Shown: piece by piece, positions 1 through 64,000 of the stretch | How the letters are laid out: each line of letters starts with the position of its first letter | How positions within the stretch are numbered: position 1 is the first letter of the stretch | From: Methylophagaceae bacterium | GTDB taxonomy: Bacteria > Pseudomonadota > Gammaproteobacteria > Nitrosococcales > Methylophagaceae | Assembly: GCA_965250845.1 (NCBI GenBank) | Contig: OZ252593.1 | Location: 1,001,916-1,065,915 of the forward strand | Length of the DNA: 64,000 nucleotides | Direction: 5' to 3' | Position numbers and translations under genes: made by a program | Notes under the pieces: generated by a model | What the model was told of the DNA's origin: nothing | The model's input: only the letters and a program-made list of their open reading frames with translations | Database searches by the model: none

Positions 1-293
1 TTGATGATATGGTCGATACAGCGGGAACATTATGTGCAGCCGCTGCAGCTTTAAAAGAGCGAGGCGCAACACGCGTTGTTGCTTATTGTACACATGCTGT
101 TTTATCCGGCCCTGCAGTAGATAATATTGGAAATTCAGTATTAGATGAATTAGTTGTAACGGATACGATTCCATTGCAAAAAAAAGCACAAGAATGTGAG
201 AAGATTCGCCTATTAAGTATTGCTGAAATGTTGGCAGAGGCGATGTATAGAATTAGTAATGAGGAGTCAGTTAGCTCCTTATATATGGATTAA
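1..293 (+). CDS. prs: Ribose-phosphate pyrophosphokinase, C-terminal part (5' end lies outside the window)
   Basis: Translation [18 protein letters not shown]...VVTDTIP matches the PRPP synthetase C-terminal ribose-5-P binding region; conserved neighbourhood prs-rplY-pth-ychF. Confidence 0.85.
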
Positions 294-388
294 TAAATTT
301 AAAGAGATTTTTCTTTAGATTTATTGTTAGTCAGAGCATTCTTTGAATGTTATCTGCATGCCTACCCTGGTCGCAAGGGGGGCAGAGC

Positions 389-411
389 GCCGCCGGAGAG
401 GCGGCATTTTT
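389..411 (+). terminator. Rho-independent terminator candidate after prs
   Basis: GCCGCC (389-394) / GGCGGC (400-405) stem, GGAGA loop, then A-TTTTT. Confidence 0.5.
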
Positions 412-451
412 AATGGGTAATACATCATTACTCATGGTTTTGGAGAAAAAG

Positions 452-1129
452 ATGGAAAATTTATTTGAAGTTCAAGCTGAACTACGTACTGACACAGGGA
501 AGGGTGCGAGCCGCCGCCTACGTCATGCAGGTCAAGTTCCAGCTATTATGTATGGTAACAATGAAACGCCAATTTCATTAACACTAAATCACAACAAATT
601 CATTCGTCACCTAGAAGAAGATGCATTCTATGCACATATCTTGACGATTACTGTTGATGGTAAAAAACATCAAGTAGTATTGAAAGATCTACAGCGTCAT
701 CCTGCTAGTGACATGAGAATCATGCATGCTGATTTTTTACGAGTCAGTGCTAAAGTTGCAATGACAATGAATGTACAGCTTCACTTCATTGGTGATGAAC
801 TTGCTCCTGGTGTTAAAGATGGCGGTAAAGTTTCTCATCTAATGTCTGATGTTGAAATCTCTTGTTTACCAAAAGATTTACCAGAGTTTATTGAAGTGGA
901 TATATCTGCAGTAGAACTTGATTCTTCTATTCACTTGTCTGAATTAGTATTGCCTAAAGGTGTTACATTAACTGCATTAGCTCATGCTCACGATGAAGAG
1001 TTAGAAGAAGGTTCTCGCTCTGCTTATGACCAAGCTGTTGTTAGTATTCACACTCCACGTGCTGCAGTTGAAGTTGAAGTTGATGCGGCTGAAGAAGAAG
1101 CAACTGAAGAAGAAGCAACTGAAGATTAA
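452..1129 (+). CDS. rplY: 50S ribosomal protein L25 / general stress protein Ctc
   Basis: MENLFEVQAELRTDTGKGASRRLRHAGQVPAIMYG is a typical L25/Ctc N-terminus; GGAG at 442-445 precedes ATG 452; acidic tail. The upstream part of the 347 ORF is treated as spurious. Confidence 0.9.
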   Translation: MENLFEVQAELRTDTGKGASRRLRHAGQVPAIMYGNNETPISLTLNHNKFIRHLEEDAFYAHILTITVDGKKHQVVLKDLQRHPASDMRIMHADFLRVSAKVAMTMNVQLHFIGDELAPGVKDGGKVSHLMSDVEISCLPKDLPEFIEVDISAVELDSSIHLSELVLPKGVTLTALAHAHDEELEEGSRSAYDQAVVSIHTPRAAVEVEVDAAEEEATEEEATED

Positions 1130-1215
1130 TTCAGTCAATATTGAGGCAATATATCTGTAATCATTGAATATGCACATTAAAAAAACAGCATGTTCAATAG
1201 TCACGGGTGTTAGCA

Positions 1216-1788
1216 ATGGCTAACTGGATAATCGTAGGCTTAGGTAATCCGGGCCCTCAATATGAACACACTCGACATAATGTCGGGTTTTGGTGGCTGG
1301 ACCAATTGGCCGAGGATTTGAACGCAACATTTTCTGTTGAGAACAAATTTCACGGTCAATTGGCTCAGGCTCACTATTCAGAACATAAGCTATTTCTGCT
1401 AAAACCACTTGTTTTTATGAATCGAAGTGGTCAATCAGTAGCAGCTCTAGCAAAATTTTATAAAATTCCCTTAACAAATATTCTTGTTATTCATGATGAG
1501 CTCGATCTCCCTGCCGGTACCGCACGACTAAAGAAAAGTGGTGGTCATGGCGGGCATAATGGTCTTCGTGACATTATTTCTAAAACGGGAAGTAAAGAGT
1601 TTTTACGTTGTCGTTTAGGTATTGCTCATCCGGGTGATAGTCGCCAAGTATCAGACTATGTGCTTAGTAAGCCTTCTCAACCAGACAGACAGCTTATTCG
1701 AAATGCAATCGATGATTCGTTAAGGGTATTACCTGATATATTATCAGATGATTTAGATAAAGCCATGCAATGGCTACACTCACAATAG
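1216..1788 (+). CDS. pth: Peptidyl-tRNA hydrolase
   Basis: WIIVGLGNPGPQYEHTRHNVGF and HGGHNGLRD motifs; ATG at 1216 preferred over GTG at 1207. Confidence 0.9.
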   Translation: MANWIIVGLGNPGPQYEHTRHNVGFWWLDQLAEDLNATFSVENKFHGQLAQAHYSEHKLFLLKPLVFMNRSGQSVAALAKFYKIPLTNILVIHDELDLPAGTARLKKSGGHGGHNGLRDIISKTGSKEFLRCRLGIAHPGDSRQVSDYVLSKPSQPDRQLIRNAIDDSLRVLPDILSDDLDKAMQWLHSQ

Positions 1789-1797
1789 GAAAAAATC

Positions 1798-2889
1798 ATG
1801 GGATTTAAATGCGGCATTGTTGGCCTACCCAATGTAGGTAAATCAACTTTATTTAATGCACTTACTGAGGCTGGAATTGAAGCTCAGAACTACCCATTTT
1901 GTACCATTGAACCTAATGTGGGTATTGTTCCTATGCCTGATCCTCGATTGGATGCCTTGGCAGAAATTGTTGTTCCAGAACGCGTGCTGCCAACCACAAT
2001 GGAATTTGTTGATATCGCGGGTTTAGTTGCCGGTGCATCAAAAGGTGAAGGTCTGGGTAATAAATTCTTAGCTAATATCCGTGAAACAGATGCGATTGCT
2101 CATGTTGTTCGTTGTTTTGAAGATGATAATGTTATTCACGTAGCGAATAAAATTTCACCATTGGATGATATTGAAGTTATCAATACTGAATTAGCTTTAG
2201 CTGATTTAGAAAGTGTTGAAAAAGCAATTACAAAAACTACTCGTGATGCTAAAGGTGGCGATAAAATAGCTAAGGCACGTTTAGAGCTGCTTAATGAAAT
2301 GAGCAAAGTGCTTAACGAAGGTCAAGCTGTTCGAGGAATGGGCTTAGATGAGGACCAGTTAGAGTTATTGAAAGAAATACATCTTCTAACTATCAAGCCA
2401 ACAATGTATATCGCCAATGTTGCTGAGGATGGTTTTGAAAATAATCCTTTATTAGATTTAGTTTCAGAATTGGCCGAATCAGAAGGTGCAGCGATCGTCG
2501 CTATTTGTGCTTCGATTGAGTCCGAAATTGCTGAACTTGATGATGAAGAGAAAAAAGAATTTTTAGCTGAGATTGGTCAAGATGAGCCAGGTCTAAACCG
2601 AGTGATTCGTAGCGGGTATAATTTACTGGGTTTGCAAACATACTTTACTGCGGGTGTTAAAGAGGTGCGAGCTTGGACTGTGCGTGTCGGTGCAACAGCA
2701 CCTCAAGGAGCGGGTGTTATTCATACTGATTTTGAAAAAGGCTTTATCCGTGCTGAAGTTGTTAGTTATGATGACTTTGTTGAATATAAGGGTGAATCAG
2801 GCGCTAAAGATGCAGGTAAATGGCGTTTAGAAGGCAAGGATTACATTATTAAAGATGGCGATGTAATGCATTTCCGCTTTAATGTATAA
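1798..2889 (+). CDS. ychF: Ribosome-binding ATPase YchF
   Basis: P-loop [15 protein letters not shown], 363 aa, C-terminal TGS-like end FRFNV; follows pth as in many bacteria. Confidence 0.95.
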
Positions 2890-2939
2890 AGCATTTACTA
2901 CACCGTTAACGATAAGCTAAGCCCGTTTACCTAGATTTA

Positions 2940-3959
2940 ATGGATGAAGATATGGTAATAAAATTTTCTAATATACTTTTTAGTATAGCGGTTAGTTTAT
3001 TGTTGGTTTCGCCTGTGTCAGCAGAGTCAATTGATTCCTGTATGCAGAAAAAGTTAATGACGGCTTCTGATGTGGTAACGGTTGGAGAGTTACGTAAAGC
3101 TTGTCAGGAAAATATTGATTTAGCACAAATTGAAATAGAGAGTGTTGTTCTAATAGAAGAATCTGCTATAACACGGCGGTTAAGGTTGGAGCGAGAAGGT
3201 GAGGGCAATTTGTTTTCACTACAGCCGCATAAGCCAAATTACATCATATTGAGTAATAATCTAGCTTCAGCCAATGAGCAGCCGTTTATGGATGCTTTTC
3301 CTAGTAGAGATATTCATTTGCAGCCATGGGAAACTAAATTCCAAATTAGTTTAAAAGTCCCCATTGCTCGCGAATTGTTTGCCGGCAATGGCGACCTTTT
3401 TGTTGCTTATACCAACCGTTCTTTTTGGCAGCAATTTAACAAAGAGAGCTCATCGCCCTTTCGTGACTCTAATCATGAACCAGAAGCATGGCTATCATTC
3501 AGAAATGATAGTGAACTATGGGGCTTTAAGAATTCTATAATTAGAACTGGCTTGGTTCACCAATCAAACGGTCAAGCGGGGTCATTATCACGTAGTTGGA
3601 ATAGGGTCTATGCAGACTTCATTATTGAGAAAGGAAACTTCTATTTTTCCTTTAAACCTTGGCTGCGTATTTCAGAAGATTTTGAAGATGATGATAATCC
3701 AGATATTGATGATTATCTTGGCAATTTTGAGTTTAGTGGTTTATATAAAAAAGGTGAGCATACCTTCGACTTTATGATCCGCGATAATTTAGATTTTAGT
3801 GATAATCATGGTGCTCTACAATTAGGTTGGAGCTTTCCTTTATCAAGTAATGTTAAAGGTTATGTGCAGTGGTTTAATGGTTATGGGGAAAGCTTGATTG
3901 ATTATAATGCTTATTCCAATAGTCTCGGATTTGGTGTTAAATTAAGTGATTGGTTATAA
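2940..3959 (+). CDS. pldA: Outer-membrane phospholipase A (OMPLA family)
   Basis: Signal peptide; catalytic-type block LVHQSNGQAGSLSRSWNRVY (H-x-S-N-G); C-terminal beta-barrel-like end with aromatic terminus. Start could be M5. Confidence 0.75.
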   Translation: MDEDMVIKFSNILFSIAVSLLLVSPVSAESIDSCMQKKLMTASDVVTVGELRKACQENIDLAQIEIESVVLIEESAITRRLRLEREGEGNLFSLQPHKPNYIILSNNLASANEQPFMDAFPSRDIHLQPWETKFQISLKVPIARELFAGNGDLFVAYTNRSFWQQFNKESSSPFRDSNHEPEAWLSFRNDSELWGFKNSIIRTGLVHQSNGQAGSLSRSWNRVYADFIIEKGNFYFSFKPWLRISEDFEDDDNPDIDDYLGNFEFSGLYKKGEHTFDFMIRDNLDFSDNHGALQLGWSFPLSSNVKGYVQWFNGYGESLIDYNAYSNSLGFGVKLSDWL

Positions 3960-4016
3960 AATTCTTATATTGCTTGATATTTATTTAATAGCATTGTAAA
4001 ATTGTCGGCTTGGTAT

Positions 4017-4093
4017 GGCTATGTAGCTCAGTTGGTTAGAGCACATCACTCATAATGATGGGGTCCCTAGTTCGAATCTAGGTATAGCCACCA
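4017..4093 (+). tRNA. tRNA-Met (anticodon CAT), elongator-like, CCA encoded
   Basis: GGCTATGTAGCTCAGTTGGTTAGAGCACATCACTCATAATGATGGGGTCCCTAGTTCGAATCTAGGTATAGCCACCA folds as a cloverleaf. It is nearly identical in the D and anticodon arms to enterobacterial elongator tRNA-Met (from memory). Confidence 0.9.
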
Positions 4094-4131
4094 AACTCAC
4101 CTCCTACACCCTCCCAAACAGTCCCGAAAGC

Positions 4132-4331
4132 AAAGCCATGCAGCAGCTTTCTGCGTTAGACTGACTTCCTATAGTTCGCTATTGCTACGTAAACCTGCCT
4201 TGATATCCACTAAAATAAAGACACTGGTCATATGATTATAGGTTTGTTTTATCTATTTCGAGTCCGTGACCGTTCATAAGTGATTGTAAACTAGAATGTT
4301 GCTGACTATTCTTATCCAAAGTTTAGGTTAA
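4132..4331 (+). repeat. Copy A (5'-truncated, internally deleted) of a ~235-bp TTAA-ended non-coding element
   Basis: Shares blocks GCGTTAGA, GCTATTGCTACG, CTGCCTTGATATCCACTAAAATAAAG-CACTGG, ATTGTAA, TTGCTG-CTA and TTTAGGTTAA with 43828-44060 and 60727-60970. It lacks the left terminal repeat and the first hairpin arm. Confidence 0.6.
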
Positions 4332-4365
4332 ATAGAAAAAGCCACATAGCTTATGATCGTATTTA

Positions 4366-4467
4366 TTAATTATCTATACATGACAGTACAACGTGTAAAG
4401 AAAATTGAATTATCTATACATGACGGGTACTATGTGTAAAGAAAACTGAATTATCTATACATGACGA
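4366..4467 (+). repeat. 2.5 tandem copies of a ~41-bp unit directly upstream of fic (possible operator or iteron-like array)
   Basis: TTATCTATACATGAC occurs at 4370, 4410 and 4451; the first two units also share GTGTAAAGAAAA-TGAA. Confidence 0.8.
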
Positions 4468-4486
4468 TTTCATTAAGGACTGCATT

Positions 4487-5569
4487 GTGAATGAACCTGA
4501 ATTGCCCTTTTTGCCGCCCACCATGGAGCTAGAAACTAAGCCTGTGTTACGAAAGTTAACCAAGGCTCATCGGTATCTTGCTGAGTTAAAAGGCGTGGTT
4601 GGCACTATACCTAATGAAGGTATTTTAATTAATACACTGACATTACAAGAGGCCAAGGATAGCTCAGAAATTGAAAATATAATCACTACGCATGATGAAT
4701 TATACAAAAGTGCGTTATTTGAAGGTGTGATCAAAAACCTATCTGCTAAAGAAGTAAGGCACTATGCAACTGCATTACGTGCGGGATTTGTAGAGGTTCG
4801 TAAAACTGGATTAATTACTACCAATTTGATTATTTCCCTGTACCAAGAGCTAGAACAAAATGATGGTGGGCTTCGTCGTCAATCTGGCACGACATTAAAG
4901 AACGATAAAACAGGTGAGGTTATTTATACACCACCTCAAAGCCATGATGAAATAGTGGCGTTAATGACAAATTTAGAACAATTTATTAATGATGAATCTA
5001 TGTTTGATGTTGATCCCTTGGTAAAGATGGCGGTAATCCATCACCAGTTCGAAAGTATTCATCCCTTTTATGACGGCAATGGTCGTGCTGGCAGAATAAT
5101 CAATATTTTGTATTTGGTTGCACAGGGCTTACTAGATATTCCAATACTGTATTTAAGCGGCTATATCATCCAAACAAAGCAAGACTATTACCGTTTACTA
5201 CAAGATGTAAGGGATAGTGGCTCATGGGAAGAGTGGTTGATGTATATACTGGATGGAATAGAGGTCACTTCTCGTAATACGATCAAGTTAGTAACTGAGA
5301 TCAATAATCTGATGCAAGACTATAAGCACCGTATTAGAACTGAGCTACCTAAAATATATAGCCAAGAACTACTCAACAACCTATTCAGCCACCCCTATAC
5401 TAAAATTGAATACATGCAGCATGATTTAAATGTATCGAGGCTAACTGCTGGCAAATATTTAAGCCAATTAACCGAACATGGTTTGGTGAAGAAGCAAAAA
5501 ATAGGACGATATAATTATTATATTAATGAGCCATTGTTTAAATTATTCACAACACCACCATTTAAGTGA
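4487..5569 (+). CDS. Fic family protein (AMPylase-type; intramolecular inhibitory helix; C-terminal winged-helix)
   Basis: Fic motif HPFYDGNGRAGR; N-terminal S-x-x-x-E-N inhibitory motif (SSEIEN); C-terminal HTH-like LTAGKYLSQLTEHGLVKK. GTG start. Confidence 0.85.
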   Translation: MNEPELPFLPPTMELETKPVLRKLTKAHRYLAELKGVVGTIPNEGILINTLTLQEAKDSSEIENIITTHDELYKSALFEGVIKNLSAKEVRHYATALRAGFVEVRKTGLITTNLIISLYQELEQNDGGLRRQSGTTLKNDKTGEVIYTPPQSHDEIVALMTNLEQFINDESMFDVDPLVKMAVIHHQFESIHPFYDGNGRAGRIINILYLVAQGLLDIPILYLSGYIIQTKQDYYRLLQDVRDSGSWEEWLMYILDGIEVTSRNTIKLVTEINNLMQDYKHRIRTELPKIYSQELLNNLFSHPYTKIEYMQHDLNVSRLTAGKYLSQLTEHGLVKKQKIGRYNYYINEPLFKLFTTPPFK

Positions 5570-5677
5570 TCATGAATGAATTGCAGTAAGCAATATTTGG
5601 TGGTAACTATGGCTTTAAAAATATTCATATATGCAATTCAAAGGCTAAAGACGAGTAGCATCAGCTATCAGCAGAAC

Positions 5678-8600
5678 TTAGCTTGATAGTAGAGTATTCA
5701 CTTTCTCATAAGCTATTTTGAGTGGTTCAATTCCTTTTCTGGCTTCTTCAATATTTCCTGCATGATGTAACGCAATAAGCTTTTCAGCAAGAATATAAAA
5801 TATGTCGTGAGCCTTTTGCAGTTCTTCAAGCCAATCATCATCAAAAATAGCCTTATCTTTAAAGCGAGATAACCATTTTCCAAGATGGCATTTTATTAAG
5901 TAGTCATCAAAACCTCTATCAGCCATAGTCAGAAGCACATTATTTACATTTTGGAACCAATGTTTAGTGGTTAGCTGAAATATTTTTATTTTATCTTCTT
6001 GTTCTGAATGTGATTCATTACTGTAGTTTATCCAAGATTGGTTTGGCTGATAGTTCAAGAGCCATGCAGGGATATTATCTGCTGGAAGTGGTGGAGATAT
6101 ACCAAAACCTTGGGCGTCATAACAGCCCATAATGAGCAGCACTATGCCATGGGCTTCCGTCTCTACGCCTTCAGCAATAACTTTTCGGTTAAATGCACGA
6201 GCAAGACCAATGACTCCTTCAATGATACTGTAATCATTTGGGTTATTCAAAAGGTCGCGAACAAAGCTTTGATCTATTTTAATCGTATTCGCAGATAGGT
6301 TCCTCATATGGGTGAGGGATGAGTAACCCGTACCAAAATCATCGAGAGCAACGTTAACCCCTAATACGTTCTGACAACTTTTGATAATACCGCTAACAGT
6401 ATGAATATCACCAAGTGCACTACTTTCTAATATTTCTAGTTCTACATCTTGAGAGTCTATATCAGGATATTTATTTAATGCTTCATTCAGTTGATCAAAG
6501 AAAGCGAGAGACTGTAAATGATGAGATGAAATATTAATGCTAACTTTAAGTTTAATGCCTTGTTGTTGCCAATCATGAAGTTGTTGCAGTGCTTCATTGA
6601 TAACCCAGCCACCTATTTGAATTTCTAAATCTGTATTTGCAATAAGAGGTAAAAAATCCAAAGGTGGGATTAAGCCCTTATCAGGGTGTATCCAGCGAAT
6701 CAAAGCTTCGACACCAAACACTTGCCCCGTCTTCATATTCACTTTAGGTTGGTAGTAGAGGCAGAATTCTTTATTGCCTAGTGCCTGTGATATTTCTTGA
6801 CGTTGAGTTTGTTTATGGGCAATTTTCTGGTCATCTAAAGCATTAAATAACTTAAGTTGATCTTTTCCAGCTAACTTAGCTTGATACATCGCTTGATCGG
6901 CATGTCGTAATAAAGTATCTAGATCAGAGTTATCTAGAGGATAAATAGTTGAACCAAGTGAGATACTAAGATTATGAGTATGACCGTTAATTACATAAGG
7001 TTGAGCTAGTGATTGGCAAACACGATTTAATAGTTGTTCACACTGCGCAAATGATTCGATATCACGTAGTAATAGCGTGAATTCATCGCCTCCTTGACGA
7101 GATGCTGTATCTTCTTCTCTGATCGTCATTTTTAGTCGATTTGCAACTTCAATTAATAATAAGTCGCCAATAGCGTGACCAAAATTATCATTAATAGGCT
7201 TGAAGTTGTCTAAATCTAGAAAGCAAATAGCTAGCATGCTTTCTGTTCGCTTGCTGTGAGCAAGAGCTTGACTAAACCGGTCAGAAAAAAGTGCTCGGTT
7301 AGGTAGTTTGGTGAGCACATCATAATGTGCCATTAGATTAAGTTTCTCTTCAGACTTTTTGCGATCAGAAATATTTCGAACAGTGGCTTGAACTAATGCC
7401 TGTCCATGTATAGTTAAAGTGCTTAATAATACATCGGCAGGAAAGGTTTCGCCCGTATCTAAACGTTTATGTTCCCATTCAAAATAATGGCTACCTTTTT
7501 TTATTGCAAGCTCAAGATGCTGTTGTGATAGGAGTAAAGAACTAGTACCACAGGGTTGTTTTTTAGGAGAAACATCAACAACAGATTTTGTACACAACTC
7601 TTTTACTGATGCACAACCAAACAGAGCTAATGTAGCCGTATTGCCATCTAAAAATTTACCATCCTTAGAAAGCATGACCGCATCCATCGTTGAGTCAAAA
7701 AGAGTATGGAATTTTATTTCTGAGTCTTCTAGCGCTTCGGCAGATGCCTTTTGTTCAGTAATATCTCGATGGATACCAACTAGTCTAGTTGCTTGATTTT
7801 TATCATCCCATTCGGTGACTTCACCTATAGAATGAAACCAACACCACTGATTATCTTTTGTTCGTCTTCGGTACTCCATTTCCTTGGAGTTACCACTTGT
7901 TATGCATTCTTGGAAGGCAAAGAGTACAGATTCAAGATCGTCGGGATGTATATTATCTCGCCACTCCTGAAAATTTGTGTGAAACTCATGCGGTTCATAG
8001 CCTAATAAACGCGGATATTCATCACTAACAGCAATTTCTCCAGTCTGAAGGTTAAGGTCAAACCAACCTTGGTGGGCTGTGCCAAGGGCAAAATCTAATC
8101 GTTTTAAGTTATCATTAAGTTCATGTGTTCTATCTGCAATGAGGTTCTCACGTTGTTCTATTTCGATGTTTAATTGGGATATAAGTTCATCATTTTTGTG
8201 CTCTAGTTCGAAGGATCTTTTAATATTGTGATTAGTCTTTTTTTGCAATGAAATAAGCATTAGGTAGTAGACAAGAAAACATGCGGCGAGGAAATAGCTA
8301 TAGTTCTCATTTTGATATATGAGTATTGAAAAGAAGGTAATAAATTGAGGCACTGTCATTGCATAATATGCAGGAGTCCATGCTGATAAGACAGGGACGG
8401 AGGCTGACATGACACCACAGATCATAATCAGAAATACGGATTGAATGCTTACGTCATCAGTACTTAGGTAAAGTAAGCTGAGAGAGCCCCATGAGATACC
8501 TATCAATAGGGTAATAAGGGTAAACAGAGTGAGCCAAGGTGTAATATCTTGGGGTTGCTTCTTTTCATATCGCTTTGATAGGAATGCTCTTGTCAGTGCG

Positions 8601-8812
8601 AGAGTAGCAATAGAAAGAGTACTTAGCGCTAGGAGTGAAGTCTCAAAAATATCATGTAGGATTATATAGAGTAATACAGCAACAAGTATTTGTGCAGCAC
8701 TCGCTGGGAGGGCGGCTAGAAATAGCTGGCGGGCCTGTTCTTGAATTACTGGTTTTGAACCTATGGGCATTTTAGAGAATAAAGCCTTTTTAAGTACCTT
8801 AAGCTTGACCAT
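5678..8812 (-). CDS. Membrane sensor PAS-PAS-GGDEF-EAL protein with C-terminal CZB-like module
   Basis: About 7 predicted N-terminal TM helices, PAS repeats, RQGGDEF, EALIRW...DDFGTGYSS, then a ~125-aa tail with H-x(n)-CHLGKW-x(n)-H. Confidence 0.9.
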   Translation of the reverse strand: MVKLKVLKKALFSKMPIGSKPVIQEQARQLFLAALPASAAQILVAVLLYIILHDIFETSLLALSTLSIATLALTRAFLSKRYEKKQPQDITPWLTLFTLITLLIGISWGSLSLLYLSTDDVSIQSVFLIMICGVMSASVPVLSAWTPAYYAMTVPQFITFFSILIYQNENYSYFLAACFLVYYLMLISLQKKTNHNIKRSFELEHKNDELISQLNIEIEQRENLIADRTHELNDNLKRLDFALGTAHQGWFDLNLQTGEIAVSDEYPRLLGYEPHEFHTNFQEWRDNIHPDDLESVLFAFQECITSGNSKEMEYRRRTKDNQWCWFHSIGEVTEWDDKNQATRLVGIHRDITEQKASAEALEDSEIKFHTLFDSTMDAVMLSKDGKFLDGNTATLALFGCASVKELCTKSVVDVSPKKQPCGTSSLLLSQQHLELAIKKGSHYFEWEHKRLDTGETFPADVLLSTLTIHGQALVQATVRNISDRKKSEEKLNLMAHYDVLTKLPNRALFSDRFSQALAHSKRTESMLAICFLDLDNFKPINDNFGHAIGDLLLIEVANRLKMTIREEDTASRQGGDEFTLLLRDIESFAQCEQLLNRVCQSLAQPYVINGHTHNLSISLGSTIYPLDNSDLDTLLRHADQAMYQAKLAGKDQLKLFNALDDQKIAHKQTQRQEISQALGNKEFCLYYQPKVNMKTGQVFGVEALIRWIHPDKGLIPPLDFLPLIANTDLEIQIGGWVINEALQQLHDWQQQGIKLKVSINISSHHLQSLAFFDQLNEALNKYPDIDSQDVELEILESSALGDIHTVSGIIKSCQNVLGVNVALDDFGTGYSSLTHMRNLSANTIKIDQSFVRDLLNNPNDYSIIEGVIGLARAFNRKVIAEGVETEAHGIVLLIMGCYDAQGFGISPPLPADNIPAWLLNYQPNQSWINYSNESHSEQEDKIKIFQLTTKHWFQNVNNVLLTMADRGFDDYLIKCHLGKWLSRFKDKAIFDDDWLEELQKAHDIFYILAEKLIALHHAGNIEEARKGIEPLKIAYEKVNTLLSS

Positions 8813-9115
8813 ATATTACAATTGGCCAAAATTCAAATTATTTAAAATTATTTTTACTCTACCAAATAATAAGCATTAGTTGATTGGATTTCCAATCTCG
8901 AGAGGTTAACTCTTCTTCAATCCCTGCTTTTCTGCTTCAAATAAAATGAGGATAAACCTCTGGACTCGCAAAGATCTTTTCTAGAATTTTATGAAAGAGT
9001 ATGGAATTATTAACAATTAGAATATTCATTTTTATGTCAAGGATAAAAATATTGCTTGAATCCTATTAGGGGTATAACTTATCGAAAATCCATTCATAAA
9101 GTATATAAATCTGTT

Positions 9116-9592
9116 TTACAGTTTATTTTTCATTATCAAGATCATAACGCCTAAAAGAACCATTAGTACACCTAGAGAGATGGTATAGGTGAAGGGTTCA
9201 TTTAGTAAGTAAATTGCTAAAAAGATGGTGAAGACAGGGCCTAACATGCCCACCACGCCCGACTGTGCGGGGCCGATGCGGTGAATGGCCTCCGTCATCA
9301 TAAAACTTGGCAGCACAGTACTAAATATAACTAATAGACTGAGCCACAACCATGAAGAATTGCTTATTACTAATGAGGACCAATCTATCACTACAATGCC
9401 GTGGATTAGACCAAAGATACTGGATGCAATCATAGCAAGGCTGGTGAATAAGAGGCTGCCCAAACGTTTGATAAAGGATTTACTGAATAGAACATAGAAG
9501 GCAAAGCTTAAAGCAGAGGCTAATACGAAGCTGACGCCTTCTAATACATTATTTCCTGTTAGTTTGAGCTCTTGGCCCATTACAATCCCCAA
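9116..9592 (-). pseudogene. EamA/DMT transporter, C-terminal fragment (gene split by IS982-family insertion)
   Basis: Five TM segments of an EamA repeat. The reading frame continues in phase from the fragment at 10600-11028 once 9593-10599 is removed. Confidence 0.75.
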
Positions 9593-10599
9593 ACCTAAGT
9601 AACCTGAGATCTGGTTAAGAAACAGTCATCATACTAAATTCTTCGCTAGTAATTTTTAATGATGGCTTGTTCTCTTTAAGTGAGTAAGCGATAAGCCCAG
9701 CAATGATGTTCAGCATAAATCCATGCACACTACGATGCCTAGAATGCTCAACTTGAGTAATATTTTTAAGCTGATCGTTGATGGTTTCAATGATAAATCG
9801 CCTAGAAAGCATTGCTTTATCCCATGCAGAGAGTAATTTTGCTTTCATATTCTTCTTAACGTTAGTCACTAACTCAACCCCTTTATCGAACAAGTCACTA
9901 GACAATGCTTTACTGATATAGCCCTTATCAGCATATAATTTCCCTATCACGTCTTTAGCTAATTCAGGCACAGGTTTTCTGTCATCAACATTAGCAGGTG
10001 TGATTTTAGCTGCCAGAATATCACCGACATGATTGACAATAATGTGTAACTTAAATCCATAAAACCAGCCCATTGTTCCTTTGCCTCTTTTGGCTATTCC
10101 AGCAAACGTTTTATGCCGTTCAATACGAAGGTTATGGCAGACCTTTATACTGGTCGAATCAACAAAGCTAATACCCGTTGGCTTTCCTTTAACATGTGTG
10201 AAGTAAGCACACAAAGGCGTTAACGCCTTTGGCATCACGGCTAAGAATCGAGTATAACTGAGTAATTCTGGAAAATAGCTCTTATAAAACCTAGCAACAA
10301 GTCCTGTATAATAGTTTTTGAAATCACGTTGGTTTGATGAGTGAAATCCTATAATAATGGTCATTATTTCACTCATTGCCATTCGACCTTCTCTGTTTCG
10401 TTTTCGAGTACCATCTGCTAGAAGTTGTGCTTCCCACTGCGGCATAAATACCTTACAAAAATCATCGACATCACAGAATATGTCTGTTAATTTGTTCATA
10501 GGCCTGTTTTCCTTTCATCAAAATCTTTGTCGTAAAAGATCTGATCGGTTAACAGGCTTTTAGTTCCCATTTCTTAAACAGGATTCAGGTTAAGTAGGT
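9593..10599 (-). mobile_element. IS982-family insertion sequence (~1.0 kb)
   Basis: Imperfect ~30-bp terminal inverted repeats ACCTAAGTAACCTGAGATCTGGTTAAGAAA (9593-) and ACCTACTTAACCTGAATCCTGTTTAAGAAA (reverse complement ending at 10599) bracket a single DDE transposase gene. Target duplication not resolved. Confidence 0.8.
9615..10499 (-). CDS. IS982-family DDE transposase
   Basis: 294 aa; N-terminal DDFCK block and VDSTSIKVC...ADKGY...RFIIETINDQLKN blocks typical of IS982/IS4-like DDE transposases. Confidence 0.85.
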   Translation of the reverse strand: MNKLTDIFCDVDDFCKVFMPQWEAQLLADGTRKRNREGRMAMSEIMTIIIGFHSSNQRDFKNYYTGLVARFYKSYFPELLSYTRFLAVMPKALTPLCAYFTHVKGKPTGISFVDSTSIKVCHNLRIERHKTFAGIAKRGKGTMGWFYGFKLHIIVNHVGDILAAKITPANVDDRKPVPELAKDVIGKLYADKGYISKALSSDLFDKGVELVTNVKKNMKAKLLSAWDKAMLSRRFIIETINDQLKNITQVEHSRHRSVHGFMLNIIAGLIAYSLKENKPSLKITSEEFSMMTVS

Positions 10600-11028
10600 G
10601 ATGGTTAAGGCGATAATCAACCTTTTTGTAATGGTTTCATTAAAGAGAAAGAAGCCAATGATAGCAACGAGGAAGGGGTAGGTAAAAAGGCTTAACCTTT
10701 CAAGTTGAGCCGTAATTAATTCGAGGCCCATAAGGTCCAGCAGTGATGCTAAATAATAGCCCAAAAAACCGAGCAAAAAGACAGTTCTTAATGTACTAAA
10801 ATTAAAATGAGGATGGCGCGGGCGAGAGTGAAGCAGCCAGACTAAGATTGCACTATAAATGGGTAAAGCTAAAGCCATTCTCAATACTAAAACAGAGTCA
10901 GCATCTAAACCATTTTGGTAAAGAAACTTAATGAAGATAGATTTAAGTGAGAATAATAAAGTGCCACAAATCGCTAGAATAAATCCTAGGGAATGATTTC
11001 TTTGCTGCTCAAGCTCTGATAGGGGCAT
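10600..11028 (-). pseudogene. EamA/DMT transporter, N-terminal fragment
   Basis: First EamA repeat (about 4-5 TM). The listed ORF runs on into the IS inverted repeat, where it meets a stop (ORF 10585-11028). Confidence 0.75.
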
Positions 11029-11036
11029 TTTTTTGA

Positions 11037-11071
11037 ATTACTTTGACTTCAAATTATGAAGTCAAAGTAAT
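11037..11071. repeat. Perfect 15-bp inverted repeat (hairpin) between hemE and the EamA gene
   Basis: ATTACTTTGACTTCA (11037-11051) / TGAAGTCAAAGTAAT (11057-11071), 5-nt loop. No U-tract follows on the transcribed (minus) strand. Confidence 0.6.
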
Positions 11072-11082
11072 TTAGGCTGTGA

Positions 11083-12156
11083 TTAACCTTTTGAATGATA
11101 CGGTTCGCTTAGCTTATGCACTGAATCAACCAATCGTTGCATATTCTCTGGTGCAATGGTTGGGTGGATACCATGACCTAAGTTGAATACGTGACCTGTC
11201 TCACCTTCGCCAAACCCAGCTAATACACTGGCTACTTCTTGTTCAACACGATCAGCAGAAGCATATAATACACAAGGATCCATATTCCCTTGCAACGTTA
11301 CTTTATCGCCAACACGCTGGCGTGCTGTAGCAATATCAGTTGTCCAATCAAGACCAATCGCATCAACACCGGTATCTGCCATCAATTCTAACCATTGACC
11401 GCCACCTTTGGTGAACAAGGTGACTGGAACAATGCGACCATCTGCTTCGCGCGTTAAGCCTGCTATAATTTTTTGCATATAGGCTAATGAGAACTCTTGG
11501 TAATTACCTGTGCTTAGAGCGCCGCCCCAAGTATCAAACAACATGATTGATTGAGCGCCCGCTGCAATTTGAGCATTCAAATAGGCAATAACCGAATCAG
11601 CTAAAACATTAAGCAGTGCATGCATTTGTTCTGGCGCATCAAACATCATGCCTTTAACTTTAGCAAAGTCTTTACTAGAGCCGCCTTCAACCATATAACA
11701 TGCTAATGTCCATGGGCTACCACTAAAGCCAATTAAAGGTACTTTGCCATCAAGTTCACGACGAGTCAGGCGAATAGCATCCATTACATAACCAAGGTTA
11801 TCTTCCATATCTGGAACACCGAGTTTGGCAATGTCAGCAGCGCTACGAATAACGTTGTTAAATTTGGGACCTTCACCAGCAACAAAGTGTAGACCTAGGC
11901 CCATTGCATCAGGAATTGTCAGAATATCCGAGAAGATAATCGCTGCATCTAAGTCAAAACGCTCTAAAGGCTGGAGCGTTACTTCACATGCAAGCTCAGG
12001 CGTTGAACACAAGGTCATAAAGTCACCGGCTTTCGCACGGACTTCACGATATTCAGGTAAATAACGACCTGCTTGACGCATCACCCATACTGGTGTTTTA
12101 TCAACAGGCTGACGTAATAACGCTCTTAAATAACGATCATTTTTTAGTTCTGACAC
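11083..12156 (-). CDS. hemE: Uroporphyrinogen decarboxylase
   Basis: [16 protein letters not shown] signature, 357 aa. Confidence 0.95.
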
Positions 12157-12240
12157 AAAGTTTTCCTTGAATTTAAGTCCAGCAATTATTTTGTTTTAGA
12201 CTAATAGGAAATTACTCCATTTTAGTCAATGACGAGATGA

Positions 12241-12573
12241 TTAATCCCCATCCAATAAAGTATTAATACACTTCTCAAGAGGAGGTAGGTAGTCCTCAAT
12301 CACTTTAACAATCGTTAAAGGATCGATATCACCAAGATAGTTATGCACTAAAATATTTCGAAATCCGCTAATTTCTCGCCAAGGAATATCCGTACAGAGA
12401 CTAGATTTCGTCTCGCTCAATCGCTGTGCGGCTTCAGATAACGTTTGTAGATTACGCAATGTTGCATCATACAAAACCTCATCATCAATAATATTTCCCC
12501 GAGCCTGAATGCGACTGATTTTATCAATGGAGTTCAGAATATGGTAAGCATAAGGCTGCCAATGCTTGGTCAC
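12241..12573 (-). CDS. hepT: HepT (DUF86) nucleotidyltransferase-substrate-binding toxin
   Basis: R-x4-H-x-Y motif (RNILVHNY); 110 aa; 4-nt overlap with the upstream MntA gene. Confidence 0.8.
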   Translation of the reverse strand: MTKHWQPYAYHILNSIDKISRIQARGNIIDDEVLYDATLRNLQTLSEAAQRLSETKSSLCTDIPWREISGFRNILVHNYLGDIDPLTIVKVIEDYLPPLEKCINTLLDGD

Positions 12574-12860
12574 AAGTCACAAGCCTCGCTTAATACTTGC
12601 TCACGAATATAAGGGTTTAATTCGTGCTCAGGAATCAAATCAACAGGCTGTTTAAGTAATTTTTGTAGCTCTTGTGCAAGTGGCATACGCTGACGAAATA
12701 AATCATAACCTCGTGGGAAATCCACTAAAAAATCAATATCACTATCAGCATTATCCTCACCTCTAGCTACTGAACCAAAGACTCGTAAATGACGTGCACC
12801 ATATTGTTTCACCAATAACGCGATTTTTTCTTTTTGTTCAGTAATTTCATCTAAGCGCAT
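12570..12860 (-). CDS. mntA: MntA minimal nucleotidyltransferase antitoxin
   Basis: GSVARGE...DSDIDFLV (G-S-x-x-R-G ... D-x-D) motif; start taken at MRLDEITEQ (ATG 12860). Confidence 0.8.
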   Translation of the reverse strand: MRLDEITEQKEKIALLVKQYGARHLRVFGSVARGEDNADSDIDFLVDFPRGYDLFRQRMPLAQELQKLLKQPVDLIPEHELNPYIREQVLSEACDL

Positions 12861-12952
12861 GAATGCCTCTACAATTGTACTTTTCAATAGTGAAAATAAT
12901 AACATATTCTTTTTATTTCAAACATAGTCTTCACATCCAGTTACAAACCCAT

Positions 12953-13200
12953 TCATCCTTCGACAAGCTCTGGACGAGCGGAATTATATTCCCATTTTAT
13001 CGCGCCCAAAATAAAGTTTATTGGGTGGATTAAGCGGGCGAGTGTTTGAGCGGTAGCGAGTTTTCGCCTGCTCCGCCTAATAACCTTTGGTTTGGGATAA
13101 AAGCGATATCGGGTGCCCTTTTCTTTGGTTCGTTTATTTTGGGCAAACAAAAGAAATGAATGCCCAGCGGCGAGCGACTGATAAATTAAAAGGAAACTTT
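12953..13200. repeat. Non-coding palindrome-rich relic (REP/MITE-like), not a gene
   Basis: GCCCAAAATAAA (about 12996) and TTTATTTTGGGC (about 13133) are inverted. The segment TCGACAAGCTCTGGACGAGCGG gives a junk 'PELVEG'-type translation. No SD or start context for the 65-aa ORF. Confidence 0.35.
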
Positions 13201-13224
13201 TCTTTTAACCCCACATAGATATAT

Positions 13225-13452
13225 TTAGAATGCTGATGTTGTTTTATTACATCTTTCACGAGCAACAGCCTCTGAACTTTTACCTACATTGGGTTTGCTC
13301 AGTAAAGTTGGATATGAACCAATATCCTTAAAGTATGTAATACCCCTATCTACGCATGACTCAACTTTAGAGTCAGAGCCACAGCCTGATAAGCTGATAG
13401 TGATAAGTACAATAATTCCTAAAGATGTAACTTTATTCATATACTTCTCCAA
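13225..13452 (-). CDS. Small lipoprotein, unknown function
   Basis: Signal peptide with lipobox LSGC; 75 aa. Confidence 0.6.
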   Translation of the reverse strand: MEKYMNKVTSLGIIVLITISLSGCGSDSKVESCVDRGITYFKDIGSYPTLLSKPNVGKSSEAVARERCNKTTSAF

Positions 13453-13508
13453 ATTTAAATTAAAGGTTGACCAAGATCCAGCTTCATTATTTGAATGAAG
13501 ATAAATAC

Positions 13509-13784
13509 CTATAAATTATCAGGGCACTTGGAAATGGCATATTCAAGTGCCTTTTTATTCATTGGTTGAGAAGAATGTACAAGCTCCGCCTGCATCTTCA
13601 ATTGACCACGAAAGGCATCTAGATTAGCTTGGTTTGAAGTATTTACAATACGAAAGTGTTCACAAGCCTCCTGAACTAGTTTTTCAATCTTTTTCTCAAC
13701 TTCAGCTCCTTGCTGGGCTTGAACAGCAAGAGAGCGAATTTTATCTACATACTGTTTGATGAGACCTTTTTCATAGCTTTGCAT
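13509..13784 (-). CDS. Hypothetical helical protein (91 aa)
   Basis: Intact ORF in a gap between genes; no motif recognised. Confidence 0.5.
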   Translation of the reverse strand: MQSYEKGLIKQYVDKIRSLAVQAQQGAEVEKKIEKLVQEACEHFRIVNTSNQANLDAFRGQLKMQAELVHSSQPMNKKALEYAISKCPDNL

Positions 13785-13837
13785 ACTATTTCTCCATAAT
13801 TATATCTAAAAGGGTAGCCACCCCTTGATTCTATTTA

Positions 13838-15262
<1,425 letters not shown>

Positions 15263-18200
15263 TTATGCTGCTTTGTTTGCTAGTTCTAGCAAACTATCTA
15301 ATGCGGCTGCTTTTGGTTTCACTAACCAGAACTGTCCCAAACGTTGCTCTAAAGTATCCAGAATCTGATTACCCCATTCACTATTCGTTTCACGGACATG
15401 ATCTTCAATCAATGCTTTGAGATGCAATACATGTTCAGATAGTTCAGCACCATTCATGCGTACCAGTTCAACCAGTTCTGGGTTGTAACGTTGTGAGAAT
15501 GTATCCTCAACATCAAGAACATAAGCAAAACCACCGGTCATACCTGCACCGAAATTCAAACCTGTTTCACCTAATACAGCAACAACACCGCCGGTCATAT
15601 ATTCACAACCGTGATCGCCAATACCTTCAACAACAGTCGTTGCGCCAGAGTTTCGAACAGCAAAACGTTCACCTGCTTGACCTGCAGCGTATAATTCACC
15701 ACCCGTGGCACCATATAAACAGGTGTTACCCATGATGCTTGCTTCTTGCGTTGCAAAATTACTTTCTGGAGAAGGGTAAATAGTTAACTTACCTGCGGCC
15801 ATACCTTTACCAACGTAGTCATTAGCATCACCTTCAAGGCGCATTTCTAAACCACCGGCATTCCAAACACCGAAGCTTTGACCTGCAGAACCGGTCAATT
15901 GCATGCGAATAGGTGCGTCATTCATGCCGTAGTTACCATGATGTCGAGCAATTTCACCTGAAATACGGGCACCGATTGAACGATGAATATTACGCACATC
16001 ATATTTGAAGAAACCACCTGATTTATGGGTAATAGCATCTTGCATATCAACAATCATTTGTTCCGCCAACTCACCTTTATCATAAGGTTCATTTTTAGGT
16101 TCAAGACAGTATTGTGGCTTATCAGCTGCAACACCTGCGGTTGATAATAACGGTGCTAAATCTAATTTGCGTTGTTTATCTGTCGTACCCGGCAAGATTT
16201 CAAGTAAATCAGTTCGGCCAATCAAATCAGCCATTGTGCTTACACCCAAGAGTGCTAACCATTCTTGAGTTTCACGGGCAACAAACTGGAAGTAGTTCAT
16301 CACCATTTGCGGCAAGCCAATAAAGTGGTTGCTGCGTAATACATCATTCTGTGTTGCAACACCGGTTGCACAGTTATTCAAGTGACAGATACGCAAGAAT
16401 TTACACCCTAATGCCACCATTGGGCCTGTACCAAATGCAAAGCTTTCTGCCCCTAGAATACCTGCTTTAATAACGTCTAAACCCGTTTTCAAACCACCAT
16501 CTGTTTGTAGGCGTACTTTGTCACGCAAATCATTAGCACGTAATGCTTGATGCGTTTCACTCAAACCTAACTCCCACGGTCCACCAGCATATTTCACTGA
16601 CGTTAATGGGCTAGCAGCGGTACCACCGTCATAACCAGAGATTGTGATTAAGTCAGCGTAAGCTTTAGCAACACCGGCTGCAATTGTTCCCACACCGGCT
16701 TCAGATACTAGTTTCACTGATACTAATGCATCAGGATTCACTTGTTTTAAATCGAAGATCAGCTGAGCCAAATCTTCAATTGAATAAATATCGTGATGTG
16801 GAGGTGGCGAAATTAAGGTCACACCTGGAACGGAATGACGCAATGTTGCAATCATTTGGTTCACTTTACCACCGGGTAATTGGCCACCTTCACCTGGTTT
16901 TGCACCTTGAGCTACTTTGATCTGCAATACTTCAGCATTAACAAGGTAGTGCGGCGTAACACCAAAACGACCAGAAGCCACTTGTTTGATTTTCGAGACA
17001 CGTTCAGTACCAAAGCGAGCAGGATCTTCACCACCCTCACCAGAGTTTGAACGACCACCTAAGCGGTTCATCGCCGTTGCCATTGCTTCATGAGCTTCAG
17101 GTGATAATGCACCTAAAGACATGCCGGCACTATCAAATCGAGATAAGATGGCACTGACAGGTTCAACATCAGTAAGCTCTAATGCTTTATCAGCAGGTTT
17201 AAGTGCTAATAAATCACGCAACACCATTGCTGGGCGTTCATTTACTAATTTAGCATAGGCTTTATAGTCATTATAACTACCACCTTGAACTGCTTTTTGT
17301 AATGTGGCAATAACGTCAGGGTTGTAGGCATGATACTCATTACCATGAACATATTTTAATAAGCCACCTTGATCACGTTTTTTACGGCTATTCCAAGCCA
17401 GATCAGCAAGTGTTTGTTGGTCTTTATGGATGTCTTCAAAATCAGCACCACTAATACGACTTGTTGTTGCTGTGAAACATTTATTAACAATCGTTTCATT
17501 CAAACCAACAATTTCAAATAGTTGAGCACCACGGTAGCTAGCAATGGTTGAAATACCCATTTTAGATGTGATTTTGAACAAGCCTTTATTGATACCTTTA
17601 CGGTAACGAGCACACACTTCAGGGCGAGTTAGATCTTTAATTTCCTTCGTATTGATCATGTCATTCAATGATGCATAAGCAAGGTAAGGGTAAACCGCAG
17701 TTGCACCATAACCGATTAATACGGCAAAGTGATGAGAATCACGTGCTGTCGCTGTTTCTACAACGATATTGGCATCACAACGTAAGCCTACTTTAATCAA
17801 ACGGTGATGTACTGCACCGGTTGCTAGCAAGGCATGAACAGGTAAGCTACCTGGACCAATATTGCGATCGGTTAAAACAACAATAACGGTACCATTACGC
17901 ACGGCACGCTCAGCTTGTTCAACAATTGAATCAACGGCGGCTTCTAGACCAAAGTCAGCAGCGTAGCTCAGTGAGATAATTGTTGACTTGTAATTGACAT
18001 CATTATCGCCAAGATCTAATAATTTGTGGAAACGACTTTCTGATAATACTGGCGAGTCAACAACGACACGTTCAGCATGATCTTCAGCTTCTTCAAATAA
18101 GTTATGTTCTTGTCCAAAACAAGTTTCCAATGACATCACGATATTTTCACGCAATGGATCAATGGGAGGATTGGTGACTTGGGCAAATTGTTGGCGGAAA

Positions 18201-19747
18201 TAATCAAATAAAGAACGTTCTTTATGAGACATAACAGGGAAAGGGGTGTCATCACCCATTGAACCTGTTGCTTCTTGGCCTACTTCACCTAATACGCGGA
18301 TAACTTGGTCACGTTCTTCAAAGCTAACTTGGAATAATTTCTCGTAGCTAACAAGATCTTCACCTTCAAGTGTCGGGCCGGTTTCATCATCAGCACTGTC
18401 TTCGATACGTTTAAGATTTTTTTCAATCCATTCGCGGTAAGGATGTGCTGTTTTTAATGATTCATTGATATCATCTGGAAGTAATAATTCACCCGTTAAA
18501 GTATCAATGGCTAACATTTGACCTGGTTTTAAGCGACCTTTAGTCACAACATCTTCGGGTTTGTATGGGTAAACACCGACTTCAGATGCAATCGTAATAT
18601 GACGATCTTTAGTGATGATATAACGAGCAGGACGTAAACCATTACGATCTAAAGAACAGGCAGCATAACGGCCATCTGTTAATACAACACCTGCAGGACC
18701 ATCCCATGGTTCCATATGCATAGAGTTATAGTCATAGAACGCTTTTAACTCAGCATCCATTGTATTGTCATTTTGCCATGCAGCAGGTACAAGTAAGCGC
18801 ATTGCACGGAACATGCTAATACCACCCGCCATCATAGCCTCAAGCATATTATCCATGCTTGATGAATCTGAACCTGTGGTATTCACCAATGGACGAATAT
18901 CATCCATATTGTCGATTAGTTTTGTTGCAAACTTAGCACCACGCGCCAAGGCCCAGTTACGGTTACCTTGAATCGTATTAATTTCACCATTGTGAGCTAA
19001 GTAACGGAAAGGTTGAGCTAGCTTCCATTGTGGCCATGTGTTGGTTGAGAAACGTTGGTGGAATACACAAATAGCCGTTTCCATACGTTTATCTTCTAAA
19101 TCTTTATAGAATGTAGGTAGGTACGAAGGCATCACTAAACCTTTGTATGACACTACATGAGCAGACAATGTTGGAATATAGAATGCGTCATCATCGGTAA
19201 TTGCTTTTTCAGATAAACGACGCGCTATATATAAGTGGCGTTCAAATGCTGCCTCATCCATATCGGGACCAGGATTAACAAATACTTGGCGCATGATTGG
19301 AAGTAACGCTAAGGCTGTTTCGCCACAAGCGGCTTCTGCATCAACTGGCACATCACGCCAGCCTAATACTTCAAGGCCTTGCTTGGTTAATTGTTCAGAG
19401 ACAATTGTTTGGTTTGCAGTTGCTTTAGCATCATCTTGCGATAAGAAGACCATACCAACGGCATAGTTATCAGCTAAAGAAAAACCAAGTTCATCTGCAA
19501 TGGCACGGAAAAACCCATCAGGTTTTTTCATTAATAAACCACAACCATCACCGGTTTTACCGTCGGCACCAATAGCGCCACGATGGGTTAGGTTACCTAA
19601 TGCTTCGATAGCTGTTTCAACTAACCAATGACTAGGTTTTCCGTCCATCTGAGCGATAAGACCGAAACCACAATTATCTTTTTCAAATTCAGGTCGATAT
19701 AGACCTTGTTCTAATTCTGTTGGCTGACTCAAGTCACACACCTTCAA
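15263..19747 (-). CDS. gltB: Glutamate synthase large subunit
   Basis: 1494 aa; Ntn-amidotransferase Cys in KDNCGFGLI; FMN and 3Fe-4S domain blocks. Listed start is TTG; the true start is uncertain within the first few codons. Confidence 0.95.
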
Positions 19748-20003
19748 ATTGATTCGATTAAATTCCAGTAAATAAAACGATACTGGCGCATACCATCTAT
19801 CAGAGACAGTAAAATGGATCTAACATTATAGCGGGTAAAAAGAGTTGCTTCAATCCTCTATAGTATAGGTGACTAAATTTAGGTGCTGATTTAGCATTAT
19901 TGAACGGAATCTGGTATGATTGTTCGTTCCAAGCACGTTCTATATTAAAGGTTTCTTTATCAGAAAATGTCTGAATAAAGGGCTGTAACTCAAGCGGGAG
20001 CCT

Positions 20004-20561
20004 ATGGTTAGTTTAGAAACACCTGTATGTGACTTTGACTTACCGGCAATAGATTTTTCTTTGCCAGGTACGGATGGCAAGATCTGGACACTTGAAGATT
20101 GTCGCGGTGAAAATGGCTTATTAGTCATGTTTATCTGCAATCATTGTCCTTATGTTAAAGCTATTCTTGACCGCCTTGTTCGAGATACCAACGAATTAAA
20201 ACAACTCGGTATTAACACCGTCGCAATCATGTCTAATGATATTGCCGACTATGAAGAAGACTCTTTTGACAATATGAAAAAAGTTGCTCAAGACAATGGT
20301 TTTTCCTTCCCTTATTTGCTTGACGAAACACAACAAACTGCCCAACAATACGGTGCAGTGTGTACCCCCGATTTCTTTGGTTATAACAAAGATCTTCAAT
20401 TGCAGTATCGCGGTCGCTTAGACGCAAGTCGTAAAGAAGCGGCAGCATCGGATGCGCGACGAGATTTATTTGAAGCAATGAAACAGGTTGCTGAGACAGG
20501 CCGTGGCCCACAACAACAAATCCCAAGTATGGGTTGCTCGATCAAATGGCGAGCAGCGTAA
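20004..20561 (+). CDS. Thioredoxin-fold thiol-disulfide oxidoreductase (AhpC/TSA-redoxin-like)
   Basis: C-x-x-C motif in FICNHCPYV; 185 aa. Confidence 0.75.
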   Translation: MVSLETPVCDFDLPAIDFSLPGTDGKIWTLEDCRGENGLLVMFICNHCPYVKAILDRLVRDTNELKQLGINTVAIMSNDIADYEEDSFDNMKKVAQDNGFSFPYLLDETQQTAQQYGAVCTPDFFGYNKDLQLQYRGRLDASRKEAAASDARRDLFEAMKQVAETGRGPQQQIPSMGCSIKWRAA

Positions 20562-20779
20562 TGAGTACTTTGCATAATATGACGATAGTTATCTCCTTAT
20601 ATTGTGCAAAATACTTTGTAAAATTGTATGTGTAACGGCTCAGATTGCCTTTAAAATTTGCCAGTTCAAGGCAGGAAATGTGAACTCACACCGTTGAGTG
20701 ACCATTTCTGAACAAAGAAATGGTGAATTTTAAAAGTTAGCTGAGTTGTTATTAATTTTTATTTAACAGGAGAATATAA

Positions 20780-22765
20780 ATGGCTACACGTAGACATTTA
20801 GCAAATGCTATCCGTGCTCTAACTATGGATGCAGTGCAAAAAGCAAAATCTGGTCATCCAGGTGCACCAATGGGTATGGCGGATATCGCTGAAGTATTGT
20901 GGAATGACCACATGAACCACAACCCAAAAAACCCAAAATGGGCTGATCGCGATCGTTTCGTTTTATCGAATGGTCATGGTTCAATGTTGCTCTACTCATT
21001 GTTACATTTGTCAGGTTACGACTTGCCAATGTCTTCATTGTCTTCTTTCCGTCAGCTTCACTCGCAATGTGCGGGTCACCCTGAATACGGCTATGCTCCA
21101 GGTATCGAAACTACGACTGGTCCTTTAGGTCAAGGTATCACTAACGGTGTTGGTTTTGCGATGGCTGAAAAGTTAATGGCTGATCAATTCAACAAACCTG
21201 GTCATGACATCGTTAACCACAACACTTACGTGTTCTTGGGCGACGGTTGTTTAATGGAAGGTATCTCTCATGAAGCATGTGCACTTGCTGGCACATGGGG
21301 TCTAGGTAACTTGATCGCATTCTGGGATGACAACAATATCTCTATCGATGGTCACATTGATGGTTGGTACACAGATGACACTGTTAAGCGTTTTGAAGCT
21401 TACGGATGGCATGTTGTCTCTGTTGATGGTCACGATGCTGACGTAATCAACAAAGCAATCGAAGAAGCTAAAGCGGTTAAAGACAAGCCTTCAATGATCT
21501 GTTGTAAAACAATCATCGGTTTCGGTTCACCAAACAAATCTGGTACACATGACTGTCATGGTGCTGCATTAGGTGACGAAGAAGTTGCATTAGTTCGTAA
21601 AGAATTAAGCTGGGATTCTGCACCATTTGAAATTCCTGCTGATGTTTACGAAGGTTGGGATGCTAAAGCTTCTGGCGCTTCTAAAGAAGCCGCTTGGGAT
21701 GCTAAATTTGAAGCTTATGCTAAAGAATATCCAGAATTAGCTGCTGAATTTACTCGCCGCATGGCAGGTGACTTACCAGCAAACTGGAAACAAGCAACAG
21801 ATGCGTTTATTGCTGAAACTAACGAAGCAGGCGCTACATTAGCTTCTCGTCAAGCATCACAAAAAACAATCGCTGCTTATGCACCGTTACTACCTGAATT
21901 CTTAGGCGGCTCTGCTGACTTAACAGGTTCTAACTTAACAAGCTGTGATAGCTTCAAACACGTATCAGGTAAAGAGCCTGGTAACTACATCTCTTACGGT
22001 GTACGTGAGTTTGGTATGTACGCAATCATGAACGGTATGTCTTTACACGGTGGTTTAATTCCATTCGGTGGCACATTCCACATGTTCTCTGATTACGCGA
22101 AAAGTGCATTCCGTATGGCTGCATTGATGAAAGTTCGTTCTATCGCTGTTCTTACCCATGACTCTATCGGTCAAGGTGAAGATGGTCCAACTCATCAACC
22201 AATTGAAAACACATCTGCAATGCGTTTCATCCCTAATATGGATGTATGGCGCCCTTCAGATTCAGTTGAAGTTGCTGTTGCATGGACATGTGCTGTTGAA
22301 CGTAAAGATGGTCCTTCAAGCTTAATCTTAAGCCGTCAAGGTATCGCTGGTCGTACACATGATGTTGCTGATTTCGACGGTATGCGTAAAGGTGCTTATG
22401 TTTTAGTAGAAGCTAAAGGCAATGCTGATGTCATCATTATCGCAACAGGTAGCGAAGTTGATTTAGCGGTTAAAGCTGCTGAAGTATTAGCTGCTGACGG
22501 TGTTAATGCACGCGTTGTTTCTATGCCATCTACAAACGTGTTTGATCGTCAAGATCAAGCATATAAAGATAGCGTATTAACACCAGGCGTTAAACGTGTT
22601 TCTGTAGAAGCTGGTGTTACTGACTTCTGGCGCAAATATGTTGGCCTAGAAGGCGGCGTTGTTGGTATCGATACATTTGGTGAATCTGCACCAGGTGGCG
22701 TATTGATGAAACACTTCGGCTTTACAGTTGAAAATGTAGTTAAAGTAGTTAAAGAAACAATCTAG
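20780..22765 (+). CDS. tkt: Transketolase
   Basis: 661 aa; SGHPGAPMG and [16 protein letters not shown] signatures; AGGAG before ATG. Confidence 0.95.
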
Positions 22766-22801
22766 TTTCTGAAACACGCTTTATAGCGAAGTAAATATGA
22801 T

Positions 22802-22828
22802 GGTCAGTGGGCATTAAGCTCGCTGGCC
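22802..22828 (+). terminator. Strand-specific hairpin after tkt (weak terminator or stabiliser candidate)
   Basis: GGTCAGTGGGC / GCTCGCTGGCC pair as 11 bp only on the plus-strand RNA (3 G-U pairs), loop ATTAA. The downstream U-tract is poor. Confidence 0.35.
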
Positions 22829-22854
22829 ATTATTACTTTGAGATTTTTCACGAG

Positions 22855-22960
22855 TCGTCTTTTCCGCCATGTCGGCGTTAAAAATAGTCTCAAAATGCTC
22901 ATTTACACATGTAAATTGTGCTTTTTCGACAATTTTTGCCTTGTCCTGACGAAAAATACT
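22855..22960. repeat. Intergenic repeat, family shared with 24241-24340
   Basis: Shared blocks TCTTTT-C, GCGTTA, ATGCTCA and GCCTTGT-CTGA-GAAAAAT with the gap-pgk spacer. Confidence 0.4.
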
Positions 22961-23021
22961 TATCGTGCAAAGAACTCACTTTTTAAAAATACATATACCT
23001 TTAAAAGCTAAGGTTTTTGTT

Positions 23022-23174
23022 TGTCATTCTCGCGCATGCGGGGATCCACTTGGGCTGTTCAAATAGCCACAATCGTTGGGTTCCTATTTTGATTAAGCAT
23101 ATCGTGTGCTTAACTCTGCAAGAGCACCTACGGTGTTAAATGTGTTCTCGGCACATTTTTTATGGGAATGACGG
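23022..23174. repeat. REP/MITE-like element in the tkt-gap spacer
   Basis: Ends TGTCATTCTCGCG / TGGGAATGACGG are inverted. Contains CGCATGCG palindrome and hairpins TTAAGCA/TGCTTAA and AAATGTG/CACATTT. Confidence 0.45.
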
Positions 23175-23228
23175 AAACGCAAGATCTTAGTTTTTAAGGG
23201 TATGTCTAAATAGTTTTTAAGGAATTAA

Positions 23229-24230
<1,002 letters not shown>

Positions 24231-24240
24231 AGCGCATTCA

Positions 24241-24340
24241 TCTTTTTCTCCAGAACAGCGTTATTATCGAACTTAAATGGCCACATATTTTAATATGCTC
24301 ACATTCTCCGTGCGAAAAAGCCTTGTTCTGAAGAAAAATC
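24241..24340. repeat. Intergenic repeat, second copy of the 22855-22960 family
   Basis: Arms TTTTTCTCCAGAACAGCG / GCCTTGTTCTGAAGAAAAA are inverted; block similarity to the tkt-gap spacer copy. Confidence 0.4.
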
Positions 24341-24363
24341 TAACTACGCAATAATGTAAGAAG

Positions 24364-24394
24364 AAGGCTTCCTCTAATCAGGAAGCCTTTTTTT
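24364..24394 (+). terminator. Rho-independent terminator after gap
   Basis: AAGGCTTCC / GGAAGCCTT 9-bp stem, 8-nt loop, followed by TTTTTT. Confidence 0.7.
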
Positions 24395-24454
24395 GTTTGA
24401 TAGCGCTATAATCTAACTGTAAATAATAAGAAATATCATAAAGGAAATCCCCTC

Positions 24455-25630
24455 ATGTCTGTAATCAAGATGGCTGACCTAGATTTAGCTGGTAAACGAG
24501 TCCTCATTCGCCAAGATTTAAATGTACCTCTTAAAGATGGTGCCGTTGCTGATGACACTCGAATTCGAGCATCATTACCGACGATTAAATTAGCATTAGA
24601 AGCGGGTGCTAAGGTTATGTTGATGTCTCATCTTGGTCGTCCGACGGAAGGTCAATATGCTGAAGAGTTTTCATTGGCACCTGTTGCGCGTCATTTAGCA
24701 GCTTTGTTAGGTAAAGAAGTACGTTTAGAAAAGAACTGGCTTGATGGTGTAAATGTCGGTACTGGCGAAGTTGTTTTATGTGAGAACGTTCGTTTTAATA
24801 CGGGTGAGAAGAAAGATGATGATGCCTTATCACAGCAGATGGCGAAGTTATGTGACATCTATGTGATGGATGCCTTCGGTACTGCACATCGAGCCCAAGC
24901 TTCAACACATGGCGTGGCTAAATATGCACCTGTTGCTTGTGCTGGTCCACTATTATCAGGTGAGCTAGAAGCATTGGGTAAAGCCTTAGATAACCCAGCT
25001 CGCCCAATGGTTGCTATTGTTGGTGGTTCAAAAGTATCAACTAAACTAACTGTTTTGGAATCATTATCAAAAATAGTTGACCAACTTATTGTGGGTGGTG
25101 GTATTGCCAATACCTTTATTGCAGCAGCAGGTCATAATGTGGGTAAATCGCTATATGAAGCTGATTTAATTGATACCTGTAAAAAGTTAACAGCTTCTGC
25201 TGAAATAGAAGGTCGTTCTATTCCTGTACCAAGTGATGTTGTGTGTGCAAAAGAATTTGCTGAAACTGCAGATGCAACGTTGATGGCAACAGCAGATGTT
25301 CAAGATGATGACATGATCTTTGATATTGGTCCGAATTCAGCAGCAGAACTTGCAGAAATTATTAAAAATGCCGGCACTATCGTTTGGAATGGCCCTGTTG
25401 GCGTATTTGAATTTGACCAGTTTGGAGAAGGCACAAAAGCGATTGCAATGGCGATTGCAGAATCGAAAGCTTTCTCAATCGCTGGTGGTGGTGACACCTT
25501 AGCAGCGGTAGCAAAATATAATATCAGTGACGATGTATCGTACATCTCAACAGGTGGTGGTGCTTTCCTTGAGTTCCTTGAAGGAAAAGAATTGCCAGCA
25601 GTTGCAATGCTCGAATCACGCGCAAACTAG
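24455..25630 (+). CDS. pgk: Phosphoglycerate kinase
   Basis: 391 aa; RQDLNVP, SHLGRP and GGGDT blocks. Confidence 0.95.
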
Positions 25631-25649
25631 ACTATAGGATTTAAAATAA

Positions 25650-27095
25650 GTGGCAGTAAAAAGAAGAACCAAGATTGTTGCAACCTTAGGGCCTGCAAGT
25701 AATACAGCTGAAGCATTAGATGCTTTAATTGAGGCAGGTGTTGATGTTGTTCGTCTTAATTTTTCGCATGGCGACGCCCAAGAACATCTTGAGCTTGCAG
25801 AAACAGTACGAAATAGAGCGCGAGCATATGGGCGTCAAGTAGGTGTTTTGGCTGATATGCAAGGCCCTAAGATTCGTATTGCACGGTTTAGTACCGGTAA
25901 AGTTTTTCTTGAAGAAGGTGCTCAGTTTGTTTTAGATGCAGATCTTGATTCAGATGTAGGTAATTTTGAACAAGTAGGCATTGATTACAAGACATTGCCA
26001 CAAGATGTAAAACGTGGGGATACACTTCTACTTGATGATGGTCGCGTGGTTTTATGGATTGAGCAAGTTGAAGGTCAACGAATTATCTGTAAAGTTGTTA
26101 TTGGTGGTGAATTATCAAATAACAAAGGTATTAACCGCCAAGGTGGTGGATTGTCAGCAGACGCCTTAACGGAAAAAGATAAAGCAGACATTATTATTGC
26201 TGCCAAAATGCAAGCTGACTATGTTGCAATCTCATTTCCTCGCTCAGCAGAAGATATTCATACGGCACGAAAACTATTACGTGATGCGGGTGGACACGGT
26301 GGCATTATTGCCAAGATTGAACGTGCTGAAGCCTTAGATGTTATTGATGAGATTATTGAAGCATCTGATGCTGTTATGGTTGCACGTGGTGATTTGGGCG
26401 TTGAAGTGGGTGATGCTGCCTTGCCACCTATTCAGAAAGATATTATTAATCGTGCCCGTCGACATAATAAGGTGGTAATTACGGCTACTCAAATGATGGA
26501 ATCGATGATAACCAATGCGATTCCAACACGAGCAGAAGTATTTGATGTGGCTAATGCGGTATTAGATGGTACTGATGCCGTGATGTTATCAGGCGAAACG
26601 GCTGTTGGTAAACACCCTGTTAAAGTAATTGAAGCGGTAGACCGTATTTGCCTTGAAGCAGAGCAACAACGTGAAATTAGGGTGTCACGTCATCGTATGG
26701 ATTCACATTTTGAACGGATGGATGAAGCGATTGCAATGGGTGCCATGTATATGGCGAATCACCTTGATGTAAAAGCCATTGCCGCTTTGACTGAGTCAGG
26801 TACAACACCGCTATGGATGTCTCGAATTAGTTCGGGGATCCCAATTTTTGCTTTAACACCACATGTCGAAACACGACGGAAAGTAACCTTGTACCGAGGT
26901 GTGTATCCAGTAAGTTTCACCGTTGATCATGATGATCATGCTTCACTCAATAAAGAAGCGATTGATGAACTAAAACGTCGAGGTGTAGTGCGAGATGGTG
27001 ATTTGGTAATTATTACAAAAGGTGATCTTGAGGTTCAAGGTAGTACCAATGCACTGAAATTAGTGCGAGTTGGTGATATGGTGGAACCTAAATAA
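25650..27095 (+). CDS. pyk: Pyruvate kinase
   Basis: 481 aa; KIVATLGPAS, MVARGDLGVE blocks; GTG start. Confidence 0.9.
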   Translation: MAVKRRTKIVATLGPASNTAEALDALIEAGVDVVRLNFSHGDAQEHLELAETVRNRARAYGRQVGVLADMQGPKIRIARFSTGKVFLEEGAQFVLDADLDSDVGNFEQVGIDYKTLPQDVKRGDTLLLDDGRVVLWIEQVEGQRIICKVVIGGELSNNKGINRQGGGLSADALTEKDKADIIIAAKMQADYVAISFPRSAEDIHTARKLLRDAGGHGGIIAKIERAEALDVIDEIIEASDAVMVARGDLGVEVGDAALPPIQKDIINRARRHNKVVITATQMMESMITNAIPTRAEVFDVANAVLDGTDAVMLSGETAVGKHPVKVIEAVDRICLEAEQQREIRVSRHRMDSHFERMDEAIAMGAMYMANHLDVKAIAALTESGTTPLWMSRISSGIPIFALTPHVETRRKVTLYRGVYPVSFTVDHDDHASLNKEAIDELKRRGVVRDGDLVIITKGDLEVQGSTNALKLVRVGDMVEPK

Positions 27096-27113
27096 TACTA
27101 GGGAGAATGGTTT

Positions 27114-28163
27114 ATGGCTTTAGTTTCAATGCGACAACTTTTAGATTATGCAGCAGAACATAGTTTTGCTATTCCAGCATTTAATATCAGCAATATGGAG
27201 CAAGTTCACGCCATTATGCAGGCAGCCGATGCAGCAGATAGCCCTGTAATAATGCAAGGCTCAGCGGGTGCACGAAAATATGCGGGTGAACCTTTTTTAC
27301 GTCATTTAATTTTGGCAGCTATTGAAGAATATCCTCACATTCCTGTTGTTATGCATCAAGATCATGGTTCTGCCCCGCATGTGTGTGCACGATCTATTCA
27401 ATCTGGTTTTAGTTCAGTGATGATGGATGGTTCTTTACTAGAAGACATGCAAACGCCATCATCATTTGAATATAATGTTCGAGTTACTCGTCAAGTAGTT
27501 GATATGGCACATGCTTGTGGCGTATCAGTTGAAGGTGAAATTGGCTGTTTAGGCTCACTAGAAACAGGCATGATGGGTGAAGAAGATGGACATGGTTCAT
27601 TAGAAAAGCTAGATCAGAGTCAATTATTGACCGATCCTGATGAAGCTGTTGAATTTGTGAAGCAAACTCAGGTTGATGCTTTAGCTGTAGCAATTGGAAC
27701 GAGTCATGGTGCTTATAAGTTTTCTAAACCACCCACCGGTGAAGTGTTAGCAATAAGCCATTTAAAAACATTACAACAACGCCTACCTAATACCCACTTT
27801 GTCATGCACGGCTCAAGCTCAGTACCGCAAGATTGGTTAAAAATCATTAACGATCATGGTGGTGATATCGCTCAAACTTATGGTGTGCCAGTAGAAGAAA
27901 TAGTAGAAGGTATTAAATACGGTGTACGTAAAGTCAATATTGATACCGACTTACGCATGGCATCAACAGGTTCTATTCGCCGATATTTAGCACAAGAAGA
28001 GAATGCATCAAACTTTGACCCTCGAAAGTTTTATAAAGTCGCATTAGAAGCCATGAGCACAATTTGCCAAGCACGTTATGAAGCTTTTGGTAGTGCAGGT
28101 CATGCAAGTAAGATTAAAGTCGTTCCTTTAGACCAAATGGTTTGTCGTTATACCTCTGGGTAA
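27114..28163 (+). CDS. fba: Fructose-bisphosphate aldolase, class II
   Basis: 349 aa; [29 protein letters not shown] blocks; last gene of the tkt-gap-pgk-pyk-fba cluster. Confidence 0.9.
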
Positions 28164-28259
28164 TATTTCCCTGTTTGGGCTTGGTTATCGACTTACTAGG
28201 AAATTTTGTCCGTATATGTATAGGAATTACAGGGAAACATTGTTCCTGTTAATAACAAG

Positions 28260-28466
28260 TTATGTTTTTATCTTTAGCAGTTCAATTCTTAATTTAGTTT
28301 CTTCTATTTTTAGCTTCTGTAGTTCAATTTCCTGCTCTGATTTGTGAAACTGAAAGAATGAATCATATCCTTGTAAAAATACCCAGGAATCACATGCAAT
28401 AAATACTGCTGCAAACATCCAAAAACCAAACCACATCATCCCATTATCCTTATTTTGTGTTTTCAT
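28260..28466 (-). CDS. Small membrane/coiled-coil protein (68 aa), unknown
   Basis: One TM helix then a heptad-like ELQKLKIEETKLRIELLKIK tail; sits before the first attC. Confidence 0.4.
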   Translation of the reverse strand: MKTQNKDNGMMWFGFWMFAAVFIACDSWVFLQGYDSFFQFHKSEQEIELQKLKIEETKLRIELLKIKT

Positions 28467-28489
28467 AAAATCCTCGCTGTGTATCGAAA

Positions 28490-28618
28490 CATAACAAAAA
28501 AATCAACAGCGACCACAAATAAGCGTCGTGTTTTTGAAAGTTCTGTTTTTTATTAAAATTAATGCCACTTGGATAAATTACTTTTTATCATTTGTGGCCC
28601 GTTATTTTGGCGTTAGAG
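28490..28618 (+). other. attC recombination site 1
   Basis: 5' arm ATAACAAAAAAATCAACAGCGACCACAAAT. Reverse complement of 3' arm TAACGCCAAAATAACGGGCCACAAAT, with unpaired bases. Ends GTTAGAG at 28612-28618. Confidence 0.7.
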
Positions 28619-28625
28619 AGTATTT

Positions 28626-28901
28626 ATGGGAACAGTAGTTGCGTTATTGGCCTTTGTTATATGTTGGTGTTATCCTGCATGGAAGGTTTTAACGTCAAAA
28701 AAAACTCCAATATTGAAAAAACTACCATGGTTAGCAGGCTTTGTAGTTTGTCTCATAACTCCAGCTTTAATTACATCTGTAGGTTCAGATGGACTGATCC
28801 ATGATGTAAATAAGTTTTTTATCGAAACCGTTGTCAGTCTTATAGTAGTTTTACTTATTCCTTCAATTATTCGTTTGCTTTATGAAAAAGTTAACTCTTA
28901 G
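28626..28901 (+). CDS. Small integral membrane protein (91 aa, about 3 TM), unknown
   Basis: Starts 8 nt after attC1 and is followed by attC2. Confidence 0.5.
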   Translation: MGTVVALLAFVICWCYPAWKVLTSKKTPILKKLPWLAGFVVCLITPALITSVGSDGLIHDVNKFFIETVVSLIVVLLIPSIIRLLYEKVNS

Positions 28902-28940
28902 AAAAATGATTAGAATCATCTTGAAAGTGTGGGGGAAACC

Positions 28941-29035
28941 TCTAACAAAAAGGTCAAATTCACTCCAGCCACAAAAAGCGTGGCTTCCGTTGGGACTGTC
29001 GCTATCGCGCCAGCCCCTTACCTAGATCGTTATGT
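28941..29035 (+). other. attC recombination site 2 (Vibrio-repeat-like 3' arm)
   Basis: TCTAACAAAAAGGTCAA ... GGGACTGTCGC/GCGCCAGCCCC ... TTACCTAGATCGTTATGT. The 23-nt CCAGCCCCTTACCTAGATCGTTA recurs at 34569-34591. Confidence 0.7.
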
Positions 29036-29109
29036 CCCCAAAGTTCAAACATCGTAGTTTATCTAATAACAAGCTGGTAGTGCCTAGTAGCCCCTGATAA
29101 AGTAATTAT

Positions 29110-29994
29110 GTGAGGAAGAAAGTGGATATCCCAGACATAAAATTTAATTACTCAACTATTGACTCAGAGGGGATTGAGATAATAGAACTTGATGAACTCT
29201 ATTATCGTAGGTCAAATATGGAACATGATCCTAATAAACCGCATCGAGTGAATTTTCACGTGCTGTTATATATTGAACAAGGAAAAGGTACACATTTTAT
29301 TGATTTCAACCACTACCCTTTCACAAAAGGTAGTTTTCTTTTTATCAATGAAAATCAAATTCATGCATTTTCATTAAATAATAAAATACAAGGGAAGGTG
29401 GTTCTCTTCACTAAAGAATATATTGAGAAAATTCAAACAAACATGAATGTGTCGGTGTTTTCACCTAGCCATTTGAATATCTCCTATTGCCCTGTTTTCA
29501 CACCTAGCCCACAATCAACGATCAGTTGTATATCGCTACTTTCTGAAATAGAAAAAGAAATGAAATATGAAGATAAAAACAGTTTGATAATCATGCTTTT
29601 ATTTTCTTCATTGTTCATTATGTTAGAGCGTGAAAGACCCAGCACTTATACAAGTAAGTTAAGTAAATCTCAAATAAAGAAATTTAACCATTTTACTACA
29701 TTACTCAATAAAAAATATACTGAGGAAAGACATGCTTCATATTATTCAGAAGAAGTATATATCACATATAAAACCTTAAATAATCTATGCAAACTGGCTA
29801 CTAACCACACTGTAAAACAGTTAATTGATGCTCATACAATAATCGAAGCAAAACGTCGTTTAATTCTGGAAAGAAAGCAAGTGCAGGAAATTGCAACTGA
29901 TCTTGGCTTTGAGGAAGCTAGCAACTTCGTTAAATATTTCAAAAAACATACTTTGCTCACCCCATTACAGTTCAAAAAACAAGCTGAATGTTAG
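29110..29994 (+). CDS. AraC/XylS-family transcriptional regulator
   Basis: N-terminal cupin-like half and C-terminal double HTH (IATDLGFEEASNFVKYFKKHT); GTG start. Confidence 0.8.
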   Translation: MRKKVDIPDIKFNYSTIDSEGIEIIELDELYYRRSNMEHDPNKPHRVNFHVLLYIEQGKGTHFIDFNHYPFTKGSFLFINENQIHAFSLNNKIQGKVVLFTKEYIEKIQTNMNVSVFSPSHLNISYCPVFTPSPQSTISCISLLSEIEKEMKYEDKNSLIIMLLFSSLFIMLERERPSTYTSKLSKSQIKKFNHFTTLLNKKYTEERHASYYSEEVYITYKTLNNLCKLATNHTVKQLIDAHTIIEAKRRLILERKQVQEIATDLGFEEASNFVKYFKKHTLLTPLQFKKQAEC

Positions 29995-30084
29995 AAATTT
30001 ACCATTTTTAAGATGAGACTGACCTTATGGAAACACCTTATTTCTTATAAACTTGAGTTCCTTAAATAAATAAAGAGAGTCAAA

Positions 30085-30939
30085 ATGAAAGCAATCATTT
30101 CAGTCACTACATTTATGATAGGCATAGTCTTTTTTTCTAATCTTTTTGCACAGGAACATAAAATGAATATATCTAATAAAGAAAAAGCCATTGCTTTACT
30201 AAATAGTATACAGACAGGTGATCAAACAGGCGTAAGTTATATTAATGCTGGCGAATACACTCAGCATGATTTATCTATTGGTGATGGTTTAGCTGGTTTT
30301 GGAGCGGTGCTTCAAGCATTACCTAAAGGCAGTGCCAAAGTTAATGTAGTACGGAGCTTTGAAGAGGGTGATTATGTCTTTACTCATACAGACTATAATT
30401 TCTTTGGGCCTAAAGTAGGTTTTGATATATTTCGATTCAAAGATGGTTTGATTGTCGAGCATTGGGATAATCTTGATGTAAAAGCGGACAAACCAAACCC
30501 AAGTGGTCGCACTCAACTTGATGGTACAACAACAATTACTGATATTGACAAAACAGAAGAAAACAAAGCATTAGTAAAGAGTTTCGTTGAAACTATCTTG
30601 ATGAAAGGTGAAATGGATAAAATTGCTAATTTCTTTGATGGTGATAATTATATCCAACATAATACAGCAATTGCAGATGGTTTATCTGGTTTGGGTCAAG
30701 CACTAGAAGCAATGGCGAAGCAAGGAATAAAAATGGTCTACACAAAAAACTATAAAGTATTAGGTGAAGGAAACTTTGTACTTAGTATTAGTGGCGGGCA
30801 GTTTGCTGGTAAAGATACCTCATTTTATGATTTGTTTAGAGTTGAAAACGGTAAAATTGCTGAGCACTGGGATATTGTTGAGCCAATAATTTCAAAAGAC
30901 CAATGGAAAAATAATAACGGAAAATTTGGTAATCTATGA
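30085..30939 (+). CDS. Secreted protein with two SnoaL/NTF2-like repeats
   Basis: Signal peptide; internal duplication (…YTQHDLSIGDGLAGFG…EHWDNL / …YIQHNTAIADGLSGLG…EHWDIV). Confidence 0.7.
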   Translation: MKAIISVTTFMIGIVFFSNLFAQEHKMNISNKEKAIALLNSIQTGDQTGVSYINAGEYTQHDLSIGDGLAGFGAVLQALPKGSAKVNVVRSFEEGDYVFTHTDYNFFGPKVGFDIFRFKDGLIVEHWDNLDVKADKPNPSGRTQLDGTTTITDIDKTEENKALVKSFVETILMKGEMDKIANFFDGDNYIQHNTAIADGLSGLGQALEAMAKQGIKMVYTKNYKVLGEGNFVLSISGGQFAGKDTSFYDLFRVENGKIAEHWDIVEPIISKDQWKNNNGKFGNL

Positions 30940-30945
30940 TAAACA

Positions 30946-31061
30946 CATAACAAGTTGCTCAACTTTGACAGCTAACTCAGCCCGCCTTTTGTGTATTCGC
31001 TATCGCTCATTATCACACAAAAGGCGGGCTGAGTTAGCTGCAAGTTAGCAAGGCGTTATGT
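30946..31061 (+). other. attC recombination site 3
   Basis: CATAACAAGTTGCTCAACTTTGACAGCTAACTCAGCCCGCCTTTTGTGT ... ACACAAAAGGCGGGCTGAGTTAGCTGCAAGTTAGCAAGGCGTTATGT. Long near-perfect arms with three unpaired bases. Confidence 0.8.
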
Positions 31062-31070
31062 GAAAAATAA

Positions 31071-31733
31071 ATGGATATAGAAATCATCAGAAAAAATAGA
31101 AATGTTATCAAATTAGCAATTTGGATTAAGGAAAATACGCATGCACTAAGAGTATTTGCAGGTGTTTTCTTTGTTTTAGCCTTATTAACAGGAGTTGTAT
31201 GGATTGCTGGAAATGATGTAGAACCTATAGCATATGTGTTAGGTCTTATTAGTTCTCTGTTCTTCGCTAGCCCATCAGTAGCAGAGTATATTCTCCCAAA
31301 TAGAAAGCCTGTAAGGCACATGGATTACGATGAAATTCTAAGTTTTATTAAAACAACGAATGCTAAAGAGGATTGGAAATTTATAAAAACTGATTGGGCT
31401 GAAGAAGCCTTTCTTAAAGAAGACCCGCGCTTGCGAATTAGAGTTAGGTGGGATGATGAGGGAATCCATGTTAAAGGTTTTATTGAGTCATGGGCAAATC
31501 GATTCCCAGACCCAACTGCCCATAGTTATTGGTATGGTTTATCATATGATGGTGCCCTGATTGAAAGGTTTATACTCGTATCAGTTGATGGTGGTCGGGC
31601 AGAATTACCGCTTCCAAATGCTGGGACTCTGATGGTTAAGCCTCTTATTTTTAAAGTTTCCCAAATATTTGATGAGCTAAACACACTTGATTCATATATG
31701 AATCGAACTGGTCTCAGTGTTGAAGACACATAA
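31071..31733 (+). CDS. Orphan protein, N-terminal 2 TM helices plus ~140-aa soluble domain
   Basis: Starts 10 nt after attC3; its TAA stop lies inside the ATAAC box of attC4. No motif recognised. Confidence 0.6.
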   Translation: MDIEIIRKNRNVIKLAIWIKENTHALRVFAGVFFVLALLTGVVWIAGNDVEPIAYVLGLISSLFFASPSVAEYILPNRKPVRHMDYDEILSFIKTTNAKEDWKFIKTDWAEEAFLKEDPRLRIRVRWDDEGIHVKGFIESWANRFPDPTAHSYWYGLSYDGALIERFILVSVDGGRAELPLPNAGTLMVKPLIFKVSQIFDELNTLDSYMNRTGLSVEDT

Positions 31734-31826
31734 CAATCAAATCCACTTGACCGTAAAAAACGTCACAAATTTTTGCTGTCGCAAAATTTGTGCCCCTTTT
31801 TACGTCAAGTGATTTGGGCGTTACAT
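31729..31826 (+). other. attC recombination site 4
   Basis: CATAACAATCAAATCCACTTGACCGTAAAAAACG ... CCCCTTTTTACGTCAAGTGATTTGGGCGTTACAT. Arms complementary apart from two bulged C residues. Confidence 0.8.
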
Positions 31827-31844
31827 GCCTAGAATCGGAGCAAT

Positions 31845-32435
31845 ATGAAAGATTTGGTTGCGCAATTAGTGCAAGAAAAAAAAGAAGGAGAATGGTGGGA
31901 CTTTAAGTTAAAACACCATACCAATCTTGCTGATCTACTGCATGATATTCTTTGTATGGCTAATATCCTATATAAAGGCGATAGATATATTGTTTTTGGT
32001 GTTAATGATGACTATGAGATGGTCGGAATTAATAAAAGTGATAAAAGAAATACCCAAGCAGATATTTTGGACTTTTTGAGAAAGAAGAGTTTCGCAAATT
32101 ACAACATACCAAGTATTGAATTAAGCATACATGCTTTTGATAATATAGAAATTGATCTGCTAACAATAAAAGATTCAAAGGATAAGCCGTATTTTTTAAC
32201 CAAAGATGAAAGCAAGGGTAAGTCTACAGTTAGATCTGGTGTTATTTACTCTAGGTTAGGTGACTCCAACACCCCCAAAGATGGTTGTGCAAACCCGTAT
32301 GAAATTGAGGCTATGTGGCGAGAAAGATTTGGGCTAAATGATAAGGCTTCAGATCGTTTTATAAAGGTTTTGTTAGATTTCAATAATTGGCAATATGATG
32401 GTATTGGTATATCAAGGGGTCAGATCCTGTCTTGA
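31845..32435 (+). CDS. AlbA_2 / Schlafen-like putative DNA-binding domain protein (possibly 3'-altered by the IS110 insertion)
   Basis: EWWDFK...ILCMANILYKGDRYIVFGVNDD...GI...KPYFL...VIYSRLGDSN pattern typical of AlbA_2 domains. The ORF ends about 10 nt before the IS110-family element. Confidence 0.6.
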   Translation: MKDLVAQLVQEKKEGEWWDFKLKHHTNLADLLHDILCMANILYKGDRYIVFGVNDDYEMVGINKSDKRNTQADILDFLRKKSFANYNIPSIELSIHAFDNIEIDLLTIKDSKDKPYFLTKDESKGKSTVRSGVIYSRLGDSNTPKDGCANPYEIEAMWRERFGLNDKASDRFIKVLLDFNNWQYDGIGISRGQILS

Positions 32436-32454
32436 AAAGCAAGCTTAATCTGCT

Positions 32455-33420
32455 TTAATGTTGATAATTCACATCAAACGGTTTACCTGATTTCAATACA
32501 CCATAAGCTAATACTAAGAGCTTTCGCATGACAGCTACTAACGCTACTTTTTTCGGTTTCCCTTTCGCTAGCAGCTTAGTATAAAAAGCCATCATTCTGG
32601 GGTTGAATCTTACCGCAACCAGCGCTGGCATATAAAGTGATTTTCGTAGCCTAGCATTACCCATTTTAGATAATCGTGTTCGGTTAACGCTGCTGCCAGA
32701 TTGTTCTATTCTCGGATTAAGACCCGCATAACTACTCATTTGTTTTGCATTTTCAAATAAGGAAACGTCACCGATATAAGCTAATATTGACCATGCGGTT
32801 TTGTCACCTAAACCGATAATACTCGTTAGTAAGTGAACCTGCGTATTGAGTGAGTCATTTTGCTTAACAATTTTGGCAATTTCCTTTTTTATGTTGCTCA
32901 GTTGCTTATCAATAAAAGTGAGCATAGCTTTAATTGACCGGGCAGCTGCTTTATCTAAACTAACATCAAACCGATTATTTTCTTGTGACCGCACTTTGTT
33001 CAGTTGGTCTAGTCGTGTAACCAGAAACTGAAGTCGTTCAAAGTCAGCTTCCTTTGGCGTGTAAAGGCTTTTATTTGCTCTTCCTTGCCTATCTAAATGC
33101 TGACAATATCGAGCAATGCTCATCGCATCTGCTTTGTCTGTTTTATTACGCGTCATTTCCATTTTAGCAAAAGCATGCGTTTGAATAGGGTTGGCAACAA
33201 TCACTTTCTGCTGGTGACTGACTAAATACTTTGCCAATGCCAGTCCGTAAATTCCCGTTGCTTCCATACAAAAAAGAGCGGGCGTGTTAAATGGTTTTAC
33301 CCATGCTAGGCAAGCTTTAAATCCAGCAAGATCATTGTCAAAATGACGATGATGGTAGTGCCCTTCATTCAAAATAGCCACATCAAAACTCAATTTAGAA
33401 ATATCCATTCCAATATACAT
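32455..33420 (-). CDS. IS110-family (DEDD/RuvC-like plus Tnp domain) transposase
   Basis: MYIGMDISKLSFDVA...CMEATGIYG N-terminal DEDD blocks and C-terminal GIG...YAGL.P...SG block; 321 aa. Confidence 0.9.
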   Translation of the reverse strand: MYIGMDISKLSFDVAILNEGHYHHRHFDNDLAGFKACLAWVKPFNTPALFCMEATGIYGLALAKYLVSHQQKVIVANPIQTHAFAKMEMTRNKTDKADAMSIARYCQHLDRQGRANKSLYTPKEADFERLQFLVTRLDQLNKVRSQENNRFDVSLDKAAARSIKAMLTFIDKQLSNIKKEIAKIVKQNDSLNTQVHLLTSIIGLGDKTAWSILAYIGDVSLFENAKQMSSYAGLNPRIEQSGSSVNRTRLSKMGNARLRKSLYMPALVAVRFNPRMMAFYTKLLAKGKPKKVALVAVMRKLLVLAYGVLKSGKPFDVNYQH

Positions 33421-33680
33421 TTTCTACTCCTAATATTTTAAGGTAAAATGAAGAGGATTGGATGATTTAACGCGGATGCATTCTTGTCGTTATACGTGCT
33501 ACGGATTGTCCCCGTGCACAAGATCCTGTTCGCATTTTTGGGCGTTAAAATAAGGGGTAGGCACTAATCTGACCCACAGAACTTGTTGGTTCTAAGCCTA
33601 CTTTCAGTGTCTCTACCCCTTTATCCAATCTTCATTGAATAGTGTAAATCATAGCGATTGATTTGCACGGGACTTAAGAT
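33421..33680 (-). ncRNA. Candidate bridge (guide) RNA in the IS110 left non-coding end
   Basis: Nested inverted repeats (AAGGGGTAG 33552-33560 / CTACCCCTT 33613-33621; GTCCCCGTGCA 33508-33518 / TGCACGGGAC 33664-33673). The 9-mer AGATCCTGT (33521-33529) is repeated in the flank at 32422-32430. Confidence 0.4.
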
Positions 33681-33726
33681 ACAAGCCAGCTTGATTTTAA
33701 ATTAACTCATTGCTATACTACAAAAT

Positions 33727-34446
33727 ATGGCACGCCTACCTAGAATCGTTATTCCCAACCAACCCTTGCATATCATGCATCGCGGCAATAATAAACAAGA
33801 TATCTTTGAGTCTGACGAAGATATGATGCGAATAAAAGAAGATATTGCTCACGCCCTATTAAAGTCAGACTGTCAATTGCATGCCTATGTCATTATGAGT
33901 AATCATCTGCATTTACTGATCTCTCCAAAAGACAAACAACAGCTTGCTACTTTTATGCAAGCAATGGCTAATCGCTATGTTAGATATTTCAATGCAACGC
34001 GTCAGCAAACGGGCACGATATGGGAAGGACGCTTTAAATCTTGTTTAGTTGATAGTGAACATTATCTTTTCACGCTGCATAAATATATTGAAATGAATCC
34101 GGTTAAGGCAAATATGGTGAAGCAGGTTGCTGATTATAAATGGTCAAGCTATCATCACAATGCATTAGGCGAAGTAGATAACCTTATTACTGAACATTCA
34201 CTCTATGGGGAGTTAGGCGGTACCCTGGAGCAGCGGCGCACACATTACCGAAACTTGTTTGATAATCTGGATATTAGTCAGCAACAAGCGCAGATAAGCA
34301 AGGCCACTCTAGCGGGAGATGTTTATGGTAGTGACGCGTTTCATACTAAAATTAGCAAGCTAATTTCGAGGGTGACAAAGCGAGGAGCCCATGGCGGGGA
34401 TAGAAAAAGCGATGAATATAAAAAATCAAGCTGGCTGACCCCTTGA
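33727..34446 (+). CDS. REP-associated tyrosine transposase (RAYT; IS200/IS605-like Y1 HUH family)
   Basis: HUH motif in MSNHLHLLI, catalytic-Tyr region HKYIEMNPVKA; flanked by a perfect 14-bp inverted repeat. Confidence 0.8.
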   Translation: MARLPRIVIPNQPLHIMHRGNNKQDIFESDEDMMRIKEDIAHALLKSDCQLHAYVIMSNHLHLLISPKDKQQLATFMQAMANRYVRYFNATRQQTGTIWEGRFKSCLVDSEHYLFTLHKYIEMNPVKANMVKQVADYKWSSYHHNALGEVDNLITEHSLYGELGGTLEQRRTHYRNLFDNLDISQQQAQISKATLAGDVYGSDAFHTKISKLISRVTKRGAHGGDRKSDEYKKSSWLTP

Positions 34447-34566
34447 TACTTTAAAATAGGCCAATTGATTTCTAGGGCGACTAGGTTAACTTCTCATGGT
34501 GGTGATCGAAAAAGTGCTGAATATCGACAGAACAATGATTAAGCGACGCCCACTTTCTTTACTTAA

Positions 34567-34595
34567 GGTCCAGCCCCTTACCTAGATCGTTAGGT
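34567..34595 (+). other. attC 3' arm (same family as attC2); 5' arm uncertain (possibly from about 34529)
   Basis: CCAGCCCCTTACCTAGATCGTTAGGT is identical over 23 nt to the attC2 3' arm. Confidence 0.55.
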
Positions 34596-34597
34596 GT

Positions 34598-34852
34598 TTA
34601 ATAATGATAACGAAGTTGAGCAATTAAAATATTGTTTTCAGTTACTTTGTATACAATTCTATGCTCATCATTGAGGCGTCGTGACCAAAATCCAGACAAG
34701 GCATGTTTTAAAGGTTCAGGTTTACCGATCCCTTCAAAAGGGTTTCGCTGAATATCTTTAATCAAGGTATTAATTCTTTTTACCATGGTTTTATCGGTTT
34801 TTTGCCAGTAAAGGTAACTATCCCATGCTTTAGGTGCAAAGGTCAGATTCAT
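34598..34852 (-). CDS. yoeB: YoeB (Txe/YoeB family) mRNA interferase toxin
   Basis: 84 aa; ...GIGKPEPLKHALSGFWSRRLNDEHRIVYKV...YHY matches YoeB hallmark residues; 4-nt overlap with yefM. Confidence 0.9.
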   Translation of the reverse strand: MNLTFAPKAWDSYLYWQKTDKTMVKRINTLIKDIQRNPFEGIGKPEPLKHALSGFWSRRLNDEHRIVYKVTENNILIAQLRYHY

Positions 34853-35100
34853 TCAATTAATTCTCGTTCGATACCTTTACCATCTTCAAGAGCAGCAATT
34901 GATTCAAGTAAATCTCGAGCATTAGCCGGTGAACGGAGCAAGTATGTTGTTTCCTCCATGGCCTGATAATCTTCTAAGGAAAGCATTACAACAGGTGACT
35001 CACGTTTTCGAGTAATAATTATAGGGGCATGGTCATTGCAAACCTGCTCCATCGTTTTAGATAAATTTGCACGGACAGCGGTATAGCTTATTGCATCCAT
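34849..35100 (-). CDS. yefM: YefM (Phd/YefM family) antitoxin
   Basis: 83 aa; MDAISYTAVRANLSKTMEQV...PVVMLSLEDYQAMEETTYLLRSPANA. Confidence 0.9.
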   Translation of the reverse strand: MDAISYTAVRANLSKTMEQVCNDHAPIIITRKRESPVVMLSLEDYQAMEETTYLLRSPANARDLLESIAALEDGKGIERELIE

Positions 35101-35116
35101 AAGAGCCTCATTTATA

Positions 35117-35140
35117 ATATGTACAGATTAAAGTACGTAT
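35117..35140 (-). promoter_or_regulatory. Putative YefM-YoeB operator (paired GTAC-core palindromes)
   Basis: TGTACA at 35120-35125 and AGTACG at 35132-35137, centre-to-centre 12 bp, 20-37 nt upstream of the yefM ATG. Confidence 0.5.
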
Positions 35141-35150
35141 AGTATAGTTA

Positions 35151-35254
35151 CACATAATCAAAAAATCCAGCTGACCATTTAAAGGGTCACGGTTTTTGCT
35201 ATTCGCAAAAAGCCATGCCCCTTGATTCCCCCCGCTAAGGAAACACCGTTATTT
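35151..35254 (+). other. Degenerate terminal attC-like site
   Basis: The 5' arm CACATAATCAAAAAATCCAGCTGACC resembles the attC4 5' arm. Central GGTTTTTGC/GCAAAAAGCC pair; the 3' arm is eroded; ends GTTATTT. Confidence 0.4.
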
Positions 35255-35333
35255 TGCTAGAGATACAATCAGTTGCGAGCAAAAGACTGGAATAAGGTAA
35301 ACTATGCCCTTTGATTTGTATTGAGAAGATAGA

Positions 35334-35708
35334 GTGCAGCAATTATTAGCTATTGCTGGTGGTGGGGCCTTAGGTGCTGTAATGCGCTTTGGCGTATCAT
35401 CAGGCGTTTATCGAGTACTGGGTAGGGACTTTCCATACGGAACCTTGGCAGTTAATGTGCTTGGCTCTTTATTAATGGGGCTGTGTTTCATATTAATGGT
35501 TGAACGAAACATCTTATCCATGGAATGGCGCGGCGTTATTATGATTGGCTTCCTTGGTGCATTCACGACTTTTTCTACCTTTTCGATGGAAACATTAAGC
35601 CTATTAGAATCTGGTGAGTTAACACGCGCATTATTAAATATTCTGTTAAGTGTGACTTTATGTCTTGCTGCAACATGGGTTGGACTAACAATCGGGAGGC
35701 AGATTTAA
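35334..35708 (+). CDS. crcB: Fluoride ion channel CrcB
   Basis: 124 aa, 4 TM; GGALGAVMRF and GFLGAFTTFSTF signatures; GTG start. Confidence 0.9.
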   Translation: MQQLLAIAGGGALGAVMRFGVSSGVYRVLGRDFPYGTLAVNVLGSLLMGLCFILMVERNILSMEWRGVIMIGFLGAFTTFSTFSMETLSLLESGELTRALLNILLSVTLCLAATWVGLTIGRQI

Positions 35709-35709
35709 T

Positions 35710-37955
<2,246 letters not shown>

Positions 37956-38002
37956 AATTAAAGATTGTCGCTTTTAATTAGCATAACAATCAGGAGAGCA
38001 CA

Positions 38003-39220
38003 TTGGATACGGTAGCATTACAGTCCCGTCGAATCGTTTCAGGCATGCGTCCAACAGGACGACTTCACCTTGGTCATTACCATGGTGTATTAAAAAACTG
38101 GATTAAACTCCAGCATGAATTTGATTGTTTCTTTTTTGTTGCTGATTGGCATGCCCTCACAACGCATTATGAAGATACATCATCTATTGAAGAAAGCGTG
38201 TGGGAAATGGTGATTGATTGGATTGCGGCAGGTATTGAACCATCAGCTGCATCACTGTTCTTGCAATCAAAAGTTCCTGAGCATGCTGAGTTGCATTTGT
38301 TACTCTCGATGATGACACCGATTTCTTGGTTAGAACGTGTTCCGACTTATAAAGATCAGCAAGAAAAGCTAAAAGAGAAAGATCTATCAACCTACGGTTT
38401 CTTGGGCTACCCATTATTACAAAGTGCTGATATTTTGATTTATCGTGCAGGCCAAGTGCCGGTAGGTGAAGATCAAGTCGTGCATGTTGAGTTGACGCGT
38501 GAAATTGCACGACGTTTTAATCATATTTATGGTCGTGAAAAAGACTTTGAGCAAAAAGCTGAAGAAGCCATTAAAAAAATGGGTAAGAAGAATGCAAAAT
38601 TGTATTCAAACTTACGCCGAGCTTATACTGAACAAGGTGATGCTGAAGCATTAGAAACAGCACGTGCATTATTGAAGAGCCAGCAAAATCTTGCCTTAGG
38701 TGATACAGAGCGTTTATTTGGTTATCTTGAAGGTGGTGGTAAAATGATCTTGCCTGAGCCTCAAGCCCTATTGACGCCTTCGCCTAAAATGCCGGGCTTA
38801 GATGGGCAGAAGATGTCTAAATCATATGGCAATACTATTTCGCTACGTGAATCTGAAGCTTCAATTGCTGAAAAGATTAAGAAAATGCCTACTGATCCTA
38901 GTCGTGTACGTCTTACCGATCCGGGTGACCCTGCAAAATGTCCTGTTTGGCAATTGCATGAAGTGTATTCGGATGATGGTCAGAAACAATGGGTACAAGA
39001 AGGCTGTAAAACCGCTGGTATTGGCTGTCTAGAATGCAAAGGTCCTCTTATTGATTCCATTTGTGCTGAATTAAAACCAATCCGTGAACGAGCTGAGGAA
39101 TTATCAAAACATCCTGAAGATGTTCGACGTATTATTGAAGATGGTAATGAAGCCGCTCGTGAAGTGGCTCGTGATACCTTAGAGGAAGTAAGAGCCGCTA
39201 TGGGCTTAGGTTATAAATAG
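38003..39220 (+). CDS. trpS: Tryptophan--tRNA ligase (long form)
   Basis: SGMRPTGRLHLGHYHG (HIGH-type) and KMSKS motifs; TTG start 6 nt after AGGAG. Confidence 0.9.
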   Translation: MDTVALQSRRIVSGMRPTGRLHLGHYHGVLKNWIKLQHEFDCFFFVADWHALTTHYEDTSSIEESVWEMVIDWIAAGIEPSAASLFLQSKVPEHAELHLLLSMMTPISWLERVPTYKDQQEKLKEKDLSTYGFLGYPLLQSADILIYRAGQVPVGEDQVVHVELTREIARRFNHIYGREKDFEQKAEEAIKKMGKKNAKLYSNLRRAYTEQGDAEALETARALLKSQQNLALGDTERLFGYLEGGGKMILPEPQALLTPSPKMPGLDGQKMSKSYGNTISLRESEASIAEKIKKMPTDPSRVRLTDPGDPAKCPVWQLHEVYSDDGQKQWVQEGCKTAGIGCLECKGPLIDSICAELKPIRERAEELSKHPEDVRRIIEDGNEAAREVARDTLEEVRAAMGLGYK

Positions 39221-39231
39221 AAAATTTTACT

Positions 39232-39381
39232 ACAGAGACACGAAGGGATACAGAGAGAAGAATAGAACTAACTTTTTTGTATTCTATGAAGTGTTGAAGT
39301 GTTGAAGTGAAAATTAATGAACAAAGCCTTGAGTATGAAAATATAGAGAATTAAAATTCTCTATGTCCTTCGTGTCTCTGT
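39232..39381. repeat. 150-bp inverted-repeat element in the trpS-rluB spacer
   Basis: ACAGAGACACGAAGGGATACAGAGAG (39232-39257) pairs with CTCTATGTCCTTCGTGTCTCTGT (39359-39381). Inside: GAAGTGTT x2.5 and the perfect palindrome ATAGAGAATT-AA-AATTCTCTAT. Confidence 0.6.
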
Positions 39382-39418
39382 GGTGAATTAAATTTAAACA
39401 ATGTCGGGAGACAATAGA

Positions 39419-40309
39419 ATGAGTGAACGAATTCAAAAAGTATTAGCACGAGCAGGTTATGGCTCACGCCGTGGACTTGAGGTGATGATTAAAGAAGGTA
39501 AGATCACTGTTAATGGTGATGTTGCAAGCTTAGGTGATCAAATTAGCAGTACGGATACGGTTCGATTAGATAATAAGCCACTTTCTGCTAAACGTTTGTG
39601 GCAACAACCTCAACAAGTCATGTTATATAACAAACCTGTTGGTGAGGTGTGTACGCGACGCGATCCAGAAGGTCGTCGTACGATTTATCAATCGCTTCCT
39701 GCTCCAGAAGAAGGTCGTTGGGTTAGTGTCGGTCGTTTAGATATCAATACCAGTGGACTGATCATTCTGACGACAGATGGTGAGTTAGCTAATATCTTGA
39801 TGCATCCATCAAATGAGATGGATAGAGAATATGCTGTACGAGTATTAGGTGAAGTGCCATCGTCAATGATGCAAACATTACGTGATGGTGTTGAGCTTGA
39901 AGATGGCATGGCAAAATTCTCTGATATTCAGCCTGCTGGTGGTGAAGGTGCAAACCGTTGGTTCCATGTTGTGATTCAGGAAGGGCGTAATCGTGCTGTT
40001 CGTCGTCTATGGGAGAGTCAAGGGGTTCAAGTGAGTCGTTTGATGCGTGTTCGTTACGGACCGATTATCATTCCAAAGCAGCTTAAAATGGGCCGCTGGA
40101 TGATGCTTGAAGGTGCTGATATTGAAGCATTATACGAAGAAGTGGATCTTGTACCAAAGGTTGTTGAGAATATTGGTCGTGCTCAGCGTGAGAAAAAACT
40201 GCGCCCACTGAAATCAACTGTGCCAAAAGCACGCAATACGACAAAACGAACTGAAACCAAAGCTAAATTTAAAGCTAAAGGAAAGCCTAGAGTTCGAGGT
40301 CGAGACTAA
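39419..40309 (+). CDS. rluB: 23S rRNA pseudouridine synthase RluB
   Basis: S4 domain (RIQKVLARAGYGSRR), catalytic GRLDINTSGL, Lys/Arg-rich tail. ATG 39419 (GGGAG upstream) preferred over 39401. Confidence 0.9.
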   Translation: MSERIQKVLARAGYGSRRGLEVMIKEGKITVNGDVASLGDQISSTDTVRLDNKPLSAKRLWQQPQQVMLYNKPVGEVCTRRDPEGRRTIYQSLPAPEEGRWVSVGRLDINTSGLIILTTDGELANILMHPSNEMDREYAVRVLGEVPSSMMQTLRDGVELEDGMAKFSDIQPAGGEGANRWFHVVIQEGRNRAVRRLWESQGVQVSRLMRVRYGPIIIPKQLKMGRWMMLEGADIEALYEEVDLVPKVVENIGRAQREKKLRPLKSTVPKARNTTKRTETKAKFKAKGKPRVRGRD

Positions 40310-40330
40310 GGTATAAAATTTAGATAATAA

Positions 40331-40360
40331 AAAAGGGCTTTTGAATTCAAAAGCCCTTTT
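40331..40360. terminator. Bidirectional rho-independent terminator (rluB / convergent GGDEF gene)
   Basis: AAAAGGGCTTTTGAATTCAAAAGCCCTTTT, flanked by A-run and T-run. Confidence 0.75.
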
Positions 40361-40385
40361 TTTATATTGAGTGATTAGATATAAA

Positions 40386-41330
40386 TTAATTATCTTTACT
40401 GATAAGCTTTTCTGCACAAAGTGTTTTATTTCGACCCGATTTCTTAGCTTGGTATAAAGCATGATCCGTACGGTCAAATAATGAAGCACCATTTTCACCT
40501 TGGCTTAATTGAGCCACACCAAGACTAATGGTAAATCCAAAAGTACGTTTACCATCATTACAACTTAGTTGTGCTGTGGCAATACGAAGACGCTCCGCAA
40601 CTAATCTAGCTGATTTTTCATCAGTATTACTTAATACCAATGTAAATTCTTCACCACCATAGCGGAATGCAATATCACTAAGACGCATTGTATTTGTAAT
40701 TGATCTTGCTAATATTTTCAGTGCTAAATCACCACTGCTGTGACCATAAGTATCATTCACGGCTTTAAAGTGATCGATATCAAGCACGATAAGTGACATG
40801 GGTATATGTTGGCGATGAGCTAAGTCAATTTCACGTTTCAAACTTGAATCAAAAGAAGTGCGGTTGTTTAACCCCGTTAATTTATCTTGTAAAGCGGCTG
40901 CTTGTGCTTCTTTGTATAGCAAGCAATTACGCACGGGATAAATCAATTTACACAGAAAATCTTCTAATAATTGTGTGTCAGCATCAGTAAACTTTTTACG
41001 ACGAGTTAATGTTAGTTCACCTAACCACTGGCTGTTCATTTCTAAGCGGTAGTTACATGAGTGATGACTGCGGCGACCAAAACTGACATCACAATGAACA
41101 CCATGATGTTGATAATGAAGGCTGTCATAAGGGAGGACTTTGCCCATTTCTTTATGGAACAAGCCAATAATCTCATCTAGTATTAGCGATGTTTGTAGTA
41201 CAGCAGGAAGGCGAGCTGCAATGTCTTCTGCATTTTCATGAGAAGGTTGATGTTCTGTGACATCAATTTCCTGACCGTGTTTGCCGACCAGTGATAGTTT
41301 TGCCGCTTCTAATGATAATTGATGTTCCAT
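40386..41330 (-). CDS. Diguanylate cyclase (N-terminal GAF-like sensor plus GGDEF domain)
   Basis: RYGGEEF active site, RxxD-type I-site region, LTGLNNR linker. Confidence 0.85.
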   Translation of the reverse strand: MEHQLSLEAAKLSLVGKHGQEIDVTEHQPSHENAEDIAARLPAVLQTSLILDEIIGLFHKEMGKVLPYDSLHYQHHGVHCDVSFGRRSHHSCNYRLEMNSQWLGELTLTRRKKFTDADTQLLEDFLCKLIYPVRNCLLYKEAQAAALQDKLTGLNNRTSFDSSLKREIDLAHRQHIPMSLIVLDIDHFKAVNDTYGHSSGDLALKILARSITNTMRLSDIAFRYGGEEFTLVLSNTDEKSARLVAERLRIATAQLSCNDGKRTFGFTISLGVAQLSQGENGASLFDRTDHALYQAKKSGRNKTLCAEKLISKDN

Positions 41331-41446
41331 GGTACAAGTCCTTAAAATCTAGTATTTGAACTAGATAAAGCGAGAACTATGCCATATTTTTATTTTTATT
41401 TTATATCAGTAGCTTATAGGTAGGTGTCAGTAGATTGACAGTACGG

Positions 41447-42172
41447 TTATTGAGCGCTGACAATTTCACCGTTAATTTCTAGACTATCCTGTCCCATCAA
41501 ATATAAATAAGTAGGAACAACCTCTTCTGGTGTGGGCAGTGATGTTGGATCAATCGCGGGGAATGCACGGGCGTGCAATTTAGATTGTACGGTACCTGGA
41601 TCAATTGTATTAACGCGAACGCGACCATCGCATTCTAATTCATCTGCTAATTGTTTGCTCAGTGATTCAATCGCTGCTTTGCTCACACCATAGCCCGCCC
41701 AATAAGCGGTATCTTTATGGTTATCAGTGGTAAAGATAATGGAAGCCTTATCGAATTTTTGCATAAGAGCTAAACAAGCACGGGTTAATAAATAAGGTGC
41801 TGTCAGATTAATATGCAGAGTTTCTAACCAGACTTTGGGATCTTGATGTTGAACCGGTGCAATTTGACCTAGTGAAGCAGCACAATGAACCAAGCCATCA
41901 AGGCGCTCAAAGTTATCATGAATATTGCGAGCTAACTCATCATAATCGGGAATGCTTGCACCTTGAAGATCGAGAGGATACAAAGCCGGAGTAGGAGCGC
42001 CACTTGCCACAATCTCATCATAGACTAACTCTAAAGCTGGAATATTTTTATCCAGTAAGATCAGCGTTGCACCATGGTTTGCATAAGCTTTAGCGACAGC
42101 TGCACCAATACCGGCACCTGTAATGAGAATGACACGATCTTTGAGTAGTTCAGGTGAAGCGGTATATTGCAT
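41447..42172 (-). CDS. SDR-family oxidoreductase (YciK-like)
   Basis: ITGAGIGAA Rossmann motif (shorter than the usual TGxxxGIG) and catalytic YGVSK. Confidence 0.85.
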   Translation of the reverse strand: MQYTASPELLKDRVILITGAGIGAAVAKAYANHGATLILLDKNIPALELVYDEIVASGAPTPALYPLDLQGASIPDYDELARNIHDNFERLDGLVHCAASLGQIAPVQHQDPKVWLETLHINLTAPYLLTRACLALMQKFDKASIIFTTDNHKDTAYWAGYGVSKAAIESLSKQLADELECDGRVRVNTIDPGTVQSKLHARAFPAIDPTSLPTPEEVVPTYLYLMGQDSLEINGEIVSAQ

Positions 42173-42459
42173 TAGTCTTCGTTTGCTGCAGGAATAAACT
42201 GACTGAATTGTGCTACACCATTATGGAATTGAACACTTGTTGTTCCCGTTTCTGTTGTCCATTCGCTTTGTGTAAATGTGAGTTCACCAAGTGTGCGAGA
42301 TTGTGTAAATGTTGGTATGCCAAGCTTTTCGCTTATTGTTTGCTCTGACATGCCGGTGTCAATTGACATTGCTGTTGTACTTTCTGAGCTATCACTACAT
42401 GCAATAAGTAATACACTGAACAATAAAGAACTTAAGATTAGGCGAGATTTAGTCAACAT
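42172..42459 (-). CDS. Small lipoprotein, unknown
   Basis: MLTKSRLILSSLLFSVLLIAC lipobox; TAATG overlap with the SDR gene start. Start taken at internal ATG 42459. Confidence 0.6.
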   Translation of the reverse strand: MLTKSRLILSSLLFSVLLIACSDSSESTTAMSIDTGMSEQTISEKLGIPTFTQSRTLGELTFTQSEWTTETGTTSVQFHNGVAQFSQFIPAANED

Positions 42460-42545
42460 TGTAGAAATCCAAATAGGGGAGTTTAAGTTTAAAGAAAATG
42501 GTGGAGGAAAGTATATCACTTGTATAAGATTTATTGATTAAATCA

Positions 42546-43820
42546 CTACTGATTTAAGAGATGTTGAGCACAGTTCTTTCCATTACGAATAGCCCCTTCT
42601 AATGTGGCAGGGTAACTATTTGCAATATAGTCACCGGCGAGCCATAAACCGTTAATATTTGTTTGGCTTTTTGGTCGCTTATTTTCTATGTCTACAGTGC
42701 AAGCAAAGGTAGCTCGCTTCTCTCGAATGACTAAACTATTGGTGACTATTTTTGGTAGTTCAGGCAGTAGAGAGTGAACTTCTTGGCAAACATGAGTAAC
42801 AAGTTCCTGATTGGTCATTGTTTCATGTTCACCTGGAGCGCTAATGACAACGGCCATCAAACCTGGAGTTTGTCCACTACGATCAAAAATCCACTGACTA
42901 ATCGTTCCTGTCATACCAAGCATAGGTTTAGATAAGCGAGTGTCAGGAGAATATTGTAAATAAACAGTACAAATTGGGTATTCAGCTGGTTTATCAAAGG
43001 TCATATATTCAGCGAGGAGAGCGGTACTTTGAGAAGGGCTTGTGGCGACAATAATATTATCTGCCAATAATTGACGACCATCTTGGCAAAGGATCCCAAT
43101 AACCTTATTTTGTTCAATAATGAGTTGCGTAGCTCTCGTTTTTAGACTGATCGTTCCCCCATTTTGTTGAATATAGTCAGCCGCGGCATGGGGAAAGACA
43201 TTTGCAAGAGGTAGGCGAGGAATTAAAGAATCGGCTGCTTGTTGTCCTTTGCCTAAACTATCTTGTAATACGGTGGCCATTAAATGTGCAGATGCGTGAT
43301 CAATCGGTGTATTTAATGTCGCTAAACATAAAGGTTCCCACAATTGCTTAATAAGACGGTCAGGTTGCCTTGTTGAGAGTAACCATTCACTTACAGTCTT
43401 GTCTTCTGTCGCTAGAAGCTTGGGAATGCTTGCTTGTAATTTTGCTACGGAATAAAAGCTTTTAAATCCTGCGCTACGGATAAGGTTCCATGCGAGCGAT
43501 AGTGGCCATGGTAATAGGCTGTTGGCGGATAGGTGTAGAGGTAAATAATCAGTATCAAAGATAGTGATATCCATAGGAGCACGCTGAAAGGCTTCTTGAG
43601 GATCTATTCCAATGAGATGCATTATCGATAACATCTGCTCATAAGCACCAATCATCAGGTGTTGACCATTATCAATTTCTTGTCCTTGCCATGATACATT
43701 ACGGGCTCGGCCACCTAATTGCTTAGCAGATTCAATTAAGTGAACCGTTTGTCCTTGTTGGCTGAGAGTTACGGCAGCAGCAAGTCCACTCCATCCGCCA
43801 CCGATGATCAGAGTGGTCAT
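42546..43820 (-). CDS. hpnE: FAD-dependent amine-oxidase family, hydroxysqualene dehydroxylase (HpnE)-like
   Basis: IIGGGWSGLAAA dinucleotide fold, 424 aa; next to an HpnD-like synthase. Confidence 0.75.
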   Translation of the reverse strand: MTTLIIGGGWSGLAAAVTLSQQGQTVHLIESAKQLGGRARNVSWQGQEIDNGQHLMIGAYEQMLSIMHLIGIDPQEAFQRAPMDITIFDTDYLPLHLSANSLLPWPLSLAWNLIRSAGFKSFYSVAKLQASIPKLLATEDKTVSEWLLSTRQPDRLIKQLWEPLCLATLNTPIDHASAHLMATVLQDSLGKGQQAADSLIPRLPLANVFPHAAADYIQQNGGTISLKTRATQLIIEQNKVIGILCQDGRQLLADNIIVATSPSQSTALLAEYMTFDKPAEYPICTVYLQYSPDTRLSKPMLGMTGTISQWIFDRSGQTPGLMAVVISAPGEHETMTNQELVTHVCQEVHSLLPELPKIVTNSLVIREKRATFACTVDIENKRPKSQTNINGLWLAGDYIANSYPATLEGAIRNGKNCAQHLLNQ

Positions 43821-43827
43821 TGTCTAA

Positions 43828-44060
43828 TTAACCTAAACTCTGGATAAAGCCAGTCAGCCAGCACCTTTATTTTAGCGGATCTCCGCGTTAGATTGTCTTC
43901 CAATAGCCTGCTATTGCTACGCCAATCTGCCTTGATATCCACTAAAATAAAGGCACTGGTTATGCAATTAGAACCAATTGTATCTGGTTGGGACTGTATT
44001 GATTGATAAGTCATTGTAAGTTATAGGGTTGCTGGCTACTTTGTCCCGAGCTTAGGTTAA
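43828..44060 (+). repeat. Copy B (complete) of the ~235-bp TTAA-ended hairpin-rich element
   Basis: Terminal inverted repeats TTAACCTAAACTCTGG / CCCGAGCTTAGGTTAA. Internal 21-nt arms CCAGCACCTTTATTTTAGCGG (43858-43878) / CCACTAAAATAAAGGCACTGG (43939-43959). Fills the hpnD-hpnE spacer. Confidence 0.7.
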
Positions 44061-44920
44061 TGAGCATTTCTTTTACGGTGAAGACGTTTCTCATTACGTG
44101 CAGTACGCCATGCAATCCATAGTTTTCTGATGGGTGTTAATGACACTCGATGCTTCATAACTTGGAAGTTATCGTTGACGATTTCATCTAATGTCGCTTC
44201 GTAGATAGCGGCCATAATTAAGCCGGTACGTTGTGTATAACGGTCACATTCAGGCAGTACATCCATTGCTTGTCGGTAATATTTCTTAGCTCGTGTCGTT
44301 TGAAATTTGAGGAACTCAATCAGTTCTGGCGTAGATTTCAATGCTAATAAATCATCAGTACTGACATTAAATTGTTTTAATTCATCTAAAGGTAGATAGA
44401 TTCGTCCACGTTCGGCATCTTCACGAACATCACGAATAATATTGGTGAGTTGTAATGCTATGCCAAGGTTTTCAGCATATTTAAGGGTGCTTCTATCTTG
44501 ATAGCCGAAGATCTCCACAGATAGCAGACCGACAACGCTGGCGGCACGATGACAATATAAGGCAAGTTGCTTGAATTCTGGATAACTGAACTGATCAAGA
44601 TCCATTGCCATGCCGTCAATAATTTCCATAAAGTACTCTTCATGGAGATCAAAATGTTGTAGTGCAGTTTGCAAGGCTTTGCCTACAGGATGTGTTGCTT
44701 CACCTTTGAATGTTTTTTGAATCTCTTCTCGCCACCATTCAAGTTTTGTTCTAGCAACGCCAGCATCTGATATTTCATCAACAGTATCATCTACTTCTCG
44801 ACAAAAAGCATAGAGTGCAATGATCGCTTGACGTTGTTGAATCGGTAAAAACCGAAAACTATAATAAAAACTAGAGCCGCTTTTGGCAGCCTTATCTTGG
44901 CAGTATTCATCAGGAGTCAT
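44057..44920 (-). CDS. hpnD: Squalene/phytoene synthase family, presqualene diphosphate synthase (HpnD)-like
   Basis: SSFYYSFRFLP...ALYAFCREVDDTVDE and NIIRDVREDAERGRIYLP Asp-rich motifs; 287 aa. A CrtB-type function cannot be excluded. Confidence 0.75.
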   Translation of the reverse strand: MTPDEYCQDKAAKSGSSFYYSFRFLPIQQRQAIIALYAFCREVDDTVDEISDAGVARTKLEWWREEIQKTFKGEATHPVGKALQTALQHFDLHEEYFMEIIDGMAMDLDQFSYPEFKQLALYCHRAASVVGLLSVEIFGYQDRSTLKYAENLGIALQLTNIIRDVREDAERGRIYLPLDELKQFNVSTDDLLALKSTPELIEFLKFQTTRAKKYYRQAMDVLPECDRYTQRTGLIMAAIYEATLDEIVNDNFQVMKHRVSLTPIRKLWIAWRTARNEKRLHRKRNAH

Positions 44921-45219
44921 CGTTGTAATCTCGTTACGATCTTGTCATTTTGTAGGTGGGATTCAATTATTTCATCAATATCTTCTGTTGTTTGATATTG
45001 ATACCAAACCCCTTCAGGATAAATCACTAACATCGGCCCTAAAGCACAGCGATTCAAACAACCGGCATTATTAACGCGCACTTTCTTGAGCTTCAATTCT
45101 TTGACGCGTTGTTTGGTGTAGTTACGTAAAGATTGGGCATCATGCTGATGACAGCAAGGGCTACCGTCATCACGTTCATGGGTGCAGAAAAATAAATGAT
45201 ATTTATAAACTTCAGTCAT
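44917..45219 (-). CDS. Thioredoxin-like [2Fe-2S] ferredoxin domain protein
   Basis: Cys ligand pattern FFC...SPCC...GCLNRC; ATGA overlap with hpnD. Confidence 0.75.
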   Translation of the reverse strand: MTEVYKYHLFFCTHERDDGSPCCHQHDAQSLRNYTKQRVKELKLKKVRVNNAGCLNRCALGPMLVIYPEGVWYQYQTTEDIDEIIESHLQNDKIVTRLQR

Positions 45220-45348
45220 AAGTGAAAGGATAGCGGATAAAGTGATTTAGACAAACTAAATAATGATAAATAATCAAAAACTAGTAGGCATAGTAAAGTT
45301 TGCTAAGTCATTGTATTATTAAGGTAAGCATGTCAAAGAGCATATGGA

Positions 45349-47898
45349 ATGAATTTAGTATCTTTCTTACTATTAATTAGCCTTGCTGTACTGGTTGTCT
45401 GGTTGTTACGTTTACGCCAGAAAATAAGTGCATTAACGATACAGCGGGATAAAGTAATTGATAGTGATGCTCGCTTTCGTTTGTTATTACAAAACATTCC
45501 CAATGTATCAGTACAAGGTTACGATCAGCATCGGCGTGTAAATTTCTGGAATACGGCAAGCGAAGATCTTTATGGCTATAGCCATGCTGAAGCTGATGGG
45601 CAATTATTAGAAGATCTCATTATTCCAGACAGCATGAAAGAACGTGTCGTAGAGTCAATTAATAACTGGTTATTGGGAGGGGATGCTATACCCGCCGGAG
45701 AGTTGACGTTAAAGACGAAAAGTGAAAATTCCGTTACCGTTTATTCAAGTCATGTGATGAGCCATGATGAGCATGGTAATCCTGAAATGTATTGTATTGA
45801 TATTGATCTGACAAATCAGAAGCAGGATGAATTAGTTATTCAGCAGAGCGAAGAAAGATCTCGGAATATTATTAACTCTTCCCCTATCCCTTATCTTCTA
45901 CATAATGAAAATAAAAGTATTATTCTCATTAATGAGGCTTTTACAGAGCAATTTGGTTATCGATTAGATGATTTAACATCGCTGATTCAATGGGGACAAC
46001 AAGTCTATCCAGATAATAACTATGCATTAAAAATACAGAGTCTCTGGAAAAGTCGTTTTGAAGCGGCGGAGGCTAGTGGAAATAAATTTGAGCCACTTGA
46101 AGTTGATATCCGCTGCAAAAATGGCGAGATGAAAACAGTTATTGCAGATGCTTCACCTGTCGATGATACATATAAAGGTGAAGTACTGATTAGTTTGTAT
46201 GACATTACAGAACGTAAACAAGATGAGCAGCAGAGAATGTTGGCGGCAACGGTATTTGAACATACTAGTGAAGGGGTATTGACAACCAATGCTGATAGAG
46301 TTGTTATTGCCATAAATCCTGCATTTTCTGAGATTACAGGATATAGCGAGGAAGACCTTGTCGGTAAACAAAGCGTTATGGTGCAGTCTTCTCGATATAG
46401 TCCTGACTTTGTTAATGACGTGGCTAAAGATCTGGAGGCAACAGGAAAATGGCAAGGAGAAATCTGGAATACTAAAAAAAATGGTGAAGAGTATTTAGTC
46501 TGGATGACGGTGAATACTATTTATAATGAAGATGGAACGGTTCGTTTACGGGTTGGTTTGTTTTCAGATATTACCGAGAAGAAAAGAGCAGAAATATTGG
46601 CACTCAGAAAAGCCAATTATGATGATCTAACCGGTCTACCGAATAGAAATATGTTCCATGATCGATTGGATCAGGAGATTAAGAAATCAAATAGAAGCAA
46701 TAAGCCTGTCGCGGTGCTATTCCTTGATTTAGACAAGTTTAAAGAGGTGAATGATACCTTTGGGCATCAAGTTGGTGATAGATTATTGATCGATGCTGCT
46801 AAGAGAATCACCGATTGTGTTAGGGAGGTTGATACTGTTTCTCGCCTTGGCGGTGATGAGTTTACAGTTATTCTGACAGATCTTGATGATGTTCATGGGA
46901 TTGAACGGATTGCGAATAATATTATTGAATCTTTGAGCCAGCCTTTTCAGCTAGGAAGTGATATTGCTTATGTATCAGCAAGCATTGGGATTACTTTGTA
47001 TCCAAATGATGCTCAAACTGTTAGTGATTTACTTAAAAATGCTGATCAAGCAATGTATATGGCGAAGGATTCTGGGCGAGGGTATTTCCGGTACTTCACT
47101 AAAAAGATGCAACAATCAGCATCGGATCGTTTCAATTTGCTTAATGATCTCCGCTCCGCACTTAGCAAGCAACAGTTTGAGCTTTATTACCAACCAATAC
47201 TGCATTTAGCGACAGGCAAAGTCCACAAAGCAGAGGCTTTGATTCGTTGGCATCATCCTGAAAGAGGTATGGTGAGTCCGGCTGACTTCATCCCGTTGGC
47301 AGAAGATTCTGGCCTCATTATTGAGATTGGTAACTGGGTGTTCTCTGAAGCAATTCGGCAGATAAAATCGTGTAAAAGGTTTGCAGATAATTTTCAGATA
47401 AGTATTAACAAATCACCTATTCAGTTTAGAGAAAATAGTGATTGGATGACGGTTATGGAGCAAGAAGGTATTGCTGGAAGTAATATTGTTATTGAAATTA
47501 CCGAAGGTGTCTTAATGGAAAATAGAGAGCAAGTTGAGAAGCAGTTACTTGATTTCCGTGACTCAGGCATTCAAGTTGCCATTGATGATTTTGGTACCGG
47601 CTATTCTTCTCTTTCTTATCTAAACAAATTTGATATTGATTATTTGAAAATTGACCAATCATTTACGCGTAATTTATCGGTAGATTCTAGTGAAATGGCT
47701 TTATCTGAAGCCATTATTGTAATGGCTCACAAATTGGGGTTAATGGTCATTGCTGAAGGTGTGGAAACGCAGCAACAAAAAGACCTACTCGCAGGGGCGG
47801 GATGTGATTACATTCAGGGGTATTTACTATCCAAACCTTTACCGGCTGATCAGTTTGAAGCGTTTTTAGAAGCTTCGGCTAACGGAAAATTGTGCTAA
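45349..47898 (+). CDS. TM-anchored PAS(x3)-GGDEF-EAL c-di-GMP signalling protein
   Basis: RLGGDEF, EALIRW, DDFGTGYSS; three PAS-like repeats. Confidence 0.9.
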   Translation: MNLVSFLLLISLAVLVVWLLRLRQKISALTIQRDKVIDSDARFRLLLQNIPNVSVQGYDQHRRVNFWNTASEDLYGYSHAEADGQLLEDLIIPDSMKERVVESINNWLLGGDAIPAGELTLKTKSENSVTVYSSHVMSHDEHGNPEMYCIDIDLTNQKQDELVIQQSEERSRNIINSSPIPYLLHNENKSIILINEAFTEQFGYRLDDLTSLIQWGQQVYPDNNYALKIQSLWKSRFEAAEASGNKFEPLEVDIRCKNGEMKTVIADASPVDDTYKGEVLISLYDITERKQDEQQRMLAATVFEHTSEGVLTTNADRVVIAINPAFSEITGYSEEDLVGKQSVMVQSSRYSPDFVNDVAKDLEATGKWQGEIWNTKKNGEEYLVWMTVNTIYNEDGTVRLRVGLFSDITEKKRAEILALRKANYDDLTGLPNRNMFHDRLDQEIKKSNRSNKPVAVLFLDLDKFKEVNDTFGHQVGDRLLIDAAKRITDCVREVDTVSRLGGDEFTVILTDLDDVHGIERIANNIIESLSQPFQLGSDIAYVSASIGITLYPNDAQTVSDLLKNADQAMYMAKDSGRGYFRYFTKKMQQSASDRFNLLNDLRSALSKQQFELYYQPILHLATGKVHKAEALIRWHHPERGMVSPADFIPLAEDSGLIIEIGNWVFSEAIRQIKSCKRFADNFQISINKSPIQFRENSDWMTVMEQEGIAGSNIVIEITEGVLMENREQVEKQLLDFRDSGIQVAIDDFGTGYSSLSYLNKFDIDYLKIDQSFTRNLSVDSSEMALSEAIIVMAHKLGLMVIAEGVETQQQKDLLAGAGCDYIQGYLLSKPLPADQFEAFLEASANGKLC

Positions 47899-48834
47899 AC
47901 CTATCAGTGCATCTTTATAGGATGAATCTTCTAAAATAGAGAGTACCGAGATTGCTTTATTGACTTCATTTTGTGCTGCCTTTGCAGTGTAATCAATAGC
48001 GCCTGTTTGCTCGATAATACTAATGATGTCATTAATTTTATCGCGCTGACCTTCTTCAATCGCTGTGCGAATAACATTCGCTTGCTCAGGTGTTCCGTGT
48101 TTCATTGCGTAAATCAGCGGTAATGTTGGTTTTCCTTCCGCAAGATCATCACCAATATTTTTACCAATCGTCTCACTTGACTCACTATAATCCAACAAAT
48201 CATCAACTAATTGAAATGTGCTACCAAGATGCATGGCATAGTCGGACATGGCTTGTTCAACATCAGGCTCTGCTTGGCTAATAACGGCACCTAATAAACC
48301 AGCGGCTTCAAATAATTTTGCAGTTTTATGGTGAATGACCTCTAAATAACTGTCTTCTGTTGTATCGGGATCATTACAGTTTAGTAGCTGTAAAACTTCG
48401 CCTTCAGAAATTACATTGGTTGTGTGCGACAAGATCTTCATTAGACGCATTGATTCCATTTCAACCATCATTTCAAATGAGCGAGTGTAGAGGAAATCAC
48501 CGACTAATACGCTTGCTTCATTACCCCACAAATTATTCGCAGTTTCACGGCCGCGGCGCATATCTGAATTATCAACAACATCATCATGTAATAATGTGGC
48601 GGTATGTATAAATTCAATAATCGTCGCAAGGTTGATATGCGAATCGCCTTGGTAACCACAAGCTCGCGCACATAAAATGGCTAATGCGGGGCGTAAACGT
48701 TTGCCACCACTATTAATGATGTAATGACCCAGTTGATTGATAAGAACAACATCAGATTGAAGTCGAGATTGAATCATCGCATCAACAGCAGACATGTCGT
48801 CTTCAATTAAAGAGTAAATGGATTGGATATCCAC
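47866..48834 (-). CDS. ispB: Octaprenyl diphosphate synthase
   Basis: DDVVD and DDLLD Asp-rich motifs, 322 aa; divergent from rplU-rpmA as in many gammaproteobacteria. Confidence 0.9.
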   Translation of the reverse strand: MDIQSIYSLIEDDMSAVDAMIQSRLQSDVVLINQLGHYIINSGGKRLRPALAILCARACGYQGDSHINLATIIEFIHTATLLHDDVVDNSDMRRGRETANNLWGNEASVLVGDFLYTRSFEMMVEMESMRLMKILSHTTNVISEGEVLQLLNCNDPDTTEDSYLEVIHHKTAKLFEAAGLLGAVISQAEPDVEQAMSDYAMHLGSTFQLVDDLLDYSESSETIGKNIGDDLAEGKPTLPLIYAMKHGTPEQANVIRTAIEEGQRDKINDIISIIEQTGAIDYTAKAAQNEVNKAISVLSILEDSSYKDALIGLAQFSVSRSF

Positions 48835-49025
48835 AGCGATTAGATCTTCCTATATAATGAGTACTTGAAAAGCGAGTACTTTCTCATGCAAGGCAATGAA
48901 TCGCAAATATTTCACAATATTGTAAGAAGATATTTGATCTCTTTCGCGAAAGACGATAGAATTGCCGGTCTTTTGATGGGTTAGCCCCACCAAATACACT
49001 TACATAAATTATTTTGGAGACAGCG

Positions 49026-49337
49026 ATGTACGCTATTGTCGCGACTGGCGGTAAACAATACCGCGTTAAAGAAGGTGAAACACTTCGTGTAGAGAAGTTG
49101 TTTGCTGAAGCTGGTGAATCAGTTGAATTAGATAAAGTTCTATTAGTGGGTGAAGGCGAAGATGTTAAAATCGGTGCTCCTTACCTCGATGGCGCTAAAG
49201 TAACTGCAACCGTTACTGCAAATGGTCGTGGCGATAAAGTTAAAATCGTTAAGTTCCGTCGTCGTAAACACTCACGTAGACAAGCGGGTCACCGTCAGTC
49301 TTACACTGAAATCCAAATCACAAGCATTAGTGCTTAA
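49026..49337 (+). CDS. rplU: 50S ribosomal protein L21
   Basis: [14 protein letters not shown]; GGAGA 5 nt upstream of ATG 49026. Confidence 0.95.
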
Positions 49338-49364
49338 GATTTTCGAACACAAGAGGATTTAGAA

Positions 49365-49622
49365 ATGGCTCATAAGAAAGCTGGTGGTAGTACTAGAAAC
49401 GGACGTGATTCGGAGTCGAAACGACTTGGAGTGAAACGTTACGGTGGTGAAGCTGTATTAGGCGGTAACATTCTTATTCGTCAACGTGGTACACGCGTTC
49501 ACGCTGGTAAAAATGTAGGTCTTGGTAAAGATCACACATTATTTGCAAAAATTGATGGTAAGGTTTTATTCGAGACTAAAGGTCCAAAAAACCGCGCATA
49601 CATCAGCATTATTGCTGACTAA
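49365..49622 (+). CDS. rpmA: 50S ribosomal protein L27
   Basis: [16 protein letters not shown]. Confidence 0.95.
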
Positions 49623-49660
49623 ATAAAATGTTGGCCCATTTTGGGGCAAACAGCTAAAGA

Positions 49661-49685
49661 GCCCCGCTGATGCGGGGCTTTTTTG
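49661..49685 (+). terminator. Rho-independent terminator after rpmA
   Basis: GCCCCGC-TGAT-GCGGGGC followed by TTTTTT. Confidence 0.8.
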
Positions 49686-49859
49686 TTTCTGGGCTGTAAA
49701 TTACTCAGTCCAGATCTGAAATTTGTCATTTCTTTATTTGGAAAGAGTATTCACTCAGATGAAGTGACACTTTCTTCCTTAAACTGATAAATATTTAGAA
49801 GCAATCTGAGCAATCACGGTACATGATATGCTCTTGCTATAACATAGTTACTTGGATAA

Positions 49860-50939
<1,080 letters not shown>

Positions 50940-50943
50940 AAGC

Positions 50944-52071
50944 GTGACAAATCCACACCAACAGCTTATTAATACCAAACGATGGGTTATTAAGATTGGT
51001 AGTGCTTTACTAACACGTGAAGGTGAAGGTTTAGATCTTGACCGTATCCGTTGGCTGACAGGCGAAATCGCTTATCTTCGAGAACAGGGCAAAGAAATTG
51101 TGCTTGTTACCTCGGGTTCAGTTGCTGCAGGTATGCAACAACTAGGCTGGACTGAGCGTCCTCATGCTTTGCATCAATTACAATCAGCAGCAAGTGTTGG
51201 TCAAATGGGTTTGATTCAGGCTTATGCGACGGAATGTAAGAAGCATAATATTCATACGGCACAGATTCTATTAACACATTCAGACTTATCTGATCGAGGC
51301 CGTTATCTTAATGCCCGAAGTGTATTACACAGTTTATTAGAGTTGGGTGTTTTACCTGTCGTAAATGAAAATGACACCATTGCAACAGAAGAAATTCGCT
51401 TTGGTGATAATGATACTTTGGCTGCAATGACGGCAAACCTTGTCGAAGCAGATGTATTGGTTATTTTGACTGATCAAGATGGTTTGTTTGATGCTGATCC
51501 CCGTACTAACCCTGAAGCAAGAATGATTGCAGCCTCAGCAGCATCTAATCCCGCACTTGATGATATGGCTGGAGAAGGAACAGGTTCACTAGGTCGTGGC
51601 GGAATGGCGACTAAATTGCTGGCTGCGAGACGCGCAGCACGATCGGGTGCGGTAACAGTGATTTTATCGGGTAAAGAGCCTGAGAATTTACGCCATTTAG
51701 CATCAGGGATTGGGGTTGGCACTTTATTATGGCCTGACGATGAACCCATGACTGCTCGTCAACAGTGGTTATTAGGACATCAAGAAAAAGGGCGAGTGAT
51801 TTTAGATGCTGGTGCCGTGAGTGTGATTAGGCAACAAGGTCGAAGTGTCTTGCCAGTGGGAGTTCAGTTAGTTGAAGGTCAATTTGTTCGTGGCGAATTG
51901 GTTGTTTGTTGTGATAGCTCGGGTAAAGAAGTTGCACGAGGCTTAGTGAATTACAATTTTGATGAAGCAAGTCGATTGATGGGGCATGCGAGTAGTGAGA
52001 TTGAACAGTTATTAGGTTATGTTGATGAGCCAGAATTGATTCACCGAGATAATTTAGTCGTAACGAGTTAA
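50944..52071 (+). CDS. proB: Glutamate 5-kinase
   Basis: VIKIGSALLT, VTSGSVAAG, C-terminal PUA domain; GTG start. Confidence 0.95.
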   Translation: MTNPHQQLINTKRWVIKIGSALLTREGEGLDLDRIRWLTGEIAYLREQGKEIVLVTSGSVAAGMQQLGWTERPHALHQLQSAASVGQMGLIQAYATECKKHNIHTAQILLTHSDLSDRGRYLNARSVLHSLLELGVLPVVNENDTIATEEIRFGDNDTLAAMTANLVEADVLVILTDQDGLFDADPRTNPEARMIAASAASNPALDDMAGEGTGSLGRGGMATKLLAARRAARSGAVTVILSGKEPENLRHLASGIGVGTLLWPDDEPMTARQQWLLGHQEKGRVILDAGAVSVIRQQGRSVLPVGVQLVEGQFVRGELVVCCDSSGKEVARGLVNYNFDEASRLMGHASSEIEQLLGYVDEPELIHRDNLVVTS

Positions 52072-52170
52072 ACAATTATCGTAGGCCGGAAATGAAGTAA
52101 CTTGCGTAGCGGGTCTTTTAAGCCGACATGTTGGACTGAAGTCCAAGCTACCGCTATAAATTTCAGACAT

Positions 52171-52199
52171 AAAAAAACCGACATGATGTCGGTTTTTTT
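52171..52199. terminator. Bidirectional terminator between proB and rpsT
   Basis: AAAAAAA-CCGACAT-G-ATGTCGG-TTTTTTT. Confidence 0.8.
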
Positions 52200-52222
52200 A
52201 TGAGCGTTATTAAACGCTTATA

Positions 52223-52483
52223 TTATAGTGCGCGAACAGCGTTGTTCAAACGACTTTTGCTACGTGCTGCGGCATTTTTATGAATGATGCCTTTACGAGC
52301 CATGCGATCTAAATGAGGAACAGCAGCTTTGAATGCAGCAGTTGCTTGTTCTTTATCACCACCATCAATAGCTGCTTGTAGCTTTTTGATACTTGTACGC
52401 ATTGCGCTGCGTTGGCCAGCGTTAAGTTGGCGATTATCTTCCGCCTGACGTGCGCGTTTTTTTGCTTGTGCTGAGTTTGCCAA
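52223..52483 (-). CDS. rpsT: 30S ribosomal protein S20
   Basis: [13 protein letters not shown]... Confidence 0.95.
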
Positions 52484-52701
52484 AGTACTTCTCCGAAAAT
52501 TTTAGCTTATATGTATTGAACCGAGCATTATCCCGATATTTATTTCGATTGTAAAGTGATTTTACGATCTTTTATCATAAATCTAGAGTTAGATCGCTGG
52601 GTTACGCTTGAATATGAGTATTTTACATGATTTTCACAGGAGGACGCTAATGATTATTCATAATGTTATTATGTTTACCACTTTAAATAACAGGCAAAAC
52701 T

Positions 52702-53484
52702 ATGAAAATCATTACAGCGAATGTTAACGGTATTCGTGCCGCAGGAAGAAAAGGTTTTTTTGATTGGTTAGCTAAGGTACAAGCTGATGTTGTTTGTATT
52801 CAAGAGACAAAAGCGCAGATTGATCAGTTAAGTGATGAACTTTACCACCCTGAAGGTTATTCTTGTTTTTATCATGATGCGGAAAAAAAGGGCTATAGCG
52901 GTGTAGCACTCTATTGTAGACAAAAACCTGATAGCGTTATTGTTGGCATGGGTAATGAAGAGTTTGATAGTGAAGGGCGTTATATTGAAGCTCGCTTTGG
53001 CAATTTAAGTGTTATCTCTCTCTATATGCCTTCAGGTTCGTCAAAAGAAGAACGACAGCAATTAAAGTATCGCTGTATGGACCATATGATGATGAAGCTT
53101 GAAGAAATGAAAGCGTCGGGACGTGACTGTATTGTGACCGGTGATTGGAATATCGCTCATAAGAATGAAGATATCCGTAATTGGAAAGGCAACCTGAAAA
53201 ATTCAGGTTTTTTACCTGAAGAGCGTGCATGGTTAGACACTTTGTTCGATGAGCGGGGCTTTGTAGATGCCTTTCGTGAATTAGAGCAAGAAGAACATCA
53301 ATATACATGGTGGTCGAATCGAGGTCAGGCACGCGCAAATAATGTAGGTTGGCGGATTGATTATCATATTTTGACGCCCAGTCTTAAAGGTAAAGTTTTG
53401 GCAACAGAGATCTATAGAGAAGAAAGTTTTTCAGATCATGCGCCTCTCATTATTGATTATGACTATGAGATGCCTACAGTATGA
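52702..53484 (+). CDS. xthA: Exodeoxyribonuclease III
   Basis: MKIITANVNGIRA, CIQETK, SDHAP blocks; 260 aa. Confidence 0.9.
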   Translation: MKIITANVNGIRAAGRKGFFDWLAKVQADVVCIQETKAQIDQLSDELYHPEGYSCFYHDAEKKGYSGVALYCRQKPDSVIVGMGNEEFDSEGRYIEARFGNLSVISLYMPSGSSKEERQQLKYRCMDHMMMKLEEMKASGRDCIVTGDWNIAHKNEDIRNWKGNLKNSGFLPEERAWLDTLFDERGFVDAFRELEQEEHQYTWWSNRGQARANNVGWRIDYHILTPSLKGKVLATEIYREESFSDHAPLIIDYDYEMPTV

Positions 53485-55040
53485 GCGAACTTAGTCATGC
53501 GAAAAGCTGGCTAGAAACGATAAGGGCTTTTAAAAACCCAAAAGTAGTTACGATGCTATTTTTTGGTATTTCTGCTGGATTACCCATCTTATTGATATTT
53601 TCATCATTGAGTTTATGGTTGCGTGAAGCAGGAATTGAAAAGTCAGCAGTCACGTATTTCAGTTGGGCGGCATTAGGTTATTCATTTAAGTTTATTTGGG
53701 CACCCCTCGTCGACAAATTACCTCTTCCACTATTAACTCAGAAGTTTGGTCGACGTAGAGCATGGTTGTTGCTTTCTCAAGCGATGATCATTTCAGCAAT
53801 CAGTTTGATGGCATTTATTAATCCAGCAGAAGATGCGTTAACCATGATGGCATGGGCCGCCGTATTTTTGGGCTTTTCATCTGCAACACAAGATGTCGTG
53901 ATTGATGCATATCGAATTGAATCTGCCGAGAGTGACTTGCAAGCATTAATGTCATCAACCTATATTGCAGGCTATCGAATTGGAATGTTGATCGCCGGTG
54001 CTGGTGCCTTGTTTATGGCGAGTTATTTAGGCTCGACAATGGAATCATATAGTTATGATGCTTGGAAGTGGAGTTATTTAAGCATGGCAGCGGTGATGTC
54101 TATTGGTGTGATAACGACGCTTATTATCACGGAACCAGAACGACAATCTGATGATGACATTATTCATAATGGACGAGACTATTTAGGTTTTATCGCTTTA
54201 TTCGTTTTGTCTGTTGCTGGATTTGTTGCTAGCTTTGCTTATAGTTCAGAGCTTGCTCAATCAGTAAAATCGACATTGACAGGAATGTTTGCCAATAAAC
54301 ACTTAGCGGGTGCAATTGTTGAACTCTTACGATTAGTCTTAGCGCTGTCTGTTGCCGGAGCTATTGCCAAGGGCGTTATTTTCTCAGGCATCGTGAAGCA
54401 GAAAATGGTTGAGCAAACATATATTGCACCATTGAAGGATTTCTTCCAGCGATATGGTTGGTCATTAGCATGGCTATTGTTAGCTTTGATTGGTTTATAT
54501 CGAATCTCAGATATCGTATTAGGTGTAATATCCAATGTCTTTTATCAGGATTTAGGCTTCACCAAACCCGAAATTGCGACAGTCGTAAAAAGCTTTGGTT
54601 TAGCGATGACCATTGTCGGAGGTTTCTTGGGTGGCATATTAGCGGTTCGTTTTGGTGTGATGCGAATTTTGTTTTTAGGCGCATTACTTTCTTCGGTAAC
54701 TAATTTACTGTTTATGATGTTGGCACAAGCAGGTCATGATATGACTATGTTATATATTGTTATTTCTGCTGACAATTTATCAGCAGGGCTAGCAAGTGCC
54801 GCCTTTATTGCCTTTTTATCAGGTTTAACCAATATTTCATTTACAGCAGTGCAATATGCCATTTTTAGTTCATTAATGACCTTATTACCTAAAATATTAG
54901 GCGGCTACTCGGGAACGATCGTAGAGACAATGGGGTATCAACAGTTTTTCCTATTAACAGCTTTGATGGGAGTGCCTGTTCTACTTCTTATTATTTGGGC
55001 AGGCAAAAACTTTGAAATGCACAAAGTAACCATTAGGTGA
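53481..55040 (+). CDS. ampG: AmpG-family muropeptide MFS permease
   Basis: MLFFGISAGLPILLIFSSLSLWLREAG, FKFIWAPLVD; 14-TM type, 519 aa. Confidence 0.85.
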   Translation: MSELSHAKSWLETIRAFKNPKVVTMLFFGISAGLPILLIFSSLSLWLREAGIEKSAVTYFSWAALGYSFKFIWAPLVDKLPLPLLTQKFGRRRAWLLLSQAMIISAISLMAFINPAEDALTMMAWAAVFLGFSSATQDVVIDAYRIESAESDLQALMSSTYIAGYRIGMLIAGAGALFMASYLGSTMESYSYDAWKWSYLSMAAVMSIGVITTLIITEPERQSDDDIIHNGRDYLGFIALFVLSVAGFVASFAYSSELAQSVKSTLTGMFANKHLAGAIVELLRLVLALSVAGAIAKGVIFSGIVKQKMVEQTYIAPLKDFFQRYGWSLAWLLLALIGLYRISDIVLGVISNVFYQDLGFTKPEIATVVKSFGLAMTIVGGFLGGILAVRFGVMRILFLGALLSSVTNLLFMMLAQAGHDMTMLYIVISADNLSAGLASAAFIAFLSGLTNISFTAVQYAIFSSLMTLLPKILGGYSGTIVETMGYQQFFLLTALMGVPVLLLIIWAGKNFEMHKVTIR

Positions 55041-55627
55041 AGAATCTAGCCTTAGTGCTATTTTTGATTGCGGCAGCATGGACGTTATTGACATCTGGCC
55101 CTGTTGAATTGGGGCCAGGGGTAAAAGTGACCGAGGCACCGATACAAACGGCGCTTTCAGGTAATGATCGTTTTGCTTTTAAAGACTATCAAATAACCCG
55201 TCTAGCAAACTTTGAAATTAAGGCGAAGATCTTATCTAAAACAGCGTATTCATTTGGCAGAGAATCTAATTTATCTTCCGTAGACCTGGCTTTGGGTTGG
55301 CAGAATATGTCTGATGAAAGCGTGTTAGAGAATATTAAGATTTCACAATCTAATCGCTGGTATTACTGGCGGGTTAAAGAATTTCCTATTCCTCGGAGAG
55401 AAATTGAAACCCAAAGTGCAAATATGCACCTAGTACCAGCGGATAGCTTGGTTGAGGATATGATTAATAGTGTAAAGCAAGGTCAGATTATTGAAATGTC
55501 AGGATCACTTATTCGTGCTGATGCGAGTGATGACTGGCATTGGCAAAGCTCTTTAAGCCGTGAAGATACCGGGGCGAAGGCCTGTGAGCTAGTTTATGTT
55601 GAAAGCATCACTATTGTTCAGCAATAA
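55037..55627 (+). CDS. Exported or membrane-anchored hypothetical protein, translationally coupled to ampG
   Basis: GTGA start/stop overlap with ampG; N-terminal hydrophobic segment; no motif recognised. Confidence 0.6.
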   Translation: MKNLALVLFLIAAAWTLLTSGPVELGPGVKVTEAPIQTALSGNDRFAFKDYQITRLANFEIKAKILSKTAYSFGRESNLSSVDLALGWQNMSDESVLENIKISQSNRWYYWRVKEFPIPRREIETQSANMHLVPADSLVEDMINSVKQGQIIEMSGSLIRADASDDWHWQSSLSREDTGAKACELVYVESITIVQQ

Positions 55628-55650
55628 AAAAAGCCACTATAAATAGTGGC
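55626..55650 (-). terminator. Terminator for ssb (minus strand)
   Basis: GCCACTAT / ATAGTGGC stem. The A-run on the plus strand gives a U-tract on the minus-strand RNA. Confidence 0.6.
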
Positions 55651-55688
55651 CTCAATTATGTTTTTAGATGTTCGTTCTGAGCTAACTC

Positions 55689-56168
55689 CTAGAACGGAAT
55701 ATCATCATCTAAATAATCAGCTCCGCCCTGAGGTGCGCCATAACTAGGACCCGCAGAAGGTGATGCAGGTTGTGGTGTTGCATTTTGTGGCGCAGGAGCA
55801 CTTGGTTGGTAAGCTGGCGCACTACCGCCACTTGCACCTTTGCTATCTAGCATCGTCATTTCATTTGCCATGATCTCTGTTGAATAGCGATCTTGACCAT
55901 TTTGGTCTTGCCATTTACGTGTTTGAATTCGACCTTCAATATAAACTTGAGAGCCTTTGTGTAGATATTGCTGTGCAACTTCACCTAAACGGTTACGCAG
56001 GGTAACGCGGTGCCATTCAGTACGTTCTTGGCGTTCACCTGTTTGTTTGTCTTTCCAGCTTTCAGATGTTGCTAAACGTAGGTTACAAATTGAGCCACCA
56101 TTAGGAAAAGCACGACTTTCAGGTTCTGCGCCGAGTCTTCCGACAAGAATTACTTTATTTACTGACAT
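55689..56168 (-). CDS. ssb: Single-stranded DNA-binding protein
   Basis: OB-fold N-terminus, Pro/Gly/Gln-rich linker, acidic tip DDDIPF. Confidence 0.95.
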
Positions 56169-56225
56169 GGTGTTGCTCCTTAAAGCGTGAATTTATTTTT
56201 GACTGACCATTCTACGATGCCTATA

Positions 56226-56483
56226 CCCAAGCCACGTGAAGATGCAGGTTTCAGAGTTTAGCATGAGCACTAGTGCAAGGCGCAATGTGAAGGCAATGAC
56301 TGGTCCTTGTCAAACATTGTAACGCAGCAATAGTGCTCATGCTAATCTCCCGTAGGGCAAGAGGATAAGCCACACTCTTCGTTGTTATAAAGTCTTAAAT
56401 TAGAATGACTAATTCTACGTCTTTATGCCTAGAATAGTGTGGCTTCTTCTCTTGCTGAATCATACATCTTCACGTGGCTTTGG
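56226..56483. repeat. Nested inverted-repeat structure in the MFS-ssb spacer
   Basis: Outer CCCAAGCCACGTGAAGATG / CATCTTCACGTGGCTTTGG. Inner TTTAGCATGAGCACTAGTGC / GCAATAGTGCTCATGCTAAT and GCAAGAGGATAAGCCACACT / AGTGTGGCTTCTTCTCTTGC. Confidence 0.55.
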
Positions 56484-57864
56484 TATCAGCTTGAAATGCA
56501 TCCAATGCATTTTCATCAATATCATCAGGTGAGAATTTTACATAGGCTACATGCTCATCAACAACAATAATAGTTTCTTCGACACCATGAATATCATTGA
56601 GTTTTTGCGCAATATCATTAGCATTTGTATCAGAAATATTACTTAGGTGAATAATGCGCGTTGAGAGGTGTTTAGGTGGTCGCATCGGCAATATAACGAC
56701 TAACCAAATGAGCGTTAAAATTGTCCCTGCGATAAAAACACCTGATACGCCAAAGTTTGTGAACAGTAATCCACCTGTCGCCCCGCCAATAAAGGCGCCG
56801 ATAAATTGGGCGCTAGAATAAATGCCCATTGCTGTACCTTTATTGGCCAGAGGACTGAGTTTAGACATGAGTGACGGCAAACTCGCTTCGAGAATGTTGA
56901 AGGCAGTAAAGAATAACCATAGACAAAATAACATGCCTGTTAGGGAGTTCGATAACTGGCTCCAACCAAACTGTGCAATGGCTAGAGTGGCAATAGCTCC
57001 GATAAAGATAGGCTTCATTTTTCGGCGTTTTTCGGCAATGATGATAAATGGCACCATGCTGATAAACGCTAAGATCAATACGGGTAAATAAGCGAGGGCG
57101 TGCTGATCTTTAGCTAACCCTGCATGTTCAAATAATGTGATAGGTAGAGCAAAAAAACTAATCGTCAGTAAGCTATGTAAAATCATGATGCTAAACACCA
57201 TTCGCATAATATCGGGATTACGAAATACAGTCATAAATTGTTGGCTGGACGGCTCAATATCACGATGATTAACCAGCCGAGTAGGGGTAGGGACCCAAAG
57301 GTGTAAAACGGCAATGCCAACGAGAGATAAGAGTGCTGTCGCCCAAAAGATACCGGATAAACCAATCCAGCTTTCTAAGGCCGCACCTGCTGCAAGGGCG
57401 ACAGAGAATGACAAGCCAATACTAATACCAATGCTAGCCATTGCCTTGGTTCGATGTTCATCTCGGGTGAGATCGGCAGTCAGGGCCATAATTGCCGCAG
57501 CAATAGCACCGCTACCTTGTAATAAGCGACCAACAATAACCATATAAATAGAATCAGCTAATGCTGCAACGACACTACCCGCTGCGAACAGTAATAAGCC
57601 GATAGTAATGACTCGTTTTCGACCAATACGATCGGATAACATACCAAATGGAATTTGTAACAATGCCTGTGTTAGGCCATAAGCACCAATCGCTAAGCCA
57701 ATCAGCATTGGCGTTGAGCCACTATATTGGCCAGCTGCAAGTGAGAAAACAGGCAGGATCATAAACAATCCGAGCATTCGCAGTGCAAAGATGCTTGAGA
57801 GTCCAGTAATACTCCGCTTTTCTAAAGCAGTCATGGGTGATGTTGTAGTTTGTTTTTGCGTCAT
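56470..57864 (-). CDS. MFS transporter with C-terminal ferredoxin-like soluble domain (YajR-like architecture)
   Basis: 12 TM; [11 protein letters not shown] motif A; about 70-aa cytosolic tail [27 protein letters not shown]... Confidence 0.8.
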
Positions 57865-57915
57865 AGTGGGCTAGGTAGTATATTGATCTGTTGGTTTATT
57901 TTATACGGAAGCTTA

Positions 57916-60750
57916 ATGAAAAGCATAAGTATTCGCGGTGCACGCACCCATAACTTAAAAAATATTGATGTAGATATACCTCGGGACTCACTGATTGTGA
58001 TCACTGGGTTATCGGGGTCGGGTAAGTCTTCACTTGCATTTGATACCTTGTATGCGGAAGGACAGCGACGCTATGTTGAGTCGCTATCGGCATATGCCAG
58101 ACAGTTCTTGTCGATAATGGAAAAGCCTGATGTTGATCATATTGAAGGCCTCTCTCCAGCCATCTCTATTGAACAAAAATCGACCTCACATAATCCTAGG
58201 TCTACAGTTGGAACGATTACAGAGATTTATGATTATTTGCGCTTATTGTTTGCTAGAGCAGGTGAACCTCGCTGTCCTACACATGATGAACCTTTAGCGG
58301 CCCAAACGATAAGTGAGATGGTTGACCTTGTTCTAGAGATGCCTGCAGGCCAGCGAATGATGATGTTGGCTCCGGTAGTTCAAGATCGTAAAGGTGAACA
58401 TAAAGATATATTAGAGAACTTGCGTGCACAGGGCTTTGTTCGTGCTCGGGTTAATGGTCAAGTTATCGAGTTAGATAATCCTCCTGAACTAGAATTGAGA
58501 AAGAAACATACCATTGAGGCTGTTGTTGATCGCTTTAAAATTAGACCTGATTTAGAGCAACGTCTTGCCGAATCATTTGAAACAGCATTACAGATGACGG
58601 AAGGTGTCGTTCGCATCGCATCAATGGATGATCCTGACGATGAAACACTGTTTTCATCTCAATTTTCCTGCCCGACCTGTAGTTATTCGATTGCTGAGCT
58701 TGAACCTCGCATGTTTTCTTTTAATAATCCTGCGGGCGCATGTGGAACATGTGATGGTTTAGGCGTAAAACAATTTGTTGATCCTGCTCGAGTAGTGGGG
58801 CATCCAGAATTAAGTTTAAATGCGGGTGCGGTTCGAGGTTGGGACCGTCGCAATGCTTATTATCACCAATTATTAAAATCACTTTCGGAACACTATGATT
58901 TTGATTTAGATGTGCCATTTGAAGACTTATCTGACACGGTAAGGAAGGCGGTGCTCTATGGTAGTGGCAAGACTCAGATTAATTTCAGCTATGTGAGTGA
59001 CCGAGGTAAAAGTGTTACGCGGAGTCATACCTTTGAAGGTGTTATTCCTAATATGCAGCGTCGTTATCATGAGACTGAATCAAATAGTGTTCGTGATGAT
59101 TTAGCAAAATATCATACCGTTCGTACTTGTCCTAGTTGCGATGGTGCACGTTTAAATCAAGCATCACGTCATGTGTTTTTAGATAAAACATCATTACCGA
59201 TGGTGAGCGCGTTGCCGATTAGTGAAGTGAAACAGTATTTTGAAGAATTAAACCTACCGGGCAATCGAGGTGAGATCGCCAGTAAGATTGTTGAAGAGAT
59301 TTCGCAGCGCTTAAGCTTCTTAGTGAATGTTGGTTTAGATTATTTAAGTTTATCGCGTAGTGCCGATACTTTATCAGGCGGAGAAGCGCAACGAATTCGG
59401 CTGGCGAGTCAGATAGGGGCAGGATTAGTTGGGGTGATGTATATTCTTGATGAACCTTCGATTGGTTTGCATCAAAGAGATAATGAACGTTTATTGGGTA
59501 CATTAACTCGCCTTCGAGATTTGGGTAATACTGTTATTGTTGTTGAGCATGATGAAGATGCGATTCGCATGGCTGATTATGTTTTAGATATTGGTCCGGG
59601 TGCTGGTGTTCATGGTGGTGAGATTGTAGCTCGAGGAACACCACAAGATATTATAGATAGTGAGCAGTCACTCACTGGTGCATACCTGTCTGGTCGGCGT
59701 AAGATTGAAGTGCCTAAGGAGAGGGTTCCATATCATATCGGTCGTTCAATTTCTGTCCGTGGTGCTTGTGGTCATAATTTACGCAATGTTGATGTTGATA
59801 TTCCTATTGGATTAATGACCTGTGTTACGGGGGTGTCAGGTTCAGGAAAGTCGACACTTATCAATGATACATTGTTAAAAATGACCTCTAAAACGCTGAA
59901 TAATGCATCGGATGAACCTGCTCCTCATCGTGAGGTATTAGGTTTAGAACAATTAGATAAAGTCGTTGCGATTAATCAAAGTCCAATTGGGCGAACTCCG
60001 CGATCAAACCCCGCAACATATACGGGGATTTTTACGCCAGTACGTGAACTTTTTGCTGGCACTCCTGAAGCGCGCTCTCGAGGTTATGGTCCCGGACGTT
60101 TTAGTTTTAATGTTAAAGGCGGTCGCTGTGAATCCTGTCAGGGTGATGGCTTAATTAAAGTAGAAATGCATTTCTTACCTGATATTTATGTACCTTGTGA
60201 TGTGTGTAAAGGTAAGCGTTATAACCGTGAAACATTGGATATTCGTTATAAAGGAAAAACGATTACTGATGTACTGGATATGACGATTGAGGAAGCGAAT
60301 GAGTTTTTCACTAATATCCCAACAGTTGCTAAAAAACTTGAGACATTGATGGATGTGGGTCTAACGTATATCAAGCTGGGACAAAATGCGACCACGCTTT
60401 CTGGTGGAGAAGCACAGCGCGTTAAGTTGGCAAAAGAGTTATCGAAGCGAGATACGGGTAAAACATTGTATGTATTAGATGAGCCAACAACAGGCTTACA
60501 TTTCTTTGATATTGAACAATTGATGAAAGTTTTACATAGTCTGCGTGATCGAGGTAATACTATTGTGGTCATTGAGCATAATTTAGATGTGATTAAAACG
60601 GCAGATTGGGTCATTGATATGGGGCCGGAAGGTGGTTCTGGTGGCGGAATGATTGTAGCGGTTGGAACACCTGAAGAGGTTGCTCAAAATAAGGATTCAC
60701 ATACGGGCCATTATTTGGCGCCATTATTAAGTAAGCTGAGTTCTGGATAA
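57916..60750 (+). CDS. uvrA: Excinuclease ABC subunit A
   Basis: Two ABC modules ([18 protein letters not shown]), zinc-finger Cys pairs. ATG 57916 ([17 protein letters not shown]) preceded by GGAAG. Confidence 0.95.
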
Positions 60751-60970
60751 GCATAGCCATCCAGCACCTTTATTTTAGCGGCTCTCCGCGTTAGATTTAC
60801 TTCCAGTAGCTCGGCTATTGCTGGGTAAATATGCCTTGATATCCACTAAAACAAAAGTACTGGTCATTTGATTCACTGTTATTTTATTTGTTTTGAGCTG
60901 AGACTGTTCACAAGTCAGTGTAAATTATAATATTGCTAACTATTCTTATCCCTTAGTTCAGCTTATTTAA
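60727..60970 (+). repeat. Copy C (complete) of the ~235-bp TTAA-ended element, overlapping the uvrA 3' end
   Basis: TIRs TTAAGTAAGCTGAGTTCTGG / CCTTAGTTCAGCTTATTTAA. Same internal arms CCAGCACCTTTATTTTAGCGG / CCACTAAAACAAAAGTACTGG and blocks as copy B. Confidence 0.7.
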
Positions 60971-61042
60971 GAGTTTCAAGTATTTGTAAGTTTTAATGGG
61001 AGTGTGCTTTAATTAACTTATAATTATATCAAGGATAGTTGT

Positions 61043-63892
61043 ATGTTTTCTATGCATTCTAATCATGTTATATCCAGTGCCGCATTGCCAGAGATGTACA
61101 ATATGGTTTTAATTGTTATTTCTATTTTAATTGCCGTGCTGGCGTCTTTTACCGCATTTGGTACATCAGAGAGGCAATATAATTCCTTATCTCGACGTCA
61201 TAAAATAGCATGGAATTTATTCGGTGCTGTTTCTATGGGCCTGGGGATCTGGGCAATGCATTTTATCGGTATGTTGGCGTTTGGTCTTCCTGTTCCAATT
61301 TCTTATGATGTTGTTATTACCATCGTTTCAATTATTCCTGTTATTTGTGCTTGCAGTGTTGTTTTATGGATGATGACAGAGCAAAAGAAGAATATTACCT
61401 ATTTAGTCTTTGGTGGAACACTAATGGGATTGGGAGTCGGACTGATGCATTATATTGGTATGGCTGCAATGAGAATGGATGCCGTGATGGTGCATGATAT
61501 GTTCTTATTTTATGTGTCCATTTTTGTCGCGATTATTTTAGCCATGATAGCTATTAAAGTTAGTCAGCAAGGTATTACATATACTCAATATCAGTTTATA
61601 ACAAAGCGACAAATTACCAGTGCTACTGTAATGGGGATCGCAATATCTGCGATGCATTATATTGCGATAGCATCGGTAGACTTTTATCCTAGCCAGCAGA
61701 TAAATAACATATCGGGAATAGGTCCTAGTACGCTAACAGTTATGGTGCTTGGCGTTGTTTTTATTATCTTAAGTTTTGCCATCGCCGTGCCATATTTCCT
61801 TCGATATAAACAAATGGTGGGCGTGTTGGATGAAAATATCAAACGGCTTAATATTGCACTGAGTGCTGCAAATCAAGGATGGTTTGATTTTAATCTTCAA
61901 TCGGGTGCTATTTCAGTTAGTGAGAGTTATGCACGTATTTTAGGCTATAGCCCTGAAGAGTTCGAACCAAATATTGAGACATGGAAACAAAATATTCATC
62001 CCGATGATTTCGATCTTACCGTAGAATCTTTTCAAAAAAGTTTATTATCTAAAAGTACTTCTGAGTATGAATATCGTCGAAGAACTAAACAGGGAGTGTG
62101 GATATGGCTGCGTTTGGTATCCGAGGTTGTTGAATGGGATAATGATAACAACCCGATTAGGATGATTGGTATTCAAACGGATATTACTGAAACTAGAGAG
62201 CAGCAAGAAGCGTTAGAAAAGATGGCTCGTTATGATGTTCTGACCCAACTTCCGAATCGGACATTATTTGCTGAGCGGTTCAATCAAGCTGTTACTAAAT
62301 GTGATCAAAACAAGAGTCTATTAGCCATTTGTTTTCTAGATCTAGATAACTTTAAACCTGTGAATGATGATTTTGGTCATGGTATCGGTGATCAATTATT
62401 GATCGACGTGGCTGAGAGAATAACCTCTCACCTTAGAGAGGATGATACTGTTTCTCGCCAAGGTGGAGATGAATTTACACTATTATTGACCAATCTTGAT
62501 TCTGTTGAACAATGTGAACAGATGCTAGAGCGTATTCAACGTTCCTTGGCACAACCTTATTTAATTAATGACTATCCCCATAAGATTAGTGCCTCGATTG
62601 GCGTTACTTTGTATCCTGATGATAATGCTGATGTTGACACCTTGATTCGCCACGCTGATCAGGCAATGTATCAAGCTAAAATAAAAGGTAGAAACCGCTA
62701 TCATTTATTTGATGTATTAGATGTTCAGAGAACGGTAGAAAAACAAAGTCAATTAGCTGAGATAGAAGCGGCTTTAGCGAATGATGAATTTTGTTTGTAT
62801 TATCAACCTAAGGTCAACATGACGACGGGGGAGGTATTTGGGGCTGAAGCATTGGTGAGGTGGAATCACCCAGAAAAGGGAACATTGTCTCCCGCTGTAT
62901 TTTTACCTGTTATGGAAGGAACTGATTTAGAAATAGAATTTGGTCAATGGGTTATTAATCAAGCACTCAAACAGCTTAATGATTGGCACCACTTAGGCGT
63001 AAAACTTGAGGTGAGCATTAACATTTCATCCCATCATATTCAGTCCGAATTATTTTTAGCTCAGATTGATAATGCTTTAACGGCATGGCCAAAGGTGAAG
63101 TCTGATTGTTTACAATTAGAAATTCTTGAAAGTAGTGCTTTAGGTGATCTTGCGGCCGTTAGTAATATTATTAAGATTTGTCAAGATGCTCTTGGTATTA
63201 CTGTCGCACTGGATGATTTTGGCACCAGTTATTCGTCATTAACGCATTTACGTAGCTTGCCCGCAGAGATTATCAAAATAGATCAAAGCTTTGTTCGTGA
63301 TATGTTAGAAGATTCGGGTGATTGTGCCATTGTTGAGGGGGTTATCGCCCTAGCAAACTCATTTAACCGGAAAGTAATTGCTGAAGGTGTTGAAACGGTA
63401 CAACAAGGGGAAATGTTAATCTTGATGGGGTGTAATACTGCACAAGGTTACTGCATTTCTCGTCCTATGCCTGCTCATGATATTCCTGCATGGTTGGATC
63501 AGTATCAACCGAATCAACAGTGGATAGCAATAGGAAATAACACCGCATTATCAGACAAACAGAAGCGCCTTAAATTATTCGGACTGACCGTGTCTAGCTG
63601 GCATAAGCGTTTTATTAATAACCTTCAAGGTGCTTTCGATGAAATTGACTATTGGCCTATTATGGATAAGACAAAGTGCCCCTGTGGTCTATGGATTAAG
63701 CGAGAAAAACAGTTAGGTGAATTTGATAGCGGTTGGTTAGAAAAGATAGACCAATTGCATGAGGCAATGCATGATTTGGCCGACACGTTAAAAAGTGATT
63801 ATTTGAAGGGCGAGTTAAAACAGGTCGATGTTGTATTATTTGATAATGGCTTTGAGGGACTGGCAAATAAACTCATCGAACAGGAGCTGTAA
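61043..63892 (+). CDS. MHYT-PAS-GGDEF-EAL protein with C-terminal CZB (zinc-binding) module
   Basis: Three MHYT-type motifs (AMHFIGM, LMHYIGM, AMHYIAI) in TM helices; RQGGDEF; EALVRW. C-terminal H-x(n)-CPCGLW-x21-HEAMH. Confidence 0.9.
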   Translation: MFSMHSNHVISSAALPEMYNMVLIVISILIAVLASFTAFGTSERQYNSLSRRHKIAWNLFGAVSMGLGIWAMHFIGMLAFGLPVPISYDVVITIVSIIPVICACSVVLWMMTEQKKNITYLVFGGTLMGLGVGLMHYIGMAAMRMDAVMVHDMFLFYVSIFVAIILAMIAIKVSQQGITYTQYQFITKRQITSATVMGIAISAMHYIAIASVDFYPSQQINNISGIGPSTLTVMVLGVVFIILSFAIAVPYFLRYKQMVGVLDENIKRLNIALSAANQGWFDFNLQSGAISVSESYARILGYSPEEFEPNIETWKQNIHPDDFDLTVESFQKSLLSKSTSEYEYRRRTKQGVWIWLRLVSEVVEWDNDNNPIRMIGIQTDITETREQQEALEKMARYDVLTQLPNRTLFAERFNQAVTKCDQNKSLLAICFLDLDNFKPVNDDFGHGIGDQLLIDVAERITSHLREDDTVSRQGGDEFTLLLTNLDSVEQCEQMLERIQRSLAQPYLINDYPHKISASIGVTLYPDDNADVDTLIRHADQAMYQAKIKGRNRYHLFDVLDVQRTVEKQSQLAEIEAALANDEFCLYYQPKVNMTTGEVFGAEALVRWNHPEKGTLSPAVFLPVMEGTDLEIEFGQWVINQALKQLNDWHHLGVKLEVSINISSHHIQSELFLAQIDNALTAWPKVKSDCLQLEILESSALGDLAAVSNIIKICQDALGITVALDDFGTSYSSLTHLRSLPAEIIKIDQSFVRDMLEDSGDCAIVEGVIALANSFNRKVIAEGVETVQQGEMLILMGCNTAQGYCISRPMPAHDIPAWLDQYQPNQQWIAIGNNTALSDKQKRLKLFGLTVSSWHKRFINNLQGAFDEIDYWPIMDKTKCPCGLWIKREKQLGEFDSGWLEKIDQLHEAMHDLADTLKSDYLKGELKQVDVVLFDNGFEGLANKLIEQEL

Positions 63893-63895
63893 TTC

Positions 63896-64000
63896 ATGAT
63901 ATTGGAGCAGGAAATTAAGTTAGAGGTCAATGAGAAAGGGCCGATAGACCTTTCCTTACTCTCGTGCTTATCTGATTTTGGAAATGGTGTTGTTAGCAAA
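63896..64000 (+). CDS. Start of a CYTH-like (triphosphate tunnel) protein, runs off the window
   Basis: MILEQEIKLEV contains the E-x-E-x-K CYTH signature; open to the window end. Only 35 codons are visible. Confidence 0.4.
   Translation, partial: MILEQEIKLEVNEKGPIDLSLLSCLSDFGNGVVSK

Follow-up and report, generated by a model that had tools for sequence, protein, structure and literature searches.

What fills the spacer between fba and crcB in a marine Methylophaga-like gammaproteobacterium, and how could gene cassettes have accumulated there with no integrase beside them? In the window analysed here (the whole stretch of 64,000 nucleotides), the ORF list places the class II fructose-bisphosphate aldolase gene fba (27114-28163, plus strand; 80-90% amino acid identity to Methylophaga/Piscirickettsiaceae MAGs) to the left, and the list together with comparison with relatives places crcB (35334-35708, plus strand) to the right. 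The interval between these two core genes (28164-35333) holds a 7.1-kb AT-rich insert, with a GC content of 0.30-0.39 over 28250-32500 against 0.40-0.44 in the flanks, in agreement with the AT-rich turn described by the first-pass annotation. The same gap measures 150-280 bp in eight relatives (L005, L007, L008, L009, L011, L109, L110, and L111), and the cassette genes were not found at this junction in the relatives compared; nor was a near-identical strain with the site truly empty found among them, and in the closest relative, L105 (crcB 94%), a different insert of 0.8 kb occupies the spacer. The left junction region (28164-28258) resembles relatives only over its first ~20 nt, with GTT cores at 28248-28254 (GTTAATA) and 28259-28265 (GTTATGT), whereas the ancestral spacer at the right (GTTATTTT ... 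ACAATCAGTTGCGAGC ... GGTAAACTA; 35248-35333, plus strand) aligns with L008 and L105. Our analysis indicates that the segment 28164-35247 is very probably an integron gene cassette cluster without an integron integrase (CALIN). The assignment follows from the lack of any tyrosine recombinase in the window: a tblastn search with IntI1 against its six frames gave a best E-value of 1.4 and no integrase, and Pfam detected no Phage_integrase domain in 40 ORFs, as the first-pass annotation had stated for the 64 kb. This class of element is already known, and the present copy is well preserved.

Four plus-strand palindromes have the full attC layout, consisting of R'' (xxxTAAC), 5 nt, L'' with an extra C, a variable loop, L', 5-6 nt, and R' (GTTAxxx), and share the geometry R''7 - 5 - L''(3+1+3) ... 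L'6 - 5/6 - R'7. In every site the extra base is the fourth of L'', a C that reads as G on the bottom strand. Each was returned by a geometry scan and assessed with the covariance model R2 and by folding: attC1 (28489-28618, 130 nt; ACATAAC-AAAAA-AAT[C]AAC[A]G ... GTTATT-TTGGC-GTTAGAG), attC2 (28940-29035, 96 nt, with a branched loop; CTCTAAC-AAAAA-GGT[C]AAA ... CTTACC-TAGATC-GTTATGT), attC3 (30945-31061, 117 nt; ACATAAC-AAGTT-GCT[C]AAC ... GTTAGC-AAGGC-GTTATGT), and attC4 (31728-31826, 99 nt; ACATAAC-AATCA-AAT[C]CACTTGAC[C]GT ... GTGATT-TGGGC-GTTACAT). Their lengths, 96-130 nt, lie inside the published attC range of 57-141 (PMC5371416). The four well-formed sites listed earlier are real and were placed to within 1-2 nt, and the bulged bases quoted for attC4 were correct.

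The rule-based scanner, applied to both strands of the window, returned exactly four matches, attC1-attC4, all on the plus strand; by chance, 7.2 kb of one strand would yield 0.07 matches, a rate measured on 1.3 Mb from relatives, or 0.25 in shuffles. When the box cores were loosened to AAC/GTT, the same rule recovered 7 of 8 real class-1 attC sites. The same geometry with the C bulge occurs in six attCs adjoining bona fide IntI genes and in class-1 cassettes, and the L boxes of attC3 are identical to those of the attC adjoining IntI in L102. Covariance models R1 and R2 were home-made stand-ins for the model of IntegronFinder, with rough calibration. R2, trained on 23 bona fide attC sites and no window sequences, ranked attC3 (21.5 bits, E 0.006), attC4 (15.3 bits, E 0.2), and attC1 (14.5 bits; locally E 0.035, window-wide E 0.31) as its top three matches over 128 kb of strand (64 kb, both strands), all with exact ends. 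Rank 4 was attC2, again with exact ends but below threshold (7.0 bits, E 2.3 locally), so the covariance check proposed earlier supports three of the four sites above the level of E<1 and leaves attC2, the weakest of the four, short of it. On 1.37 Mb of other loci, R2 matched solely in other cassette arrays; the first, narrower model R1, built from class-1 sites alone, barely saw the window sites, placing them at noise level.

Folding of the bottom strands with DNA parameters, another check proposed earlier, gave full hairpins for attC3 (-47 kcal/mol, z -12; perfect inner stem of 26 bp) and attC4 (-30 kcal/mol, z -8). For attC1 and attC2 the canonical fold lies within 1 kcal/mol of the MFE (0.9 kcal/mol above it for attC2), and attC1 folds no better than shuffles (z -1.35). 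The probability of folds with paired R and L boxes is 0.14, 0.17, 0.88, and 0.75 for attC1 to attC4, respectively; an extrahelical G is present in every site. Relative to the L090 copies of attC4, 7 of 39 pairs show a compensatory change.

Six cassette units make up the array, with attC polarity on the plus strand throughout; an attC site delimits, or once delimited, every one of them. ORF starts follow R' by 8, 75, 10, and 19 nt, in agreement with the range of 8-75 nt given by the first-pass annotation. Cassette A (28259-28612, plus) carries, on the minus strand, an ORF of 68 aa with a single TM segment (28260-28466; no Pfam match) and ends with attC1; cassette B (28613-29029, plus) combines a 91-aa hydrophobic (membrane) ORF (28626-28901; ORF list, Pfam search) with attC2. 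The 2026-bp cassette C (29030-31055, plus) encodes, according to Pfam, an AraC-type regulator (29110-29994) and a secreted tandem SnoaL-fold protein (30085-30939), a pair whose counterparts, with 39% and 64% aa identity, lie side by side in Vibrio sp. THAF190c, outside any array.

Cassette D (31056-31820, plus) consists of a 220-aa orphan ORF (31071-31733), whose stop codon falls within R'' of attC4, and attC4 itself, and recurs in the metagenomic arrays L090-L092. Positions 1342-2112 of L090 match 31052-31823 of the window with 97.7% identity, and the flanking sequences are unrelated. The identity starts at GTTATGTG and stops at GGGCGTTA, exactly at the two R' GTTA boxes. Such bounds would be expected for integrase-moved cassettes; the pattern comes from one cassette.

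Beyond attC4 the array is disrupted. Cassette E (31821-32404, plus) is truncated; its ORF (31845-32435) retains the N-terminal half of a candidate defence protein of the Schlafen/AlbA_2 type (Pfam PF04326; PADLOC PDC-S50, profile positions 6-190 of 387, E 3e-72). It is followed by an IS110-family element of 1262 bp (32424-33685, minus; transposase 32455-33420, Pfam and NCBIfam), whose ends were set by comparison with the uninterrupted repeat and with L090, and by a gene for a RAYT, a REP-associated tyrosine (Y1/HUH) transposase (33727-34446, plus; Pfam and NCBIfam). The last codons of this gene are affected by a +1 frameshift. Inverted 27-nt repeats flank the RAYT gene (32405-32423 + 33686-33705, and 34421-34447), two copies within the 64 kb, and the IS110 element sits in the left one; a related IS occupies the same repeat position in L090. 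The transposase scores 245 bits against the NCBIfam family 'IS110 family RNA-guided transposase', and the 265-nt region upstream of it has 7-8-mers matching the target and the IS ends; judged from these features, the element is probably of the bridge-RNA type. A 3' remnant of 30 codons (34453-34542, plus) stems from another, diverged RAYT gene, as comparison of its translation with homologue C-termini shows. The IS110 element, the RAYT gene, the AraC-SnoaL pair, and the truncated defence gene are additions to the first inventory of this region.

The half site noted previously is real: the attC 3' half at 34570-34595 (plus; L' CTTACC, spacer TAGATC, R' GTTAGGT; R2 6.6 bits) is identical to the 3' half of attC2 at 25 of 26 positions. 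Cassette F (34590-35234, minus) carries a reverse-oriented toxin-antitoxin pair, yoeB (34598-34852) and yefM (34849-35100), recognised by Pfam and NCBIfam. It ends in a degenerate attC read from the sequence at 35152-35240 (plus; R'' ACATAAT, L'' AAT[C]CAG, L' TTGATT, spacer CCCCCC, R' GCTAAGG at 35234-35240), with changes in both invariant triplets and an intact central hairpin (fold z -2, fold probability 0.0002; no match to R2). In this reading alone does the eroded terminal site of the first-pass annotation show attC geometry, and its R' box is a different one: GTTATTT (35248-35254), taken previously for R', is ancestral chromosome, because it is also found in L008, a relative without any insert. 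The ancestral spacer resumes a few nucleotides past the terminal site.

Two routes to the array can be inferred: either its cassettes were captured in trans at a secondary site in the genome, or it is what remains of a decayed integron. The bottom (minus) strand of an attC folds into a hairpin with the R box, an unpaired spacer of 2-3 nt, the L box with its extrahelical G, and the variable loop; an integron integrase acting in trans would recognise this folded strand and cut between G and TT of R', and single cassettes could then be excised or inserted. On the first route, the array would have been seeded by integrase-mediated insertion of a cassette at a secondary, attG-type site within the fba-crcB spacer and would have grown afterwards by attC x attC insertions, and the terminal attC may be a hybrid or mutated site, inert now. 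IntI-driven insertion at genomic 5'-GWT-3' sites was shown experimentally and proposed as a source of small CALINs (bioRxiv 10.1101/2022.09.11.507474). The non-canonical terminal R' (G+CTAAGG) would be expected if the cassette supplies only G, and a similar terminal R', GCGAATG, ends a cassette pair within a PrimPol island (L093); however, the junction G|CT is at odds with the published GWT preference. Since L105 has a different insert in the spacer, the latter may be a general recombination hot spot and not an integrase target. The RAYT gene with its flanking repeats would have invaded later, followed by the IS110 element aimed at the repeat, and this invasion may have destroyed cassette E and half of one attC. 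The promoterless plus-strand cassettes would be transcribed, if at all, via read-through from the co-oriented tkt-gap-pgk-pyk-fba cluster.

The strongest alternative, which we consider unlikely though still worth weighing, is a decayed or split integron, in which the intI-attI platform was deleted or separated by rearrangement and the cassettes of a chromosomal integron remain. It is the classical explanation of CALINs (PMC4889954), and the half attC, the degenerate terminal attC, the truncated cassette, the IS, and the RAYT gene are signs both of age and of rearrangement; attC arrays are also found in other Methylophaga-like genomes (L010, L090, and L103), and therefore integrons circulate in the lineage. 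However, the attC polarity puts the would-be intI/attI end at the fba side, where only 326 bp separate the fba stop from attC1, with no integrase-like frame and no integrase fragment detected by tblastn with IntI1. Neither array boundary carries an IS, and the short cassette-free spacer in the eight relatives means that no ancestral integron is visible at the locus. Moreover, the attC sites are heterogeneous (96-130 nt, with different loops), whereas those of large sedentary integrons are homogeneous (PMC4889954).

Import of the 7-kb block as a whole from a related strain, by homologous recombination in the flanking conserved genes at a hot-spot spacer and with no local integrase activity, appears improbable. 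Three lineages do have three unrelated inserts in this spacer, namely the window, L001 (AAA-ATPase), and L105 (0.8-kb ORF), and identity to L105 is lower for fba (90%) than for pyk (96%), crcB (94%), and DUF190 (97%), which hints at mosaicism around the junction. But such an import would account for delivery and not for structure, an integrase-built array still being needed somewhere, and a donor with the same array was not found in sequence searches. Finally, a chance likeness to attC of ordinary REP/BIME-type repeats or of transcription terminators is a scarcely credible reading of the palindromes and is already largely refuted. The RAYT gene (a REP-associated enzyme) inside the region and the poor folding of attC1 might speak for it. 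But the RAYT-flanking repeat is a different 27-nt sequence in two copies only, and apart from the R and L boxes neither sequence nor length is shared among the four attCs. These occupy a single strand, each with its own ORF or module; they lack T-tails, and the remaining 57 kb of the window has none. They fit a model whose training set was real attCs, and one of them delimits a transferred cassette exactly. The first-pass annotation had named scattered repeats as a possible objection; neither the rest of the window nor 1.3 Mb from relatives showed such palindromes, other cassette arrays excepted.

For the cassette cluster that we favour, the parts and the whole can be set against known systems. 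Like the IS1111-attC elements (IS110 family members directed at attC sites, for example in L084), the IS110 element lies within a cassette array, where its transposase runs antisense to the cassettes, but the transposases share only 23% identity over 114 aa, the long non-coding region is upstream and not downstream of the transposase gene, and the target is a RAYT-flanking repeat, not an attC. It resembles the REP-targeting bridge-RNA IS110 elements of the IS621 type (PMC11208160, PMC11187229) and REP/RAYT pairs in its match to the NCBIfam RNA-guided transposase and its fixed position in a short palindrome flanking RAYT in inverted copies; the two repeat copies in 64 kb are fewer than would show a dispersed REP family. 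The attCs of class 1 mobile integrons (aadA1, estX, orfF, and others) have identical box geometry; the estX spacers AAGTT/AAGGC are those of attC3, and the L box of orfF, GGT[C]AAG/CTTACC, corresponds to GGT[C]AAA/CTTACC of attC2. The sites in the window differ in their AT-richness and their long loops.

Like sedentary chromosomal integrons such as the Vibrio cholerae superintegron, the array is chromosomal and carries a reverse-oriented toxin-antitoxin cassette with defence-type and orphan cargo. GC skew is positive on the plus strand throughout the window, so the attC bottom strands would be on the leading-strand template, as in 25 of 30 such integrons (PMC5371416). Unlike them, it has no intI, attI, or Pc, and only four intact, heterogeneous attCs in place of a species-specific VCR-like repeat. 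With attG-inserted cassettes, or SALINs (Loot et al., bioRxiv 10.1101/2022.09.11.507474), it shares an intergenic location outside any attI, a terminal attC with a hybrid-looking R', and co-orientation with an upstream operon that could express the cassettes; it differs in having six units, not one, and in a G|CT junction against the GWT consensus, its attG origin being a proposal. The best agreement is with the CALINs described in 2016 (PMC4889954; IntegronFinder 2), in line with the first reading of the array as CALIN-like, to which attC geometry, R2 ranking, and the bounds of cassette D all point: at least two attCs lie <4 kb apart with neither intI within 10 kb nor an intI pseudogene, the intact attCs number fewer than six, as in 83% of CALINs (PMC4889954), and the cargo is non-resistance and mostly unknown. 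None of the differences is essential; the present array is wedged between two core metabolic genes and was secondarily invaded by IS110 and RAYT.

The reading of the insert between fba and crcB as a CALIN, an integron-type cassette array without an integrase, was proposed in the first-pass annotation and is supported by the geometry of the attC sites, matches to a covariance model, a cassette (D) bounded by R' boxes, and the lack of an integrase in the window. The insert is thereby assigned to a known class and is not a new kind of element. The host is a Methylophaga/Piscirickettsiaceae-like gammaproteobacterium, its fba product being 80-90% identical to the proteins of such MAGs. The 7.1 kb between the end of fba (28163) and the start of crcB (35334), both core genes, has a GC content of 0.30-0.39 versus 0.40-0.44 in the flanks, in agreement with the AT-rich stretch described initially. 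In eight relatives (L005, L007, L008, L009, L011, L109, L110, and L111) the 7.1-kb insert is missing and fba is directly followed by crcB-DUF190-serS after a spacer of merely 150-280 bp; therefore, on comparison of the sequences, the segment is an insertion into a core-gene junction. The same spacer is occupied by an AAA-ATPase gene in another lineage (L001, 3051-4783), and by an unrelated 0.8-kb ORF lacking attC features in L105 (1904-2817), the closest relative found (identity 96% for pyk, 94% for crcB, and 92% for serS). The junction thus looks like a general hot spot of gene insertion. A search for the empty site in a near-identical strain yielded none, the best relative being L105 with its different insert. 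In the plasmid and phage collections the block was matched at the gene level only (65-71%), and a scan for consensus promoters and terminators gave nothing above shuffled sequences. Elsewhere in the window, a Fic/DOC-domain gene (4487-5569) and an ORF of 1044 aa (5678-8812, minus strand) come after tRNA-Met (4017-4093); the segment 4017-8812 is possibly a small tRNA-associated island.

A scanner coding attC geometry alone found exactly four distinct sites in the region, all on the + strand: attC1 (28489-28618), attC2 (28940-29035), attC3 (30945-31061), and attC4 (31728-31826), the same four palindromes that had been singled out as well formed. The background was measured as 27 matches in 2.6 Mb of the relatives' strand (0.07 per 7.2 kb), and dinucleotide-shuffled versions of the region gave 0.25 matches. 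If the box cores are relaxed to AAC/GTT, the scanner rule recovers seven of the eight genuine class-1 cassette attCs taken from plasmids; a somewhat more permissive R-box threshold makes it fit six attCs adjoining bona fide IntI genes in the environmental loci L100 and L102. All four sites share one plan on the + strand, namely a 7-nt R'' box ending in TAAC, a 5-nt spacer, an L'' box (3 nt, an extra C, and at least 3 nt), a variable center, a complementary L' box, a spacer of 5-6 nt, and a 7-nt R' box starting with GTTA. The inverse cores xxxTAAC ... GTTAxxx are present in all four, with 4-7 of the 7 positions paired, and so is the single extra C at position 4 of L'' (G on the bottom strand), corresponding to an extrahelical base; attC1, attC3, and attC4 have a second bulge. 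The mismatch of 2-3 nt after the R box corresponds to the unpaired central spacer, as is also seen in the attCs adjoining IntI. The lengths of the sites, 96-130 nt, are inside the published attC range of 57-141 (PMC5371416).

When the bottom strands were folded with DNA parameters, complete bulged hairpins were obtained for attC3 (-47 kcal/mol; z -12) and for attC4 (-30 kcal/mol; z -8), whereas the canonical structure lies above the minimum free energy by 0.6 kcal/mol in attC1 and 0.9 kcal/mol in attC2. The ensemble probability of the fold with paired R and L boxes is 0.14, 0.17, 0.88, and 0.75 for attC1 to attC4, respectively; values over 0.1 were treated as recombinogenic by Loot et al. (PMC5371416), whose fold constraint is merely approximated by the one set here. 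Between attC4 and the L090 copies, three related attCs in all, 7 of the 39 stem pairs are changed on both sides yet still paired, and the bulges are retained. Rfam contains no attC family, and its sole match to the sites was a spurious sub-threshold one of mir-2300 (36.9 bits versus a gathering score of 90) to the attC3 hairpin, which has a perfect 26-bp inner stem (30968-31041).

By the IntegronFinder convention an attC passes at E<1, and two covariance models were built as surrogates for the model of that program. The first, R1, made from 10 class-1 attCs, scored the window sites at a noise level of 9-10 bits; it was dropped as too GC- and sequence-specific, as even the genuine attCs of dfrA1 and arr-3 were nearly missed with 12-14 bits only. 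The broader R2 was built from 23 R1-aligned sites of class-1 arrays and two IntI-adjacent environmental arrays, with no window sequence included, and was run without filters on both strands of the whole window and again locally on 7.3 kb. Its three best matches in the window were attC3 (21.5 bits; E 0.006 in the whole window and 7e-4 locally), attC4 (15.3 bits; E 0.2 and 0.023), and attC1 (14.5 bits; E 0.31 and 0.035), all of full length and with ends agreeing with the scanner, the next match being noise at 12.1 bits. With this surrogate, three of the palindromes thus reach E<1; attC2 ranked fourth locally with exact ends and a non-significant 7.0 bits. Matches of R2 in 1.37 Mb of other loci were confined to cassette arrays: three sites in L010 and one each in L090 and L093. 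Since the calibration of both models is rough, we regard the scores as supportive rather than conclusive evidence for attCs. The three sites of L010 (19400-20700, from the Methylophaga MAG NORP65) are on the minus strand and share the AAT[C]AAC style of attC1; this locus also has two copies of a repeat of about 150 bp ending in GTTCCCACCGCCGCTGGCGGTGGGAACGCC.

No tyrosine recombinase ORF was found in the 64 kb, as had been claimed: tblastn of IntI1 from the plasmid locus L082 against all six frames gave no match (best E 1.4), and none of the 40 ORFs covering the window has the Pfam Phage_integrase domain (PF00589). The best 120 relatives of IntI1 were all at least 75% identical to it and of betaproteobacterial type or clinical. 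The sole "tyrosine" enzyme of the window is a Y1/HUH REP-associated transposase (RAYT) from another superfamily. A complete integron would consist of intI with an adjacent attI and Pc; here fba ends 326 bp before attC1, with no integrase. To our knowledge, attI has no general sequence signature. CALINs are defined by at least two attCs within 4 kb and no integrase (Cury et al. 2016, PMC4889954). The gaps between the successive attCs are 322, 1910, and 667 bp, and tblastn and Pfam detected neither an integron integrase nor an intI pseudogene within 10 kb. With three sites at E<1 in the surrogate model and no integrase, the array falls under this definition.

Movement between arrays can be traced for cassette D. 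The 220-aa protein encoded by this cassette has an identical copy on the metagenome contigs L090-L092, and the window segment 31052-31823 is 97.7% identical to L090 1342-2112. The match extends from the upstream attC's R' box (GTTATGTG...) to the R' box of the cassette's own attC (...GGGCGTTA), and the neighbors of the cassette in the two loci are unrelated on both sides. Such limits are what cassette exchange by an integrase at G|TT is expected to leave. L090, too, is a cassette array, with attCs of the same style. Its three-gene cassette at 3271-4922, with an IetA-like AAA ATPase (PADLOC E 6e-28), is an instance of a defense system as integron cargo. More distant homologs of the 220-aa protein were found outside arrays. 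One homolog is carried by a two-cassette insert of a PrimPol/AlpA island (L093), where the last attC has a non-canonical R' box (GCGAATG).

From fba to crcB, cassette A encodes a reverse-oriented 68-aa protein with a single transmembrane segment and cassette B a hydrophobic protein of 91 aa. Cassette C is unusually long (2026 bp) and encodes an AraC regulator and a secreted double-SnoaL protein (29110-30939). The two genes are also adjacent in Vibrio sp. THAF190c (L185 2920-5062; 39% and 64% amino acid identity), where the SnoaL homolog, tested for a superintegron location, has an ordinary non-array context; therefore cassette C, by this gene-order comparison, is a captured ready-made two-gene module. 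The orphan protein of cassette D weakly matches the C-terminal part of the PADLOC profile PDC-S50. Cassette E (31845-32435) encodes a truncated Schlafen/AlbA_2 protein, a PDC-S50 defense candidate of which only the N-terminal half is left (profile positions 6-190 of 387, E 3e-72). Finally, the toxin-antitoxin pair recognized among the cargo is the reverse-oriented YoeB-YefM of cassette F, a type II system of adjacent genes identified by PF06769 (133 bits) and PF02604 (86 bits); of the corresponding NCBIfam models, TIGR02116 scores above its cutoff (121.5 versus 51.8 bits) and PRK11409 below (112.2 versus 121 bits).

Other elements seem to have invaded the array later. An IS110-family element of 1262 bp (32424-33685; NCBIfam "IS110 family RNA-guided transposase", NF033542, 245 bits versus a cutoff of 140) lies within a palindromic motif of 27 nt, splitting it as AAAATCAAGCTGG|CTGACCCCTTGATA; a complete copy of this motif, in inverted orientation, overlaps the stop of the RAYT gene (33727-34446). 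In L090 (5344-5357) the motif is interrupted at the identical position by an IS related at 75%. Upstream of the IS110 transposase gene in the window, a stretch of 265 nt (33421-33685) contains 7-8-mers that match each half of the target and each end of the IS, as expected for the bridge/seek RNA of IS110 elements, which matches the target and the donor ends (PMC11208160, PMC11187229); no Rfam family matches this putative non-coding region. The element differs from the IS1111-attC group, whose members have transposases closely related to those of ISPa21-type elements and occupy a fixed position in the L'' box of attCs: it lies in the RAYT-flanking repeat instead, and is 23% identical to the element in the smr attC of a plasmid (L084). 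Membership of that group, with the element in the attC of cassette E and TTTGGGCGTTAAAAT (33536-33550) as the attC 3' end, was considered and rejected, because this sequence is inside the IS, the ends of which are set by the uninterrupted repeat and by L090. Also rejected was the 27-nt repeat as an attC 5' arm, which it resembles (AAAAAATCAAGC...); it encodes the conserved RAYT C-terminus KNQAG*. The RAYT gene itself (NCBIfam REP_Tyr_transpos, 78 bits versus a cutoff of 80) has a +1 frameshift in a terminal A-run, and the shifted frame restores KNQAG*, the C-terminus of the 236-aa homologs. Downstream come 30 codons left over from another, diverged RAYT gene (34453-34542) and then the half site noted previously, an attC 3' half at 34570-34595 that is 25/26 identical to that of attC2 and scores 6.6 bits with R2 in the local search. 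The 3' part of cassette E and one and a half attCs have been lost from the array.

REP/RAYT systems combine a Y1 transposase gene between inverted REP copies with numerous REP copies scattered over the genome. No further copies of the 27-nt motif occur elsewhere in the 64 kb. Inverted flanking copies accompany the RAYT gene in the window, L103, and L104. In L103 the same RAYT family and motif are found in another cassette array (attC at 2417-2494, 13.4 bits), and in the Methylophaga MAG locus L104 this family lies beside tandem motif copies, with no attC detected. RAYT genes with flanking repeats and repeat-homing IS110 elements of the bridge-RNA type would recur in the cassette arrays of this lineage (window, L090, and L103; the association was seen in three of the four RAYT-bearing contigs examined), which hints that transposases acting on single-stranded DNA hairpins may preferentially colonize attC-rich DNA. 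Outside the array, an EamA-family transporter gene is split into two halves (9116-9592 and 10585-11028) by the gene of an IS5-type DDE transposase on the minus strand (9615-10499).

The right end of the array bears on its origin. An eroded terminal attC had been proposed with GTTATTT (35248-35254) as its R' box. This heptamer proved to be ancestral: where the sequences align, the insert-free L008 has GTTATTTTCC...ACAATCAGTTGCGAGC and L105 has ATTATTTG...ACAATCAGTTGCAAGC. A degenerate attC geometry is indeed present, placed at 35152-35240, with R'' ACATAAT, L'' AAT[C]CAG, L' TTGATT, the spacer CCCCCC, and R' GCTAAGG. Both invariant triplets are changed (AAC to AAT and GTT to GCT), the probability of the recombinogenic fold is 0.0002, and R2 missed the site in the local search. 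When a cassette enters the genome outside an att site, a hybrid R' box should result, with G from the cassette and the rest from the chromosome, and the terminal site is possibly such an attC-by-genome hybrid. Cassette insertions were demonstrated at 5'-GWT-3' "attG" sites, and these were proposed as the origin of single attCs and small attC clusters (Loot et al., bioRxiv 10.1101/2022.09.11.507474). By this route, the first cassette would have been inserted by an integrase acting in trans at a secondary site of GTT type between fba and crcB, and the others would have been stacked onto its attC later by attC x attC recombination. The empty site before capture would read ...G|CTAAGGAAACACCGTTATTTT, and the left junction has two GTT cores, at 28248 and 28259. 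Within the CALIN reading we give this scenario about an even chance. The capture at a secondary site is a step that we infer, because G|CT departs from GWT and the search for an empty site yielded none. A decayed integron that left its cassettes behind seems a doubtful source of the array within the same reading, as polarity puts any former intI where fba lies, merely 326 bp from attC1, and this favors the secondary-site capture. The latter is further favored because no IS flanks the array and because its attCs are heterogeneous; import of the array en bloc is quite improbable within the CALIN reading.

CALINs are common, about half of them occurring in genomes without an integrase, and their origin and role as cassette reservoirs are still debated. 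The locus described here reveals no new mechanism. It is a clean case, with a reconstructible ancestral junction, a demonstrable move of one cassette between arrays, a hybrid-looking terminal site, and a nested RAYT/IS110 invasion; the first three of these features offer a natural setting in which to test the secondary-site (attG) model. It is rather unlikely that the full combination holds, i.e., in-place assembly by the attG route in a small (2.6-Mb) methylotroph genome, maybe without an integrase, together with a preference of hairpin transposases for attC-rich DNA. Marine methylotrophs of the Methylophaga type join the hosts of integron cassettes with defense-type cargo. Several boxes and spacers of the array agree with those of genuine attCs: attC3 has the spacers AAGTT/AAGGC of the class-1 estX attC and the L boxes GCT[C]AAC/GTTAGC of an attC from the IntI-containing locus L102, and attC2 shares its L box with the class-1 orfF attC. 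In-place assembly, if true, would provide a natural case, with several cassettes, of the attG route described recently.
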